64,000 bases of DNA from Mizuhopecten yessoensis (lineage: Eukaryota): positions 11,859-75,858 of the forward strand of contig NW_018406026.1 of the NCBI RefSeq assembly GCF_002113885.1, given 5' to 3'. Below, one piece after another: positions 1 to 64,000 of this stretch. The number at the start of each line of letters is the position of its first letter. Positions within the stretch are counted from its first letter, which is position 1. The position numbers and the translations under genes were made by a program. The notes under the pieces are model-generated. The model was not told the DNA's origin and did no database searches. It worked only from the letters and a program-made list of their open reading frames with translations.

Positions 1-3000
1 TTTGGAGTATGTAGAGGGGACAGAAATAGTTAACAGTAAAAGTATGACGAGCAGGACAGAAAAAGTATACAGTTAGGGTATGCGGAGCGGGACAGAAATA
101 GTATACAGTTAGAGTGTGCAGAGCGGGACAGAAACAGTATACAGTTAGAGTATGACGAGCGGGACAGAAATAGTATACTCTTAGAGTATGACGAGCGGGA
201 CATGAATAGTATACAGTTAGAGTATGTGGAACGGGTCAGAAATAGTATACAGTTAGAGTATGTAGAGGGGACATAAATAGTTAACAGTAAGAGTATGACG
301 AGCGGGACGGAAATAGTATACAGTTAGGGAATGAGGAGCGGGACATAAATAGTAAACGGTGTGAGTATGACGAGCGGGCCAGAAATAGTATACAGTTAGA
401 GTATGTAGAGGGGACATAAATAGTTAACAGTAAGAGTATGACGAGCGGGAGGGAAATAGTATACAGTTAGAGTATGACGAGCGGGACAGAAATAGTATAC
501 AGTTAAAGTATGTGGAGCCGGATAGAAAAAGTATACAGTTAGAGTAAGACGAGCGGGAGAGAAATAGTATACAGTTAGAGTATGACGAGCGGGACAGAAA
601 TAGTATACAGTTAAAGTATGTGGAGCCGGATAGAAAAAGTATACAGTTAGAGTAAGACGAGCGGGAGAGAAATAGTATACAGTTAGAGTATGTAGAGGGG
701 ACAGAAATAGTAAACAGTAAGAGTATGTAGAGCGGGGCAGAAAAAGTATACAGTTAGAGTATGAGGAGGGGACGGAAATAGTATACAGTTAGAGTATGAC
801 GAGCGGGAAAGAAATAGTATACAGTTAGAGTTTGCAGAGAGGGACAGAAATAGTATACAGTTAGAGTATGAAGCGCTGGACAGAAATAGTATACAGTTAG
901 AGTATGTAGAGGGGACAGAAATAGTATACAGTTAGAGTATGTAGAGCGGGGCAGAAATAGTAAATAGTTAAAGTATGTGGAGCCGGACAAAAATAGTATA
1001 CAGTTAGAGTATGACGAGCGGGACAGAAATAGTATACAGTTAGAGTTTGCAGAGAGGGACAGAAATAGTATACAGTTAGAGTATGTAGAGCGGGACAGAC
1101 ATAGTTAACAGTTAGAGTATGACGAGCGGGACAGAAATAATATACAGTTAGAGTATGTGGAACGGTACAGAAATAGTATACAGTTAGAGTATTACGAGCG
1201 GGACAGAAATAGTATACAGTAAGAGTATGAAGAGTATGACGAGCGGGACAGAAATAGTATACGGTTAGGGTATGAGGAGCGGGACATAAATAGTAAACAG
1301 TTAGAGTATGTAGAGCGGGACAGAAATAGTATACAGTTAGAGTATGTGGAACGGGACAGAAATAGTATACAGTTAGATTATGAAGAGGGGACAAAAATAG
1401 TTAACAGTAAGAGTATGACGAGCGGGACAGAAAAAGTTTACAGTTAGGGTATGAGGAACAGGGAACAGAAATAGTATACAGTTAAAGCATGAGGAGCCGG
1501 ACAAAAATAAAATACAGTTAGAGCATGACGAGCGGGACAGAAATAGTTAACAGTTAGAGTATGACGAGCGAGACAGAATTAGTATACACTTAGTGTATGA
1601 CGAGTGGGATAGGAATAGTATACAGTTAGAGTATGCACAGGGAACAGAAATAGTATACAGTTAAAGTATGTGGAGCCGGACAGAAATAGTATACAGTTAG
1701 GGTATAAGGAGCGGGACATAAATAGTAAACAGTTAGAGTATGTAGGGCGGGCCAGAAATAGTATACAGTTAGAGTAGGTAGAGGGGACAGAAATAGTATA
1801 AAGTTAGAGTATGTGGAACGGGACAGACATTGTATACAGTTAGATTATGAAGAGGGGACAAAAATAGATAACCGTAAGAGTATGACGAGCGGGACAGAAC
1901 TAGTTAACAGTAAGTGTATGACGAGCAGGACAGAAATAGTATGCAGTTAGAGTATGACGAGCGGGACAGAAAGAGTTAACAGTAAGAGTATGACGAGCAG
2001 GACAGAAACAGTATACAGTTAGGGTATGAGGAGCGGGACAGAAATAGTAAACAGTTAGAGTATGTGGAGCGGGATACAAATAGTATACAGTAAGAGTATG
2101 AGGAGGGGCCGGAAATAGTATACAGTTAGAGTTTGTAGAGGGGACAGAAATAGTAAACAGTAAGAGGATGTAGAGCGGGACAGAAATAGTTAACAGTTAG
2201 AGTATGACGAGCAGGACAGAAACAGTATTAGTATACAGTTAGAGTATGTAGAGGGGACAAAAATAGTATACAGTTAGAGTATGATTAATAGTTAGAGTAT
2301 GTGGAGCGGGACAGATATAGTTAACAGTTAGAGTATGAAGAGCGGGACAGAAATAGTAAACAGTAAGAATATGACGAGCGGGACAGAAATAGTTAACAGT
2401 AAGAGTATGATGAGATAATATACAGTAAGAGTATGTAGAGGGGACAGAAATAGTATACAGTTACAGTATGTGGAGCCGGACAAAAATAGTATACAGTTAG
2501 AGTATGAGGAGGGGACGGAAATAGTGTACAGTTAGAGTATGACGAGCAGGACAGAAATAGTATGCAGTTAGAGTATGTGGAGCGGGACTGAAATAGTATA
2601 CAGTTAGAGTATGGGGAGCGGGACAGAAATAGTATACAATTAGAGTATGCAGAGCGGGACAGAAATAGTATACAATTAGAGTATGCAGAGCGGGACAGAA
2701 ATAGTATACACTAAGAGTATGAAGAGCAGGATAGAAATAGTTAACAGTTAGAGTATGACGAGCAGGACAGAAATAGTATGCAGTTAGAGTATGACGAGCG
2801 GGACAGAAAGAGTTAACAGTAAGAGTATGACGAGCGGGACAGAAACAGTATACAGTTAGGGTATGAGGAGCGGGACATAAATAGTAAACAGTTAGAGTAT
2901 GAAGAGCGGGACAGAAATAGTAAACAGTTAGAGTATGTAGGGCGGGCCAGAAATAGTATACAGTTAGAGTATGAACAGGGAACAGAAATAGTATACAGTT

Positions 3001-5079
3001 AAAGTATGTGGAGGGGACAGAAATAGTATACAGTGAAAGTATGTGGAGCCGGACATAAATAGTATACAGTTAGAGTATGGGGAGCGGGACAGAAATAGTA
3101 TACATTTAGAGTATGACGAGCGGGACAGAACTAATTAACAGTAAGAGTATGACGAGCACAGAAAGAGTTAACAGTAAGAGTATGACGAGCAGGACAGAAA
3201 CAGTATTAGTATACAGTTAGAGTATGTAGAGGGAACAGAAATAGTTAACAGTTAGAGTATGTGGAGCGGGGTGGAACGGGACAGAAATAGTATACAGATG
3301 TAGAGGGGACAGAAATAGTAAACAGTAAGAGTATGACGAGCGGGAGAGAAATAGTATACAGTTAGGGTATGAGGATCGGGACAGAAATAGTATACAGTTA
3401 GATTATGATTAGCGGGACAGAAATAGTATACAGTAAGAGTATGAGGAGGGGCCGGAAATAGTATACAGTTAGAGTATGTTTAGCGGGCCAGAAATAGTAT
3501 ACAGTTAGAGTTTGTAGAGGGGACAGAAATAGTAAACAGTAAGAGTATGTGTTAGAGTATGACGAGCGGGACAGAAAAAGTTTACAGTTAGGGTATGAGG
3601 AACAGGGAACAGAAATAGTATACAGTTTAAGCATGAGGAGCCGGACTAAAATAGAATACAGTTAGAGAATGATTAGCGGGACAGAAATAGTATACAGTTA
3701 CAGTATGTGGAGCCGGTCAAAAATAGTATACAGTTAGAGTATGGGGAGCGGGACAGAAATAGTATACATTTAGAGTATGTGGAGCGGGACAGAAATAGTA
3801 TACAGTTAGAGTATGTACAGGGAACAGAAATAGTATACAGTTAAAGCATGAGGAGCCGGACTAAAATAGTATACAGTTAGAGTATGATTAGCGGGACAGA
3901 AATAGTATACAGTTAGAGTATGTGGAGCGGGACAGAAATATGAGGAGCCGGACTAAAATAGTATACAGTTAGAGTATGATTAATAGTTAGAGTATGTGGA
4001 GCGGGACAGAAATAGTATGCAGTTAGAGTATGACGAGCGGGACAGAAATAGTATACATTTAGAGTATGTGGAGCGGGACAGAAATAGTAAACAGTAAGAG
4101 TATGTAGAGCGGGACAGAAATAGTATACAGTTAGAGTATGACGAGCTGGACAGAAATAATATACAGTTAGAGAATGACGAGCTGGACAGAAATTATATAC
4201 AATTAGAGTATTTAGAGCGGGACAGAAATAGTAAACAGTTTGAGCATGTAGAGGGGACAGAAATAGTATACAGTTAGAGTATGTGGAGGGGACAGAAATA
4301 GTATACAGTAAGAGTATGACGAGCTTGACAGAAATAGTTAACAGTAAGAATATGACGAGCGGGACAGAAATAGTATACAGTTAGAGTATGACGAGCGGGA
4401 CAGAAATAGTATACAGTTAGAGTATGTAGAGGGGACAGAAATAGTTACCAGTAAGAGTATGACGAGCGGGACAGATATAGTATACAGTTAGGGTATGAGG
4501 AGCGGGACATAAATAATATACAGTTAGAGTATGACGAGCGGGACAGAAATAGTATACACTTAGAGTATGACGAGCGGGACAGAAATAGTATACAATTAGA
4601 GTATGACGAGCGGGACAGAAATAGTATATAGTTAGAGTATGTGGAACGGGACAGAAATAGTATACAGTTAGAGTATGTAGAGCGGGACAGAAATAGTAAA
4701 CAGTTAGAGTATGACGAGCGGGACAGAAGCAGTATACAGTTAGATTATGTAGAGGGGACAGAAATAGTATACAGTTAGAGTATGTAGAGGGGACAGAAAT
4801 AGTTAACAGTAAGAGTATGACGAGCGGGACAGAAATAGTATACACTTAGAGTATGACGAGCGGGACCGAAATAGTATACAGTTAGAGTATGTAGAGGGGA
4901 CAGAAATAGTATACAGTTAGAGTATGTAGAGCGGGGCAGAAATAGTTAACAGTTAGAGTATGTGGATCGGAATAGGAATAGTATACAGTTAGAGTATGTA
5001 GAGCGGGACAGAAATAGTATACAGTTAGAGTATGACAAGCGGGACAGAAATAGTATACAGTTAGAGTATGACGAGCGGG
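1..5079. repeat. 36-bp minisatellite array (consensus GACGAGCGGGACAGAAATAGTATACAGTTAGAGTAT), about 140 degenerate copies, open at window start
   Basis: Directly visible tandem unit. The 12-aa periodicity (HTLTVYYFCPAR) of the minus-strand ORFs confirms the 36-bp period. Lies downstream of the donor at 6597, so probably intronic in the minus-strand receptor gene. Confidence 0.97.
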
Positions 5080-6597
5080 TATTTATCAACAGGACTCGGC
5101 GTCCATGCGATTCTCTGAAACCGGCTTCATCCGATCATAATCTTATTATCCTAATAATTATAGACTATTTTTCAATGATTTGAGACCGTGCAAGTCTTAC
5201 TTTAAGAAGAATACCATAAAACAGAATATGTCTGTATTGCGAGGTCGTTCTACGCATTATTTGATAAGCTGAAACTCGGCATATATTTCAATTATGCATA
5301 TATAACACTTGTTGAAAATGAGGTTATATAACTATCCTGTAATTATATCGATAAGCATGTATTGTCATGTCAATTACAACATATGAATACAAACCTCTTT
5401 GAAAATAAACGTATATATCAAAGGACTATTATCTAATTAAAATCAATCTTAACACCATCGCACGTAATCCATGTAATTGAGAGAACAAGGGGCTTACAGA
5501 TAGTAACACGTATGCGGGTTTATGTGGTTTGGACTTTTTTTTATCTTTACACAACATTGCTACTTTCAAACCATTAAATGCTCATCAATAAATACGTGTT
5601 CTGTCATTGCTCTATTAAACACAACACGAAAGATTTCGTGTAATCGAGATTACGCTTTTATGCCAATTAAGTACAACAAAGAAAAACCATTTCCGTTTTG
5701 GTCTCTCACCTGCTACATTTGAAAAGTGAGTCTCACCAAACAGGGGTTACAAACAAGATTCGCTTGTTGAAAGTCTAATCGTAGCGTGTAAGTGGTGAAT
5801 TGTTCAAAAAAGTCATATAAGTATATATATATATAAAAACCCAAAAATCAGTAAAAATATAAGTAAAAGAAGCCTTTACAGTACCTCATGTTTTGACTTT
5901 GTTTTGGTGTTTTCGAGCTTGTATAAAAAATAACGTTTTAATATAAATTATAAATCGTACAAATGAGTGTTTTTTATCGATGATTCATGAGCTTAATGAT
6001 ACATGATCATGAAGGTCACTTTAAAGTATTTATTTTCATATTTCGTTTTTTGATTATTAAAAGTGTGAAAACAAAATCATCATGTCTTACAAATGAGTTG
6101 AAAATGATATCAAAATTGATGTATCTTAAAATCAATAAATCCATACAAACATGTGAATAAACATTTTCACTGGGGCTATTCAACAATTTGAAATTCTCCC
6201 ACACTAAAATGTAATGTAGAAGACACAGGACTATCACAACTCATCCGTAATATCATAATGAAATATGTACCAATGCACTGCATTTCAACTATATACCTCA
6301 CCACATTCAGATAAGATGGCATTCATGGAACTATTTTTTTAATAATAGTACGTGTAATTGAATTTTATGAAATAATCAGACTTAAAATATGGTAAATTCA
6401 AGTATTGAACTGCTTTCTTTTGAGATTCATGAGCAATATGAATGCCAAAAAGCAGTTCAGTGCTTAAAATCAGCTTAGCGGACCTCACGATATCCCCGAT
6501 TCATCTTTACACACTTTACTGTGAACATTGTTCTATTCCTCGTGAACCAGCAGTGGTATGCGAATCTAGATCAAAAATGGTCGTTCTATCCACTTAC

Positions 6598-6844
6598 CTG
6601 AAGCCCTGGAGTTACTACATACGCTGCCGTAGTGACGTTCTATTTTGGTAATTTTGTAGGAGCTGTTGAGGATATCCCTATTGACCCTTTCAATGGCAAT
6701 ATCTATAGCTGGTCCTACTCTCTCCACGTCGTAAGGTGTGTTTGCGTCGTAGATCATGGCTACGCCGACGTTAAATTCCCTCACAGAACCAGTTGTCGGG
6801 CGTGTGTAAAACAAATTAAATAACACGATGTAAGCTTCCCACAT
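6598..6844 (-). CDS. First coding exon of a receptor guanylyl cyclase / atrial natriuretic peptide receptor-like protein (ANF-receptor ligand-binding domain start); gene continues left of the window
   Basis: Signal-like MWEAYIVLFNLFY, then FNVGVAM..PYDVERVGPAIDIAIERVNRDILNSSYKITKIERHYGSVCSNSRASG, matching the ANF_receptor N-terminal pattern (PAI.IA.E.VN). Ends at a strong phase-1 donor CAG|GTAAGT (6598/6597). Alternative ATG at 6856. Confidence 0.82.
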
Positions 6845-7799
6845 CTTCAAAACCATCCTCCTACACGTTACAGATATTCGCAACTCTTTTTACGTAAACG
6901 TTATGTTTGAAATGCTACTACAGAAGTTGCCATAACCGTCGATCTATTCGCAAGTAAACTCATGATCATAGCATAAAAACTGTTACTGTTAGCACAAGTC
7001 TGATGTATCTTACTAAGTATGATATGACCAGTATGGCCTCATCCCGGTCCTTTCACCACCCTTATGAAACCATTTATCTATTATGGGTTTCATTTAGCTC
7101 TGGTGACGAACATCGTTGTCAGTATACTAATTAGACGCTTTGTCCGGGCTTGTCAGCAGCTCCCGGTTATGAGCGGCTTCACATTAACGCGATCTTGATT
7201 GGTTTGTGTCGTCGTCACCAATGTGTTATTATTACAGGCTATTCAGATGCTGTGGACGTTAGTACAGGTAATCGATGATGTAAGTGTCTGTAAAAGCCAG
7301 TACATTTTCTTAGATAGGTAAAGGTACTCGAAAACAACCAGATTTATATCAAAAGTAGCAGTAATGGATGCATCCATCAAATCTTAAACTCCTATTACAG
7401 ATCAATTTGTTATGACGTCATAATGTGCGACATTTCTACATCCTTATATGTTCATGTTTATGATATGATATGCAACTCTTATAAAGCGCTCTATATGATT
7501 CCTGATATTACTCATAAATGTCTACAGAATATTTAATATACATGACATTATGACGTAATTGTCAGAAATATGAAACAGACAAGTTCAATGACGTCACAAG
7601 TGATATGATCTACAAAATATATAACTATTTTATAATAAAGCCCTATACAATGACGGATGATAAATGTTTATATTAGACAGATATCTAGAAAGCGGAAGAA
7701 GGAATGTGAAATTTCAACCCCAATATCCTTTGTGTGATGAGCATGTGATGCACGTGCTTTCACCTAGTGACGCTTTTACTATGTTATCTTTCACCGTTA

Positions 7800-8280
7800 A
7801 TGGATAATATGGATATTGTACCGGCAAAAGGTAGAGACATCCTAACTGGGGTAAGCTGGTACGATAGGCAGAATGACTTCGACTTCCCGGTCATGAACTT
7901 TACATTTCTTGATAGTAACATCCCTGTTTCAATACCTATGTTGTTTACATGTCACATTTGGTTGATGACTTCTGTGATAAATGTCGACTACTAACGGACA
8001 CACTTACAACACAGTGTGTTAATGATGCAGGTTGGGGAAGATTATGGGCAGGTTTTATGGTCGCAATCATGATTTCATTAGGAACTCTATTTTTTGTGTG
8101 ATTTATAGGTCATTATTGTGATTATGCTCGTAACTGTAACCTATGGATTAACTGTCACTACCTGAGTTCTCGTTGGAAAGACGCGACGTTACTTGACATT
8201 TGACCAAGATTTACAAGGCAGTTGTCGTCGATAAAGCCGACGACGCCTACCTTTCCAGAACAACTGGTCCTATTGTCTTC
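7800..8280 (+). mobile_element. Decayed Penelope-like retroelement RT C-terminal fragment
   Basis: Translation WYDRQNDFDFPVMNFTFLDSNIP resembles the PLE RT thumb motif YDKRDDFNFPIVNFPFLxSNIP. Boundaries approximate. Confidence 0.6.
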
Positions 8281-8959
8281 TCCTATGACTATTATGTGAT
8301 TAGTCTTTCATTTGTTCATATTTTCCCCTTGTTGAGTTGAAATTATGATTATGTTGACATGTATTCGCTCGATGCAATCCAAATCCGACTTGGTTGTGCG
8401 CCGAGCTGTTTGTTGTAAAATCGACTGCCAAATTCAGAACATTAAACTCCTTTTCTTAAAATGCAATTCATTCATTACTTATGAAGTTGTTATCTCATTT
8501 TATACGATTTGTTTATTTCTTTCCTGCATGATTATATGCGTTAACTACTGTTTTGGTACAAGTCAAAAGAAAGCCATCAATGGAATAAGTACTGGGGGTA
8601 TACTGACTGGAGCAAAACATAGCGATACAACTTAACGTTTCAAATGATAATACCAATTAAATGCATCAAGATTTTACTGATCTTAAAACTGTACTTATAA
8701 AGTAAAATATAGGGTTTTCCTTTAAAGTAGGGCCTTACGGTTTTAATTAGTTCTGTATTTGTTCGCCCTTAGATAGGATTATAATGTCACATGACCTGTA
8801 CGCATCATTCACACATACAAGATGTTGAGAGAAGCAGACAAGTGCTTTCATTGGAATGGTTATCAGAGTCAAAACACTATTTCTTTTTAACGTTCATAAT
8901 AAGTGCCCGTGGTTTCTAGGGAGCTGGGGACTACATATGCTATATTACCTTAAATACAT

Positions 8960-9760
8960 TTGGTGTGCAAATACTCCTTGGAATGGTGGAGTGTCAATTA
9001 CAAAACGTAGGTACCTGTGACTTGTGGTGTGACCTTTGACTTAAACTTTAAAAGAAATGTTTTCCATGGCATATCTACTACAGCATTTCACCTTGAGCAA
9101 ACGTATTTGGTATTTAAATTCATCTTCGAATAACAAATTGTGGAGTACAAAAATAAGGTCGCTTTGACCTTCATTTAAAAAACAATTCTGTGGCATATCA
9201 CCAGACTCGGTATGCAGGTACCGAGTCATTGCATAGCGGAATGCAGTTTACAAGTAAGTCAGTGTTACCTACGCGTTGACCTATTACCTCAAATATGGAA
9301 CATTTTTTTCCGGGGCATACATTCGGTTTCACCAAAGTAACCAGATTAGGTATGCAAGTACATTATGGGATTGCAGAGTGCAGAATACAAGACGTATATT
9401 TCTGTAACCTTTATGCTTTGGCCTTTCACCTCAACCTTTGAAAAGGTTTGTCCAGTGCATACATGTATCGTCTAAACTATTTCATTGCACTTTCCAGATT
9501 TGGTATGAAAGTTATCTTGGGATGGCAGAGTGTCAAGTACAAAAAGTAGGTCACTGTGACCTATGCTTTAAACTTTGACCTTATCGTTTGAAAGGAAACC
9601 AGAGTTGGTATGGAAGCATGTCCTGGCTGACAGAATGAGGAGTACAAGAACTCTGTCTCTGTGACCTATATGATGAGATATTTGTACCGCTAGGTAAATA
9701 AAGAAAAAAATACTGGTGGGGGACTTTGGATTGCCATTCAATACTCTGCCTTGTTGTGAA
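8960..9760. repeat. Degenerate non-autonomous element with internal about 150-bp subrepeats rich in TGACCTT motifs (Helentron/HINE-like)
   Basis: Recurring blocks such as ccagatttggtatg...gggatggcagagtgtc...gtaggtcactgtgacct and tgacctttgac. Family assignment is inference from similar bivalve repeats. Confidence 0.4.
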
Positions 9761-10426
9761 TAATATGATTGAGTGAGGCACAATCCTGCATACGGAACTG
9801 CCATATTTGCCCAAAAGATAACAAAAGATTAAAAGATAAAGGTACGTTTTAGCAAGTGCAAGTAGGTTAAAATAGTAGGTATTCCCACGAAGGTGAAGTA
9901 AGTCATTGCCGCTGTAACTTGTTACTGATATTTTTAATAGACGCTAAAATGTTATACACTTACAACATTACATACTTAGTCAAAAATCTACAATGTTAAT
10001 AAAATATATGAAAACAAACCTTTTCTCGGCTATTTACAGTAATTTAAAGCTTTCCTGGGTAGAATATTATACTCTAGACAGACTTTAGTTGCATTCCTAG
10101 TGGTCGTGGTTGTTGACGCGACATTGATTTAAGTGGATGCTCTGAGCATTATATCACCAGGTATTACATGAAAGCTATATGTAGGCTACCATCACACTAT
10201 TACATAATGTGGGATCAGCAATGATATACTTCTTTAAGTTTCCTACAAGTTACAACTATGATAAATGTGTATGTTATCCTCAACCTGTCATGCGGTGTTG
10301 TAGTTGTATTTGGTCTAGCATGATGACTCGAGGGATCTGTAAATCTGGAGAATGTCTAAACAAAATTGATGTTTTTCGCTTGTTTGGTATCTTTTCAACA
10401 GTCTGAAGATATAACGAACAATTGTC

Positions 10427-11786
10427 TTAATGTCCTTCTACAAAACGCATGATGGCTTCTGTTGTATTGACACTGAACCCCACCACCTGGAGCATAAATG
10501 GATTTTTTTGATCCTCTACTGTTACGTCACTGCTGGCAAAGTTGACGATAACAAGTCGAGTTGTGCCGACGCCGAAGTGAAACCTTGAAAATGTCTGTTT
10601 GAATTTCTCAGCTGGGGAGGATAAAAGCACTATAATGGCGTCGAATGAATCCAGTGCCTCTTCCACATGTTGTACAAGAACCGATAGTGACTCATTTACT
10701 GCAATTAAATTGTTCGTGCAAGCCAAAGCGTCTGTACTAGGGAATTCCAGCTTAATCTTTTCCCCGGAAGTGTACGTGACAATTTCCGAGTCTCTGTGTG
10801 TTGCTCTTGCAATTATAGTCGCCATTGTAGCTATGGCGTCTCCGATAGTAACTGATTTTTTTTCCTCAAGTTTAGAGTCTAGTTCCTTGCCTACCCAATG
10901 CACCAAAGAATATTTTTTGTCTGTTGGTTTTACATTACGGACACAAAGTTCAAAAGAGTGTGCCAGTGTCTTCTTGACGTTTTCGTCATTTGTTTCCTTC
11001 ATTGCAAGTACAACTGCGAATGGGTTCACGTTTGCATTTTGTAGCTGTTCCACATCTCCCAGTCTCTCAAGAATTGTCTTCTGGTCATCTAATTGGTCTA
11101 TCTTCGAAATGTTCTGAATGACCAGATCAAGAGGAATTTGGTTCAGCAAAACTTCCCAAACAAGTGTGGACCTCATGAGTGCCGCAGACATTTGCGAGGT
11201 TTCCAGCCTATATTTCCTTATGATATCGATTTTCCCCTGAACTTCCATGTTTCCAGTACACTGACGTGTGTTGTTAACCGCCTCGAGGTATTGGAGGATG
11301 TCCTGCCATTGTTTGGCTTGGTCGCGGTCAATTGGCGATGGTAATTTCTTTGATTCGTTTAGACCTTTAGTGACATATCTCAGGATCAACATGATGAATG
11401 GGGAGTCTGGTTTCACATGCGACAACCTGGCAACATCTTTATGGGTCCACTGACCATTTTTTTGTACTTTCGTAACGCCTTCTGCTAGTTCCATGGGCCT
11501 GTCGCTGAAGCTGTTGTACCAGTCAGAAACGGCTCGGCGTTGTGCCCTACCCCACCCTGTTCCCCCGCTCACCATTTCACAAAACATGACGAAAGTAAGT
11601 AAATCCGAGGGTTCGGGACATACTGCTTGAAGAGCGGAATAAGCGGCTTTCTTCGTGCTGGATTCCGTTGATCGGGCACACATTGCTAGTGCGTATATCG
11701 CGGTTTGTCGCTGACATCCTCTTCCCGTTAATTTAGCCCTCTTTATGATCTCAACAACTTCAGGACCGTGATCATTGGAAATCAAA
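10427..11786 (-). CDS. RO60: Ro60/TROVE2-like protein, large terminal coding exon (TROVE HEAT-repeat ring plus degenerate vWA domain)
   Basis: Motifs match Ro60: YALAMCAR, TKKAAY, LLTFV, GWGRAQRRAVSDWYN (Ro60 WGRALRKAIADWYN), WTHKDVARLSHVKP (WSHKDLLRLSHLKP), VWEVLL, NVKPTDKKY, DQKNPFMLQVVGFS (DPDDRGMLDMCGFD). Acceptor tttcAG|T at 11787/11786 is phase-compatible with the upstream exon. Stop TAA at 10427. The symbol marks family only; probably a divergent paralog. Confidence 0.9.
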
Positions 11787-12168
11787 CTGAAATCAGTATA
11801 ATAAACCATATTAATTAAATCATACAAGTAGGTTTCTTTCCTAACGTCAATGTATCAGACCATCGCATTTTTTTGTACTTATCGGCGATGGTCTAAGGGA
11901 GACAACCTTTACATGCGTGATCACATGGTTGTGATAAGACACATGAAAAGGGCAAATTTTATATAAAGGGACATGAGCATCTCCTAATGGCAAAATCGTT
12001 GTCAGTTTATAATAAGCAACACTTAGATAAAAACACTGACAAGCCATTTATGTTTTATATTGAAAAGGGTGGCACATATTTAGGGTCTGACAAACCTTAC
12101 AAACCATAACCATAACTGTACAGTTGCACCTGTTCGGAATAATTCCCAGAGGATTGTGAACAGTATAC

Positions 12169-12170
<2 letters not shown>

Positions 12171-12201
<31 letters not shown>
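12171..12201 (+). repeat. (GATA)n microsatellite in the Ro60-like intron
   Basis: gatagatagatagata... about 7-8 units visible. Confidence 0.95.
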
Positions 12202-12202
<1 letters not shown>

Positions 12203-12561
12203 CTAATCAACCGTGTTATGCCAACTTCAACGTATAATTGATGTGTCTTGATTTTTCAAATATGACCTGTTTACAAGGATTATATTTAGGTGACTTAAAT
12301 TATTTTTCAATAACTCCATTTTATATATTTTTTTTCAGTAGCGTAGACAACAGGCTATTTTTCAAACGATAATCTACAGGGCTTCTGTACTGTATGTTTT
12401 AAAAATGTCATTTCAACCACTCCTCTTATATGTTGCGCTATCCACTTTTGAACAAAAGTTAGTTTTATTGTTCATATCAACATGGTCATAGGTTGTTCGC
12501 CAATAAATCAATAAAAATGTCCTGAAAATTCCAGTGGAAATCTTTCTTATGGATATACCTG

Positions 12562-12802
12562 GGCCCAGTTGTTCAAAGGGTGGTTAGCTTAATCACTGTC
12601 TAGCGACATTTTCCAACATATAATAATTTCGTCAATATACAAGGTAAAAACTCGTCATTTTGTATGTAAATTAACTCCACTAAATAGCTGATATCTGTAA
12701 AGTTATAACTAATTCAATGGTTGTGTTTTAAAGATACACAAAAAATAAAATTTGCGCTAACTAATCACTGTTTAAGCTAATCACATTTTGAACAACTGGG
12801 CC
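12562..12802. mobile_element. 241-bp MITE, PIF/Harbinger-like, in the Ro60-like intron
   Basis: Terminal inverted repeats GGCCCAGTTGTTCAAA / TTTGAACAACTGGGCC, extended by subterminal ttagcttaa / ttaagctaa. 3-bp CTG target-site duplication at 12559-12561 and 12803-12805. Confidence 0.85.
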
Positions 12803-13197
12803 CTGGTGTCATCAGGAATTTTATGGAACCTCAAACTGAAAAATTTCTCCGACATTACTTTCCATATGTATTTTTGTTTTGTTTAAAAATGCATCATGAT
12901 CCCCTTAAACCCAATAGATCTATATAATGGAAGTCAAGCTTAAATCGCTTGTTAAATAACACAAGACAATATTACTGGCGATGTCGGAGTACTGTTTGCC
13001 CTACACAATTATCATTAAATCTTTTGAATTATAATGATATATGCCAAATATGCAAATTCCGGAGGGTCAAACATGAAAACATGCATAGCGCAATTATATT
13101 ACAATGACCTCGTGAACAACGGAAGGGTTTTTAATCAACCGTGTTAGGAATGGGGAATAGGCCTATCACAACAAATAATGCAAGTTTGTATCATTAC

Positions 13198-13463
13198 CTG
13201 TCGATACATTTAACTTCCTTTCGAGTGAATTCTCTATCGGCTGATTCGTAAGCACCCTTTTCTGCGCCTAGGATGAGGAACCTATGGAGTCGCCATTTGT
13301 CGGATTTTATGTCCGGGATTAATACCCCTGCCTCCCGTAACGACATCTCCATCGAGGCATTTCTTCGTACGCTGGCCAGTGCTTGAAACCTTCCGGATCT
13401 TAAAGTGGCACGAGTTAAAGAAATCATTTCATCGGAGGAAGAACTAAGATCTGAGTCTGACAT
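13198..13463 (-). CDS. RO60: Ro60/TROVE2-like protein, first coding exon (joined CDS 1626 nt, 541 aa)
   Basis: SDKWRLHRFLILGAEKGAY matches Ro60 TDMNRLHRFLCFGSEGGTY. Donor AG|GTAATG at 13198/13197 (phase 2) joins 11786 to give ...CIDSLISND. ATG at 13463. An acceptor-like site at 13486/13485 suggests a further upstream exon. Confidence 0.85.
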
Positions 13464-14659
13464 GATACCGGCTGTAGTGGGTGACCTGCCGATTGTAAAA
13501 CAGAAAGTACACTTAGAGAATTCCACGAAGGCTAAAAATAGCTGTTGTTGTGTTACGTCACTAGGTCGAGATCGGTGCAATATTAATCTGTGCCCCCGGT
13601 AATATATGTCTGTAACGTCGTCTTTGTCCTATACACTTTGTCAGTAATGGAAAACGGAAACGGGGCAACACATATTTTACTTGAATTTGTCTTTGAAAGT
13701 TACAACTGAACATAATTCTCGCTGTTACATTAACCTTACATATAACATGTAAAGCCTGCAGGTTACACAATGTTTTTATTGTATAACTTCTTATATATCT
13801 GTATCATATATAACAAAACTAGCATTAAGTCACTGTCACAATAAGCATGATTTCTTAAGGTTCATGTAAACACTAATAATTGACCTTCAGGTCCCTTTAT
13901 TTCATGTTTAAATATTACATTTATTACAAGCTGTGCTGAATTGTCGTTTTCAATATTATAAATTATAAATTCAAACTCCCTATAGCCATGATTGAACGTT
14001 TGCCACGCACTCAATAAATAGTGTTATTTGAAATATAAATGAGTGACTCGTGAATATTTTGCCATTATTTGAGGGGAAAATTAGAACTGATAACCTATTC
14101 ATGTTTGAAAATTGAAACTTTGGCAAAAATAAGATATTATATACAGTGAGGTACTCCTATGAAGTAAATTATGTTTAAACATCCATAGATGGATTTTGGT
14201 TAAATCGAAAGTCATCGTGTTGTCGAATGGAGGCCGCCATTTTTCTTTTTTTAGCTGTCAAAAAATGGTGATTATTTCCGTCACAATCACAAGCGATCGG
14301 TGCGTTCATAAAACACCAAACGACACGAAATAGACTGCATTGACATCGAATGAACCATAAATAACTAGCACATGTCGTAACCAGGTCTTTTGTCCATATT
14401 CAGACCAACTTTCTTCCTCTTGGTATGATTTTCGTACCGGACGACATGGCGATATCGCTCCGCAGTTAGTTTACAAAAATGACAATGTTTCCTGTCATAG
14501 TTATCAAAACAAGAGCATAATTCTCTAAATAATAAAATACTTTTGATTCCGAATTGAATTACAAAAATGTAAGAGTATTACTACAGAAAAAGAAATCATA
14601 ATATCTAAGATCGGACTGTTTGTGCGGCGTCACTTCCGGCAATGTGCATCAGACGTCAA

Positions 14660-16150
14660 CAACATGAAGCTGAAGAGAAAACGCTGAGATGCAGAAGATC
14701 GACAATGTTTATTTGTTGTAAGTATGGTTTGTAGGATAGAATACACTTGTAATTTACATAAAATAAACACAGATAATGTATTGCTTGAGTCGATGTCCTG
14801 GTAAGACGAGATTTGTGTGTTGTATTTTGACGAGTGACACAAACAGGAAATGCATTTGCCTTCATTTCGAAGGCAAAATTAATTATTTTTCAAAACAAAT
14901 ATACAAGATTTTGGTCAATGCATGTGTTCTTTCTTGTGAAATTGAATGTTTTTATAGAAAAACTGATTATTTATATTACTGTTTGAAGTGTCAATAAAAA
15001 AAAACAATTTATGGAAGCATGGAAGAAGCACATGTGTCAAATTAGTGTCTACTGCATTGCACAGTGAAGCAGCAATCAAAAAGGCGCCATTAGTATGCTA
15101 TGTCAAAGGAAATAAGTCTGCAAAGAATCTGAATGTGAATTTTTAATAGACATTGAATACCAATTTATTAACACTAATGATAACTTTTAATATATTTTAT
15201 AACACAGGTGTGCAGCACAATTAATTGAAGCCTTAGAAGCACATGTCAAATAACAACGTTGCTGTGAACATATGAGGAGGAAGCTCTAAAGACCCTCAAA
15301 GTGTTTACATCTGCATGTACTGGGAATAGATGCTCGTCAACCTCAATTCATGTTTATATTGCGTCCTGTCATCTTGCCTGTGGTAGTGTGGTCATGGAGG
15401 TGTAGCAATGGTAGCACTGAACTCGTACAGCCCATCTCGACGAATTGAAGCCTCATCCAGAAGTTCCTTATAGATAATACATAATTGCACTAGATTTATT
15501 TATCTACCCAGATACCAAAACATTGTCATCTGGTCAAAATGTTGCCAAGAAAAGAAAATGAATGGTATATTGAATATTCTGAACACTTGGGAATTGACAT
15601 TTCACTTGCGATGGCCTCGTATTTTTTTCATGAGACATCATTAAGATACAGTTGTGAAATTTCTTCTGGATATTAAAAAGTTTTTACGAAATATCAAGAT
15701 ATTTTTTTTAATACCTAGCTTTGTTATTGTCTATTCCAGAAATGCACGAACAACATTGAATGAGATTTGTGTGACGACTCATTTTCCACCAGAGGACATT
15801 GAAACACACAAAGTGGCAATCTACAACTGTACAGTACTCAGTTTTATAGGAATGATGGATTTGATGATGCAGTGTATAGAATCTCTATGAAGGGGATGAC
15901 AAGATTTACAGAATTGACTATTTGCAGGATTATATGGTTGCCTGACAGTTACCCAATCATTGTGTGTTTGTAAATATTGGTAGTTACAATTATGATATTG
16001 TGATATCCGATGGGATGGTGTTATCGTGGTATCTTCCTCACTAAGCAAAAGACATCTAAGCTTTTTTTCACATCTGCAACTACATGTCAAGCAACATTCT
16101 GAAGTTTGTACACTCGCGTGTGATGTACTGGAGCACTCAAATCGTACCAG
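14660..16150 (+). pseudogene. Heavily decayed, intron-containing Cys-rich coding relic, possibly a KDZ (Kyakuja-Dileera-Zisupton) transposase
   Basis: ETS/CRE-like promoter motifs precede ATG AAG CTG AAG AGA AAA CGC, with GT/AG sites. Frameshifted pieces NDGFDDAVYRIS and CVCKY/GSYNYDIVISDGMVL resemble KDZ CxxCG..P..VIxDG motifs. Many stops. Confidence 0.3.
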
Positions 16151-16723
16151 AGTAGCCCATGGCGATAGTAAAACTTGACTGATTTAGTTGGCCGAAGTAT
16201 TGCAGAGAATATTGTTTTACGGATACGTAAATTGGTAAATATGCCAATGTCTTGATTACGTTGGAAGAAATGTGATTATTCCAAAAGCTTCAATAATGAT
16301 GAACGGTGATCAAATTAAAATTTGACACATGATCCAACCGCTAAAATGATAGCACAATACCCAAACTTGAAATTTTATGTATGGAATTTATGTCAATTTC
16401 ATTGAAGAATTGGTATTTATTTTTATTAAAAGATTACAAATATACCTAGTAACTTTATCGCCACCCTACTATTCCGTTGACAACAAATAAGGTGACACTA
16501 GGTTTACTGTTTTATACGATGAATCAAATGTCTTGTATGTGTATGCAATCTGCTTATTAATGTAATTATCAATATAAATCAACTACTGTGATCTAATATT
16601 TGTTAATGACTCTTTTTTTTTAACAAACCATAACATACATATCACGCATTATTTTTCGGTTAAAAAGATGGTTTTAGAAAAAATCAATGTTTGTTATTAC
16701 ACTACATGGGCTTCCATAGTTTT

Positions 16724-17536
16724 TGTCACGATCGCATGTATTGTCTCGTGGTGTTTATGTTGATCGTGTCCAGTGTTATTGTTATTACCAATCACGTGGT
16801 CAGTTGACGGACGAGACGGTAAGTAAATTGGTAGGGAGCGGAAGTGCACAAGCTCAGGACACAGGTAAACATGTGTGGACGCGCCATAGCCACCTGTCGT
16901 GTGTTTTAGTACTCACAGCAGCCTACCTCAGTAGTTACAGGCACAGGTTACAGACTGTGCTTTCCTGAGGAGGATTACGACCACATCTGAACATTGCAGT
17001 GGATACAAGCGAACGGGGCATCGGGACCCTCCCATGCAAAGGGTCAAGGTCAGCCACAGGTCATCCACAGCGGGCAAGTCACGGTCACTCAAGAGGTCAG
17101 CCAGAGCTGTACAGATCGGGAACTCTAAGAAGCGCATAGCGCGCATCATATATTTCCACCGTCAGTAAAGGCTACGGTTGGTCAGCGGTGTCAAACATAC
17201 GGAGACTGTTGTCACCCAGGATAGGACTATTGGTCCATTGTGTCATACAGTGGCAGGAGCAGACAGCACAGGAACTGTCATATTATTCAAGCAAGGAACA
17301 TTGACTGGTATCATGCAATTAGCCGGCTTATTTGGAACAGTGAACTTTTGTATGGAAACCAATGTGTGAAAATATGTAAATGTATGTATGTGAATGAGTG
17401 GATGCTGGAGAGATGATAGAAATGTTTAGTGAAATGTGCTTGCGTTAATTGTAAATAAATTGTTTGTATTTGTGTAACTTACTAGTTTGTTTTGTTCATT
17501 TCTAATTATCTCTACCGACGCTCGTCCCGCGTTACA
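16724..17536 (+). mobile_element. Solo LTR (813 bp) of an LTR retrotransposon
   Basis: Starts TGTCACG and ends CGTTACA (TG...CA inverted termini). Perfect 5-bp TSD GTTTT at 16719-16723 and 17537-17541. AATAAA near 17454. Higher GC than flanks. Confidence 0.85.
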
Positions 17537-17947
17537 GTTTTAGAAAAGTAGTTCCAATATTGCTGATTTTTTTATGGTGAAATTAACTAATGACTTGACT
17601 TTGAAGTTGTGATTATCAGTCTTTTGAAGCAGTTTCATTAACTTTCAACAATCCCACTACCTAAAATGAGTTCTAAGGAAGATTTTGACTGATATTTCCT
17701 TGCAAATCGACTCTGTTTTGTATATATATATTATTTCCTGCATAACGTGTAATTAATGCAATTAAAACAATATTAACGAACTGAACTTAACTGAAAGCTA
17801 ATACAATCTTTTATTTATATCCTAAGGATCGTAGTGATACCAAAATATGGGCTATCGAGGTAAAATTCAAACAATTATGACCTTTTGTAACTTAGTTGAA
17901 AACAGACTTTGCATGAACCTTAAGCTACATACAAATTATGAGAAACT

Positions 17948-19693
17948 GTACATGACACTTATTGTCGGTCGTACATGACACTTATTATCGGTCGTACATG
18001 CCACTTATTGTCGGTCGTACATGTCACTTATTGTCGGTCGTACATGACACTACTGTCGGTCGTACATGACACTTATTGTCCGTCGTACATGCCACTTATT
18101 GTCGGTCGCACATAACACTTATTGTCGGTCGTACATGACACTTACTGTCGGTCGTACATGACGCTTATTGTCAGTCGTACATGAAACTTATTGTCGGTCG
18201 TACATGACACTCATTGTCGGTCGTACATGACACTACTGTCGGTCGTACATGACACTTATTGTCAGTCGTAGATGACACTTATTGTCGGTCGTGCATGACA
18301 CTTACTGTCGGTCGTACATGACGCTTATTGTCAGTCGTACATTACACTTATTGTCGGTCGTACATGACACTACTGTCGGTCGTACATGACACTTATTGTC
18401 CGTCGTACATGACACTTATTGTCGGTCGTACTTGCCACTTATTGTCGGTCGCACACGACACTTATTGTCGGTCGTACATGACACTTACTGTCGGTCGTAC
18501 ATGACGCTTATTGTCAGTCGTACATTACACTTATTGTCGGTCGTACATGACACTTATTGCCGGTCGTACATGCCACTTATTGTCGGTCGCCCATGACACT
18601 TATTGTCGGTCGTACATGACGCTTATTGTCAGTCGTACATGCCACTTATTGTCGTTCGTACATGACACTTATTGTCGGTCGTGCATGACGCTTATTGTCG
18701 GTCGTACATGACACTTATTGCCGGTCGTACATGCCACTTATTGTCGGTCGCGCATGACACTTATTGTCGGTCGTACATGACGCTTATTGTCAGTCGTACA
18801 TGCCACTTATTGTCGTTCGTACATGACACTTATTGTCAGTCGTACATGACACTTATAGTCGGTCGTACATGACACTTATTGTCGGTAGTACATGACACTT
18901 ATTGTCGGTCGTACATACCACTTATTGTCGGTCGTACATGACACTTACTGTCGGTCGTACATGACGCTTATTGTCAGTCGTACATGCCACTTATTGTCGT
19001 TCGTACATGACACTTATTGTCGGTCGTGCATGACGCTTATTGTCGGTCGTACATGACACTTATTGTCAGTCGTAGATGACACTTATTGTCGGTCGTGCAT
19101 GACACTTATTGTCGGTCTTGCATGACACTTATTGTCGGTCGTACATGACACTTATTGTCGGTCGTGCATGACACTTATTGTCGGTCGTACATAACACTTA
19201 TTGTCGGTCGTAGATGACACTTATTGTCGGTCGTGCATGACACTTATTGTCGGTCGTACATAACACTTATTGTCGGTCGTAGATGACACTTATTGTCGGT
19301 CGTGCATGACACTTATTGTCGGTCGTACATGACACTTATTGTCGGTCGTNNNNNNNNNNNNNNNNNNNNNNNNNNNNNNNNNNNNNNNNNNNNNNNNNNN
19401 NNNNNNNNNNNNNNNNNNNNNNNNNNNNNNNNNNNNNNNNNNNNNNNNNNNNNNNNNNNNNNNNNNNNNNNNNNNNNNNNNNNNNNNNNNNNNNNNNNNN
19501 NNNNNNNNNNNNNNNNNNNNNNNNNNNNNNNNNNCATGACACTTATTGTCGGTCGTACATGACACTTATTGTCGGTCGTGCATGACACTTATTGTCGGTC
19601 GTACATGACACTTATTGTCAGTCGTACATGACACTTATTGTCGGTCGTACATGACACTTATTGTCGGTCGTGCATGACACTTATTGTCGGTCG
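17948..19693. repeat. 23-bp minisatellite (GACACTTATTGTCGGTCGTACAT), containing an assembly gap
   Basis: Directly visible tandem unit. N-run at 19350-19534, so true length is unknown. Confidence 0.97.
19350..19534. other. Assembly gap (185 N)
   Basis: Run of n characters inside the satellite. Confidence 0.99.
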
Positions 19694-20393
19694 CAAATGA
19701 TAATTTCAAAACCTATACATTTGTGTATGTATTTACTATAAAAAGTATACTTAGAATTGTCTTATTTAACTTTATAAATGACGCTTAATAAAAGTATGTA
19801 TAATCAATTCGTTATAAAGATATGTGTGCCCATAGCTACAAGGTACACGTACATATTACATATATACACCTACTTGTAGTAGGCTCACATTTTACAATTA
19901 AAGTGACATTTAGCCAAGCCACGATGTAAAAAAAAAAATCCACAAAAGGAATACATCAACGCTAAAAATAACAACCGAATTGATTGCATAATGTCATATC
20001 TTATTTACTCTTGTAAAAGGAGCGGTTTCTATCCAAGAAACCTAACCCAGGTTCGTTGATCTTGGGCCCATTGGGGTCTTATAAATTGATGAACATGAAG
20101 TATGGCAAATGAACATAGACTCAATGACATAAACTTCAACTTCAAAAAACACAACAAGTGTAAAGAAATATCAGTACAATACACGATAACATATCTCACG
20201 ACCTTACGCACACTATACAACACCGTTCATTAATACTAGTGGCTACGAGACCTACTCCTATAAGGACATGTGCACAGACTACTTTCTAAGCCTAACACTA
20301 AACATTATTGCTGGCCCTACTTTATTACCTAACTAGTCCTAGAAAGAAGGAGAGAAAGAGAGAGAGTCAGGCAGTCTTACGAGGACTTTACTT

Positions 20394-20430
20394 CTGACTG
20401 ACGAGCTATAGAAAACCACCGCTTTATATA
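20394..20430 (-). promoter_or_regulatory. Candidate Pol II core promoter (TATA box plus initiator)
   Basis: Minus-strand TATATAAA (20430-20423) with TCAGTC about 31 nt downstream. ETS-like CTTCCGG and YY1-like AAGATGG lie nearby at 20487-20536. Confidence 0.35.
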
Positions 20431-20798
20431 GACAGAATACGGCACATTTTGCACGTGCAATAGTCGCGCAAAAGCTACTCGGAACGCTTCCGGTTACGTA
20501 CATAACTAGGTTCCGAATGTGAAAACAACAAGATGGACGACGAAAAGTGGTGAACTGTCAATCGTACATATCGAATGTTAAGTATCCGAAATATCTCCAC
20601 TTTTTCACTCTTACCATACAGATCGATAATGTACATAAGCACATCAAAACGCGTTCATAGCATTGAAAGGTACATGTATCAAACAAACTGTCAACAGTGA
20701 GCAGATTATAAAATTCATCAAGCTGATTTGTCTGTTTTTGTTTTATTTTGTTTTGTTTTTTTGTTATCTCGTTTTATTTTTGTTTGTTTGTTTCTGTT

Positions 20799-20960
20799 TT
20801 AATTGGCGCATTCAATCATAAAGTGTTTGACAGCAATCGGTCGATCACAGGCATGATCATAACGCTTGTTATTTATGATGTAGGTATGGTCTATGCGTAG
20901 TCGCGAAATGACAGCTTTGTCTCTGCGGTCTATTTTCCTTGCTTCACAAATACCTACATT
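20799..20960 (-). mobile_element. I-clade/Nimb-type LINE ORF2 C-terminal relic
   Basis: RRDKAVISRLRIDHTY...ACDRPIAVKHFMIEC matches the RRxEVxLxRLRIGHT...C..C...TVxHILxEC zinc-knuckle end of RNase H-containing LINEs. Confidence 0.65.
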
Positions 20961-22142
20961 TAGTTTCATTGCAAAATAAAGCATCCAAATAATATATGGT
21001 ATAGGCAGACTCCTTTTCATAATCTCGAATTTTGTTTTTCAATCATAACATACTTGGATAGAGCTCACCAAAGTTTGCGAATGAAAAAGGACCTCAACCT
21101 ATTGTAAAGGTCACAGCGGTCAAACGACTTGTTCGTGGGTGTAATGAGTCATTTGGTATCCACGTGCTCCTTTAGGTATAAGTCCTTTGATTATTAATAC
21201 ATTCTCCAGCACTCACTTGACTTGAAAATAAAAGTAATCGACACTTATACAGTTGAGGTGATATGGAATCAGATAGGAAATGTGCAGTACTTAACATTTA
21301 TTTTGTTCGATCTATTCGTTTTGAGCACAAACTACCAGGAGATGCATGTTGCAAGTTTACGATTAAACATTGATATTTGAATCATATTTGACTTTATTTT
21401 CACAATAACATTAGAGTCTCTCGATAAACATTGTACATCATATTCATTTGATCGATTTGGGTAAATCAGAATTGCATTTATCAATTAACGTGACATCCCC
21501 TACACTTGACATAAACATGATAGCAATATTTATGGTTTAGGTTATTCGGATCGTAACAACCTTATCTGAATTGAATATTTTAAAACTTTGACCGTCGATT
21601 CTAGTTATGTATTACACTACCAAAGTAATAAGGACAGTCTTCCGTTATATCCATACGTGTAATATTTTTTGTAAGTTGTTTCCTTAAATGATATACCTGC
21701 ACAGATTCGAAACAAAATGTCATGTTCTCTATCACTGTTTGATTGTATGATGCAACCTCAACATCATTGAAGTTTAACAATCTCAAAGCACACACACATG
21801 AAGTTTTACCTACAAAGAGCACTGAATATAAACCATAATATTTTCAGATGAAAGTTTTTGTCAGCATCATTTCTTCTTCTCCGGGCTTCCTGCCTTTGAC
21901 AAATAACGTGGAGGAAATGTTGTCATATGTCGAGGTCTAAGATTGGATGTCCCGACGCACACTTCAGTGTACAATAGCTACAGACAAAAGTCTCCTCTGT
22001 GTTGCTTTAGCAAGGTAATACGTGTAATGTGTCTGGTCTCGTTCTGGTTTTACTACATCTTGTCTTGTATTGGTATATTTACATAATGTTATGTTTTTTA
22101 TGTTTTCATCTCTCGTTTTGGTGGGATTTTCTATCTTTTCCT

Positions 22143-23665
22143 GTTATAATGTCCTTACGTTTTGACTTCTTCTGATGTCCTTACGTTATGACGTGTTCTG
22201 ATGTCCTTACGTTATGACTCGTTATGATGTCCTTACGTTATGACTCGTTCGGATGTCCTTACGTTATGACTCGTTCTGATGACTCGTTATAATGTCCTTA
22301 CGTTATGACTTGTTCTGATGTCCTTACGTTATGACGTGTTCTGATGTCCTTACGTTATGACTCGTTATGATGTCCTTACGTTATGACTCGTTCGGATGTC
22401 CTTACGTTATGACTCGTTCTGATGACTCGTTATAATGTCCTTACGTTATGACTTGTTCTGATGTCCTTACGTTATGACGTGTTCTGATGTCCTTACGTTA
22501 TGACTCGTTATGATGTCCTTACGTTATGACTCGTTCGGATGTCCTTACGTTATGACTCGTTCTGATGACTCGTTCTGATGTCCTTACGTTATGACTCGTT
22601 ATATTGTCCTTACGTTATGACTTGTTCTGATGTCCTTACGTTATGACTTGTTCTGATGTCCTTACGTTATGGTTTGTTCGGATGTCCTTACGTTATGACT
22701 CGTTATAATGTCCTTACGTTATGGTTTGTTCTGATGTCCTTACGTTATGACTCGTTCTGATGTCCTTACGGTATGACTCGTTATGATGTCCTTACGTTGT
22801 GACTCGTTCGGATGTCCTTATGTTATGACTCGTTTTGATGACTCGTTCTGATGTCCTTACTTTATGACTCGTTCTAATGTCCTTACGTTATGACTTGTTC
22901 GGATGCCCTTACGTTATGACTCGATCTGATGTCGTGACGTTTTTACTCGTTATGATGTCCTTACGTTATGGTTTGTTGGGATGTCCTTACGTTATGACTC
23001 GGTATAATATCCTTACGTTATGACTTGTTCGGATGCCCTTACGTTATGACTCGATCTGATGTCCTGACGTTTTGACTCGTTATGATGTCCTTACGTTGTG
23101 ACTCGTTCGGATGTCCTTATGTTATGACTCGTTCTGATGACTCGCTCTGATGTCCTTACGTTATGACTCTCGTTCGGATGTCGTTACGTTTTTGACGTGT
23201 TCTGATGTCCTTACGGTATGACTCGTTATGATGTCCTTACGTCATGACTCGTTCGGATGTCCTTATGTTATGACTCGTTTTGATGACTCGTTCTGATGTC
23301 CTTACGTTTTGACGTGTTCTGATGTCCTTACGGTATGACTCGTTATGATGTCCTTACGTTGTGACTCGTTCGGATGTCCTTATGTTATGACTCGTTCTGA
23401 TGCCTCGTTCTGATGTCCTTACTTTATGACTCGTTCTGATGTCCCGTTCTTATGTCCTTACGTTATGACTCGTTATAATGTCCTTAAGTTATGACTTGTT
23501 CTGATGTCCTTACGTTATGCCTCGTTCTGATGTCCTTACGTTATGACTCGTTCTGATGTCCTTACGTTATGACTCGTTATAATATCCTTACGTTATGACT
23601 CGTTCGGATGTCCTTACTTTATGACTTGTTCGGATGTCCTTACGTTATGACTTGTTCGGATGTCC
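22143..23665. repeat. 26-bp minisatellite (ATGTCCTTACGTTATGACTCGTTCTG) with a local 143-bp higher-order repeat
   Basis: Visible tandem unit. A half-unit GATGACTCGTT recurs at 22278, 22421 and 22564 (spacing 143 = 5x26+13). Confidence 0.95.
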
Positions 23666-25077
23666 TATTTTACCATCCCCCGTTTCACCTCATTATCTAT
23701 TTTCCAAACCCCTACATTTATTTGCACACATGATAAACCCATATATTGTATCGATCCGGAGATACTTGAAAGGCATCTCACATAATAAAGGCTCAACCAC
23801 CATGAGCTCTGACAGTGGAATCAAGTATAAGATGAGGGTAGTAATTGTTAACTGGCAAATATTATCAATGACGGCTTTAAGCTCCCTCACCGATATGTTG
23901 CTAAATAGTGTCTATTTATCTATTTATTTATTTATTTATTTTCCTTTAAAGTTTGGCCTATTATCCTTCTTTTCCATTAATGTCTACACTTTCATTGATG
24001 TGACCTTCTTAACAATCATTGTGTCGTCGATACATTGTCGTCACTATATGGACTAAAACCAGTGTAATTGTAAAACAGCACAAATTTCAGCTATGAAACC
24101 AAGATAGATACAATGTGACTCGGTAACCATACTATGATAAACAAAACACCACAGCTATCGCAATAACGCTTTCTGTTTGTAAAGACTACAATTTTTAAAA
24201 AGTGAAAGCAGAAGAATATCCATTAATGCTGTTGAACTGTGTTTTCTTCAAAGCCAACGACTAGTAGTCACTTACCATCTAATGTAGCTCTCAACTTGTC
24301 ATTTCTGTAAGCATTTTATTGAGTTTAGTGGTTTTCTTGAGTGCATCGTGTGTCTCTGTAAAATGTAGAAAAACGCTTTCCTTATGCATTGCACAAAATA
24401 GTCAAGTCTTAATAGGGGCTGCGTACGGACTTTGGATAATACCACACATAGCATAACTGATAGCTATTTAATAAACACTAACCAATCAATACAAACGAAT
24501 TGAAAAATGCAATCGTATCGCGGTTAGAAACCGAGGAATCATTAACGTAGGACAATCGAAAACAACAGTGGTTACAACGACCGGGCAGGAAAGTGCTTCC
24601 CAGCCCAGGAAGTTCACTACAATGCGCTGTCGTTATGTAATCATCTGTAAAGTCAACATACATGGCAGGTTGTAGAGCAGCTCCTAAGACTCGGGGCTCT
24701 ACAACATGACCATCGGGGCTCTGGTTTTATCATATTTCTAAAAAAATATCTAGTTAGAACATCAAGTACTGTCAGCATTTTACAACATTACTACAGCAAA
24801 ATCTAAAATAAAGGGAATGTTTTGTTTTTAAAAAGTGAGATACAAAGATTTTTGTAGAGTTCCAAATATTATTAAATTCACAATGTGTTTTTTAAAACGA
24901 TAACTTATGTCCTATACACAATGTTAATGCCACACGTAGAAACCATTGGTAAGAATCTGGGGTGGGTATGTGTTTAGATTCCAGGGACATACAATGTTGA
25001 AATATAACGGGAAACGCCCCTCTTTCCGCCATTTTGATATAAATATATAAAACTTTATTTATTTTACAACCATTATG

Positions 25078-25271
25078 AAACAAGTTATTTTAACTTATAT
25101 CAATCACTGTTGATGGCCCGGATGTTAGCGCACAGGGGTTTTATTGTGGGAGAAAATCGGAAAATCGGAGAAATCCACGTGGTCGGGCAGGTGACCTCAT
25201 ACCGTTTCACGTCCGATCGGGGAATCGAACCCCGGCAATTGCAAGTGCGCTATCCACTGCGCCAACCGACC
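25078..25271 (-). mobile_element. tRNA-derived SINE with a V-domain-like central region
   Basis: Minus strand reads GGTCGGTTGGCGCAGTGG (A box)...GGTTCGATTCC (B box), then gtggatttctccgattttccgattttctcccaca, resembling the V-SINE domain GTGGGTTTTCTCCGGGTACTCCGGTTTCCTCCCACA. No complete cloverleaf. Confidence 0.78.
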
Positions 25272-25869
25272 ACGACCAGCCATTTTGATAGAGGGGATAA
25301 CCAGTGACACACTTCTTTGTGTATGATATGTAGCGTTTGTTGTTTTTGACCCCTCGAACAAATAAGTAAACAGTCTAGTGACAAAGACTAAGATGCTGCT
25401 TTGCGATGTACGAAATATCTACAGATAGTGATTAATTTATCAAAACTGAATAAAAATCAGTAATAAATTGACAATACATTTGAATAACCTTCGGACTATT
25501 GTGTGTTGGTTTATTCACTCAGAAAAGCTATTTGTGACTGTAGCATATGTCTCGCAAATAAGCGGGTATTGTCATCTATGAGTCGCATTCTATGTCAACT
25601 GGGTATATCTCCAGTTATGACCCTCGTATACAAAAGGGAGATAAATGCTCCCGTTCCAATCATGTCTATGATTTGAACATTAGCCAGGTAAAAGAGCTTT
25701 ATAATACACGAGGCGATCAATAAACACTCTGTCATTTTCTTTGACTACCAGCATTAGCACTCATATTTCTGCAGTTTTCGTATAAATAGACTGAATCCCT
25801 TTTTTTTGGCCTTGTTTTATGAAATAATTGCAGAGGATTTGTTTATCTGTCCGGGACAACTCTGTCATA

Positions 25870-28800
25870 ATGGTGAAATTCATAAGTGCGTTGGTGTCGG
25901 TTACTTTCACCATTGAAACCCTGACCGCTTCTACAGGTAAGTCATCTTAACATTCTTTTAACGAATAGTTTACTACATCAACTTTTATGACCAAATTGCA
26001 TTGAGACACATGTCTTGAATATTATGTGAGATTTGCATTTTTTTAACTGTTTTATTGCGTTTTAATATTTATGGTGTCTTAATATTTACATAAAACTGTA
26101 TGATGGTATACTGCACAAATATATACACAACTTAATTAAGAAATCACATTTTAAATGTTGTAATGTGAAGTTAGTTTTTTAAAGAAAGGCTTAATATTGT
26201 TGATAAACATCTGTATGACGTCTTAATGATAACAACAAACTGTGTGACATTATAATACTGGATAAACACCTGTATGACGTCTTAATGTTTACAAACAACT
26301 GTGTGACATTATAATACTGGATAAACTCATGTATGACGTCTTCATGTATACAAATAACTGTGCGACATTATATTACTGGATAAACACCTGTATGACGTCT
26401 TAAGGTTTACAAACAACTGTGTGACATTATAATACTGGATAAACATCTGTATGACGTCTTAATGTTTACAAACAACTGTGTGACTTTATAATACTGGATA
26501 AACACCTGTATGACGTCTTAATGTAAACAAACAACTGTTTGACATTATAATACTGGATAAACACCTGTATGACGTCTTAATGTTTACAAACAGCTGTGTG
26601 ACATTATAATACTGGATAAACACCTGTACGACGTCTTAATGTTTACAAACAACTGTGTGACATTATAATACTGGATAAACATCTGTATGACGTCTTAATG
26701 TAAACAAACAACTGCATGACATTATAATACTGGATAAACACCGCTATGACGTCTTAATGTTTACAAATAAGTGTGTGACATTATAAGAGAGAGGAGATTC
26801 AAATTGTTTCATTTACGGCAACAATAAAATATTAACAATAATATTTAAAGCACAGCAATTGCTTAAAGCATGACACGTTGAATTTAATGTGAACTATTCA
26901 GACTGGGTATCAACAGTTTCATTAACTCCGACTCCTTAACTTCCCTCTTTATCACATCAGATGAATGCATTTGGTAAATAGGGAACACTTTGAAGTTATT
27001 GTGAGCACAGTTATGAATAATTTTGTTCACTTGTAAAAATATAAGGTCATCATGGAGTGTTTGTTGCTTGTGAAGATTCATTCTTTGACGTAGTTCACGC
27101 CCAGTTTGGCCAATATAAAATACCAAACATTTAACACAAACTATAGCATATATAACATTCTTCGACTTACAATTCATACTAGATCGTAGTACGGTACAGT
27201 GAATTTAAATCCATTTTTGAAAACAAAAGTAGAACATTCAATAATTATTTTACATGTTCCACATCTGGGCGAATTACATTTAGACACATTAGGTTCAGCT
27301 TGATTAGTTTCAAACTTGGAAAAACTCAATAGCCTTTTGAGATTTTTGGGTTGTCTTTTACTATTGATAATTCTATGTTTAGCTAAAACATTTTTCATAC
27401 GCACGCTAGTTCTCTGCAAGTCATCAATTTTGGTTTTTACAATAGGGTACATAGCAAAATTATGTGGATTGTATGTAGATACAAAAGAAATAATTCCTTG
27501 GTCATCGTTGGCTTCTACACAGGATGTAAAAGGTCCCTTCTATATAGCTCTATTTACACCACTAAGAATAATCTCGTCCGGATAATGCTGCGACTTCAGG
27601 AAAAACATTAGTTAGGTGAGACAAATAAATAAGATGACGTACTGATGTACACAGTACATTTCTAAAACATATCACGTATTTTGAATCGATTAGAACAGTG
27701 GTATCATATTTCAAAATCTTCATTTCCTATATATTTAAGTGACCAGACAGGAGAAATTAAGGTTGCCGGCTTAATACTATCTATGGACGATGTTACCAGC
27801 TACACATTGGTACACGCTGACACTATTATGCTACCTGAAGACAATGTAGAAGGTTACAAGGATATCTAACATTAAGGTAGAATTTAAAGAGAACTTTTTA
27901 ACGAAGAAAACGTCAGATCATGCACTTTAAACAGCCACATAAAGAGAGGCTGAACTCCGATTTTCAATACTGTAATATGTTTATCGATCTTGCGAACTTG
28001 TCGAAAATATCTTGGAATATTGTTTGAAAACACTGATTTGATACATGATATTCCCCGACTCCGTACTAGCGGAATCCGCGTGACGTGCCGTAAGTGCCCA
28101 TTTACCGAAAAGTGTATATGCTGGCAAAATGTCTTGTAGCTGTATTGAATACGGTATTTAAATACTTAATGCGTTTCATGTTAATGCAGTTATCTCAGCA
28201 ATGGAAACGACAGGTCAGATTGTCGCCACAAATGGTTACTTGTTGTATCAAAGTACGATTAGAAAGTTATACATGTATTTCAGTGCCTTGACACCTGAGA
28301 TGTTTTTTGAACCGCCTGTCATATCGACCATTTTTGTATGATTTCATATTTTATTTTTTTGTTTCCGTTGGACAAAGCCCCTTGGCTCATACGTAGCCAC
28401 GAGACATACATATAGCCGTTTATAGTCTGCAGCACCTATTATTATGTAACGCTTAACATAAAGCCGTATTAATCTATGACCAATGCACACGGTTCCGGTG
28501 TCCAGTCGATGCTCGAACAATCGTTAACGTTCAGATATAGCCCATGCCATTGTTTGATCCTTGCTATTGTTAGTGGTATCAACTTGAAAGCTTCAGGAGA
28601 AACATTTATATCAGCTTTCAGCATGTTTTCTAATCCATAGTCTACCAACTGACATTACCAACAATAAGAAATGATGTATCGAATTTGGAAAAACATTATT
28701 TAAACTAACTTTAAATAGCATGTAAAAGTGATACAGAATACATGTATTTTGATTATTTTAAAAGCGTTTGTACGGCTTCCTTTTTGTGGTCGTGTTACCT

Positions 28801-31800
28801 CGGTTCCTCTTTAGTATCGAGATTGAATTCCATTTGTCTTTAGAATTACAATTATGGCTTTTTGATTGTTTTATTTTATTTCACTAACTGACAATGCTTA
28901 ATATTTTGCACGTACCGACAGCGCATACAGGAAAGTTGAGATAAGAGTGAATAAAATGGAACGTCAAAAAATCAGAAAGTTGATCAAAACAATTGTTGGG
29001 CGTTCCATTTGTCAATGCATACGGTTGCTTTGATGTTTTGCCGATGATACATTCATGCATTCATTTTGTTAACTACGTTTCAGTCTTAACACGAGTCGAA
29101 AACCTGTTGCTTGTCTACGAGAATACCAGTACCAACATTATTGAGTACTGGAACATGAATGAAACTGATAATAACCCGGATGATGACAAGCACACCATGC
29201 CTATCTACAAACTCATCAGGGGAGGTAACTTCAGAAGCAGCAAAGTGGACCACTGGGACACCAACCCTCCAAACGAGGTCGTTCAATGCAAATTGATATG
29301 CTTGTTTATATCATTAACGTTTGGTATTTTGAAGGATTCTAAACACAAAATAATCATAACATGATTATAATTATATTGCCATTATGATAATATAACTCAA
29401 TTTTAATCTAAAATGCTTAATCTTTTCATTTGACAACCAACAATGATTTGACATGTTATGTAGCAATGCTTCCTACGTGATGTCTTTCCGTTCTTTTTTG
29501 TTTTGTATTTTGTCTTTGTCCTTACGAGTTAACGATATGTGTTTTGCATGTCTTGTATTTTCTTCGTTTGTAACCTGCTCTGTACAAAACCACTATTATT
29601 AACGTACAAAATATAGTATCACTGATTCAGAGTGAAAAGGAAACCTGCCCAAACAATGTCGTGAACAGAATTTTGGCTGGCTGCTCGTTACTACAGCGTC
29701 AAATGACGCAAAAATATTTGGAACTTTTCTTAAGTATTATTCCTTCCCTTCTTATCCTTTTTGTTTCCTGAACGTGTTAATGTTTTGTGAATGATAACCA
29801 GGTTGCTGTTATGTTTTTCAACAACATCGGAGACCTTCATTTCTGGATGGTGTTTAACACACGTAACGCTTCCAGGGATCTGGCCCAGTGGATGAAGGTA
29901 GATCGGCTTCTCGGGTCCCTCATCATGAATATGTACCAGATGACCCCGTTATGGAGGTGAGTCATGGTCGCTGTATTGAAACCCCGATGTGACAACACCT
30001 TTAACGTTTCTTATAAATACAGTATCCCAAAAATGAATTACACCACGCCGACATAGCTATTTTGTTCTTCAAATGCTCATCAATGGTACTTGGAGCCAAA
30101 CAGGTGGAAATACATATCATTCTAAACTATTGTTGAAACAGTTGGGGAAGGTTGCGTAAAATCCATTAATTATATGTTTCCATTTAGAAATTGAAGTCAA
30201 ACTAATAATTGTTAAGTTCTCAACTCAAAATATATCGATTTGGCTATAACGGTTGGAAAACCTCGGAAACCTTAAGTACCTGTGCCTATTATGTCTCACA
30301 CGAGTGTATTTGATGATGGGTTCTCCGTGCATGACAGTTCAGGTGACTGTAGTCAGCTTTTTCCATCTTATTGCTACACGACCCTTCTGTGGTTCTGAAC
30401 AATGTATGTTCTTGATGATATGAATTACGTGTAATATTTCGTATACATCACCAAAAAATATCTACCCATTCCCTATGTAATCGTTTACATTATATACATG
30501 TGTATAGGGTAGTTTGTAATTTACAACTTGTATACATACTTATCAAGCTAAGTGGTCAACCTAATTAAGTATGTTTGAACTGCGATTTTTTTTTTATATT
30601 TCATCAAAAACAGCGAGGTAACCAGGAGTCCTGTTTACCTTGTCAGGGTCTGATCACTCGTCTGTTGGTAATATTGATTAGTCAGTCTACACGTCCTATT
30701 TCTTGGTAATATTGATTAGTCAGTCTACTCGTCCTATTTCTTGGTTATATTGATTAGTCAGTGTACACGTCCTATTTCTTGGTTATATTAATTAGTCATT
30801 CTACACGTCCTATTTCTTGGTTATATTAATTAATCAGTCTACACGTCCTATTTCTTGGTTATATTAAGTAGTCAGTCTACACGTCCTATTTCTTGGTTAT
30901 ATTTATTAGTCAGTCTACACGTCCTATTTCTTGGTAATATTAATCAGTCAGTCTACACGTCCTATTTCTTGGTAATATTAATCAGTCAGTCTACACGTCC
31001 TATTTCTTGGTAATATTAATCAGTCAGTCTACACGTCCTATTTCTTGGTAATATTGATTAGTCAGTCCACACGTCCTATTTCTTGGTTATATTGATTAGT
31101 CAGTCTTCACGTCCTATTTCTTGGTAATATTAATTAGTCAGTGTACACGTCCTATTTCTTGGTTATATTAATTAGTCATTCTACACGTCCTATTTCTTGG
31201 TAATATTGATTAGTCAGTCTACTCGTCCTATTTCTTGGTTATATTGATTAGTCAGTCTACACGGCCTATTTCTTGGTTATATTGATTAGTCAGCCTACAC
31301 GTCCTATTTCTTGGTTATATTAATTAGTCACTCTACACGTCCTATTTTTTGGTTATATTGATTAGTCAGTCTACACGTCCTCTTTCTTGGTTATATTAAT
31401 CAGTCAGTCTACACGTCCTATTTCTTGGTAATATTGATTAGTCAGTCTACTCGTCCTATTTCTTGGTTATATTGATTAGTCAGTGTACACGTCCTATTTC
31501 TTGGTTATATTAATTAGTCATTCTACACGTCCTATTTCTTGGTTATATTAATTAGTCAGCCTACACGTCCTTTTGAATTAGTCAGTCTACACGTCCTATT
31601 TAATTAGTCAGGCTACACCTCCTATTTCTTGGTAATATTGATTAGTCAGTCTACACGTCCTACTTCTTGGTAATATTAATTAGTCAGTCTACACGTCCTA
31701 TTTCTCGGTTATATTGATTAGTCAGTCTACACGTCCTATTTCTTGGTTATATTTATTAGTCAGTCTACACGTCCTATTTCTTGGTAATATTGATTAGTCA

Positions 31801-34800
31801 GTCCACACGTCCTATTTCTTGGTTATATTGATTAGTCAGTGTACACGTCCTATTTCTTGGTTATATTAATTAGTCATTCTACACGTCCTATTTCTTGGTT
31901 ATATTAATTAATCAGTCTACACGTCCTATTTCTTGGTTATATTAATTGGTCAGTCTACACGTCCTATTTCTTGGTTATATTTATTAGTCAGTCTACACGT
32001 CCTATTTCTTGGTAATATTGATTAGTCAGTCCACACGTCCTATTTCTTGGTTATATTGATTAGTCAGTGTACACGTCCTATTTCTTGGTTATATTAATTA
32101 GTCACTCTACACGTCCTATTTTTTGGTTATATTGATTAGTCAGTCTACACGTCCTATTTCTTGGGTATATTAATTAGTCATTCTACACGTCCTATTTCTT
32201 GGTTATATTAATTAATCAGTCTACACGTCCTATTTCTTGGTTATATTAAGTAGTCAGTCTACACGTCCTATTTCTTGGTTATATTAATTGGTCAGTCTAC
32301 ACGTCCTATTTCTTGGTTATATTGATTAGTCAGTCTTCACGTCCTATTTCTTGGTAATATTAATTAGTCATTCTACACGTCCTATTTCTTGGTTATATTG
32401 ATTAGTCAGTGTACACGTCCTATTTCTTGGTTATATTAATTAGTCACTCTACACGTCCTATTTTTTGGTTATATTGATTAGTCAGTCTACACGTCCTATT
32501 TCTTGGTTATATTAATTGGTCAGTCTACACGTCCTATTTCTTGGTTATATTAAGTAGTCAGTCTACACGTCCTATTTCTTGGTTATATTAAGTAGTCAGT
32601 CTACACGTCCTATTTCTTGGTTATATTAATTAGTCAGTCTACACGTCCTTTTGAATTAGTCAGTCTACACGTCCTATTTAATTAGTCAGTCTACACGTCC
32701 TATTTCTTGGTAATATTGATTAGTCAGTCTACACGTCCTATTTCTTATGATCTCATGAATAGACTAGTAAATATATTTTAGTATGTATCGTAATTTATTG
32801 CATACTGATTTTCTCATGACATGTGGTACTGGTCATCATTCGTTCTATTATTGTTAGATAAAATGGACAATACCTTTTTATCACGATAAATATTGGAGCA
32901 AAATGATTATTTTCAAACAACAATGTTTTTAAAAATAATAGTAGTTTCTAAACTCTCCATTTTCTCCGTATCAGTCCGAAATTGAACGCCAAGACTCTTC
33001 CAACATGATATGAAACATTCGCCAGACGCATCACAGTGGGATTTCGAGCCTTGGTCTAGCAGCTTTAACCGATGCCTCAACTAAATGTGGGGCTTAGGAT
33101 AATAAGCCATTCATGGTTTCGGTGTCTCGAGTCTACTTTCTGTATTTTCTAATTCTACAGAAGGGTGTCAAAATGTATATCTCACAATATATTTGAAGGC
33201 AATAAAAACAAACAGCTTTCGTGTATAAACAAGACTTCATTAAGATAGCTATTTACCTTTATATTGATTGCAGAGAACGATTCATGTGTTTGTTTTTATT
33301 TCAGTCAGCCTGGATACCAGTCCATCTTCTCCTCGGCGTTCGAAGCCAATACGGCGTGGTTTGCTGTGTCTGATAGAAACATGTACACGGGTAGCAAAGA
33401 ACATCCCTTCTTCCTCATCCCGCTCCGAGATTCTGTGCCGTTTGCCGTTCTGCCTGGCAAGTATAACAACCTGTGCGATGAATTTAAATGGTTAAAGAAA
33501 GCAAACTTTTCATTTATTACTTTGCATTGCCTTAGGTTAGGTTTCTTTGTTGTTTCAAAAACATTCCGGTTATTTTGGACAGTTAATAAGTTTATCCATG
33601 TCAATGTCGACAGTTGTACGGTTTGTTTATACTCATGTCCACGTCAGTATGAACCAGTTATAAGTATACATACATGAACATGTATACACAATGTTGACAG
33701 GTGTACGGTTTGTTTATACTCATGCCCACGTCAGTATGAACCAGTTATAAGTATACATACATAAACATGTATACACAATGTCGACAGGTGTACGGTTTGT
33801 TTATACTCATGTCCACGTCAGTATGAACCAGTTATAAGTGTACATACATAAACATGTATATACAAAGTGGAATACTGTTAGATCATTTTAATAATTCTTG
33901 CACACTAAATGAATACTACCTAACTCACCTAATGTTATTACGTATGTTCCAAACTAATGTAAATCTTGGAATGTACCTCCAGGTCGGGGCTTTCAAGGCT
34001 CTGCCTGTTGCCAAATTCCCTTTAATTATGATGGATTTGATGAAACTTTTTCAAATGAAAAGTTTGAATTGTCGGTCGGATTAAACGAATTCCAATTACA
34101 TTCCAATATTATATTAACATTGACCCCTTGTCTTTACAGAGTCCGATGTGGTGACAAACACTGACCCGACTCAGCTTGGTAAATTTGGACCATTTCTCTC
34201 CCAGGACATGGTTCAGGTAATACAACACTCTGTTAGCAGTGAATGTGTGAGAGCAGGGGTGTGGTCATTTCGTCTTCACAAAAACACAACGGGATATCAA
34301 AGTTGTAATTTATACACGAACAATATACGTATTCAACGTGTCGCAACGTCTCAAGACCGACTGGTTCCTTTGCAAAGATATGACTCTAAATAACAACCTA
34401 TTATAGAACATATAGCATCTGGGTTTTATAAATAAAGTTATATTGATATGTGATTAAAATTCGAAAGCTCTAAACTGACGAAGCAAACTTGGTATTTCAT
34501 TCTTGGGATCAACATAACTGGCATATATGTATATATAATTGTGGTTTGTTTTGACGATCAAACAGTGCAATTAATTATTCATTTCTTCCTACCATTAACT
34601 ATTTTGTCATCGTCTCGGTAATATTGTCAACAATCTGGAGGCTAATTCTCAATGACAGGAACATAATATATTGCTTCAGACAAACCTTCACATTATGTGT
34701 GAAATTATATGTCTATGATGAATTTATATTCGTTACATTGTAATGCACTTATACGAAAAAAATCTGTTTCAATGTTTCACGGAAAGATCGACTTAAGTGG

Positions 34801-37800
34801 TATCACATTGGGAAGCATGGTATATGTGTTTGCTGTTGAAGCAAGCATTCTGAGCCCCGCAGCAGGCGAGGAATTCTTCAATTTGATGTACAGTACGGAC
34901 GTTTGTAACACCGAGGATAGAGTCACCTACCGACGACAGGACGGAATGATTCTGGTACGTATATAGCGATATCTACCGGCGACAGGACGGAATGATTCTG
35001 GTACGTATATAGCGACGTCTACCGGCGACAGGACGGAATGATTCTGGTCCGTATATAGCGACAGTACGGAATGATTCTGGTACGTATACAGCGATATCTA
35101 CCGGCGACAGGACGGAGTGATTCTGGTACGTATATAGCGATACCTGCCGGCGACAGGACGGAATGATTCTGGTGCGTATATAGCGACATCTACCGGCGAC
35201 AGAACGGAATGATTCTGGAATATAGCGACATCTATAGGCGACATTTCGGAATGATTCTGGTACGTATATAGCGCCAGGAGGAATGGTTCTGGTACGTATA
35301 TAGCGACATCTCCCGGAGACAGGACGGAATGATTCTGGTACGTATATAGCGACAGGAGGAATGGTTCTGGTACGTATATAGCAACATCTACCGGCGACAG
35401 GAGGAATGATTCTGGTACGTATATAGCGACATTACGGAATGATTCTGGTACGTATATAGCGACAGGAGGAATGATTCTGGTACGTATATAGCGACAGGAG
35501 GAGTGATTCTGGTACGTATATAGCGACATCTATAGGCGACATTACGGAATGATTCTGGTACGTATATAGCGACAGGAGGAATGATTCTGGTACGTTTATA
35601 GCGACATCTACCGGCGACAAGACGGAATGAATCTAGTACGTATATAGAGACATCTACCGGCGACAGGACGGAATGAATCAAGTACGTATAGTGGCGACAG
35701 GAGGAATGATTCTGGTACGTATATAGCGACACCTACTGGCGATAGGTCATAATGATTTTGGTACGTTAAGTGCTACTTTCTGATGACAGTACGGAATGAT
35801 TCTGGTACGTATATACAATGTAGCGACACCTACTGGTGACAGTTCATAAAGATTTTGATAGGCTGGACGGTTAGTGCAACTTTCTGATGACAGAACGGAA
35901 TGATTCTGGTACGTATTTAGCGACACCTACTGACAACAGGTCATAATGATTTTTGTACGTTAAGTGCCACTTTCTGATGATAGAACGGAATGAGTCTGGT
36001 ACGTATATAGCGACACCTACTGGTGTCTGGTCATACTGATTTTGGTACGTGACTGCCACTTTCTGATGACAGAACGGAATGAGTCTGGTACGTTCATAGC
36101 GACACCTACTGGCGACAGGTCATACTGATTTTGGAACGTTTAGTTACTTATTTAGGAAAAGCTCATCGTTTATCAAAAGCATTACTGTTGCATGTTCGTT
36201 ATATTGATATATATATATATATATATACGCTAATTTCACGGAAGTTATTTATGATTTTCTTTGTTGGCAGCAACTACAGACTGGCAAACGTGAGCAGATA
36301 GAGCTGTTACGGGTCCGCTGTGTGTGGCTATCTTTCAGCAGAACGATGACTTCAGTTACCGCGAAGCTCTTCGGCCCAGGTATACTGCTACTGAACCGAT
36401 CATGCTGGTTCTCCAAATAAAGGAAGAATTTATGAAAAAGAACGATCACTGACACCTTGCGAATGCTATGCATTCCATACAAAAATCTGAATAATGTTAA
36501 TTATTATATATTTTTCTGAAATGGGTACAAACTGCAGGATTAACTAGGATTAAAAGCAAGGCCATAACAGACTCTACTATTTAAGCGTCTTTTCTTTATC
36601 TTTTCGTACAGTATAACCAACAGTGACGTCATACTACTGAAACTGTCCACCAAACTGATCGTTAACCTACCCTTTATTGACAGTGACATCCCCAGATTAT
36701 TTATTTCGCTATATAAGAGCTTGCTACTTATACCATGAATTCTGTGATAGTTGTCGACTGCTGACAGACAAATCTACAACACATGATTTCAAAATATGCA
36801 CGTTGATGAAGACTATAGACATATTTCATGGTCGTCATCATGAACCTGGGTCGCGTCTTCGATGCCTGCGTGAGACAAGAGCCAGTTACTGGCCGAAACT
36901 CTAGCCCGACAGGTCTTTGAATTACCTGTCGCTGTTAAAAGGACGTAAAGTACTAATCCCATTGGGAAATGCGGTCTTTTGTGTTATTGTTTTTGAATTT
37001 TGTTTATCGATGTGTTTTGTGCTTTGTTGTTACTTCCTCAGTCTCGCTATCAGACTTTGATCTGACCTAAATTTACATGTGATATGACAGATTTAAATAC
37101 CATTTATCAATGTTTAATTTCAATTAAAACATTCAACGTGTTACTGATAACAAAACAACATTTATTCCTATAACGATGTTAAGGACTGACTTCTGCTTTA
37201 CGGCTATTTTAAAAATTAAATTGTTCCAGAACCAAATAATTTAACAGCATATGTTTTAATTGTTTTTGTTTGTGAAGGACCTGTATTTTCCATTTGTCAT
37301 ACATTACTAGGAAATGATTTTCGAAATCGAAACTATCGTCCTCTTGAAACTTATTAGAGCATAGAAACGATGTACTTCCCAGTATAACTGACATACATTT
37401 TATTTGATTAACTTGAGGAGGGATCTGTTCTTTAGGTTACGTAAACCTATAACCTACTTACGCCCGCCCTGTGTCTTTTAATATTAGTGTTAAATGTTAT
37501 AATCTAATAAAGAACAATATGATGTTTTCCAGTTGCAGCACAGCAAGACTTCATCCAACTGCCAATTATGGTATTCCGTGGATTTTGGTATGGCGGTAAG
37601 TGACGAGTGGCCACCTATACAATCAATTAACCGTCTTAAATGACAAAAACAAATACAATACTACAAACACATATTTTACCAAGACTTAATTAGTTTATTT
37701 TTTATCATCAATAAATACTTTTAGATAACTAGAACGTGAACAATATTCGTGATGAGATTTACCGTTAGACCAATCACAGAGTTGCTGTAAATTTTGAATT

Positions 37801-40800
37801 GTAGCTATGTTGTTGTGTTCATAAGGAGCTGCAATCTTCTGTCAACAATACTACATTGATATGATACCCACTCACAGTCATAAAGCACACAACCTTGTAT
37901 CTATATAAACATCGCATGTCTACAACTTCTAAAGAGATACTTATTGTCCGGAATTAGTTTTTCCGTGAAATGTTTTTAGTTGGTTAAATATGCATAGGAA
38001 ATACAATTTGTGCTGCATTGTTTTGTTAGTACTGGCGCTTAAATATAGCGTGACGTCACAATGACAAATGACGTTTCCAATACGACAAGGTGAACTAATA
38101 AAATGTAGATCCGGGTCCGTCTATTTCCGTGGCACATATTCGCAACATCACAATTAGATACCTACCACACAAATATTTACAGAAGTATTATAATTCTATC
38201 TTACCGTTGAACGTTTTCACATTTAAAGGAGTGAGCGCCCTTGAGGTTATAATATCGCTTAATCGGTGTTTCATTAACAAGACCAATTCATTCCGGAATA
38301 GAATATTCGATCGGAAGGCATTATATTGAACGTTTTTTCTGGACCTCTTTGATGCCAGTATTTTTACGCATAGTTAGCTATATAACACGCAAGAATGAAG
38401 TTTACACTATTAACTTGTTAAAAAAGGTTCTAATGTAGGGTACAGTCGTTAGCGAACATGTTGATATTTCGTTCATATGAGTACAATTACCACACAAAGC
38501 GATATATAATACTTTATTCAGACATAAAAGCGAATGATAAAAGTATTTAACACTATTATCCTTCCATTCAACTAAGATCAATTATTTCAATGAATGATTC
38601 GATTCCTAAGTACACGTATATATTCTCTGAAGGATGATGGTCTGTACAACGTATCTTGGTAACGTATATACATCATGTATACCTGGATTATTGGAATCCT
38701 TTGTAAAGAATATACATATAAACATATTGAAAATAAAAAAAAATCGTGTATGTATATATATAGGGCAACGTTTTCTTTCTTAATGGTATGTATGTAGGGA
38801 ACGATATCTTTAGTGTACAACTGAATGTATTTATCTAGGTAAAGATATCTTTAGTGTATGTTTGTATCTAGGTAAAGATATATTTAATGTATGTATGTAT
38901 CTAGGTAAAGATATCTTTAGTGTAGGTATGTATCTAGGGAAAGGATATCTTTAGTGTAGGTATGTATCTAGGGAAACGATATCTTTAGTGTAGGTATGTA
39001 TCTAGGGAAACGATATCTTGAGTATACGTATGTATCTAGGGAAACGATATCTTTAATGTATGTATGTATCTAGGTAAAGATATCTTTAGTGTAGGTATGT
39101 ATCTAGGTAAACGATATCTTGAGAGTGCGTATGTATCTAGCGAAACAATATCTTGAGTGTACGTATGTATCTAGGGAAACGATATCTTTAGTGTAGGTAC
39201 GTATCTAGGGAAAGGATATCTTTAGTGTAGGTATGTATCTAGGGAAACGATATCTTGAGTGTACGTATGTATCTAGGGAAACGATATATATAGTGTATGT
39301 TTGTATCTAGGTAACGATATCTTTAATGTTTGTATGTATTTAGAGAAAAGATATCTTTCGTGTAGGTATGTATCAAGGGGAACAATATCTTTAGTGTAGG
39401 TATGTATCTAGGGAAACGATATCATTAGTGTTGGTATGTATCTAGGGAAACGATATCTTTAGTGTAGGTATGTATTTAGGGAAAATATATCTTTAGTGTA
39501 TGTCTGTATTTAGGAAAACGATATCTTTAGTGTACGTATGTATCCAGGGAAAATATATCTTTAGGGTAGGTATGTATCTAGGTAAAGATATCTTTAGTGT
39601 ATGTATGTATCTAGGTAAAGATTACTTTAGTGTAGGTATGTATCTAGGGAAACGATATATATAGTGTATGTTTGTATCTAGGTAACGATATCTTTAGTAT
39701 AGGTATGTATCTAGGGAAACGATATCTTTAGTGTACGTATGTATCAAGGGAAAATGTATTTTTAGTGTAGGTATGTATCTAGGAAAACGATATCTTTAGT
39801 GTACGTATGTATCCAGGGAAAATATATTTTTAGTGTAGGTATGTATCTAGGTAAAGATATCTTTAGTGTATGTATGTATCTAGGTAAAGATTATTTTAGT
39901 GTAGGTATGTATCTAAGGAAACGATATCTTTAGTGCATGTATGTATCAAGGGAAAAGGTGTCTTTAGTGTAGGTATGTATCTAGGGAAAAGATATCTCTA
40001 GTGCATGTATGTATCAAGGAAAAAAAATACCTTTAGTGTAGGTATGTATCTAGGGAAACGATATCTTTCGTGTATGTATGTATCTAGGAAAAAGATATCT
40101 TTAGTGTAGGTATGTATCTAGGGAAACGATGTCTTTAGTGTAGGTATGCATCTAAGGAAACGATATCTTTAGTGTATGTATGTATCTAGGAAAAATATAT
40201 CTGTAGTGTAGGTATGTATCTAGGGAAACGATATCTTTAGTGTATGTTTGTATCTAGGGAAACGATATCTTTAGTGAAAATCCATAATTACATTACGGCC
40301 TTATGAACATATTTTAACTTACATTTTGTTATGAAGCTAAACTATTCGACCTTCTTAATTGTTTGGACTAGAACGAGAAAGAAAAGACAGGAAAAGACAT
40401 GAAAAACTTAAAGTACCTGTCTTGATGTCCTTTGTTTAATACGAAAATACTTTAACGATATTAGTCACTGAGATCTGCTAGATCAAAATCGTGTTTTGAT
40501 GATCTTAGAATTTTATCGGCTGATATTACTGTGGCTTAGTTTGTATGTCTAGATTGGCGACCAATGACTTACCTTTCCATTGATCACTGTTACTATGTGC
40601 GCTATCATCCAGCATGTGCTGGACGGAGCCTAAGCAACAATAAAAAATAGTTCTTGCTCAAATCTGTTGGTATTTTTTTCTACTCGTTGAAATTCATTAT
40701 TTGTAGATGCTAGCGAAACAACAGTTAGTCCTTCAACTGAGGAAATTCTGACGACAACAGAGGGAGAAACCACTACAGACCCTTTGTCTACTGTTGGAGT

Positions 40801-41707
40801 AGGGTCATCTTATCCTCCTCTCTCTGAATCCCCTTCCCCATCTACTGCTAGAACGTGCACATGTACGTGTCCTAATATACACGTGGACAACTCACCTGCG
40901 GCCATTGACATAAAAATACAGGTAAGTCAAACGGCAGTACCTGGTAACCAAGGTACACCGTGTTATGATGTATGGAACAACGCCGTGATAGAATATCAAC
41001 GTTCAACATCATCATATTATTGTTAGTGTTTTCTCTTTAGATTAACGTATACTTTATTATTATAAAATTATATATCATATTACATTACAGTACCTTTCTT
41101 CTTAATTTATCGCACTGATGCACATTTCTACCTTGATGACAAAAAAATACACCTTTTCTTAAGTCTATTTCATAAATTTATTTCGCTAAATTGGCATCAC
41201 ATAAGATCGTAATCAGGATCTGATATCATGTAAACGAATTTTTTTGAGACCAAATTAGAATGTTTCTTAAGTTTACAGTTAAATATCAAAGTATGATCGT
41301 CATAAAAACTTTCGATTTACATATTTTTAATGTGAACTGTTTAACCAAATTAATACCGAAAGAAAATTGATGATATTGATATTTCAAGGCCATAATTTGA
41401 CGATGGCCGTTAAATACTAAACTAGAATGGTTTTTTTTATGTCATTCCTACATAGTAGTCTAATAACACTTGTACCTTTTTGAATTTTCAGAATTTGAAG
41501 AGGACACTAGCAATTAACAAGACCCAGCTGTCATCCCACATGAGGAAGTTCATAAGTGTACCGGATGGTCGTGCCTCGGCCGCGGGAATCGGGTACGTGG
41601 CCGCCGTCTTCCTTGTGCTAGTGGTCACTACTATTGCAGTGCTGGATTTGTCATCCTTACTCCAATATCTCGCCTCTGTGTGGAAATATATAAGGGAAAA
41701 AAACTAA
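25870..41707 (+). CDS. Uncharacterised multi-exon type I membrane protein (about 366 aa): signal peptide, globular ectodomain, Ser/Thr stalk, CxCxC motif, juxtamembrane segment, TM helix
   Basis: Phase-consistent exons: 25870-25936 (MVKFISALVSVTFTIETLTAST), 29084-29277, 29802-29956, 33305-33456 (GC donor), 34140-34178, 37533-37595, 40707-40921 (ETTVSPST...CTCTCP), 41492-41707 (LSSHMRKFISVPDGRASAAGIGYVAAVFLVLVVTTIAVLD...stop). TATAAATA at 25781. The exon 5 donor is ambiguous. Confidence 0.72.
26205..26785. repeat. 59-bp minisatellite, about 10 copies, in intron 1
   Basis: Unit GACATTATAATACTGGATAAACACCTGTATGACGTCTTAATGTTTACAAACAACTGTGT shifts by 1 nt per 60-nt line. Confidence 0.95.
26884..27605 (-). 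mobile_element. 5'-truncated Penelope-like element: RT-EN linker with zinc finger plus GIY-YIG endonuclease, disabled
   Basis: FVSTYNP...INSKRQPKNLKRLL...VSKCNSPRCGTC, then after a frameshift near 27175 MNCKSKNVIYAIVCVKCLVFYIGQTGRELRQRMNLH...REVKESELMKLLIPSLN. This is the VIY/YIG-T-R-H-E-LN pattern of PLE endonucleases, with a Neptune-like Zn-finger linker. Confidence 0.88.
30665..32746. repeat. 38-bp minisatellite (TTGGTTATATTGATTAGTCAGTCTACACGTCCTATTTC), about 55 copies, intronic
   Basis: Directly visible; period 38 (30665 to 30703). Confidence 0.97.
33603..33864. repeat. Three tandem copies of an 87-bp unit
   Basis: aatgt(c/t)gacag...catgtatacac starts at 33603, 33690 and 33777. Confidence 0.92.
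34927..36140. repeat. Complex minisatellite: 45-46-bp units mixed with 31-32-bp deletion variants, grading into an alternating two-unit (about 92 bp) pattern
   Basis: Core GGAATGATTCTGGTACGTATATAGCGAC recurs throughout. After about 35730, two diverged unit types alternate. Confidence 0.93.
36630..36850 (+). mobile_element. Decayed Penelope-like RT C-terminal fragment
   Basis: LSTKLIVNLPFIDSDIP and LFRYIRACYLYHEFCDSCRLLTDK...IFHGRHHE match PLE motifs IVNFPFLxSNIP / LIRYARACSxYxDF...LLTxKL...KFxGRHxEL. Confidence 0.65.
38790..40276. repeat. 34-bp minisatellite (GATATCTTTAGTGTAGGTATGTATCTAGGGAAAC, with 32-bp variants), intronic
   Basis: Directly visible; period 34 (38944 to 38978). Confidence 0.96.
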
Positions 41708-42002
41708 AAGAAAAGTATTTTATAACCGTCAGTTAGAAACATATTGACTAACACATTACCTATCACTCCGTCTACTTACAATTCATAAAGTCTGGAAAAA
41801 CTATGTATGTATTCTGTTGTTGCAGTTTGCAAAGAAATGATTCCACGCGAATATCATTTTCTGATTGGTTTTGTTCATAGCGGTCAGGATTTTAATCGAT
41901 GACCACGTTTTATTATGAATCAATAGAAAAGGGCACTTTAATACACATTGTATAACAAAAGCATTCGTGATTAATAATGAATGTGAAATGGCTAAAATGT
42001 AA

Positions 42003-42110
42003 CCTCCACAGTGCTCTGAGTGTACCCATTCGGCGGGGCTAGACCCTGGTTCAACCATGGACCTCATATTTTTAGATACTGTCGCTCTAACTGACTGACC
42101 TACCTAGTCA
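42003..42110 (-). mobile_element. Decayed tRNA-derived SINE head
   Basis: Minus strand TAGGTCAGTCAGTTAGAGCG resembles an A box (TAGCTCAGTCGGTAGAGCG), followed by a degenerate B-box region. Confidence 0.35.
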
Positions 42111-42320
42111 ACGGAACTTTGCCAGTGTTATCTAAAACGTAAAGGGAGATAGCTGTATATACGCAAAACCGGAATGCGTCGGGACAGGGATCCTTATGAT
42201 ATAGTGAAGCGTCAAACCTGGTGTGGTTTTACCAGGTTTTTATCGCAGTTGTAAATGACACATGCCTTGAAGATCCTACTGCAGACGTTGTTGCCATAGG
42301 CCACACAGTAATCCAGTGTG

Positions 42321-42386
42321 TTAGAACATTGGGCCGTTAGAACATTGGGCCCGTTAGAGCATTGGGCCGTTAGAACATTGGGCCGT
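42321..42386. repeat. Short 16-17-bp tandem repeat (TTAGAACATTGGGCCG) x4
   Basis: Directly visible. Confidence 0.85.
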
Positions 42387-43967
42387 TGTGGTATCCACAC
42401 TTGTGGTGTCCACACTGGCGACCTCTTAAGTCCGAACAAAGGACGGTTTCTTATCAAAGCTATTATGCCAATTTGGTCCTCAGAGTTCGATATTATCTCT
42501 GTCTGCATTTAAACTAATGTCGTTTACAAAGGTAAGGAGACGAGGCAAATATCTGTTGTCAGAGACATTAATAGTATTCCCTAGGAACAAATGTAGATAC
42601 ATATATAGTTAATATATAACTGACAACACAATCATAGTTATCCACTGCAAGCAATGGGCCCCAAATGAAAGTTAACAACATCTTCTTTTTTTAAACAAAA
42701 TGTCTTTATGTAATTACACTTGTGTGTTTTATTTAAATACCATTTTGACGCCATCAAGCAATACAATGACTGTAAAAATTGTAATGCATGTTAAACTGCT
42801 ATTTCAAAGATTACTCAAATGTAGAAAGAAACTGACAGGACTAATCAACTTATCATAACAGCATATTTACATGTGCGTGATATTACCACGTTTTATACAT
42901 GTCTAAACTATATTTTGATTATAGACGAAGCGCTAGAAATGCAGTCGTCCGATTTGTGACGTCACCATTAATATGACGTTATGATTGTAATGTTGGATAC
43001 TGCAGAATATTGCTTGTAGATGACTGTTCTTTCTTATTGTAATTAAACATGAAACACAATATTGTTTGTTCTATCCGTATATTGTGTTAATCATTATTTT
43101 ACATCAAAATAGAAAAATGAATTGCTTTTCTTGCCGATTGCAATGTAAGAGTTTGGTGTTCATATTTCTTTTTCCTATAATATATACCAATGATTGCCTT
43201 TGCAAGCAGTTCAGTCAATAACGGGGATTTTTCTCAGAAAATTAAACGTTAAGGCTATTTACATTTTTAACATGTAAAACGTCTTTTTATTTGTTTTTAA
43301 TAACCTTATTCTACATGTTATCTTGGAAGGCACATGGTTACTCAGATAAGATGGGTTTTTTTTATCACCAGTACAGTTCTTTATCTTACCAGAAAAACAT
43401 GATGCACTCAATATACACTATGTACGAGACATCCTGGTTATTTCGTTCACATCGGGTCATCCAAATTATATAAAGAGAAGGTTTTAACTTACTCTGCGTG
43501 TGTAGATAAGAAGAGAGGCCATTTACAAACGTTTTGCTAGGTAGGTGAGGAAACTTATTAATTTTGTTAAGACGAAAAGGAAGTCATTATGCAGACATAT
43601 ATACATATCTAGTGTTAAATTAACCTTATTGAAAGTTGATCGTAACACTCACAAACACAGTGGACTGAACCTTTAAAATCATGTCGTTCATGTTACTGTC
43701 ATTCCACTTAAGATATACTGATTATATAGAAGTTTAACTCAAACACGAACTGGCACAATTCTGGTAAGTTCAATTTATAAACGTATATACTCTACACCAT
43801 CCGAAAAATATTCACGTGAATAGAAATAAGTATGATTCAATAACGATCACAAAAGTGTTTAATATCGGTTAGCATAGGTCAAATATTAAATACTTAGATG
43901 AGGTAAGTAAATCATCTGGAGTATCTAAATTCAGAACACTTAGAGGATATTTAAGGGTGTCTTCAGC

Positions 43968-44527
43968 AATAACAAATGTATTTTACGAGTGTGTCTAAAT
44001 ATTTTAATATTATTCACGAGTGCGCAGCACGAGTGAAAAATATCAAAATATTGCCCACACGAGTTTTCTATTTATTACATTTTTCAGCATAAAACATGAA
44101 AAATGTAATGCATTAAAAAGGGCGGAAATAAGGAGCGTAATTATTAGCGCCATATCCTAATGACTTCACACTTGACGACAAGGCAGCGCGCCATTTTGAA
44201 TGGGATATTCAACACAATTCCGACGTTTTCTGCTGTTTTCTGGTATTATTGCCTATACAAATTTTATCAATTGTATATTTATGTCAATACTTAAGTGTGT
44301 GTGCCAAACATTTACCATAACAACCACTTATTCTATCGTCGCTTCATTTGAATCTGAACAAAAAATCGTTGCCTTTGAATAGAAGATACCGTTATGATTG
44401 GTCAATAACAAAAAGTGATATTTTCACACTGTGAAAATGTAACTTTTGATATTTGTCAAAATGTGAAAGATATCAGTTTTATCAAGTTGATAGAATCCGA
44501 TATTTCACTGTCAAGAATGTAATAAAT
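43968..44527. mobile_element. Possible non-autonomous DNA element with an imperfect palindrome and inverted subterminal repeats
   Basis: ttcacgagtgcgcagcacgagtgaa hairpin; atttattacatt (about 44072) is inverted relative to aatgtaataaat (about 44516). Confidence 0.35.
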
Positions 44528-45720
44528 TAACTTATAAATTTGAAATATGGTTATTGATTTAACAGACCATTACAAATTGCTTATAGATAGCCACTAGAAA
44601 CATAGAGTAAGGAAGCACTATGTATGCACATATTTCGTTTGTTGAGACAGGAACCCAAAAACGGTAAATGTTTACAGAATCGTACACCCTATGATTGTCC
44701 ATAAATCCCACTAATGTTTTAAATTTTAATTAATTTACAGAAGAATGACAACTTGGGTGTCATTTGGTAACATTGATGTTACAAAATAACATTTGTATTA
44801 ACCAATTGTCTTTTCGTTACCTATGACATGTTTGATTTTTCGTCGAGTTTTTACCTTACAACGTTGTTATAATTTATAAACTTTTTTTTCCGATACATTT
44901 CCGAATTTTTGGACCGTAGCGGTACCTCTGTATAACATTTTGCAAAAGAAATAATCCGGCACAGATACTGGTGACGAAATGGCGCCGTTTAACGACGACG
45001 ACAAGATGGAATACGTTCGCAATGTTAAGTAAAGGAAGATAATACAAACTGACTTTCCAGATAAAATAAGGAATTCAGTTTGTTGGTCAACAACATACAG
45101 AAAACTTTGTTGTTTTCCCCTCAAATTCGTTATTTCAGTATATTGCCCATTAGAGCTAAGAAAATGGTAATGAAATGATACCAGTCTGGGTTACCACTTC
45201 AGATTCAACAGTTTGGTTTCAATTCAACCCGCTGTTTGAACTTCTGTCACATTTGATATATATGTACATACAATAGTATTTTCAGCAAAATGTGATTCCT
45301 CAAAACTCATTTCTGTTCTTGGTCTCGCCTATTCCTCTAATAGTTGCCGTTGAACTTGTGACACTACAGCCAAAACCTTGTCCCATTCACCATAGATTCA
45401 TTACTATTTTCGTTAGAGTACACTTTAAACCTAAAATGTTGTATTTTGTATATTTGAGTAATTACTTAATTCAACTAAACGTAAAAAAAATATGACTATG
45501 GAGGATATTAAACGAATTCCTTGTAAACACATTATTTTACAAGCATTAGAACTACTTTTTTCCAGTATGAAACAAACAATATTGAAGCATTCAGGCTTAT
45601 GACTTATTTATTGAAAGTTACCTAGTTAATCGTTTATTCCTCTATTTCCCATCGACATCATAACGGGAAGCAGAAATTGTTTCTATCAATAAAGGGAAAG
45701 TTTTAAATTGGAAAATCGTA

Positions 45721-47466
45721 CTAATGATACATGGGAGATAATGTAGACCACGCACTAATGATACGTGGGAGATAATTTAGACCACGCACTAATGATACCT
45801 GGGAGATAATATAGACCACGCACAAATGATACATGGGAGATAATATAGACCACGAACTAATGATACATGGGAGCTAATGTAGACTACGCACTAATGATAC
45901 CTGGGGGTAATGTAGACAACGCACTAATGATACCTGGGAGATATTGTAGACCACGTACGAATGATACCTGGGGGATAATATAGACCACGCACTAATATTG
46001 TATGATTGATTAGAACGGTTGTTGAAAAAACAAATCCAATGTTCGCTGTCATTCGATGAACTTTTCATACACAAATTAACTTTCCCGCCAAAAAGAAATA
46101 TTTGTCAGAGTTCTATAGACCACGCACTAATGATACCTTGGAGATAATATAGACCACGCACTAATGATAGCTGTAGACCACGCACTAATGATACGTGGGA
46201 GATAATTTAGACCACGCCCTAATGATACCTGGGAGATAATATAGTCCACGCACTAATGATACATGGGAGCTAATGTAGACCACGCACTAATGATACCTGG
46301 GAGATAATGTAGACCACGCACTAATGATACGTGGGAGATAATGTAGACCACGCAATAATGATACCTGGGAGACAATATAGACCACGCACTAATGATGCCT
46401 GGGAGATAATATAGACCACGCTCTAATGATACCTGGGAGATAATGTAGGCCACGCACTAATGATGCCTGGGAGATAATATAGACCACGTACTAATGATAC
46501 ATGGGAGATAATATAGACCACGAACTAATGATACATGGGAGCTAATGTAGACTACGCACTAATGATACCTGGGGGTAATGTAGACCACGCACTAATGATA
46601 CGTGGGAGATAATTTAGACCACGCAATAATGATACCTGGGAGATAATATATACCACGCACTAATGATACATGGGTGATAATGTAGACCACGCACTAATGG
46701 TACATGGGAGATAATGTAGACCACGCAATAATGATACCTGGGAGATAATATATACCACGCACTAATGATACATGGGAGCTAATGTAGACCACGCACTAAT
46801 GATACATGGGAGATAATGTAGACCACGCACTAATGATACCTGGGATATAATATAGACCACGCACTAATGATACCTGGGGGTAATGTAGACCACGCACTAA
46901 TGATACCTGGGAGATAATTTAGACCACGCACTAATGATACATGGGAGATAATGTAGACCACGCACTAATGATACCTGGGAGATTATATAGACCACGCACT
47001 AATGATACCTGGGAGATAATGTAGACCACGCACTAATGCTACTTGGGAGATAATGTAGACCACGCACTAATGCTACTTGGGAGATAAATTAGACCACGCA
47101 CTAATGATACATGGGAGATAATATAGACCACGCACTATTGATACATGGGAGATAATATAGATCACGCACTAATGATACCTGAGAGATAATGTAGACCACG
47201 CACTAATGATACCTGGGAGATAATGTAGACCACGCACTAATGATACCTGGGAGATAATGTAGACTACGCACTAATGATACCTGGGAGATAATGTAGACCA
47301 CGCACTAATGATACATGGGAGATAATGTAGACCACGCACTAAGGATACATGGGAGATAATATAAACCACGCACTAATGATACATGGGAGATAATGTAGAC
47401 CACGCGCTAATGATACCTGGGAGATAATATAGACCACGAACTAATGATACGTGGGAGATAATATAG
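45721..47466. repeat. 34-bp minisatellite (CTAATGATACCTGGGAGATAATGTAGACCACGCA), about 45-48 copies, interrupted at about 46000-46112
   Basis: Period 34 (45721 to 45755). The interrupting segment duplicates the right flank at about 47470-47568. Confidence 0.96.
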
Positions 47467-47469
47467 ATT

Positions 47470-47900
47470 AAAGGTTGTTGAAAAAACAAATCCAATGTTC
47501 GCTGTCATTCGATGAACTTTTCATACACAAATTAACTTTCCCGCCAAAAAGAAATATTTGTCAGAGTTCATTGAGAATATGAAATCATGTTGTGGTACCC
47601 ATATATGGCTAAACGCAAAGATATGTTGGAGCTTGTCCAGAGAAGGGATTTAGAGATCTGTCATATCTGGAGCGGTTTAAAAGAATATAGTTTCCTGCTA
47701 AACGCTTCAGACCTACACCAGGTGCTGTGATTGAAGAAAACAAGATAACGAGTGGTGTCTTTGATCGAAATGCATCAGATTTCATGCAGCAGGACTGTTC
47801 TGAAAGACATGGTACCAGGCGCATTAAAATTATCCACACAATTCATCGAAATAAGGAAAACACTGCTTTCCTTTACATTCGATCTATACTAAAACAATAT
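47470..47900 (+). mobile_element. CR1-type LINE ORF2 relic (copy A)
   Basis: Frameshifted pieces EYEIMLWYPYMAKRKDMLELVQRR and GFRDLSYLERFKRI*FPAKRFRPTPGAVIEENKITSG match CR1 motifs LEY...VW.PY....LE.VQRRAT and L.Y.ERL..L.L..L..RR.RGDMIEVYKI. Confidence 0.72.
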
Positions 47901-48503
47901 CAATTCTTTAAGCTAGTCAGATCAAAATGAAAACCTATCAAATAATAAAACGATAAAAACATCTAGAAATTATTCAATAACAATAAATCATTAAAACTCA
48001 AAACTAAACAGACAATAATTATGTCAAAATTCAAGACTAGTCAAATTAATGTAATAACAAATCTCTAACCGAGTCAGATACAAATCAAGGGATACGATAG
48101 CAATGTGTTATCTGCTAGAAACGTCTGTTTATCTTATCTGAAGTTGTAATTACGAAATATCGGTCATTTGGACGGCGTGACCGTAGTCCTGTTTCTGAAC
48201 TACGCCAGAAAGATATACTGTCAATAAGTACACACTGAGTTGAGCACATAAAAAAGACAGAACTGAGGTCAGAAAGAAAATGCTTACATAGGCCAGCAGT
48301 TTTCTTACTAACTGTACTTGCGGGTCTGGTATACTGTTTGGTGCGTAATGCATTCAATTCAATTCAATCAAGCTTGATTGAAACCGTTGTAGTAATCTAC
48401 ATATTGATATAGTATTGTATTTGTCATTTATATTAGCAGGTTCAGAGTAATACACTTTATGATCAAAACTGGTGTTTTATTACTGATTCTTGTCGTTTCA
48501 GAT

Positions 48504-51500
48504 ATGACAATTTCCCCAGCATTCGTATTCTTTTTGGTGTTTGCTGTTTACCAAGGTATATTGATTTTTTCCAGATTTCCAGTATAACTATTGCTACGAC
48601 AAGTGTGACGTCAAGGCGTGTGAATTTTACAAATATTAGAAGAAAATATCGCAATAATTATCAGGGCAATCAATTAACAGTAAGACTTTAAATGCTTTTT
48701 ATTTGGTAGGGGAACTATTTTTGGGTATATTTTGTGAACAACGCAACAAAGGCAATCATAAAATTTACTGAGAATGATTGTGTGATGATGATAGACCTTC
48801 GGTTGATAATGTCTTTGTTGCGTCTGATTGCACGCTTTTTTAAATAGTCTATTAGCATATCCATGGAAACTAACTGTGTTACTCTCTTATCAAATTTAAA
48901 ATATATCAATACTGTGTGGTCTTTAAATAACGTTATTGACCACGTCAATTGTACATTTGAAATTGAAATCCATGACATTTCCTTGAATGTAACACCTTCT
49001 TACAATGTTAATATGTCGAAGTAAACCCGATATTTACTGGCTTTCCCCGATTATCGCGGTTCCCGTGTTAGGTGTCAATGCAGTTTGACAATTTTACACC
49101 ACGTGGTTTCGAGAGATGCCGGTTGATGAAGACTATTATTGCGAAATACGTATTCATTTAAATGATGGGTATACCGATGCTTTATTGTGTTCATCTGTTG
49201 GTTTGTTGTTTGAGTTGTCCCTACTCCTGTTCTGTCGCTGGGAGCATGACATTGCTTGAAGTTGACAAAGATTTAGGCTGATGTTGTCCATGAAACGAAA
49301 GACGCTTACCCCTCCGGAACACTCAAGTCTTACCATCATGTTACTTATTTATTTTATATTTATATTTAAAACTTGTTTCATTGGTTGTTATTTCGACTAA
49401 CGGTTTAGGTCACACTGAGATAGTCTCCTATTTTCTTTCATCAACATAGTTCAGATAATTTTGGATGGAGAAATAGGTTTACCTTGGTATGTAGAGACAT
49501 TGAAAACTTTTTTTGCAATGCGGGGAAATTACACATATTATATTTTCCAGACTGTGAACCCTACATTTCGTTTAATACTTATCTTTCTGAAAAGTCAAAA
49601 CACTTTGTCATCAGTTTATCCACTTTTAACTTATCTGAACATGGCATAACTAGGTCTCATTTATCATTTTGCAGTTGATGTTTCTGCTCTATTTTTAGTT
49701 CAAATACAGAAATATTTATTTTCATCGGAGTGAAAAATAACAGCCATTTTTAAATCTTATAATCCTCTAAGTTGCAGTGATGTATTGTTATAATTTCCCT
49801 GAAAAATAAACCTGTTATATTTATCGACTTCAGTGCCAATTTTAATCTGTATTATATTTATCCATTTCATTTTTGAGGAAGAAACAACAAATGTTTAACA
49901 ATGTTCTACGTTGTCTGTTATGTACCAGCATCGGGTGAGGTAAATACTACAGTAGCCACATGTGGTGACGTTCATCCCGACTGTCAGTCTTATGGTAAAG
50001 TCGTGTGCGATAGTATTAGGTATCAACCTTGGGCCAGGATAAATTGCGCCAAGTTCTGTAGTTTCTGTGGTAAGTAAAATATATATTACGAACTGTACAA
50101 CATACAATAAAGGCACGAGAGAAATGATTATCTCTATCCAATTTCTACCCTATGTCTCACTCTGGCTAGAACAAAGTGTTCAAAATTGGTATCTTGAACA
50201 ATTTCTAACAAAATATTGGCTGGTCATGACCGCTTTTTCCATGTGCTAACAGGGTCTAGTACAGGCCGAATCAATCTTTACCCAGAGTTGCCCTTCCTTA
50301 CACTCGGTAACAGTAAAGAATGACAACTCCGGGTAGAGATTGATGATGAACAAGATTTTTGCGGCATGCCATAAATAACTCTTAAATCGCAGTTGCACGA
50401 TTTTTCCTTACTCAAGCAAATTTCTTAAAGTAACTGTGCCACAATCTTTTGTAATAACTGTGGTAATTAAATTTAATAAATAGCTTAAATATTTTGGTAT
50501 GAAAAGATTAAAACATCGAATTACTTAAATCTTAATCAGAAATAAGCGTGCGAAGCCTTTTCCTAATTTCTACTTTTGTCACCAGGCGCAGGATTTAAGC
50601 AATGATTACGTTATAAAGATGTATAAGCGAATTTACGAAATGTCACGAAAGCAGAACACAAATATCGAATGGCGACTATGTCACAATAAACATTTCTTCA
50701 TATTAATTAATAATGATCCATTACGTCTCTTGGTATGCTGAACGACTTACTAGTTCACTCATGAAGAAGCATTAGCAAAAAATGAAAAATCGTTATAGCA
50801 GAGGAATCGTGCCGAAATTTGACATGAAATAATATCCTTTTGAAGAGGGCCCATTGAGACATGCGTGACATTATTTAAGTCATCGAATTCTAAGCGGTAC
50901 GTAGGGAAAAAAAATTAAATTCGTTCTTTCTATTTTCTTTCATCTCTTTGACGTGTTTTACGCCCTGAATGTGATTTTACGAAAAATTATGGATTTTTGC
51001 TTTGAACGAAAAAATAAGAAATGCCAGTTTGCCCTGCTGATAAGAAAGAGCGAAGGCTAGCGACACGGTAAAATTTAACTGAAGATTAGTCATAGGAAAG
51101 CATTACTGGCGTGAAAAGGAAATCAATCGTATATTTAAAATTTCTCTTAACTCATATGGAAAAAGTTAAGCTACATTCGTGAAACTATGGCAAGGGTTTA
51201 AAGGTGAATCCCTTAGTAGACAATACACACACACATATGTTGCTCATGCAATTTCATACACGATATGTATACCTTCTAAAATTCTTATAACAAAGCCGCT
51301 GTCTTATTCTGATGGAGACATTTGAACAGAAAGAACTTTATTCTTATTTTAAATATTCAATACATAAATTATTACAATTCTTTCATAATTGTTGCGAACA
51401 AAATGATTTTTTTACAATATTCATAATTATACTTTTGCATATAGTTGTATATAATTGCCTTCCGTTTCATATATATTTCAACAATGTATCCATTGAAAGT

Positions 51501-54500
51501 GATATTGATATAATATACTGTATATATGATATATCAATGTGCCAGTAAAACTAAAACCGTAAACCGTATTTGTGATTATAGTAATTAGCGAGATATTAGT
51601 CCATATATAAAATATAATTTCCTGTTTATCATGTCATTCACGAAATGATACCTGTTTATGATATGATCCACAATGTATTTTGACCTCGTTTTTTACAAGG
51701 TGACAACGGGTGTGAGGATAAACTGCATAACTGTGAGATCTATGGTACCGCCGCATGTCAATCCCCGTTCGTTCCCTGGGCTACCAAGAATTGTGCCAGG
51801 TATTGCGGTATATGTGGTAGGTTGATAAACATCTCACTGTTATTGTTGGCTTTTCTGGCGATCCTACATGTAGCTTGACATAAGTTCAAATCGGCTTATC
51901 ATGCGACTTAGAATTCCGTTTAAACTTTTATTCAAAATTCAAATTACGATATTTTACCTTAATGCGTCAAGAACATACTTACGTTGTAAGCGTTTTTCAC
52001 CCTGTTTCACATTTAAACATACAGATATATTTGACTGGAATAAGCATCAAAGCATAGGTATAACAGCATTTCGAGACTGACGGAAACAGTGTAAGGAGTT
52101 AAGCTAGAGTCGGGGCAGAAAGAATTTTGGATCACTTAATGATTAGTTAAGCCCTAGGGGACCCTGCCTGGGTCAGACACGTTAGAAAGCAGGAGAAACT
52201 ACAGTTCAGTGACTAGTCCATCTATACGTGGCCCGACTGGTAAGGTTATAATCTCTCACTTATCAATGTATATAAAATGAATTATGTCCTTCTTTACTCA
52301 AAAAAAAAAGTTTAAAAAAGGCAGGCGAATCGCAGCAACCTGTACTAAGGGGGGAAGGGACAACGGACAGTACCCCGAACACTATATAAAGCGTATTACC
52401 TATAGTTTACATGATCCAAAAGATCCATTTAGGAGGCGTCGACGCAAAGGCCACCGTCAAATTGATCAATATTTAGGCATAATTATTCAATTTTAATGCT
52501 CTTGATTTGTTTCATCCAAATATCAAAAACATCTTTATGTTGAGTTCTTGAAACATTCCTTTCACGTGAATCATGAAGAACAATGTGCATAAATTAAGTG
52601 TATAAAACAAACAGAGAAATATTGTGTCTACTTATTTTATTGTAAAAGATAACATGGATATATATTTTTACTTTGAACATAGGAACAATAAAGGTACCAA
52701 CCCATCCTCCACTAGCTCCCTCAATGGCTGGTTGCCATGACGAGATAACGGACTGTAGTTCCTATGGCCAGGATGCCTGCAAGCAATACGAAACCTGGGC
52801 CCGACAAAATTGTGCCTCATTTTGTGGATTTTGCAGTGAGAGTCTCCCCATCACAATTCGCATCACACAGGGACACTGACAAAGTCCTTTCTAAAGAGTT
52901 CAGTTATAAACTTAATTGCATAAAAATAATTACAATATAGGCAAGGAGTGATACACAGTCGTTGACCATTTTGAATTCTGATATTCTTTTTAACACAAAA
53001 CTATACAAAATTAATACATTGATCATATTTATTTAAAGTTATACTTGAACAAACGTTTTCATAATATGTTTAGAAAACTATTTTACAGAATTATTTTCAT
53101 TGGATTATTTAAAAAAAATGGCTATCCATAATTTATTCCAGGTACACTTAACCCACTTAGCCACTCAGCTGTGTGCTTAAAATCTCTAGTTTACTAGTAG
53201 TATACTGCTGGTATGGGACAGAGAATTGAGAAACTATATTTTATACGTTGATTAATTATTTTTATTATTTTTTGCTCTAGCGACAGCAAAACCTACCATA
53301 CCAGCGTATTTTTACACTGGGACCTTTCCACCAGGCTCCAACGGAACATTAAACAGGTAAGGGGCTCATACTGAGATAATCTTAAGTGAATATAGAATTA
53401 ACTGGACACCTGGTTCAACCAACCAATCATTTACTTGTTTAATTTGTCTAGTCAATAACCATGGAACTCCTTAATTGGACGGTAATATTTTCTGAAGAAA
53501 AATAAATAAAATACATTTTTAACTAATGTATCCAGATAAATAAAAACAACTGGAAGATGATGTTTCCAATCTAAACTAAAAAAAACAACTGTTAATTTAG
53601 ATTGGTAATCTCATTTTTTACTTTAAATTTCTCAGACATTTTTTTTATTAATATAGAATACATGATCATTGTCTTCAAACAATTCAGAACATTTCAGAAG
53701 GGGTAAGGAAAGACGATGGTACTACGTAGCTTTAGCGACTGATTAGCGTCTTTATATCTGTCGTACAGATATCTTGTATTTTATGAAACATACATGAAGA
53801 TATCAGTTTTCGTGATGTAGTGTTTAGTGAGATTTTCTGCTGCAGATTTGGAATGATGAAGAAACAAGCTTTAATTAAAGACCCGAATGGCTTTATTTTT
53901 CACTCTGTTGACTCAAGCAGAAAGGTATTGAGCCATGTACAAACTTCAAGATATCAAATAGAAGTAGAAAACAATATTCACATCATTTATGTTGCCTGGC
54001 TTTGTTATTTACGCGCTTGCATTATTGTTATAATATGTATTCGGTATGAAGGCGATGATAAGTTTATATCACGCCTGCCTTATCCTCTGCACTAAATGCT
54101 GGGCAGTAAATATGTTTGAAATCATGACAAGAAGCATATATTTAACCCACTTCAAAGGCATCTAAAGGGAGATAACCGCCCCTTCTTTAATGTCATATAT
54201 CATTTAGTGAATGTCCGTAACTTGTTTTTACTTTTTTATTGTTTCATTTTTTTTCATTTCTGCCAGATGTTTTTATAAAGGACAGTTTTATCAAACAAAC
54301 GACTCTTGGCAAGACGGTTGTGAGTTTAACTGTACCTGTACGGACGATACCAGAGGAAGATACATCTGTTCATCTTTGTAAGTACAGTTAGAAGTCAAGT
54401 AACATAATGCCTTATATGTTGGCAATATTCTTACTTTGACGACACACTTCCATGACGCAAAAGATTCTATACTTAAACTTCCTATGAAATTATTCGGTCC

Positions 54501-55402
54501 CTGTTCATATTAATCAAGACAGGTTCACTGCAAAACATTGTTAAGGCATAAGTGTTAGAAGTTAGTAACATTAATAATTAAAGTGACATTTTAAAACTAT
54601 ACATCCAACTAAATAAAAGGAATTTGAAGATTTTGTTTCGAATCTTAACGAAATATTATTATTCTTTGAATTTAGTTTGGTACACTTATTTTATACTTTA
54701 TAGTTCCTAGACAATACTTGTTCAATATAGAATACATGATCATTGTCTTGAAACACTTCAGTACAATTCAGCAAGGGTAAGGAAAGACGATCATAATAGT
54801 TTTAGCTAATGCTCAGCGTCTTTATATCTGTCCAACTGATATCTTGTATTTTATGAAACATATATGTATTCTGTATATTATGCAAACCTTCCAATATATA
54901 ATTCATTCGTGCATATTCACATGAGATATAGGTATTTCTCGTGTTAAAATATAACATCAAATGTGACGCAAAGTTAACGTGACAACAGTGAAGTAATAGA
55001 TTTACTGCTCAGATTCACACTGTTAACATATTCAGCTATCAATGTTTTTTTCAAACTCCGTTCCCGTTTGTTAAACTCCACAAGCCGTGCCTGTCTGTTT
55101 ACCGTATGCTACAATTGTAATCTAAATAGTAACACCCCAAATAGGAATGTCGCTTGTTTTCTAATGTATGGTAAGCAGAAAATAGTATTTTCTCGTATTG
55201 GGTTGTGGTGTCAGTCAAACATTTTATCTAAGTCTCCATTTTCAAAAAGAATTTTCCCTCTGTTTACTTCAGATGCTACACGTGGACACTACCTAGTGTC
55301 TGCCATTTAGAAACTCCACTCGGGAAGTGCTGTGCCAAACCAGTTTGTTCTGCGAATTTCCAAATACATTATCCGCCTGGCTACGTAGATCACGACGTCT
55401 GA
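48504..55402 (+). CDS. Secreted protein: signal peptide + 3 ShKT domains + Pro/Thr linker + VWC domain (259 aa), copy A
   Basis: Seven phase-consistent GT-AG exons: 48504-48555 (MTISPAFVFFLVFAVYQ), 49929-50069 (CGDVHPDC..VC..WARINCAKFCSFC), 51700-51816 (CEDKLHNC..WATKNCARYCGIC), 52683-52835 (CHDEITDC..WARQNCASFCGFC), 53281-53356, 54267-54377 (CFYKGQFY..WQDGCEFNCTC..YIC), 55273-55402 (C..GKCCAKPVC..YPPGY..stop). Total 780 nt. Confidence 0.88.
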
Positions 55403-55413
55403 GACGATGTANT

Positions 55414-55684
55414 AGCCTGACGATAACGGCCACCTCACTAATACACTCTGTTACCTACAGCATGACGATAACGACCACCTCACTAATACACTCTGTTACC
55501 TACAGCATGACGATATCGGCCACCTCACTAATACACTCTGTTACCTACAGCATGACGATAACGACCACCTCACTAGTACACTCTGTTACCTACAGCATGA
55601 CGATAACGGCCACCTCACTAGTACACTCTGTTACCTACAGCATGACGATAACGGCCACCTCACTAATACACTCTGTTACCTACA
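55414..55684. repeat. 45-bp tandem repeat x6 immediately after the copy A stop codon
   Basis: GCATGACGATAACG(A/G)CCACCTCACTAATACACTCTGTTACCTACA repeated; preceded by a single N at 55412. Confidence 0.93.
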
Positions 55685-55839
55685 CTTTTCTGATATGGGT
55701 AACTTAACTCTGTAACATATAATAACTTGTCCCATTCATCATAGATTCATTACTATTTTCGTTCAAAGTACACTTTAAACCAAAAATGTTGTATTTTGTA
55801 TGTTTGAGTAATTACTTCATTCAACTAAGCGAAAAAATT

Positions 55840-56950
55840 AATGACCATTTAGGACATTAAACGAATTCCTGATAAACACATTATTTCACAAGCTTTAAAA
55901 CAATTTTTTCCAGTCTGAAACAAAAAATATTGAAGCATTCAGGCTTATGACCTATTTATTGAAAGTTACCTCGTTTATCGTGTATTTCTCTATTTCCCAT
56001 CGACATCATAACGGGAAGCAGAAATTGTTTCTATCAAGAAAGGGAAAGTTCAAATTGGATAATCGTATAGCTACGTTGGTGAGTTACTTTAATTCCTCTC
56101 AAGATATTAGATGAATTGACGGATGTTTTAGAGCATACTATTATCTGTAGCGTGTATTGACATAGACTTTTTAAAACCTCTGATACCATTCCCCATAGAA
56201 GAGAATCAAGTTAAATATTATCTAATAGGCTAAGAGAGCATATTATTAACTGGAATAATAGAATCTATCACTCCTGTGTGATATAGACAGAGATATCTNA
56301 ACCTTCATGCCAGACAGAGAACAAAAGGCATCTCTGAAAAACACCACTCAAATATAATATTACTAAAATAATGACGCGCTAGAAGAGGTATGCCATGTGA
56401 GTGATCTCTGGGAGATAATGTAGACCAAGCAATAATGATCCCTTGCAGATAATGTAGACCACGCACTAATGACACCTGGGAGATAATGTAGACCACGCAC
56501 TAATATTGTATGATTGATTAGTACGGTTGTTGAAAAGACAAATTCAATGTTCGCTGTCATTCAATGAAATTTTCATACACGAATAAACACACTTTCCCGC
56601 CAAAAAGGAATAATTGTCAGAGTTCATTGAGAATATGCAAACATGGTGTGGTACCCATATAAGGCTAAACGCAAAGATATGTTGGAGCTTGTCCAGAGAA
56701 GGGATTTAGAGATCTGTCATATCTGGAGCGGTTTAAAAGAATATAGTTTCCTACTAAACGCTTCAGACCTACACCAGGTGCTGTGATTGAAGAAAACAAG
56801 ATAACGAGTGGTGTCTTTGATCGAAATGCATCAGATTTCATGCAGCAGGACTGTTCCGAAAGACATGGCACCGGGCGCAATAAAATTATCCACACAATCC
56901 ATCGAAATGAGAAAAACACTGCTTTCCTTTACATACGATCTATACTAAAA
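55840..56950 (+). mobile_element. CR1-type LINE ORF2 relic (copy B, longer), containing three units of the 34-bp satellite
   Basis: Same 3' motifs as copy A. Upstream degenerate motifs occur in the expected order: RKQ.V.ING..S.W-like (56012-56068) and LEEV...DLG..VD..L-like (56378-56432). Confidence 0.6.
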
Positions 56951-57568
56951 CAATATCAATTCTTTAAACTAGTCAGATCAAAATGAAAACCTATCCAAAA
57001 CTATCAAATAAAAAAATGGTAAAACACCTAGAAATTATTCAGAACAATAAAGTATTAAAACTCAAAACTTAACAGACAATAATTATTTTAAAATTCAAGA
57101 CTAGTCAAATTGATGTAATAACAAATCTCTAACCGAGTCAGATAAAAATCAAGGGATAAGATAACAATGTGGTATCTGCCAGAGACATCTGCTTATCTTA
57201 TCTCAAGTTGTAACTACAAGATATCGGTCATTTGGACGGCGTGACCGTAGTCCTGTTTCTGAACTACGTCAGAAAGATATACTGTCAGTAAGTACATTCT
57301 GTGTTGAGCACTTAAAAAAGACAGAACCAAAGTCAGAAAGAAATTGCTTACATAGGCCAGCAGTTTTCCTACTTGCTGCAGTTGTGGGTCTGGTATATTT
57401 TTTGGTGCGTAATGCATTCAATTCATTTCGATCAAGCTTGTTTGAAAACGTTGTAGTAATCTACATATTGATATAGTATTGTTTTTGTCATTTACATTAG
57501 CAGGTTCAGAGTAATACACTTTATGATCGAAACTGGTGTTTTATTACTAATTCTTGTCGTTTTCAGAT

Positions 57569-60500
57569 ATGACAATTTCCCCAGCATTCGTATTCTTTTT
57601 GGTGTTTGCTGTTTACCAAGGTATATTGATTTTTCCAGATTTCCCGCATAACTATTATTACGACAAGTGTGACGTCAAGGCGTGTGCATTTTACAAATAT
57701 ATCAACTAATAGTAAGACTTTAAATGAATTTTATTTGGTTGTGAACTATTTTGTAGTATATTTTGTGAACAACAATGATTGTGTGATGATGATAGACCTT
57801 CGGTTGATAATGTCGTTGTTGCCTCTGATTGCACGTTTTTATCAATAGCCTATTAGCATATCCATGGAAACTAACTGTGTTACTCTCTTAACCGATTTAA
57901 AATATATCAATGATTTGTGGTCTTTAAATAACGTTATTGACTACGTCAATCGTACATTTGAAATTGAAATCCAGGACATTTCCTTGAATGTAACACCTGC
58001 TTACAATGTTAATATGTCGAAGAAAATTTGATATTTACTGGCTTGCTCCAAATATCGCGGTTCCCGTGTTAGGTGTCAATGCAGATTGACAATTTTACAA
58101 CACGTGGTTTCGGGAGATGCCGGTTGATGAAGACTATGGGCAGATTATAAGGTCACCAACATAAGCTTATTGCGAAATACGTATTCATTTAAATGATAGG
58201 TATACCGATGCTTTATTGTGTTCATCTGTTGGTTTGTGTTTTGAGTTGTCCCTACTCCTGTTCTGTCGCTGGGAGCATGACATTGCTTGAAGTTGACAAA
58301 GATTTAGGCTGGTGTTGTCCATGAAACGAAAGACGCTTACCCCTCCGGAACACTCAAGTCTTACCATCATGTGACTTATTTATTTTGGCTATATTTAAAA
58401 CTTGTTTCATTGGTTGTTATTTCGACTAACGGTTTAGTTCACGCTGAGATAGTCTCCTATTTTCTTTCATCAACATAGTTCAGATAATTTTGGATGGAGA
58501 AATAGGTTTACCTCGTTATTTAGGGATTGTGAACCCCATATTTCGTTCAAAAGTTATCTTTCTGAAAAATCAAAACCCTTTGTTTATTCACTTTTAAGTT
58601 ATCTGAAAATGGCATAACTAGGCCTCATTTATCATTTTGCAGTTGATTTTTCTGCTCTAATTTTAGTTCAAATACAGAAATATATATTTTCGCCGAAGTG
58701 AAATATAACAGCCATTCTAAAGTCTTCTAATTCTCTTAGTTGCAGTGCTGATTTGTTCCCTGGAAATTAAACCTGTTATATTTGTCGATTTCAGTGCCGA
58801 TTTTTAATCTGTATTATATTTATACATTTCATTTTTGAGGAAGAAACAACAAATGTTTAACAATGTTCTACATTGTCTGTTTATGTACCAGCATCGGGTG
58901 AGGTAAATACTACAGTAGCCACATGTGGTGACGTTCTTCCCAACTGTCAGTCTTATGGTAAGGTCGTGTGCGATCACCCTTATCAAAGTTGGGCCAGAAA
59001 AAATTGCGCCAAGTTCTGTAGTTTCTGTGGTAAGTAAAAACTATATTACGAACTATACAGCTTATAATAATGATGATCTTTCTCTAATTTCTACCCAATG
59101 TCTCACTCTGACTAGACCAGTGTTCAAAATTGGTCTCTCGAACAATTTCTAACAAAATATTGGCCTGTCAGGACCGTTTTTTCCATGTGCTAACAGGGTC
59201 TAGTACATGACGAATCAATCTGTACCCAGAGTTGCCGTTCCTTACACTCGGTAACAGTAAAGAATGACAACTCTGGGAAAAGATTGATGACGAACAAGAT
59301 TTTTTTTACGACATAAATAATTGTTAAATCGCAGTTGCACGATTTTTCCTTAACGCAAGGATTTGTTTTTAAAGTAACTGTGTCACAATCTGTTGTAAAA
59401 ACTGTGGTAAAAAGATTTTATAAATAGCTTAAGTATTTTGGTATGAAAAGATTAAAACATCGAATTACTTAACTCTTTATCAAGCATAAGCGTGCGAAGC
59501 CTTTTTCTAATTTTTACTTTTCTCACCAGGCGCAGGTTTTAAGCAATGTTAACGTTATAAAGATGCATAAGCGAATTTACGAAATGTCACGAAAGTAGAA
59601 CCCAAATATCGAATGGCGACTATGTCAAAATAAACATGTCTTCATCTTCATTAATAATGACCCATTACGTCTCTTGGTATGCTGAACGACTTACTAGTTC
59701 ACTCATGAAGAAGTATTAGCAAAAAATGCATGATCATTATAGCAGAGGAATCGTGCCGAAATTTGACATGAAATATTATCCTTTTGAAGAGAGCCCATTG
59801 GGACATGCGTGACATTATTTAAATCATCGAATTCTTAGCGGCACGTAGGAAAATTGAATTAAATTCGTTTTTTCTAGTTTCTTTTATCTCTATGACATGT
59901 TTAACGTCATAAATGTGATTTTAAGCAAAATTATTAACTTTTCCTATGAATGGAAAATAAGAAATGCCAGTTTGCCCTGCTGATAAGAAAGAGCTAAGGC
60001 TAGCGACACGGTATAATTTAACTGAAGATTAGTCATAGGAAAGCATTACTGGCGTGAAAAGAAAAACAATCGTATATTTAAGGTTTCTCTTAACTCCGAT
60101 GAAAAAAGTTAAACTACATTCGTGAAACTATGGCAAGGGTTCAAAGGTGAATCCCTTAGTAGACAATACACACACACATATGTTGCTCATGCAATTTCAT
60201 ACACGACATGTATACCTTCTAAAATTCTTATAACAAAGCCGCTGTCGTATTCTGATGGAGACATTTGAACAGAAAGAACTTTATTTTTTAAATTATAGAT
60301 AGTTAACAATAAAATAATTACAATTCTTCTATAATTGTTGCGAAATAATTAATTGTTTACAATATTCATAATAATACTTTTGCATATAGTTGTATATAAT
60401 TGCCTTCCGTTTCATATATATTTCAACAATGTATCCATTGAAAGTGATATTGTTATAATATATATATGATATATCAATGTGCCAGTAAGACTAAAACCGT

Positions 60501-63282
60501 AAACCGTATTTGTGATTATAGTAATTAGCGAGATTTTAGTCCATATATAAAATATAGTTTCCTGTTTATCATGTCATTCACGAAATGATGCCTGTTTATG
60601 ATCTGATCCACAATGTATCGTGACGTCGTTTTTTTCCTTTTGACAAGGTGACAACGCGTGCAAGGATATACTGCATAACTGTGAGACCTATGGTACCGCC
60701 GCATGTAAATCCCCGTACGTTACCTGGGCTACCAAGAATTGTGCCAGGTATTGCGGTATATGTGGTAGGTTGATAAACATCTCCCTGTTATTGTTGGCTT
60801 TTCTGGCGATCCTACATGTAGCTTGACATAGTGCAAATCGGCTTATCATGCGACTTAGAATAAACTATTATTCAAAATTAAAATTACCAATATTTTACTT
60901 TAATGCGTCAAGAACATACTTACGTTGCAAGAGTTATTCACCCTGTTTCACATTTAAACATACAGATATATTGGACTGGAATAAGCATCAAAGCATAGGT
61001 ATAACAGCATTCCGAGACTTAATGAGTTAAGCTAGAGTCGGGGCAGCAAGAAATTTGGATCACTTAATGATTAGTTAAGCCCTAGGGGACCCTGCCTGGT
61101 TCAGACACGTTAGAAAGCAGGAGAAACTACAGTTCAGTGACTAGTCCATCTATACGTGGCCCGAGGAGTAATGTCATACTCTCAACTTATCAATGTATTT
61201 AAAATGAATTATGTCCTTCTTTACTCAAAGAAGTCAAAAAAGGCAGCCGCATCGCAGCCACTTTTACTGAAGGGGAGATGGGACAATGGACAGTACCGAA
61301 CACTATAAGATCCAAATATATCGACGCGTAGGCCACCGTCAAACTGATACATTTTTTGGCACACTTATATGCTTAACCAGTAAAAAGTTTCCATTAAAAG
61401 TAAATATTCGTTTGTGATAAGAAAAAAATGAAAATTATTGACTGAATTATAACTAAATATAGGGGAACAAAACATTGCTTATTCAATCTTAATGCTCTTG
61501 ATTTGTTTCACCCAAATATCAAAAACATCTTTATGTTGTGAGTTCTTGAAAACATTCCTTTCACGTGAATCATGAAGAAAAGAAACAGAGAAACGCTGTG
61601 TCTATTTATTTTATTGTAAAAGATTACATGGATATATTTTTACTTTGAACATAGGAACAATAAAGGTACCAACCCATCCTCCATTAGCTCCCTCAACGGC
61701 TGGTTGTCATGACGAGGTAACGGACTGTAGTTCCTATGGCCCGGATGCTTGCAAGCAATACGAAACCTGGGCCCGACAAAATTGTGCCTCATTTTGTGGA
61801 TTTTGCAGTGAGAGTCTCCCTATCACAATTCACATCACACAGGGACACTGACAAAGTCCTTTCTAAAGAGTTCTGTTATAAACTTAATTGCATAAAAATA
61901 CTTAGAATATAGGCAAGGAGTGATACACAGTCGTTTATCATTTGGAATTCTGATACGCTGTTTAACACAAAACTATACAAAATTAATACATTTATCATAT
62001 TTATTAAAAGATATACTTGACCAAACGTTTTCATGATATGTTTTAGAAAACTAATTTACATAATTATTTTCATTGGATTATTTCGAAAAATGGCTACCGT
62101 AATGTATTCCAGATACACTAAACCCTATTGATGTTGCCACTCAGCTATGTGCTTAAAATCTCTAGTTTACTAGTAGTATACTGCTGGTATCGGACAGAGA
62201 ATTGAGAAACTATATTGTACAGTATACTTTGATTAACTATTTTTATTATCTTTTCTCTAGCAACAACAAAACCTACCATACCAGCGTATTTTTACACTGG
62301 GACCTTTCCACCAGGCTCCAACGGAACATTAAACAGGTAAGGGGCTCATACTGAGATAATCTTAAGTGAATATAGAATTAACTGGACACCTGGTTCAACC
62401 AACCAATCATTTACTTGTTTCATATGTCTTTTCTTTTTGAACTCCTTAATTGGACGGTAATATTTTCTGAAGAAAACTAAATAAAATACATTTTTAACTA
62501 ATGTATCCAGATAAATAAAGAATTGGAAGATGATGTTTCCAATCTTAACTAAAAAAATATTTTTATTCAGTTAATTTAGATTGGTAAACCCATTTTTTAC
62601 TTTAAATTTCTCAGACATTTTTTTTTTATCAATATAGAAAACGTGATCATTGTCTTGAAACAATTCAGTACATTTCAGCAAGGGTAAGGAAAGACGATGA
62701 TACTACGTAGCTTTAGCGACTGATTAGCGTCTTTATATCTGTCGTACAGATATCTAGTATTTCATGAAACATACATGAAGATATCAGTTTTCGTGATGTA
62801 GTGTTTAGTGACATTTTCTGCAGAAAATTTGGGATGATGAAGACACAAGCTCTAATTAAAGACCCGAAAGGCTTTATTTTTCACTCTGTTGACTCAAACC
62901 GAAAAGTATTGAGCCATGTACAAACTGCAAGATATCAGATATAAGCATAAAACAATATTCACACCATTTATATCACGTCTGCCTTATCCTCTGCACTTAA
63001 TGCTGGGCAGTACATATGTTTGAAATGACCAGAAGCTACATTTAACCCACTTCAAATGCATCTAAAGGGAGATAACCGCTCCTTCTTTAGTGTCATATAT
63101 CAGTTAGTGTATGTCCTTAACTTGTTTTTACTTTTTAATTGTTTCATTTTTTTTTGTATCATTTCTGCCAGATGTTTTTATAAAGGACAGTTTTATCAAA
63201 CAAACGACTCTTGGCAAGACGGTTGTGAGTTTAACTGTACCTGTACGGACGATACCAGAGGAAGATATATGTGTTCAACTTT
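57569..63282 (+). CDS. Secreted 3xShKT + VWC protein, copy B (last exon beyond window)
   Basis: Exons 57569-57620, 58892-59029, 60648-60764, 61655-61807, 62261-62336 and 63172-63282. All splice sites, phases and cysteines are intact. Confidence 0.87.
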
Positions 63283-64000
63283 GTAAGTACAGATAGCAGT
63301 CAAGTAACATAATGCCTTATATGTTGGCAATATTCTTACTTTGACGACAAACTTCCATGACGCAAAAGATTATATACTTAAACTTCCTATGAAATTATTC
63401 GGTCCCTGTTCATATTAATCAAGACAGGTTCACTGCAAAAGATTGTTAAGGCATAAGTGTTAGAAGTTAGTAACATTAATAATTAAAGTGACATTTTAAA
63501 ACTATACATCCAACTAAATAAAAGGAATTTGAAGATTTTGTTTCGAATCTTAACGAAATATTATTATTCTTTGAATTTAGTTTGGTACACTTATTTTATA
63601 CTTTATAGTTCCTAGACAATACTTGTTCAATATAGAATACATGATCATTGTCTTGAAACACTTCAGTACAATTCAGCAAGGGTAAGGAAAGACGATCATA
63701 ATAGTTTTAGCTAATGCTCAGCGTCTTTATATCTGTCCAACTGATATCTTGTATTTTATGAAACATATATGTATTCTGTATATTATGCAAACCTTCCAAT
63801 ATATAATTCATTCGTGCATATTCACATGAGATATAGGTATTTCTCGTGTTAAAATATAACATCAAATGTGACGCAAAGTTAACGTGACAACAGTGAAGTA
63901 ATAGATTTACTGCTCAGATTCACACTGTAAACATATTCAGCTATCAAGGGTTTTTTTCAAACTCCGTTCCCTTTTGAAGATGCGTGGCTGTTAAACTCCA

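Follow-up and report, generated by a model that had tools for sequence, protein, structure and literature searches.

A scallop-lineage paralog of Ro60 lacks the MIDAS residues and is predicted to keep the ring fold

The Mizuhopecten yessoensis gene analysed here, located in a 64,000-nt stretch of genomic DNA (the window), is a member of a scallop-lineage family of Ro60 paralogs. The family originated when the canonical Ro60 gene, with its two exons, was duplicated at the DNA level; this happened before the sampled scallops diverged but later than the split of scallops from oysters, mussels and arks. The family then went through a burst of change followed by purifying selection, with continued transcription and splicing. 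Ro60 itself is a major autoantigen whose conservation extends from phages and bacteria to humans. We favour, at a probability of roughly 0.55, the reading in which the paralog is an RNA-binding ring acting in a specialised or partner-altered Ro RNP beside canonical Ro60, with changed substrate and partner specificity.

The gene has two exons on the minus strand and encodes a Ro60-type protein. It starts with the ATG at 13463 and is interrupted by a GT..AG intron (donor GACAG/GTAATG, with exon 1 ending at 13198; acceptor TTTCAG/T, with exon 2 running from 11786 to 10427), the junction codon AG/T specifying Ser. The coding parts add up to 266 + 1360 = 1626 nt, that is, 541 codons plus the stop. 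An earlier note on this DNA had claimed an intact spliced ORF of 541 residues, and the gene model, the ORFs and the spliced RNA contigs agree with this: the 13198/11786 junction is present in assembled RNA contigs from two runs of two studies, contig 13 of run X10 covers 10043-11786 joined to 13198-13561, and the read depth is 0-10 in the intron compared to 170-205 in the exons. No upstream ATG was found between 13561 and 13463, and the Pecten maximus locus matches a portion of the 5' UTR (13485-13544) at 82% identity. Since the orthologs begin at the equivalent of Met38 (13352), a conserved alternative start, the first 37 residues would be either specific to M. yessoensis or untranslated. Reads were deep in runs X1 and X10 and near absent in X23 and X24, the word share of 0.52-0.55 seen in many runs equals the exon fraction, and run X1 contains both alleles. 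Transcripts of the canonical gene and of the paralog co-occur in the same runs. The Rfam scan of the window returned no family at threshold.

Table 1. Features of the M. yessoensis Ro60 paralog gene (positions in the window)
Feature	Position	Strand	Basis or remark
5' UTR, minimum extent	13464..13561	-	Run X10 transcript contig reaches 13561
Exon 1, coding part	13198..13463	-	88 codons + 2 bases; carries the RLHRFLILGAEKGAY motif
Phase-2 GT..AG intron, 1411 nt	11787..13197	-	Joint 11786->13198 in RNA contigs
Exon 2, coding part	10427..11786	-	1 base + 452 codons + stop at 10427-10429
TROVE (HEAT-repeat ring), Pfam PF05731	10970..11707	-	Exon-2 residues 27-272
Asn110 at the Xenopus Ro R174 column	11456..11458	-	Exon-2 numbering, alignment
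His123 at the Xenopus Ro H187 column	11417..11419	-	Exon-2 numbering, alignment
Degenerate MIDAS position, WVGKE vs canonical DxSxS	10883..10897	-	Alignment
vWA_Ro60, Pfam PF25045	10439..10882	-	Exon-2 residues 302-449
3' UTR, minimum extent	10043..10426	-	Run X10 contig 13

A separate canonical Ro60 was sought in the genome and found on another contig (C5581; protein P0013), so the gene studied is a real paralog. The canonical protein has all the expected motifs intact (the DVSGS MIDAS, FIVYTDSE, VREH, RNLGK and IHPF..GKLTW), and its gene, with the junction ATTGACAG/GTAAT ... TTTCAG/A, has an intron that matches that of the paralog in position and in phase (2). Because the paralog and the canonical gene have this intron in common, a retrocopy is ruled out. 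P0013 is the RO60 ortholog; the gene studied lies in a separate sister clade and has no one-to-one orthology with RO60. Orthologs of the paralog were identified in Ylistrum balloti (61% identity) and Pecten maximus (60%), at loci syntenic with that of M. yessoensis, and among the transcriptome proteins of two more species (53% and 46%). These five proteins form a clade with support 100/100, sister to canonical scallop Ro60 at 98/94, and a topology that sets all the canonical bivalve Ro60s apart from the paralogs is rejected by the AU test (p = 0.0006). The stem branch of the paralogs measures 1.42 vs 0.21 for the canonical clade, a difference of about 7-fold. An exhaustive HMMER search found no members outside this scallop clade, the scores falling from 399 to 234 bits right after it. 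The loss of the MIDAS and two deletions are common to the five paralogs. The suggestion that the gene belongs to an undescribed lineage-specific subfamily thus holds: there are five scallop members in one clade, and our literature search found no description of scallop or mollusc Ro60 paralogs.

Domain searches were made exon by exon, and the Pfam and AF2 results that follow refer to exon 2. Both domains scored above their gathering cut-offs, TROVE clearly (59.9 bits vs 23, E = 3.5e-16) and vWA_Ro60 marginally (29.6 bits vs 27.7, E = 7.9e-07); orthologs P0002-P0004 have no precomputed PF25045 match. A further search placed TROVE at the same position. Among solved structures, human Ro60 (9nen, 1.4e-44) and Xenopus Ro60 (1yvp) are the closest relatives. 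The AF2 model, built without the 89 exon-1 residues, reached a pLDDT of 88.9 and a pTM of 0.83 and shows a beta/alpha fold in the vWA region; the first ten Foldseek matches to it were all Ro60 or Rsr (E 7e-24 to 8e-18), and the model matches 2nvo with a TM of 0.80. As modelled, then, the paralog retains the HEAT-repeat ring of Ro60 with its vWA cap. It has this architecture and fold in common with canonical metazoan Ro60 (RO60/TROVE2; 1YVP, 9NEN and the scallop P0013), along with the two-exon gene structure of scallop canonical Ro60, and the ring and vWA fold also with the distant homologs bacterial Rsr (Deinococcus 2NVO) and phage phiRo60 (9L5Y). Unlike the scallop paralog, these distant homologs keep a metal-binding MIDAS, which in phiRo60 coordinates Ca2+ through D322, S324, T391 and D416 (PMC12135203).

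Within this predicted fold the residues are unevenly preserved. Every motif string quoted in the earlier note was located in the protein (RLHRFLILGAEKGAY, WGRAQRRAVSDWY, WTHKDVARLSHVKP, LVHWVGKEL, IIVLLSSP, ETSQ, IQNISK and VNPF..MKETNDE). The paralog is 36% identical to scallop canonical Ro60 over exon 2, and DxSxS, the MIDAS Thr and TDxET are each replaced. D391, S393 and S395 of the scallop canonical protein correspond to W, G and E, and the MIDAS T and D positions are likewise replaced in all five paralogs. The D, S and S are each 99% conserved among 95 close canonical Ro60s. In a wider set of 255 Ro60-family proteins, however, about 55 depart from DxSxS, some fish Ro60s included, so that the loss is not unique to this gene: MIDAS deviation recurs in divergent Ro60s elsewhere.

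The ring itself shows losses and retentions side by side. With respect to canonical Ro60, the paralog lacks two loops, one of 13 residues (GxGxxGKLxW) and one of 7 residues after NLGK, and carries 3 inserted residues. Also missing are the equivalents of R174 and R255/E256 and those of R298 (the Arg of RNLGK) and R333 (the Arg of ARIHPF) of the scallop canonical protein, and the net charge of the TROVE part is +3 compared to +12. The R174 column is 100% Arg in the 95 canonical Ro60s and Asn, Ser or Val in the five paralogs; 16 of 26 conserved basic columns are kept and 8, this one included, are lost. K170 and R174 reportedly form a basic platform for misfolded-RNA helices, as attributed to Fuchs et al. 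2006. Kept, on the other hand, are RFLxLGxExGxY, WGRAxRRAxxxWY, the K170 equivalent and W-H-D--RL-H-KP with the H187 equivalent, the last a column in which the His, as far as residue identity goes, is invariant across paralogs and canonical proteins. The H187S protein is without Y RNA binding (Xenopus/mouse; reviewed in PMC11277228). Canonical Ro60 has 133 columns with a conservation of 90% or higher; all paralogs keep 51 of them, and 59 are changed in four or more of the five, with 20 changed columns fixed to a new residue. Invariance among the paralogs is near the canonical level at exon-2 residues 31-150 and lowest at 361-420, and the column comparison bears out the claim that the N-terminal half of TROVE is the most conserved part.

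The paralog is under purifying selection. Between genera its dN/dS is 0.26, 0.30 and 0.20, compared to 0.11 in the canonical gene, these values being approximate because dS is about 1, near saturation. The ratio lies below 0.4 in each of three parts of the protein, with 0.1-0.39 in the vWA domain and the C-terminal half of TROVE. Both alleles of M. yessoensis, Ylistrum and the two transcriptome species have retained an open reading frame over divergences at which dS reaches about 1 or more. Between the two M. yessoensis alleles there are 8 non-synonymous and 2 synonymous changes (for a ratio of 0.26, a hand binomial calculation gives p of about 0.03), and in the reference copy of Pecten maximus the frame shifts by +1 some 50 codons before the stop, after which the downstream frame is still conserved and stop-free. 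The allele pattern and the frameshift may reflect a weakening of constraint in some lineages. A young pseudogene, the case against which the earlier reading was to be checked, is not upheld for a gene that is expressed and spliced with a dN/dS of 0.2-0.3, and we reject a pseudogene on the strength of ORF retention, dN/dS and expression.

How could such a protein work? The N-terminal half of the ring, where conservation is strong, would go on binding RNA; it carries WGRAxRRAxSDWY, the K170 equivalent and W-HKD--RLSH-KP with the H187 equivalent. Lacking the metal site, the protein would no longer be able to make MIDAS-dependent contacts; what this entails is unpredictable, since the role of the MIDAS in Ro60 is still called unclear (PMC12135203). 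The loss of the R174 equivalent, of seven further basic columns and of two C-terminal ring loops would alter the range of RNAs bound, and because the platform Arg, the basic columns and the loops are lost, the RNA substrates should differ from those of canonical misfolded-RNA surveillance. The outcome would be a specialised or partner-altered Ro RNP operating alongside canonical Ro60. Tentatively, we also consider a neofunctionalised Ro ring, in which the MIDAS-dependent partner and the misfolded-RNA platform would have been swapped for a new lineage-specific RNA or protein ligand; the C-terminal half of the ring, remodelled as it is, would serve this ligand together with the 20 fixed paralog-specific residues.

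The paralog could instead be a subfunctionalised but mechanistically ordinary Ro60, for which the MIDAS and the loops are dispensable and which does the same job in a particular tissue, stage or stress. The fold retained in the AF2 model and its Foldseek matches, the retained H187 and K170 equivalents and WGRAxRRA motif, the unknown role of the MIDAS (PMC12135203) and its deviation in about 55 of 255 family proteins, some fish Ro60s among them, are consistent with this, as is expression that varies by run (X1/X10 deep, X23/X24 near absent). However, 59 of 133 near-universal columns have changed, 20 of them to a fixed new residue, 8 of 26 conserved basic columns are gone, the 100%-conserved R174 equivalent included, and the stem branch is about 7 times that of the canonical clade, so we regard this explanation as rather doubtful. 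Less probable still is a decoy or competitor that binds Y-type RNAs by the kept face without being able to engage misfolded RNAs or partners acting downstream, and that in this way sequesters Y RNA or regulates the canonical Ro RNP. The selective retention of the N-terminal TROVE half with loss of the MIDAS and platform residues would fit a decoy, and so would co-expression with the canonical gene in the same runs, but the vWA domain and the C-terminal TROVE half are under purifying selection (0.1-0.39) and carry paralog-specific fixed residues, which suggests that these parts have a role of their own, and scallops have no known Y RNA. With the Rfam Y_RNA model, the whole genome gave no match, the controls also being silent. 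Finally, a functionless duplicate in slow decay, to which the 8 vs 2 allelic changes, the frameshifted Pecten reference and the vWA_Ro60 score barely above its cut-off could point, is very improbable, as the present data already argue against it, namely the ORFs open in both M. yessoensis alleles, Ylistrum and the two transcriptome species at a dS of about 1 or more, the dN/dS of 0.2-0.3, the spliced and expressed gene and the conserved, stop-free Pecten downstream frame.

A protein selected across several scallop genera without the MIDAS, the R174-equivalent Arg and two ring loops, with the Y-RNA-face residues kept, is a ready comparative tool, because selection has kept it despite those losses. 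What each half of the molecule does could be told apart by setting the RNAs and partners of one scallop protein against those of the other, and if the neofunctionalised reading were true, the paralog would be a natural separation-of-function allele that could reveal what the MIDAS of Ro60 is for. Its comparative value is limited by the other divergent Ro60s that deviate at the MIDAS and by the uncharted state of mollusc Ro RNPs.

TEP1 (TROVE1) is the other TROVE-domain protein of animals. The paralog has the TROVE domain in common with it, but no NACHT or WD40 part, and is nested inside bivalve Ro60 in the tree. Two further TROVE loci were seen in M. yessoensis. One (contig C76705) holds no more than a TROVE-like ORF of about 160 residues that corresponds to the N-terminal part; tblastn of the sequence around it, up to about 9.5 kb downstream of the ORF, found no more Ro60-like exons. 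The other, a multi-exon TROVE gene (contig C5569), gave no tblastn match to canonical (P0013) or paralog (P0004) Ro60, and is more likely of the TEP1 type. Both loci leave the reading of the paralog unaltered.

The paralog of Ro60 is encoded by two exons that join into 541 codons plus a stop, the intron falling in phase 2 within a serine codon (AG/T), and all the motif strings quoted in the earlier note were found in its sequence. The exons were searched separately (window:13200-13463:- and window:10430-11785:-). Exon 2 scored above cut-off for both the TROVE profile (59.9 bits, cut-off 23) and the vWA_Ro60 profile (29.6 bits, cut-off 27.7), the scoring by which the note had proposed to check its assignment, and its nearest solved structures were human Ro60 9nen (1.4e-44) and Xenopus Ro 1yvp (1.2e-43). 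Although the transcript's first ATG lies at 13463, with A at position -3, the orthologs start at the equivalent of Met38 (13352), so that the Ser/Asp-rich residues 1-37 are either specific to M. yessoensis or of uncertain status.

Exons of the paralog and of the canonical Ro60 gene (P0013) in M. yessoensis
Feature	Sequence	Coordinates	Strand	Details
Paralog exon 1	window	13198-13463	-	266 nt; ATG at 13463; consensus donor GACAG/GTAATG
Paralog exon 2	window	10427-11786	-	1360 nt; pyrimidine-rich acceptor TTTCAG/T; stop 10429-10427
P0013 exon 1	C5581	600771-601001		
P0013 exon 2	C5581	608426-609862		

The separate canonical Ro60 for which the note had suggested looking is present in the same genome. 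Searching the entire assembly for TROVE revealed a second full Ro60 gene, on contig C5581, whose large exon carries CLAVDVSGSMD, VFIVYTDSETH, LVREH, IRNLGKM and RIHPF...KGKLTW; this gene is the canonical Ro60 (P0013, 555 residues). Both genes have a phase-2 intron at the homologous codon (canonical ATTGACAG/GTAAT, paralog ATCGACAG/GTAAT). The common intron position and phase rule out retroposition as the origin of the paralog, which was thus born by DNA duplication. Two other loci contained TROVE-like sequence. A 177-residue ORF at C76705:394868-395401, 32% identical to canonical Ro60 over its N-terminal 160 residues, stops without further Ro60-like exons being found by tblastn nearby, to ~9.5 kb downstream, and is either a fragment or a gene that has diverged greatly. 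The multi-exon gene at C5569:2973031-2988544, whose TROVE matches extend across >15 kb and which gave no tblastn hit to Ro60, is probably a TEP1-type TROVE gene.

A word search identified orthologs in Ylistrum balloti (61% identity), Pecten maximus (60%) and two transcriptomes (P0004, 53%; P0005, 46%). The window shares synteny with the orthologous loci of Ylistrum and Pecten: in Ylistrum the downstream ANF_receptor gene matches 6593-6849, and in Pecten upstream exons match 24397-29962. Run SRR19746222 yields both P0004 and a canonical Ro60 (P0015), and run SRR26445938 both P0005 and canonical P0016, so at least four species have both genes. When 1.84 billion representatives were searched exhaustively with HMMER, P0004 (515 bits) and P0005 (399 bits) alone were returned as family members, the next match being a canonical mollusc Ro60 at 234 bits. 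A maximum likelihood tree (LG+C20+F+G4, 32 rows) groups the five paralogs with 100/100 support and places them, within Pteriomorphia, as sister (98/94) to the four canonical Ro60s of scallops. The duplication is old relative to the sampled species. The paralog stem is long (1.42 changes per site, versus 0.21 for canonical scallop Ro60); since long-branch attraction would separate the paralogs from the canonical scallop proteins with their short branch, this placement is conservative. An AU test rejected the grouping of all canonical bivalve Ro60s without the paralogs (delta lnL 26, p = 0.0006), a group chosen post hoc from the tree. The freshwater mussels Potamilus streckersoni (P0019/P0029/P0045) and Sinanodonta woodiana (P0022/P0030) each have several canonical-looking Ro60 genes, some sharing a contig, so that Ro60 duplication is recurrent in bivalves.

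The 3037-nt query stretch is present in 18 runs from 11 studies, and its word share in many of them, 0.52-0.55, is the exon fraction of the query (1626/3037 = 0.54). Four runs were mapped, and the 13198/11786 junction predicted earlier was seen in assembled RNA: the joint 11786->13198, CT..AC on the plus strand and hence GT..AG on the minus, is carried by a contig of run X1 (depth 170) and by a 2108-nt contig of run X10 covering 10043-11786 and 13198-13561. Intron bins had depth 0-10 (repeat excluded) versus 170-205 in the exons. In two RNA runs of 2026 the raw reads gave little or no paralog signal, so expression is not uniform. The intron contains a (CTAT)n microsatellite (12180-12215; 12163-12212 was skipped as repeat in read mapping) and a MITE-like element of ~251 bp (12557-12807) whose 47-nt terminal inverted repeats show 83% complementarity. 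In the RNA contigs depth over this element, to ~2600, far exceeds that of the paralog itself and many reads continue into unlike sequence; it is therefore a multi-copy dispersed repeat.

In the protein database the nearest entry, 98% identical, is annotated as '60 kDa SS-A/Ro ribonucleoprotein [Mizuhopecten yessoensis]'. The 6967-bp contig that encodes it holds a second genomic copy of exon 2 and its flanks (L003, G000:C82352:4476-6967), which aligns colinearly to the window with 98.96% identity across 2492 nt, the non-coding flanks included, and is most likely the other, uncollapsed haplotype. Since X1 shows a block of five variants at about half depth (10817-10867), of which at least that at 10867 is the L003 base, both alleles appear to be transcribed.

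Is the paralog under selection? NG86 estimates on exon-2 codons (natural transcript CDSs for P0004 and P0005) gave dN/dS of 0.26 between M. yessoensis and Ylistrum (dS 1.04), 0.30 between M. yessoensis and Pecten and 0.20 between Ylistrum and Pecten, against 0.11 (dS 0.96) for the canonical gene between M. yessoensis and Ylistrum, all approximate with dS near saturation. By part, the values were ~0.2 in the TROVE N-terminal half, 0.17-0.37 in the C-terminal half and 0.10-0.39 in the vWA domain. Purifying selection acts on every part of the paralog but is about two-fold more relaxed than in the canonical gene. There are two signs of weaker constraint. Between the M. yessoensis alleles (window and L003) there are 8 non-synonymous and 2 synonymous differences, with six of the former in the vWA (hand binomial against a ratio of 0.26, p ~0.03), and the Pecten ortholog (LR736847.1, L009:9500-9560) has a +1 frameshift ~50 codons ahead of the stop. 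Past it, the conserved C-terminus (RLVIIVNM...GIMRFVEGC) remains open in another frame, without stops, which argues that the frameshift is either a recent lesion or an assembly error.

An AF2 model of exon 2 (44-row alignment; pLDDT 88.9, pTM 0.83) consists of helical repeats followed by a beta/alpha vWA domain, and Foldseek ranks 1-10 were all Ro60 or Rsr (top TM: apo human Ro60 0.79, Deinococcus Rsr 0.80); canonical sequences were in the alignment, so the model alone cannot reveal loss of the fold. Residues were compared with 95 canonical Ro60s, among them proteins of molluscs, annelids, brachiopods, echinoderms, hemichordates, cnidarians, sponges and fish, in which 133 columns are at least 90% conserved. 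All five paralogs keep 51 of these, and 59 differ in four or all five. The kept columns are grouped in the N-terminal half (F50, G54, Y60; G152-Y167, GxGWGRAxRxAxxxWY; T182, K183; W190, H192, D194, R197, L198, H200), and the equivalents of Xenopus K170 and H187 are retained. The R174 column, 100% Arg in canonical proteins, reads Asn, Ser, Asn, Asn and Val; R174 is said, in work attributed to Fuchs et al. 2006, to be part of a basic platform for misfolded-RNA helices. Also lost are the equivalents of R255/E256 (VREH), the Arg and Leu of RNLGK, the His of IHPF, the GxGxxGKLxW loop (deleted), the MIDAS residues D, S, G, S and M, the TDxET residues T, D, E and T, additional vWA positions and an N..GG hairpin motif at the N-terminus. 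At 20 columns a novel residue has become fixed in four or all five paralogs (among them F140L, L300I, E423H, F431Y, G491F), suggesting new constraints beyond relaxation alone. Among 26 conserved basic columns 16 are still basic and 8 are lost; TROVE net charge is +3 in the M. yessoensis paralog versus +12 in the canonical protein, and 0 to +10 across paralogs. Invariance among the paralogs approaches the canonical level over residues 31-150 of exon 2 and reaches its minimum at 361-420.

The earlier note would have had to give way if canonical invertebrate Ro60s commonly lacked the MIDAS; D, S and S are each 99% conserved in the 95 proteins. In a wider set of 255, which takes in the 150 best representatives retrieved by the paralog query, the full D-S-S-T-D is found in 194, and DxSxS deviates in ~55, including some fish proteins and many divergent ones. 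Judged from these sequences, MIDAS loss is no trait of canonical invertebrate Ro60, yet it is not unique in the family. The fish Ro60s P0007, P0008 and P0009 (Acipenser, Salminus, Brienomyrus) read NVSDS, DVSMC and DVCMS.

The paralog may be an RNA-binding ring working via its conserved N-terminal TROVE face; in Ro60, H187S abolishes Y RNA binding (PMC11277228). It would be unable to bind metal at its degenerate MIDAS, unlike phage Ro60, in which Ca2+ is coordinated there (PMC12135203), and its platform and ring would be altered. Two deletions map roughly, by approximate helix mapping, to the H15-H18 region, a mobile segment setting cavity size in phage Ro60 (PMC12135203). The reading we favour on these grounds is a specialised Ro RNP whose RNA and partner specificity would be altered, with a probability of roughly 0.55. 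An ordinary Ro60 with a tissue- or stress-specific use would sit well with the uneven expression and less well with the newly fixed columns, and is possible though doubtful. A decoy, which the note had suggested and which would here be a decoy for Y RNA, would be in keeping with the retained N-terminal TROVE half and the lost MIDAS and platform residues, and less so with the purifying selection on the vWA domain and the C-terminal TROVE half; we consider it unlikely. A decaying copy, at which the allele differences and the Pecten frameshift might hint, is very improbable with dN/dS at 0.20-0.30 between genera, values that also speak against the young pseudogene the note had allowed for.

Proteins of the paralog family carry automatic annotation as Ro60 or Ro60-like, and a literature search for scallop or mollusc Ro60 paralogs found no paper on them. 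As a clean, old and selectively kept natural variant, a specialised paralog of this kind could help to assign the function of the Ro60 MIDAS, a value limited by similar deviations elsewhere in the family and by a role suggested from sequence. Elsewhere in the window, positions 5-5079 are a satellite array of ~140 copies of a 36-nt unit (80% matches), with strong GC skew (+0.53), AT skew also, and long spurious minus-strand ORFs with repeated HTLTVYYFCPA units.

What the first reader, a model, noticed from the sequence alone, without database searches (positions are those of the whole stretch)
48504..63282. Tandem secreted 3xShKT-VWC genes with replacements concentrated in ShKT domains 1 and 2
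Seen by hand comparison of copies A and B. Signal exon: identical. ShKT1: H>L, D>N, SIR>HP, P>S, I>K versus 2 silent changes. ShKT2: 7 replacements (G>A, E>K, K>I, I>T, Q>K, F>Y, P>T) versus 1 silent. ShKT3: 3 versus 3. All Cys and Trp are fixed, and copy B is about 3 charges more cationic in domains 1-2. Established: ShKT folds occur in K+ channel toxins and in mollusc immune, mucus and shell proteins; no adjacent Lys-Tyr dyad is seen here. Inference: a diversifying secreted effector or recognition family on a fixed disulfide scaffold. The ORF track largely misses it because the exons are short.
Basis: partly seen in the sequence, partly recalled or inferred. Interest (0 to 1): 0.7.

Follow-up and report, generated by a model that had tools for sequence, protein, structure and literature searches.

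The report
Scallop ShK gene pair, one-sided divergence
A scallop gene for a likely secreted, probably digestive-gland protein with three ShK-type domains was duplicated in tandem without its first exon, and the copy that kept that exon carries nearly all the protein changes, likely from loosened constraint rather than proven positive selection.

Summary
The counts are right; the reading needs changing. The genes are Yesso scallop LOC110450631 (A) and LOC110450632 (B): signal peptide, three Pfam ShK domains, one VWC-like domain, 72-73% identical to orthologues in three other scallop genera. They are true tandem paralogues: the duplication junction is in the sequence, and an unplaced contig bridges the assembly gap. 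The duplicated unit leaves out exon 1 and its TATA box, so only A has them. Pairwise, the excess in ShKT1-2 is not above chance (12 replacement against 3 silent, pN 0.071, pS 0.063, flanking introns 0.082; P=0.58). With outgroups, 16 of 18 resolvable changes lie on A, while non-coding changes split 35:28 (Fisher P=0.012). B is under purifying selection. A's ShKT1-2 change at 1.2-1.7 times the intron rate (not significant), mostly at variable positions of an intact disulfide scaffold. Both copies are transcribed; the spliced contigs in 3 of 4 runs are A-type. Most likely: ordinary asymmetric divergence after partial duplication of a non-toxin, probably digestive-gland protein. Adaptive change in A stays open (about 0.35).

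The parts
43318..43510 (.). Cluster of 5 WGATAA (GATA-type) motifs around the start of the gene
   Evidence: sites at 43318, 43344, 43362, 43381, 43504; mean 0.67 per 200 bp over the contig stretch. The link to gut expression is recalled, not tested.
43467..43473 (+). TATA box (TATATAA), about 30 bases before exon 1
   Evidence: function inferred from position
43500..43541 (+). Non-coding exon 1, single copy, outside the duplicated unit (5' end approximate)
   Evidence: Loose end of an RNA contig before the ATG exon (X1) maps here and is followed by GTAGGT; no second copy found in G000
45377..55411 (+). Duplicated unit A as assembled; starts inside intron 1
   Evidence: Self-comparison
48504..48555 (+). 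Copy A ATG/signal exon
   Evidence: matches XP_021353923
49929..50069 (+). Copy A ShKT1 exon, with 3-nt insertion
   Evidence: insertion seen in RNA contigs of X1, X6, X7
51700..51816 (+). Copy A ShKT2 exon
52683..52835 (+). Copy A Pro/Thr linker plus ShKT3 exon
53281..53356 (+). Copy A linker exon; adds a predicted beta strand (residues 163-167)
54267..54377 (+). Copy A VWC-like domain, first half
55273..55402 (+). Copy A VWC-like domain, second half, and stop
55412..55412 (.). Single-N assembly gap that hides A's 3' UTR (about 330 bases plus contig C61431)
55414..55684 (.). 45-bp minisatellite, 6 units, resembling the right end of the unit
55685..55770 (+). Tandem-duplication junction: 3' flank-like sequence joined at 55725/55726 to intron 1 sequence (45377)
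   Evidence: no N between 55413 and 56298
56521..57404 (+). Transcribed B-type upstream stretch, spliced GT..AG to B's ATG exon; stands in for exon 1
   Evidence: (joint 883-1046 in X6 and X7; X7 record 20 with 4 other letters where A and B differ at 63)
57569..57620 (+). Copy B ATG/signal exon
   Evidence: XP_021353925
58892..59029 (+). Copy B ShKT1 exon
60648..60764 (+). Copy B ShKT2 exon
61655..61807 (+). Copy B linker plus ShKT3 exon
62261..62336 (+). Copy B linker exon
63172..63282 (+). Copy B VWC-like first half; the last exon lies beyond the window (would be 64193-64322; L031:1051-1180)

Best explanation
A scallop gene for a likely secreted three-ShKT plus VWC-like protein was duplicated in tandem without its first exon, and copy A, which kept that exon, took nearly all later amino-acid changes, likely because constraint on the exposed positions of domains 1-2 loosened while copy B kept the ancestral protein. 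Shown: gene structure, junction, single exon 1, one-sided protein change, fewer replacements on B than the intron rate predicts, transcription of both copies. Inferred: unequal recombination between intron 1 and the 3' flank made the duplicate; later conversion or exchange homogenised the 3' end; B is transcribed from former intron 1 sequence or by read-through from A. Inferred with low confidence: the protein is a non-enzymatic, glycosylated binding module released by digestive-gland cells, with three independent ShKT beads on Pro/Thr linkers as ligand-binding surfaces and the VWC/beta-microseminoprotein-like end as a protein-docking domain. It is likely not a processed K+ channel toxin.
For: Paralogy: junction sequence; C61431 holds 3' UTR-like sequence and ends in the minisatellite that follows the gap; an A-type RNA contig runs from the last exons into C61431 sequence (X7); three versions of some intron stretches in one assembly (L063, L065, L067). 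Asymmetry: A 16, B 2, unresolved 5 of 23 differing columns; against Pecten 16:0, Argopecten 12:2, Ylistrum 12:4 (P=3e-5, 0.013, 0.077); non-coding changes polarised with repeat copies 35:28 (19 unresolved of 82 with votes), Fisher P=0.012, or 0.022 counting the indel block once. B: 2-7 replacement changes against 17-20 expected at the intron rate, P<=0.004. A: 14-19 against 20-22; ShKT1-2 ratio 1.2-1.7, P=0.06-0.36. A's changes fall mostly on columns that vary across 449 related domains; the conserved D, Y, W, A, N and Cys columns are spared except Y88F. Model pLDDT about 90 per domain, pTM 0.39, low-confidence linkers. Four N-x-S/T sites; one dibasic site in B, none in A. Mussel multi-ShKT gene is digestive-gland specific at about 32,000 TPM (PMC9077915, passages); ShK and VWC are both enriched in mussel digestive gland (PMC5549309, passages).
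Against: Counting the SIR/HP block as 5 separate base changes gives a ratio of 1.8-2.3 with P=0.003-0.03, which favours positive selection. A changed 10 of 163 residues that are invariant in B and three outgroups, and L33H is rare in the family (2 of 366). It is odd under simple relaxation that the copy with the native promoter and the dominant spliced contigs is the one released. The outgroup proteins give no DNA, so silent changes could not be polarised; the three outgroups probably form one clade (recalled). Tissue is unknown: runs are coded, and the mussel genes were not shown to be orthologues of this one. The A/B comparison rests on one allele each, and intron alleles differ by up to 4-5%. 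No function was tested.
Confidence: 0.48

Rival explanations
1. Positive selection on A: after duplication, copy A was adaptively retargeted at the surfaces of ShKT1-2, for example to a new microbial, algal or dietary ligand, while B holds the old function.
For: Changes cluster in domains 1-2 (12 of 21, P=0.033 after scaling). The A-branch ratio is above 1 in every counting scheme (1.17-2.25) even with the invariant Cys included. Signal exon unchanged and the ShKT3 region at 0.3-0.6, so A is not free everywhere. 5 of 14 otherwise invariant non-Cys positions of ShKT1 changed in A. A-type spliced contigs in 3 of 4 runs.
Against: Not significant unless one multi-base block is counted as five events; the region was picked after seeing the data. 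A's VWC-like region also runs at 0.7-1.0 of the local rate, so the release is not limited to domains 1-2. No further young paralogues were found.
Confidence: 0.35
2. Copy A is in early decay to a pseudogene and all its change is neutral.
For: Total A-branch replacements (14-19) are close to the neutral expectation (20-22). A lost conserved Pro residues in the VWC-like domain (P233L, P243S).
Against: Frame, 28 Cys, all Trp and all splice sites are intact. The only coding indel is in frame while the introns hold about 50 gaps. The first 32 codons are identical. A-type spliced contigs are present in three studies.
Confidence: 0.08
3. A and B are two divergent alleles of one gene that the assembler placed in tandem.
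For: Single-N gaps at 55412 and 56299, one exon 1 and one assembled 3' UTR: the usual look of a false duplication. Orthologues appear as single loci.
Against: A gap-free join of 3' flank-like sequence to intron 1 sequence, bridged to A's UTR by C61431 and by an RNA contig. Three versions of some intron stretches in the same assembly.
Confidence: 0.05
4. The protein is an ion-channel-blocking ShK-like toxin or defensive effector under an arms race.
For: ShK fold and signal peptide. Channel modulation can occur without the dyad (PMC6409789, passages).
Against: No Lys-Tyr pair in A or B and no dibasic sites between domains in A. The domains carry the motif shared with large matrix-type proteins holding VWA, TSP1 and lectin domains. 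No solved ShK toxin was matched by sequence. Orthologues are 72-73% identical across genera.
Confidence: 0.06

Closest known systems
[quoted passage not shown]
   Same: Same domain set; orthologues align end to end with the same Cys; top atlas hit 0.88 with 192 shared features, a lead only; many relatives combine both modules.
   Different: Here there is a recent, promoter-excluding tandem duplicate with one-sided divergence. No member was found with a described function in the searches run.
Mussel digestive-gland multi-ShKT protein MGAL10A054097 (PMC9077915)
   Same: Multi-ShKT bivalve protein; source of the tissue hypothesis.
   Different: Orthology not tested; its sequence was not fetched; whether it has a VWC-like end is not known to me.
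Sea anemone ShK toxins and vampire-snail ShKL peptides (PMC6409789)
   Same: Six-Cys ShKT pattern, Pfam PF01549 above cut-off, signal peptide.
   Different: No Lys-Tyr dyad; embedded in a 259-residue protein with glycosylation sites and a VWC-like end; host is a filter feeder.
VWC / beta-microseminoprotein / tick CirpT1 fold (5nb8, 6rwc, 6rpt)
   Same: The predicted C-terminal domain matches these best: Foldseek E 0.012-0.019, target TM 0.57-0.67; VIA Z 5.4-5.9, rmsd 3.0-4.3 over 65-80 residues.
   Different: Matches are weak (no E<=0.001, no Z>=8), identity 16-26%; a shared fold shows no function.

Membership tests
ShKT domain (Pfam PF01549) | Profile score above the gathering cut-off | tested here: met
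   6 of 6 ShKT exons score 25.4-32.1 bits against 20.9; 3 stretches in each whole protein
ShKT domain (Pfam PF01549) | Six Cys with C-x3-C-x2-C end and short helices | tested here: met
   Pattern in all domains; two short helices per domain at pLDDT about 90
ShK-type K+ channel toxins | Lys-Tyr dyad | tested here: not met
   No KY in P0001 or P0002; the dyad's role as given in PMC6409789
ShK-type K+ channel toxins | Released as a small peptide from a precursor | tested here: inconclusive
   No dibasic site in A; one inside ShKT1 of B; other processing cannot be excluded
ShK-type K+ channel toxins | Channel block by electrophysiology | not testable with these tools
   Needs recombinant protein
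VWC domain (PF00093) | Profile score above cut-off | tested here: not met
   22.2 and 21.9 bits against 27.6 for the half-domain exon; no hit for the whole protein at E 0.01; some relatives pass (P0009, P0084)
VWC domain (PF00093) | VWC-like fold, 10 Cys | tested here: inconclusive
   Best structural matches are VWC, beta-MSP and CirpT1, all weak; sequence match to CCN3 vWC E 0.057
Diversifying effector or recognition multigene family | Many young paralogues | tested here: not met
   Two close copies; the next ShKT exon is 68% identical; counts from the genome search are lower bounds
Diversifying effector or recognition multigene family | dN/dS significantly above 1 | tested here: inconclusive
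   Pairwise P=0.58; A branch 1.2-1.7, not significant, or 1.8-2.3 and significant if the block counts as five
Diversifying effector or recognition multigene family | Induction by infection or barrier-tissue expression | not testable with these tools
   Runs are coded without tissue
True tandem duplication (against a haplotype artefact) | End-to-start junction and more than two sequence versions | tested here: met

The most novel reading that the evidence does not exclude
The promoter-keeping, dominant copy A has been adaptively retargeted at its ShKT1-2 surfaces to a new gut ligand, while the promoter-less copy B, transcribed from former intron sequence or by read-through, safeguards the ancestral protein. 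That reverses the usual fates of a partial duplicate and gives a natural A/B pair that points to the binding surface of non-toxin ShKT domains.
Probability: 0.3. Interest if true: 0.5.

Novelty: new member of a known kind. Interest (0 to 1): 0.3.

Why it matters
Non-toxin ShKT proteins are abundant in molluscs and, as of a 2019 paper (PMC6409789, passages), the multidomain ones were uncharacterised. A young pair that differs at 23 positions, with the ancestral state known, is a ready comparison for finding which ShKT surfaces bind what. It is also a tidy case of partial duplication in which the copy without the native first exon is the conserved one. If A's change is only relaxed constraint, the finding is an ordinary duplication and matters mainly as an annotation fix: a shared-looking exon 1, a hidden 3' UTR and a placeable orphan contig.

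Tried and rejected
Allele artefact: taken seriously at about 45%, then rejected. Pairwise dN/dS as evidence of selection: rejected. Charge shift as a trend: no direction against orthologues. Gene conversion of A's SIR block from another ShKT exon: no donor within 2 mismatches in G000. First fold on 7 sequences failed (pLDDT 32); the second on 45 worked. The fold searches were filled by the C-terminal domain, so the ShKT fold was not confirmed structurally. Sequence search of solved structures found no ShK entry at E<=1. Run search: no holder on record as RNA was listed. Raw RNA reads on copy A: X19 laid 8 reads (5 at 99% or more) over exon bins; X22, X23 and X24 covered almost only intronic repeats, so levels could not be measured. 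Codon site models could not be run: only two coding DNA sequences were in hand. Literature: 0 papers for LOC110450632, 0 for six gene or protein identifiers, 0 for ShK+VWC+bivalve; searches listed nothing on this gene by title or abstract start; PMC6641155, PMC9416634, PMC4203926 and PMC8626072 (passages) added little. No supplementary files were read; expression tables there may list these genes. Earlier findings of the scan: none.
Full report
Observation. Both copies have clean GT-AG exons and open frames of 259 (A) and 258 (B) residues. B's last exon lies just past the window. The proteins match RefSeq LOC110450631 and LOC110450632 of Mizuhopecten yessoensis, both 'uncharacterized'; these models probably come from the same assembly, so they are not independent support. 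All six ShKT exons pass Pfam's ShK cut-off; the C-terminal domain scores under the VWC cut-off.

Is the ratio unusual? Not pairwise. ShKT1-2 have 12 replacement and 3 silent differences over 169 and 47 sites, indel block left out (pN 0.071, pS 0.063, P=0.58). The whole gene has 21 and 8 (P=0.78). Flanking introns differ by 6.9-10.2%, the two exons by 8.7% and 6.8%. Divergence falls towards the 3' end (last intron 2.6%), which explains part of the clustering: 12 of 21 replacements lie in domains 1-2, P=0.006 raw and 0.033 after scaling by local intron divergence.

Paralogues or alleles? Single-N gaps at 55412 and 56299, one exon 1 and one assembled 3' UTR first suggested a false duplication. 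Four results say otherwise. (1) The A-type RNA contig of X7 runs from the last exons through a B-like 3' UTR and then into sequence found once in G000, on the 529-base contig C61431. (2) C61431 starts with 3' UTR sequence and ends in the 45-bp minisatellite that follows the gap. (3) After the minisatellite, sequence resembling the 3' flank joins, without a gap, to intron 1 sequence at 45377. (4) Three of eight small contigs checked are third versions of intron stretches, close to A (L065) or to B (L063, L067). The unit therefore runs from intron 1 to about 470 bases past the stop.

What each copy inherited. Exon 1 (donor at 43541), a TATA box at 43467 and five WGATAA motifs lie outside the unit and were found once. 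A keeps them. B does not; B-type contigs cover the stretch upstream of its ATG exon and splice GT..AG into it in X6 and X7.

Transcription. In 3 of 4 contig runs from four studies (X1, X6, X7) the spliced contig over ShKT1 carries A's insertion (word depth 375, 712, 385), and 39 of the 40 variant rows shown match A's letters (431 rows were not shown). X2 shows B-like contigs only, spliced at depth 7.5. These runs are only guessed to be RNA, but their joints fall on the predicted splice sites. Contigs show presence, not level, so 'A dominates' is an inference. Of four raw-read RNA runs laid on A, one had 8 reads and three had almost no exon cover.

Direction of change. Orthologues from Pecten, Argopecten and Ylistrum are 68-73% identical. 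Of 23 differing columns, 16 are derived in A, 2 in B and 5 unresolved. As a control I polarised non-coding differences inside repeats against other copies of those repeats: 35 A, 28 B, 19 unresolved among 82 sites with votes, of 94 differences. Protein change is thus one-sided and DNA change is not (Fisher P=0.012; 0.022 with the indel block as one event). Against intron rates B shows 2-7 replacements where 17-20 are expected (P<=0.004); A shows 14-19 where 20-22 are expected. In ShKT1-2 A's ratio is 1.2-1.7 (P=0.06-0.36) with the block left out or counted once, and 1.8-2.3 (P=0.003-0.03) if its five bases count separately. I treat the block as one event. Across 449 related domains the conserved columns are D, Y, Y, W, A, N and the Cys; A's changes avoid them except Y88F, a common alternative (51 of 449), while L33H is rare.

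What the protein is. A model built on 45 sequences shows three helical ShKT beads and a beta domain, each near pLDDT 90, joined by low-confidence linkers (pTM 0.39). The C-terminal domain resembles VWC, beta-microseminoprotein and tick CirpT1 folds, all weakly. Relatives number 644 clusters at E<=0.001 and include large proteins with VWA, TSP1 and lectin domains and a mollusc ShK/VWC cluster (a lead only). There is no Lys-Tyr pair, though PMC6409789 (passages) notes that the dyad is neither required nor sufficient for channel activity. In mussels a multi-ShKT gene is a digestive-gland marker (PMC9077915, passages), and ShK and VWC domains are enriched in that organ (PMC5549309, passages; its authors attribute the ShK signal to putative metalloproteases, which this protein is not). 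With the GATA cluster (gut link recalled), a secreted digestive-gland binding protein is my best guess, at perhaps even odds.

Verdict. The supported story is asymmetric divergence after a partial tandem duplication: B constrained, A's first two domains changing at about the neutral rate or somewhat faster on an intact scaffold. Relaxed constraint is slightly more likely than positive selection on present data; a diversifying toxin-like family is not supported. New member of a known kind; interest 0.3.

Noticed in passing
window 10427-11854 (-): Uninterrupted frame of 475 residues with TROVE (E 4e-16) and Ro60 vWA (E 9e-7) domains: a Ro60-like gene or retrocopy.
   Followed up: partly
window 45717-47467: A 34-bp minisatellite in A's intron 1 carries a GATAA motif in most units; only about 100 bases of it are assembled in B (56402-56504), near a gap. 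Another GATAA-rich stretch lies about 9-12 kb past the window end.
   Followed up: no
window 48071-48140 against 57135-57205: A second GATA cluster about 400 bases before the ATG exon: B has 4 WGATAA sites, A has 3, only two at matching places. Could be the element that drives B.
   Followed up: partly
L049 (G000:C61431:1-529): Unplaced contig that belongs in the gap at 55412; against B's UTR it has two insertions of about 95 and 135 bases.
   Followed up: yes
L034-L036 (G000:C2474:1344500-1347900): An older paralogue with the same three ShKT exons in the same order (31-57% identity); no VWC-like exon was found within the 30 kb fetched.
   Followed up: partly
G000:C4580, C5354, C1331, C76750, C3643, C76605: Clusters of many ShKT and VWC-like exons, probably large multidomain matrix genes; 30 and 70 exon matches as lower bounds.
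   Followed up: no
window 50012-50034: A's SIR block creates a short inverted repeat (AGGT..ACCT) absent in B, which may point to one template-switch event; no donor found elsewhere in the genome. Seen by eye, not tested further.
   Followed up: partly
window 54400-54800: A and B are almost identical here (3 of 400 bases), the mark of a recent conversion tract in the last intron.
   Followed up: partly
window 1-40300: Many long minisatellite arrays (1-5079, 17948-19700, 22139-23666, 26192-26786, 30665-32746, 34917-36149, 38743-40276); the long reading frames at 1-4845 and 34973-35529 are repeat translations.
   Followed up: no
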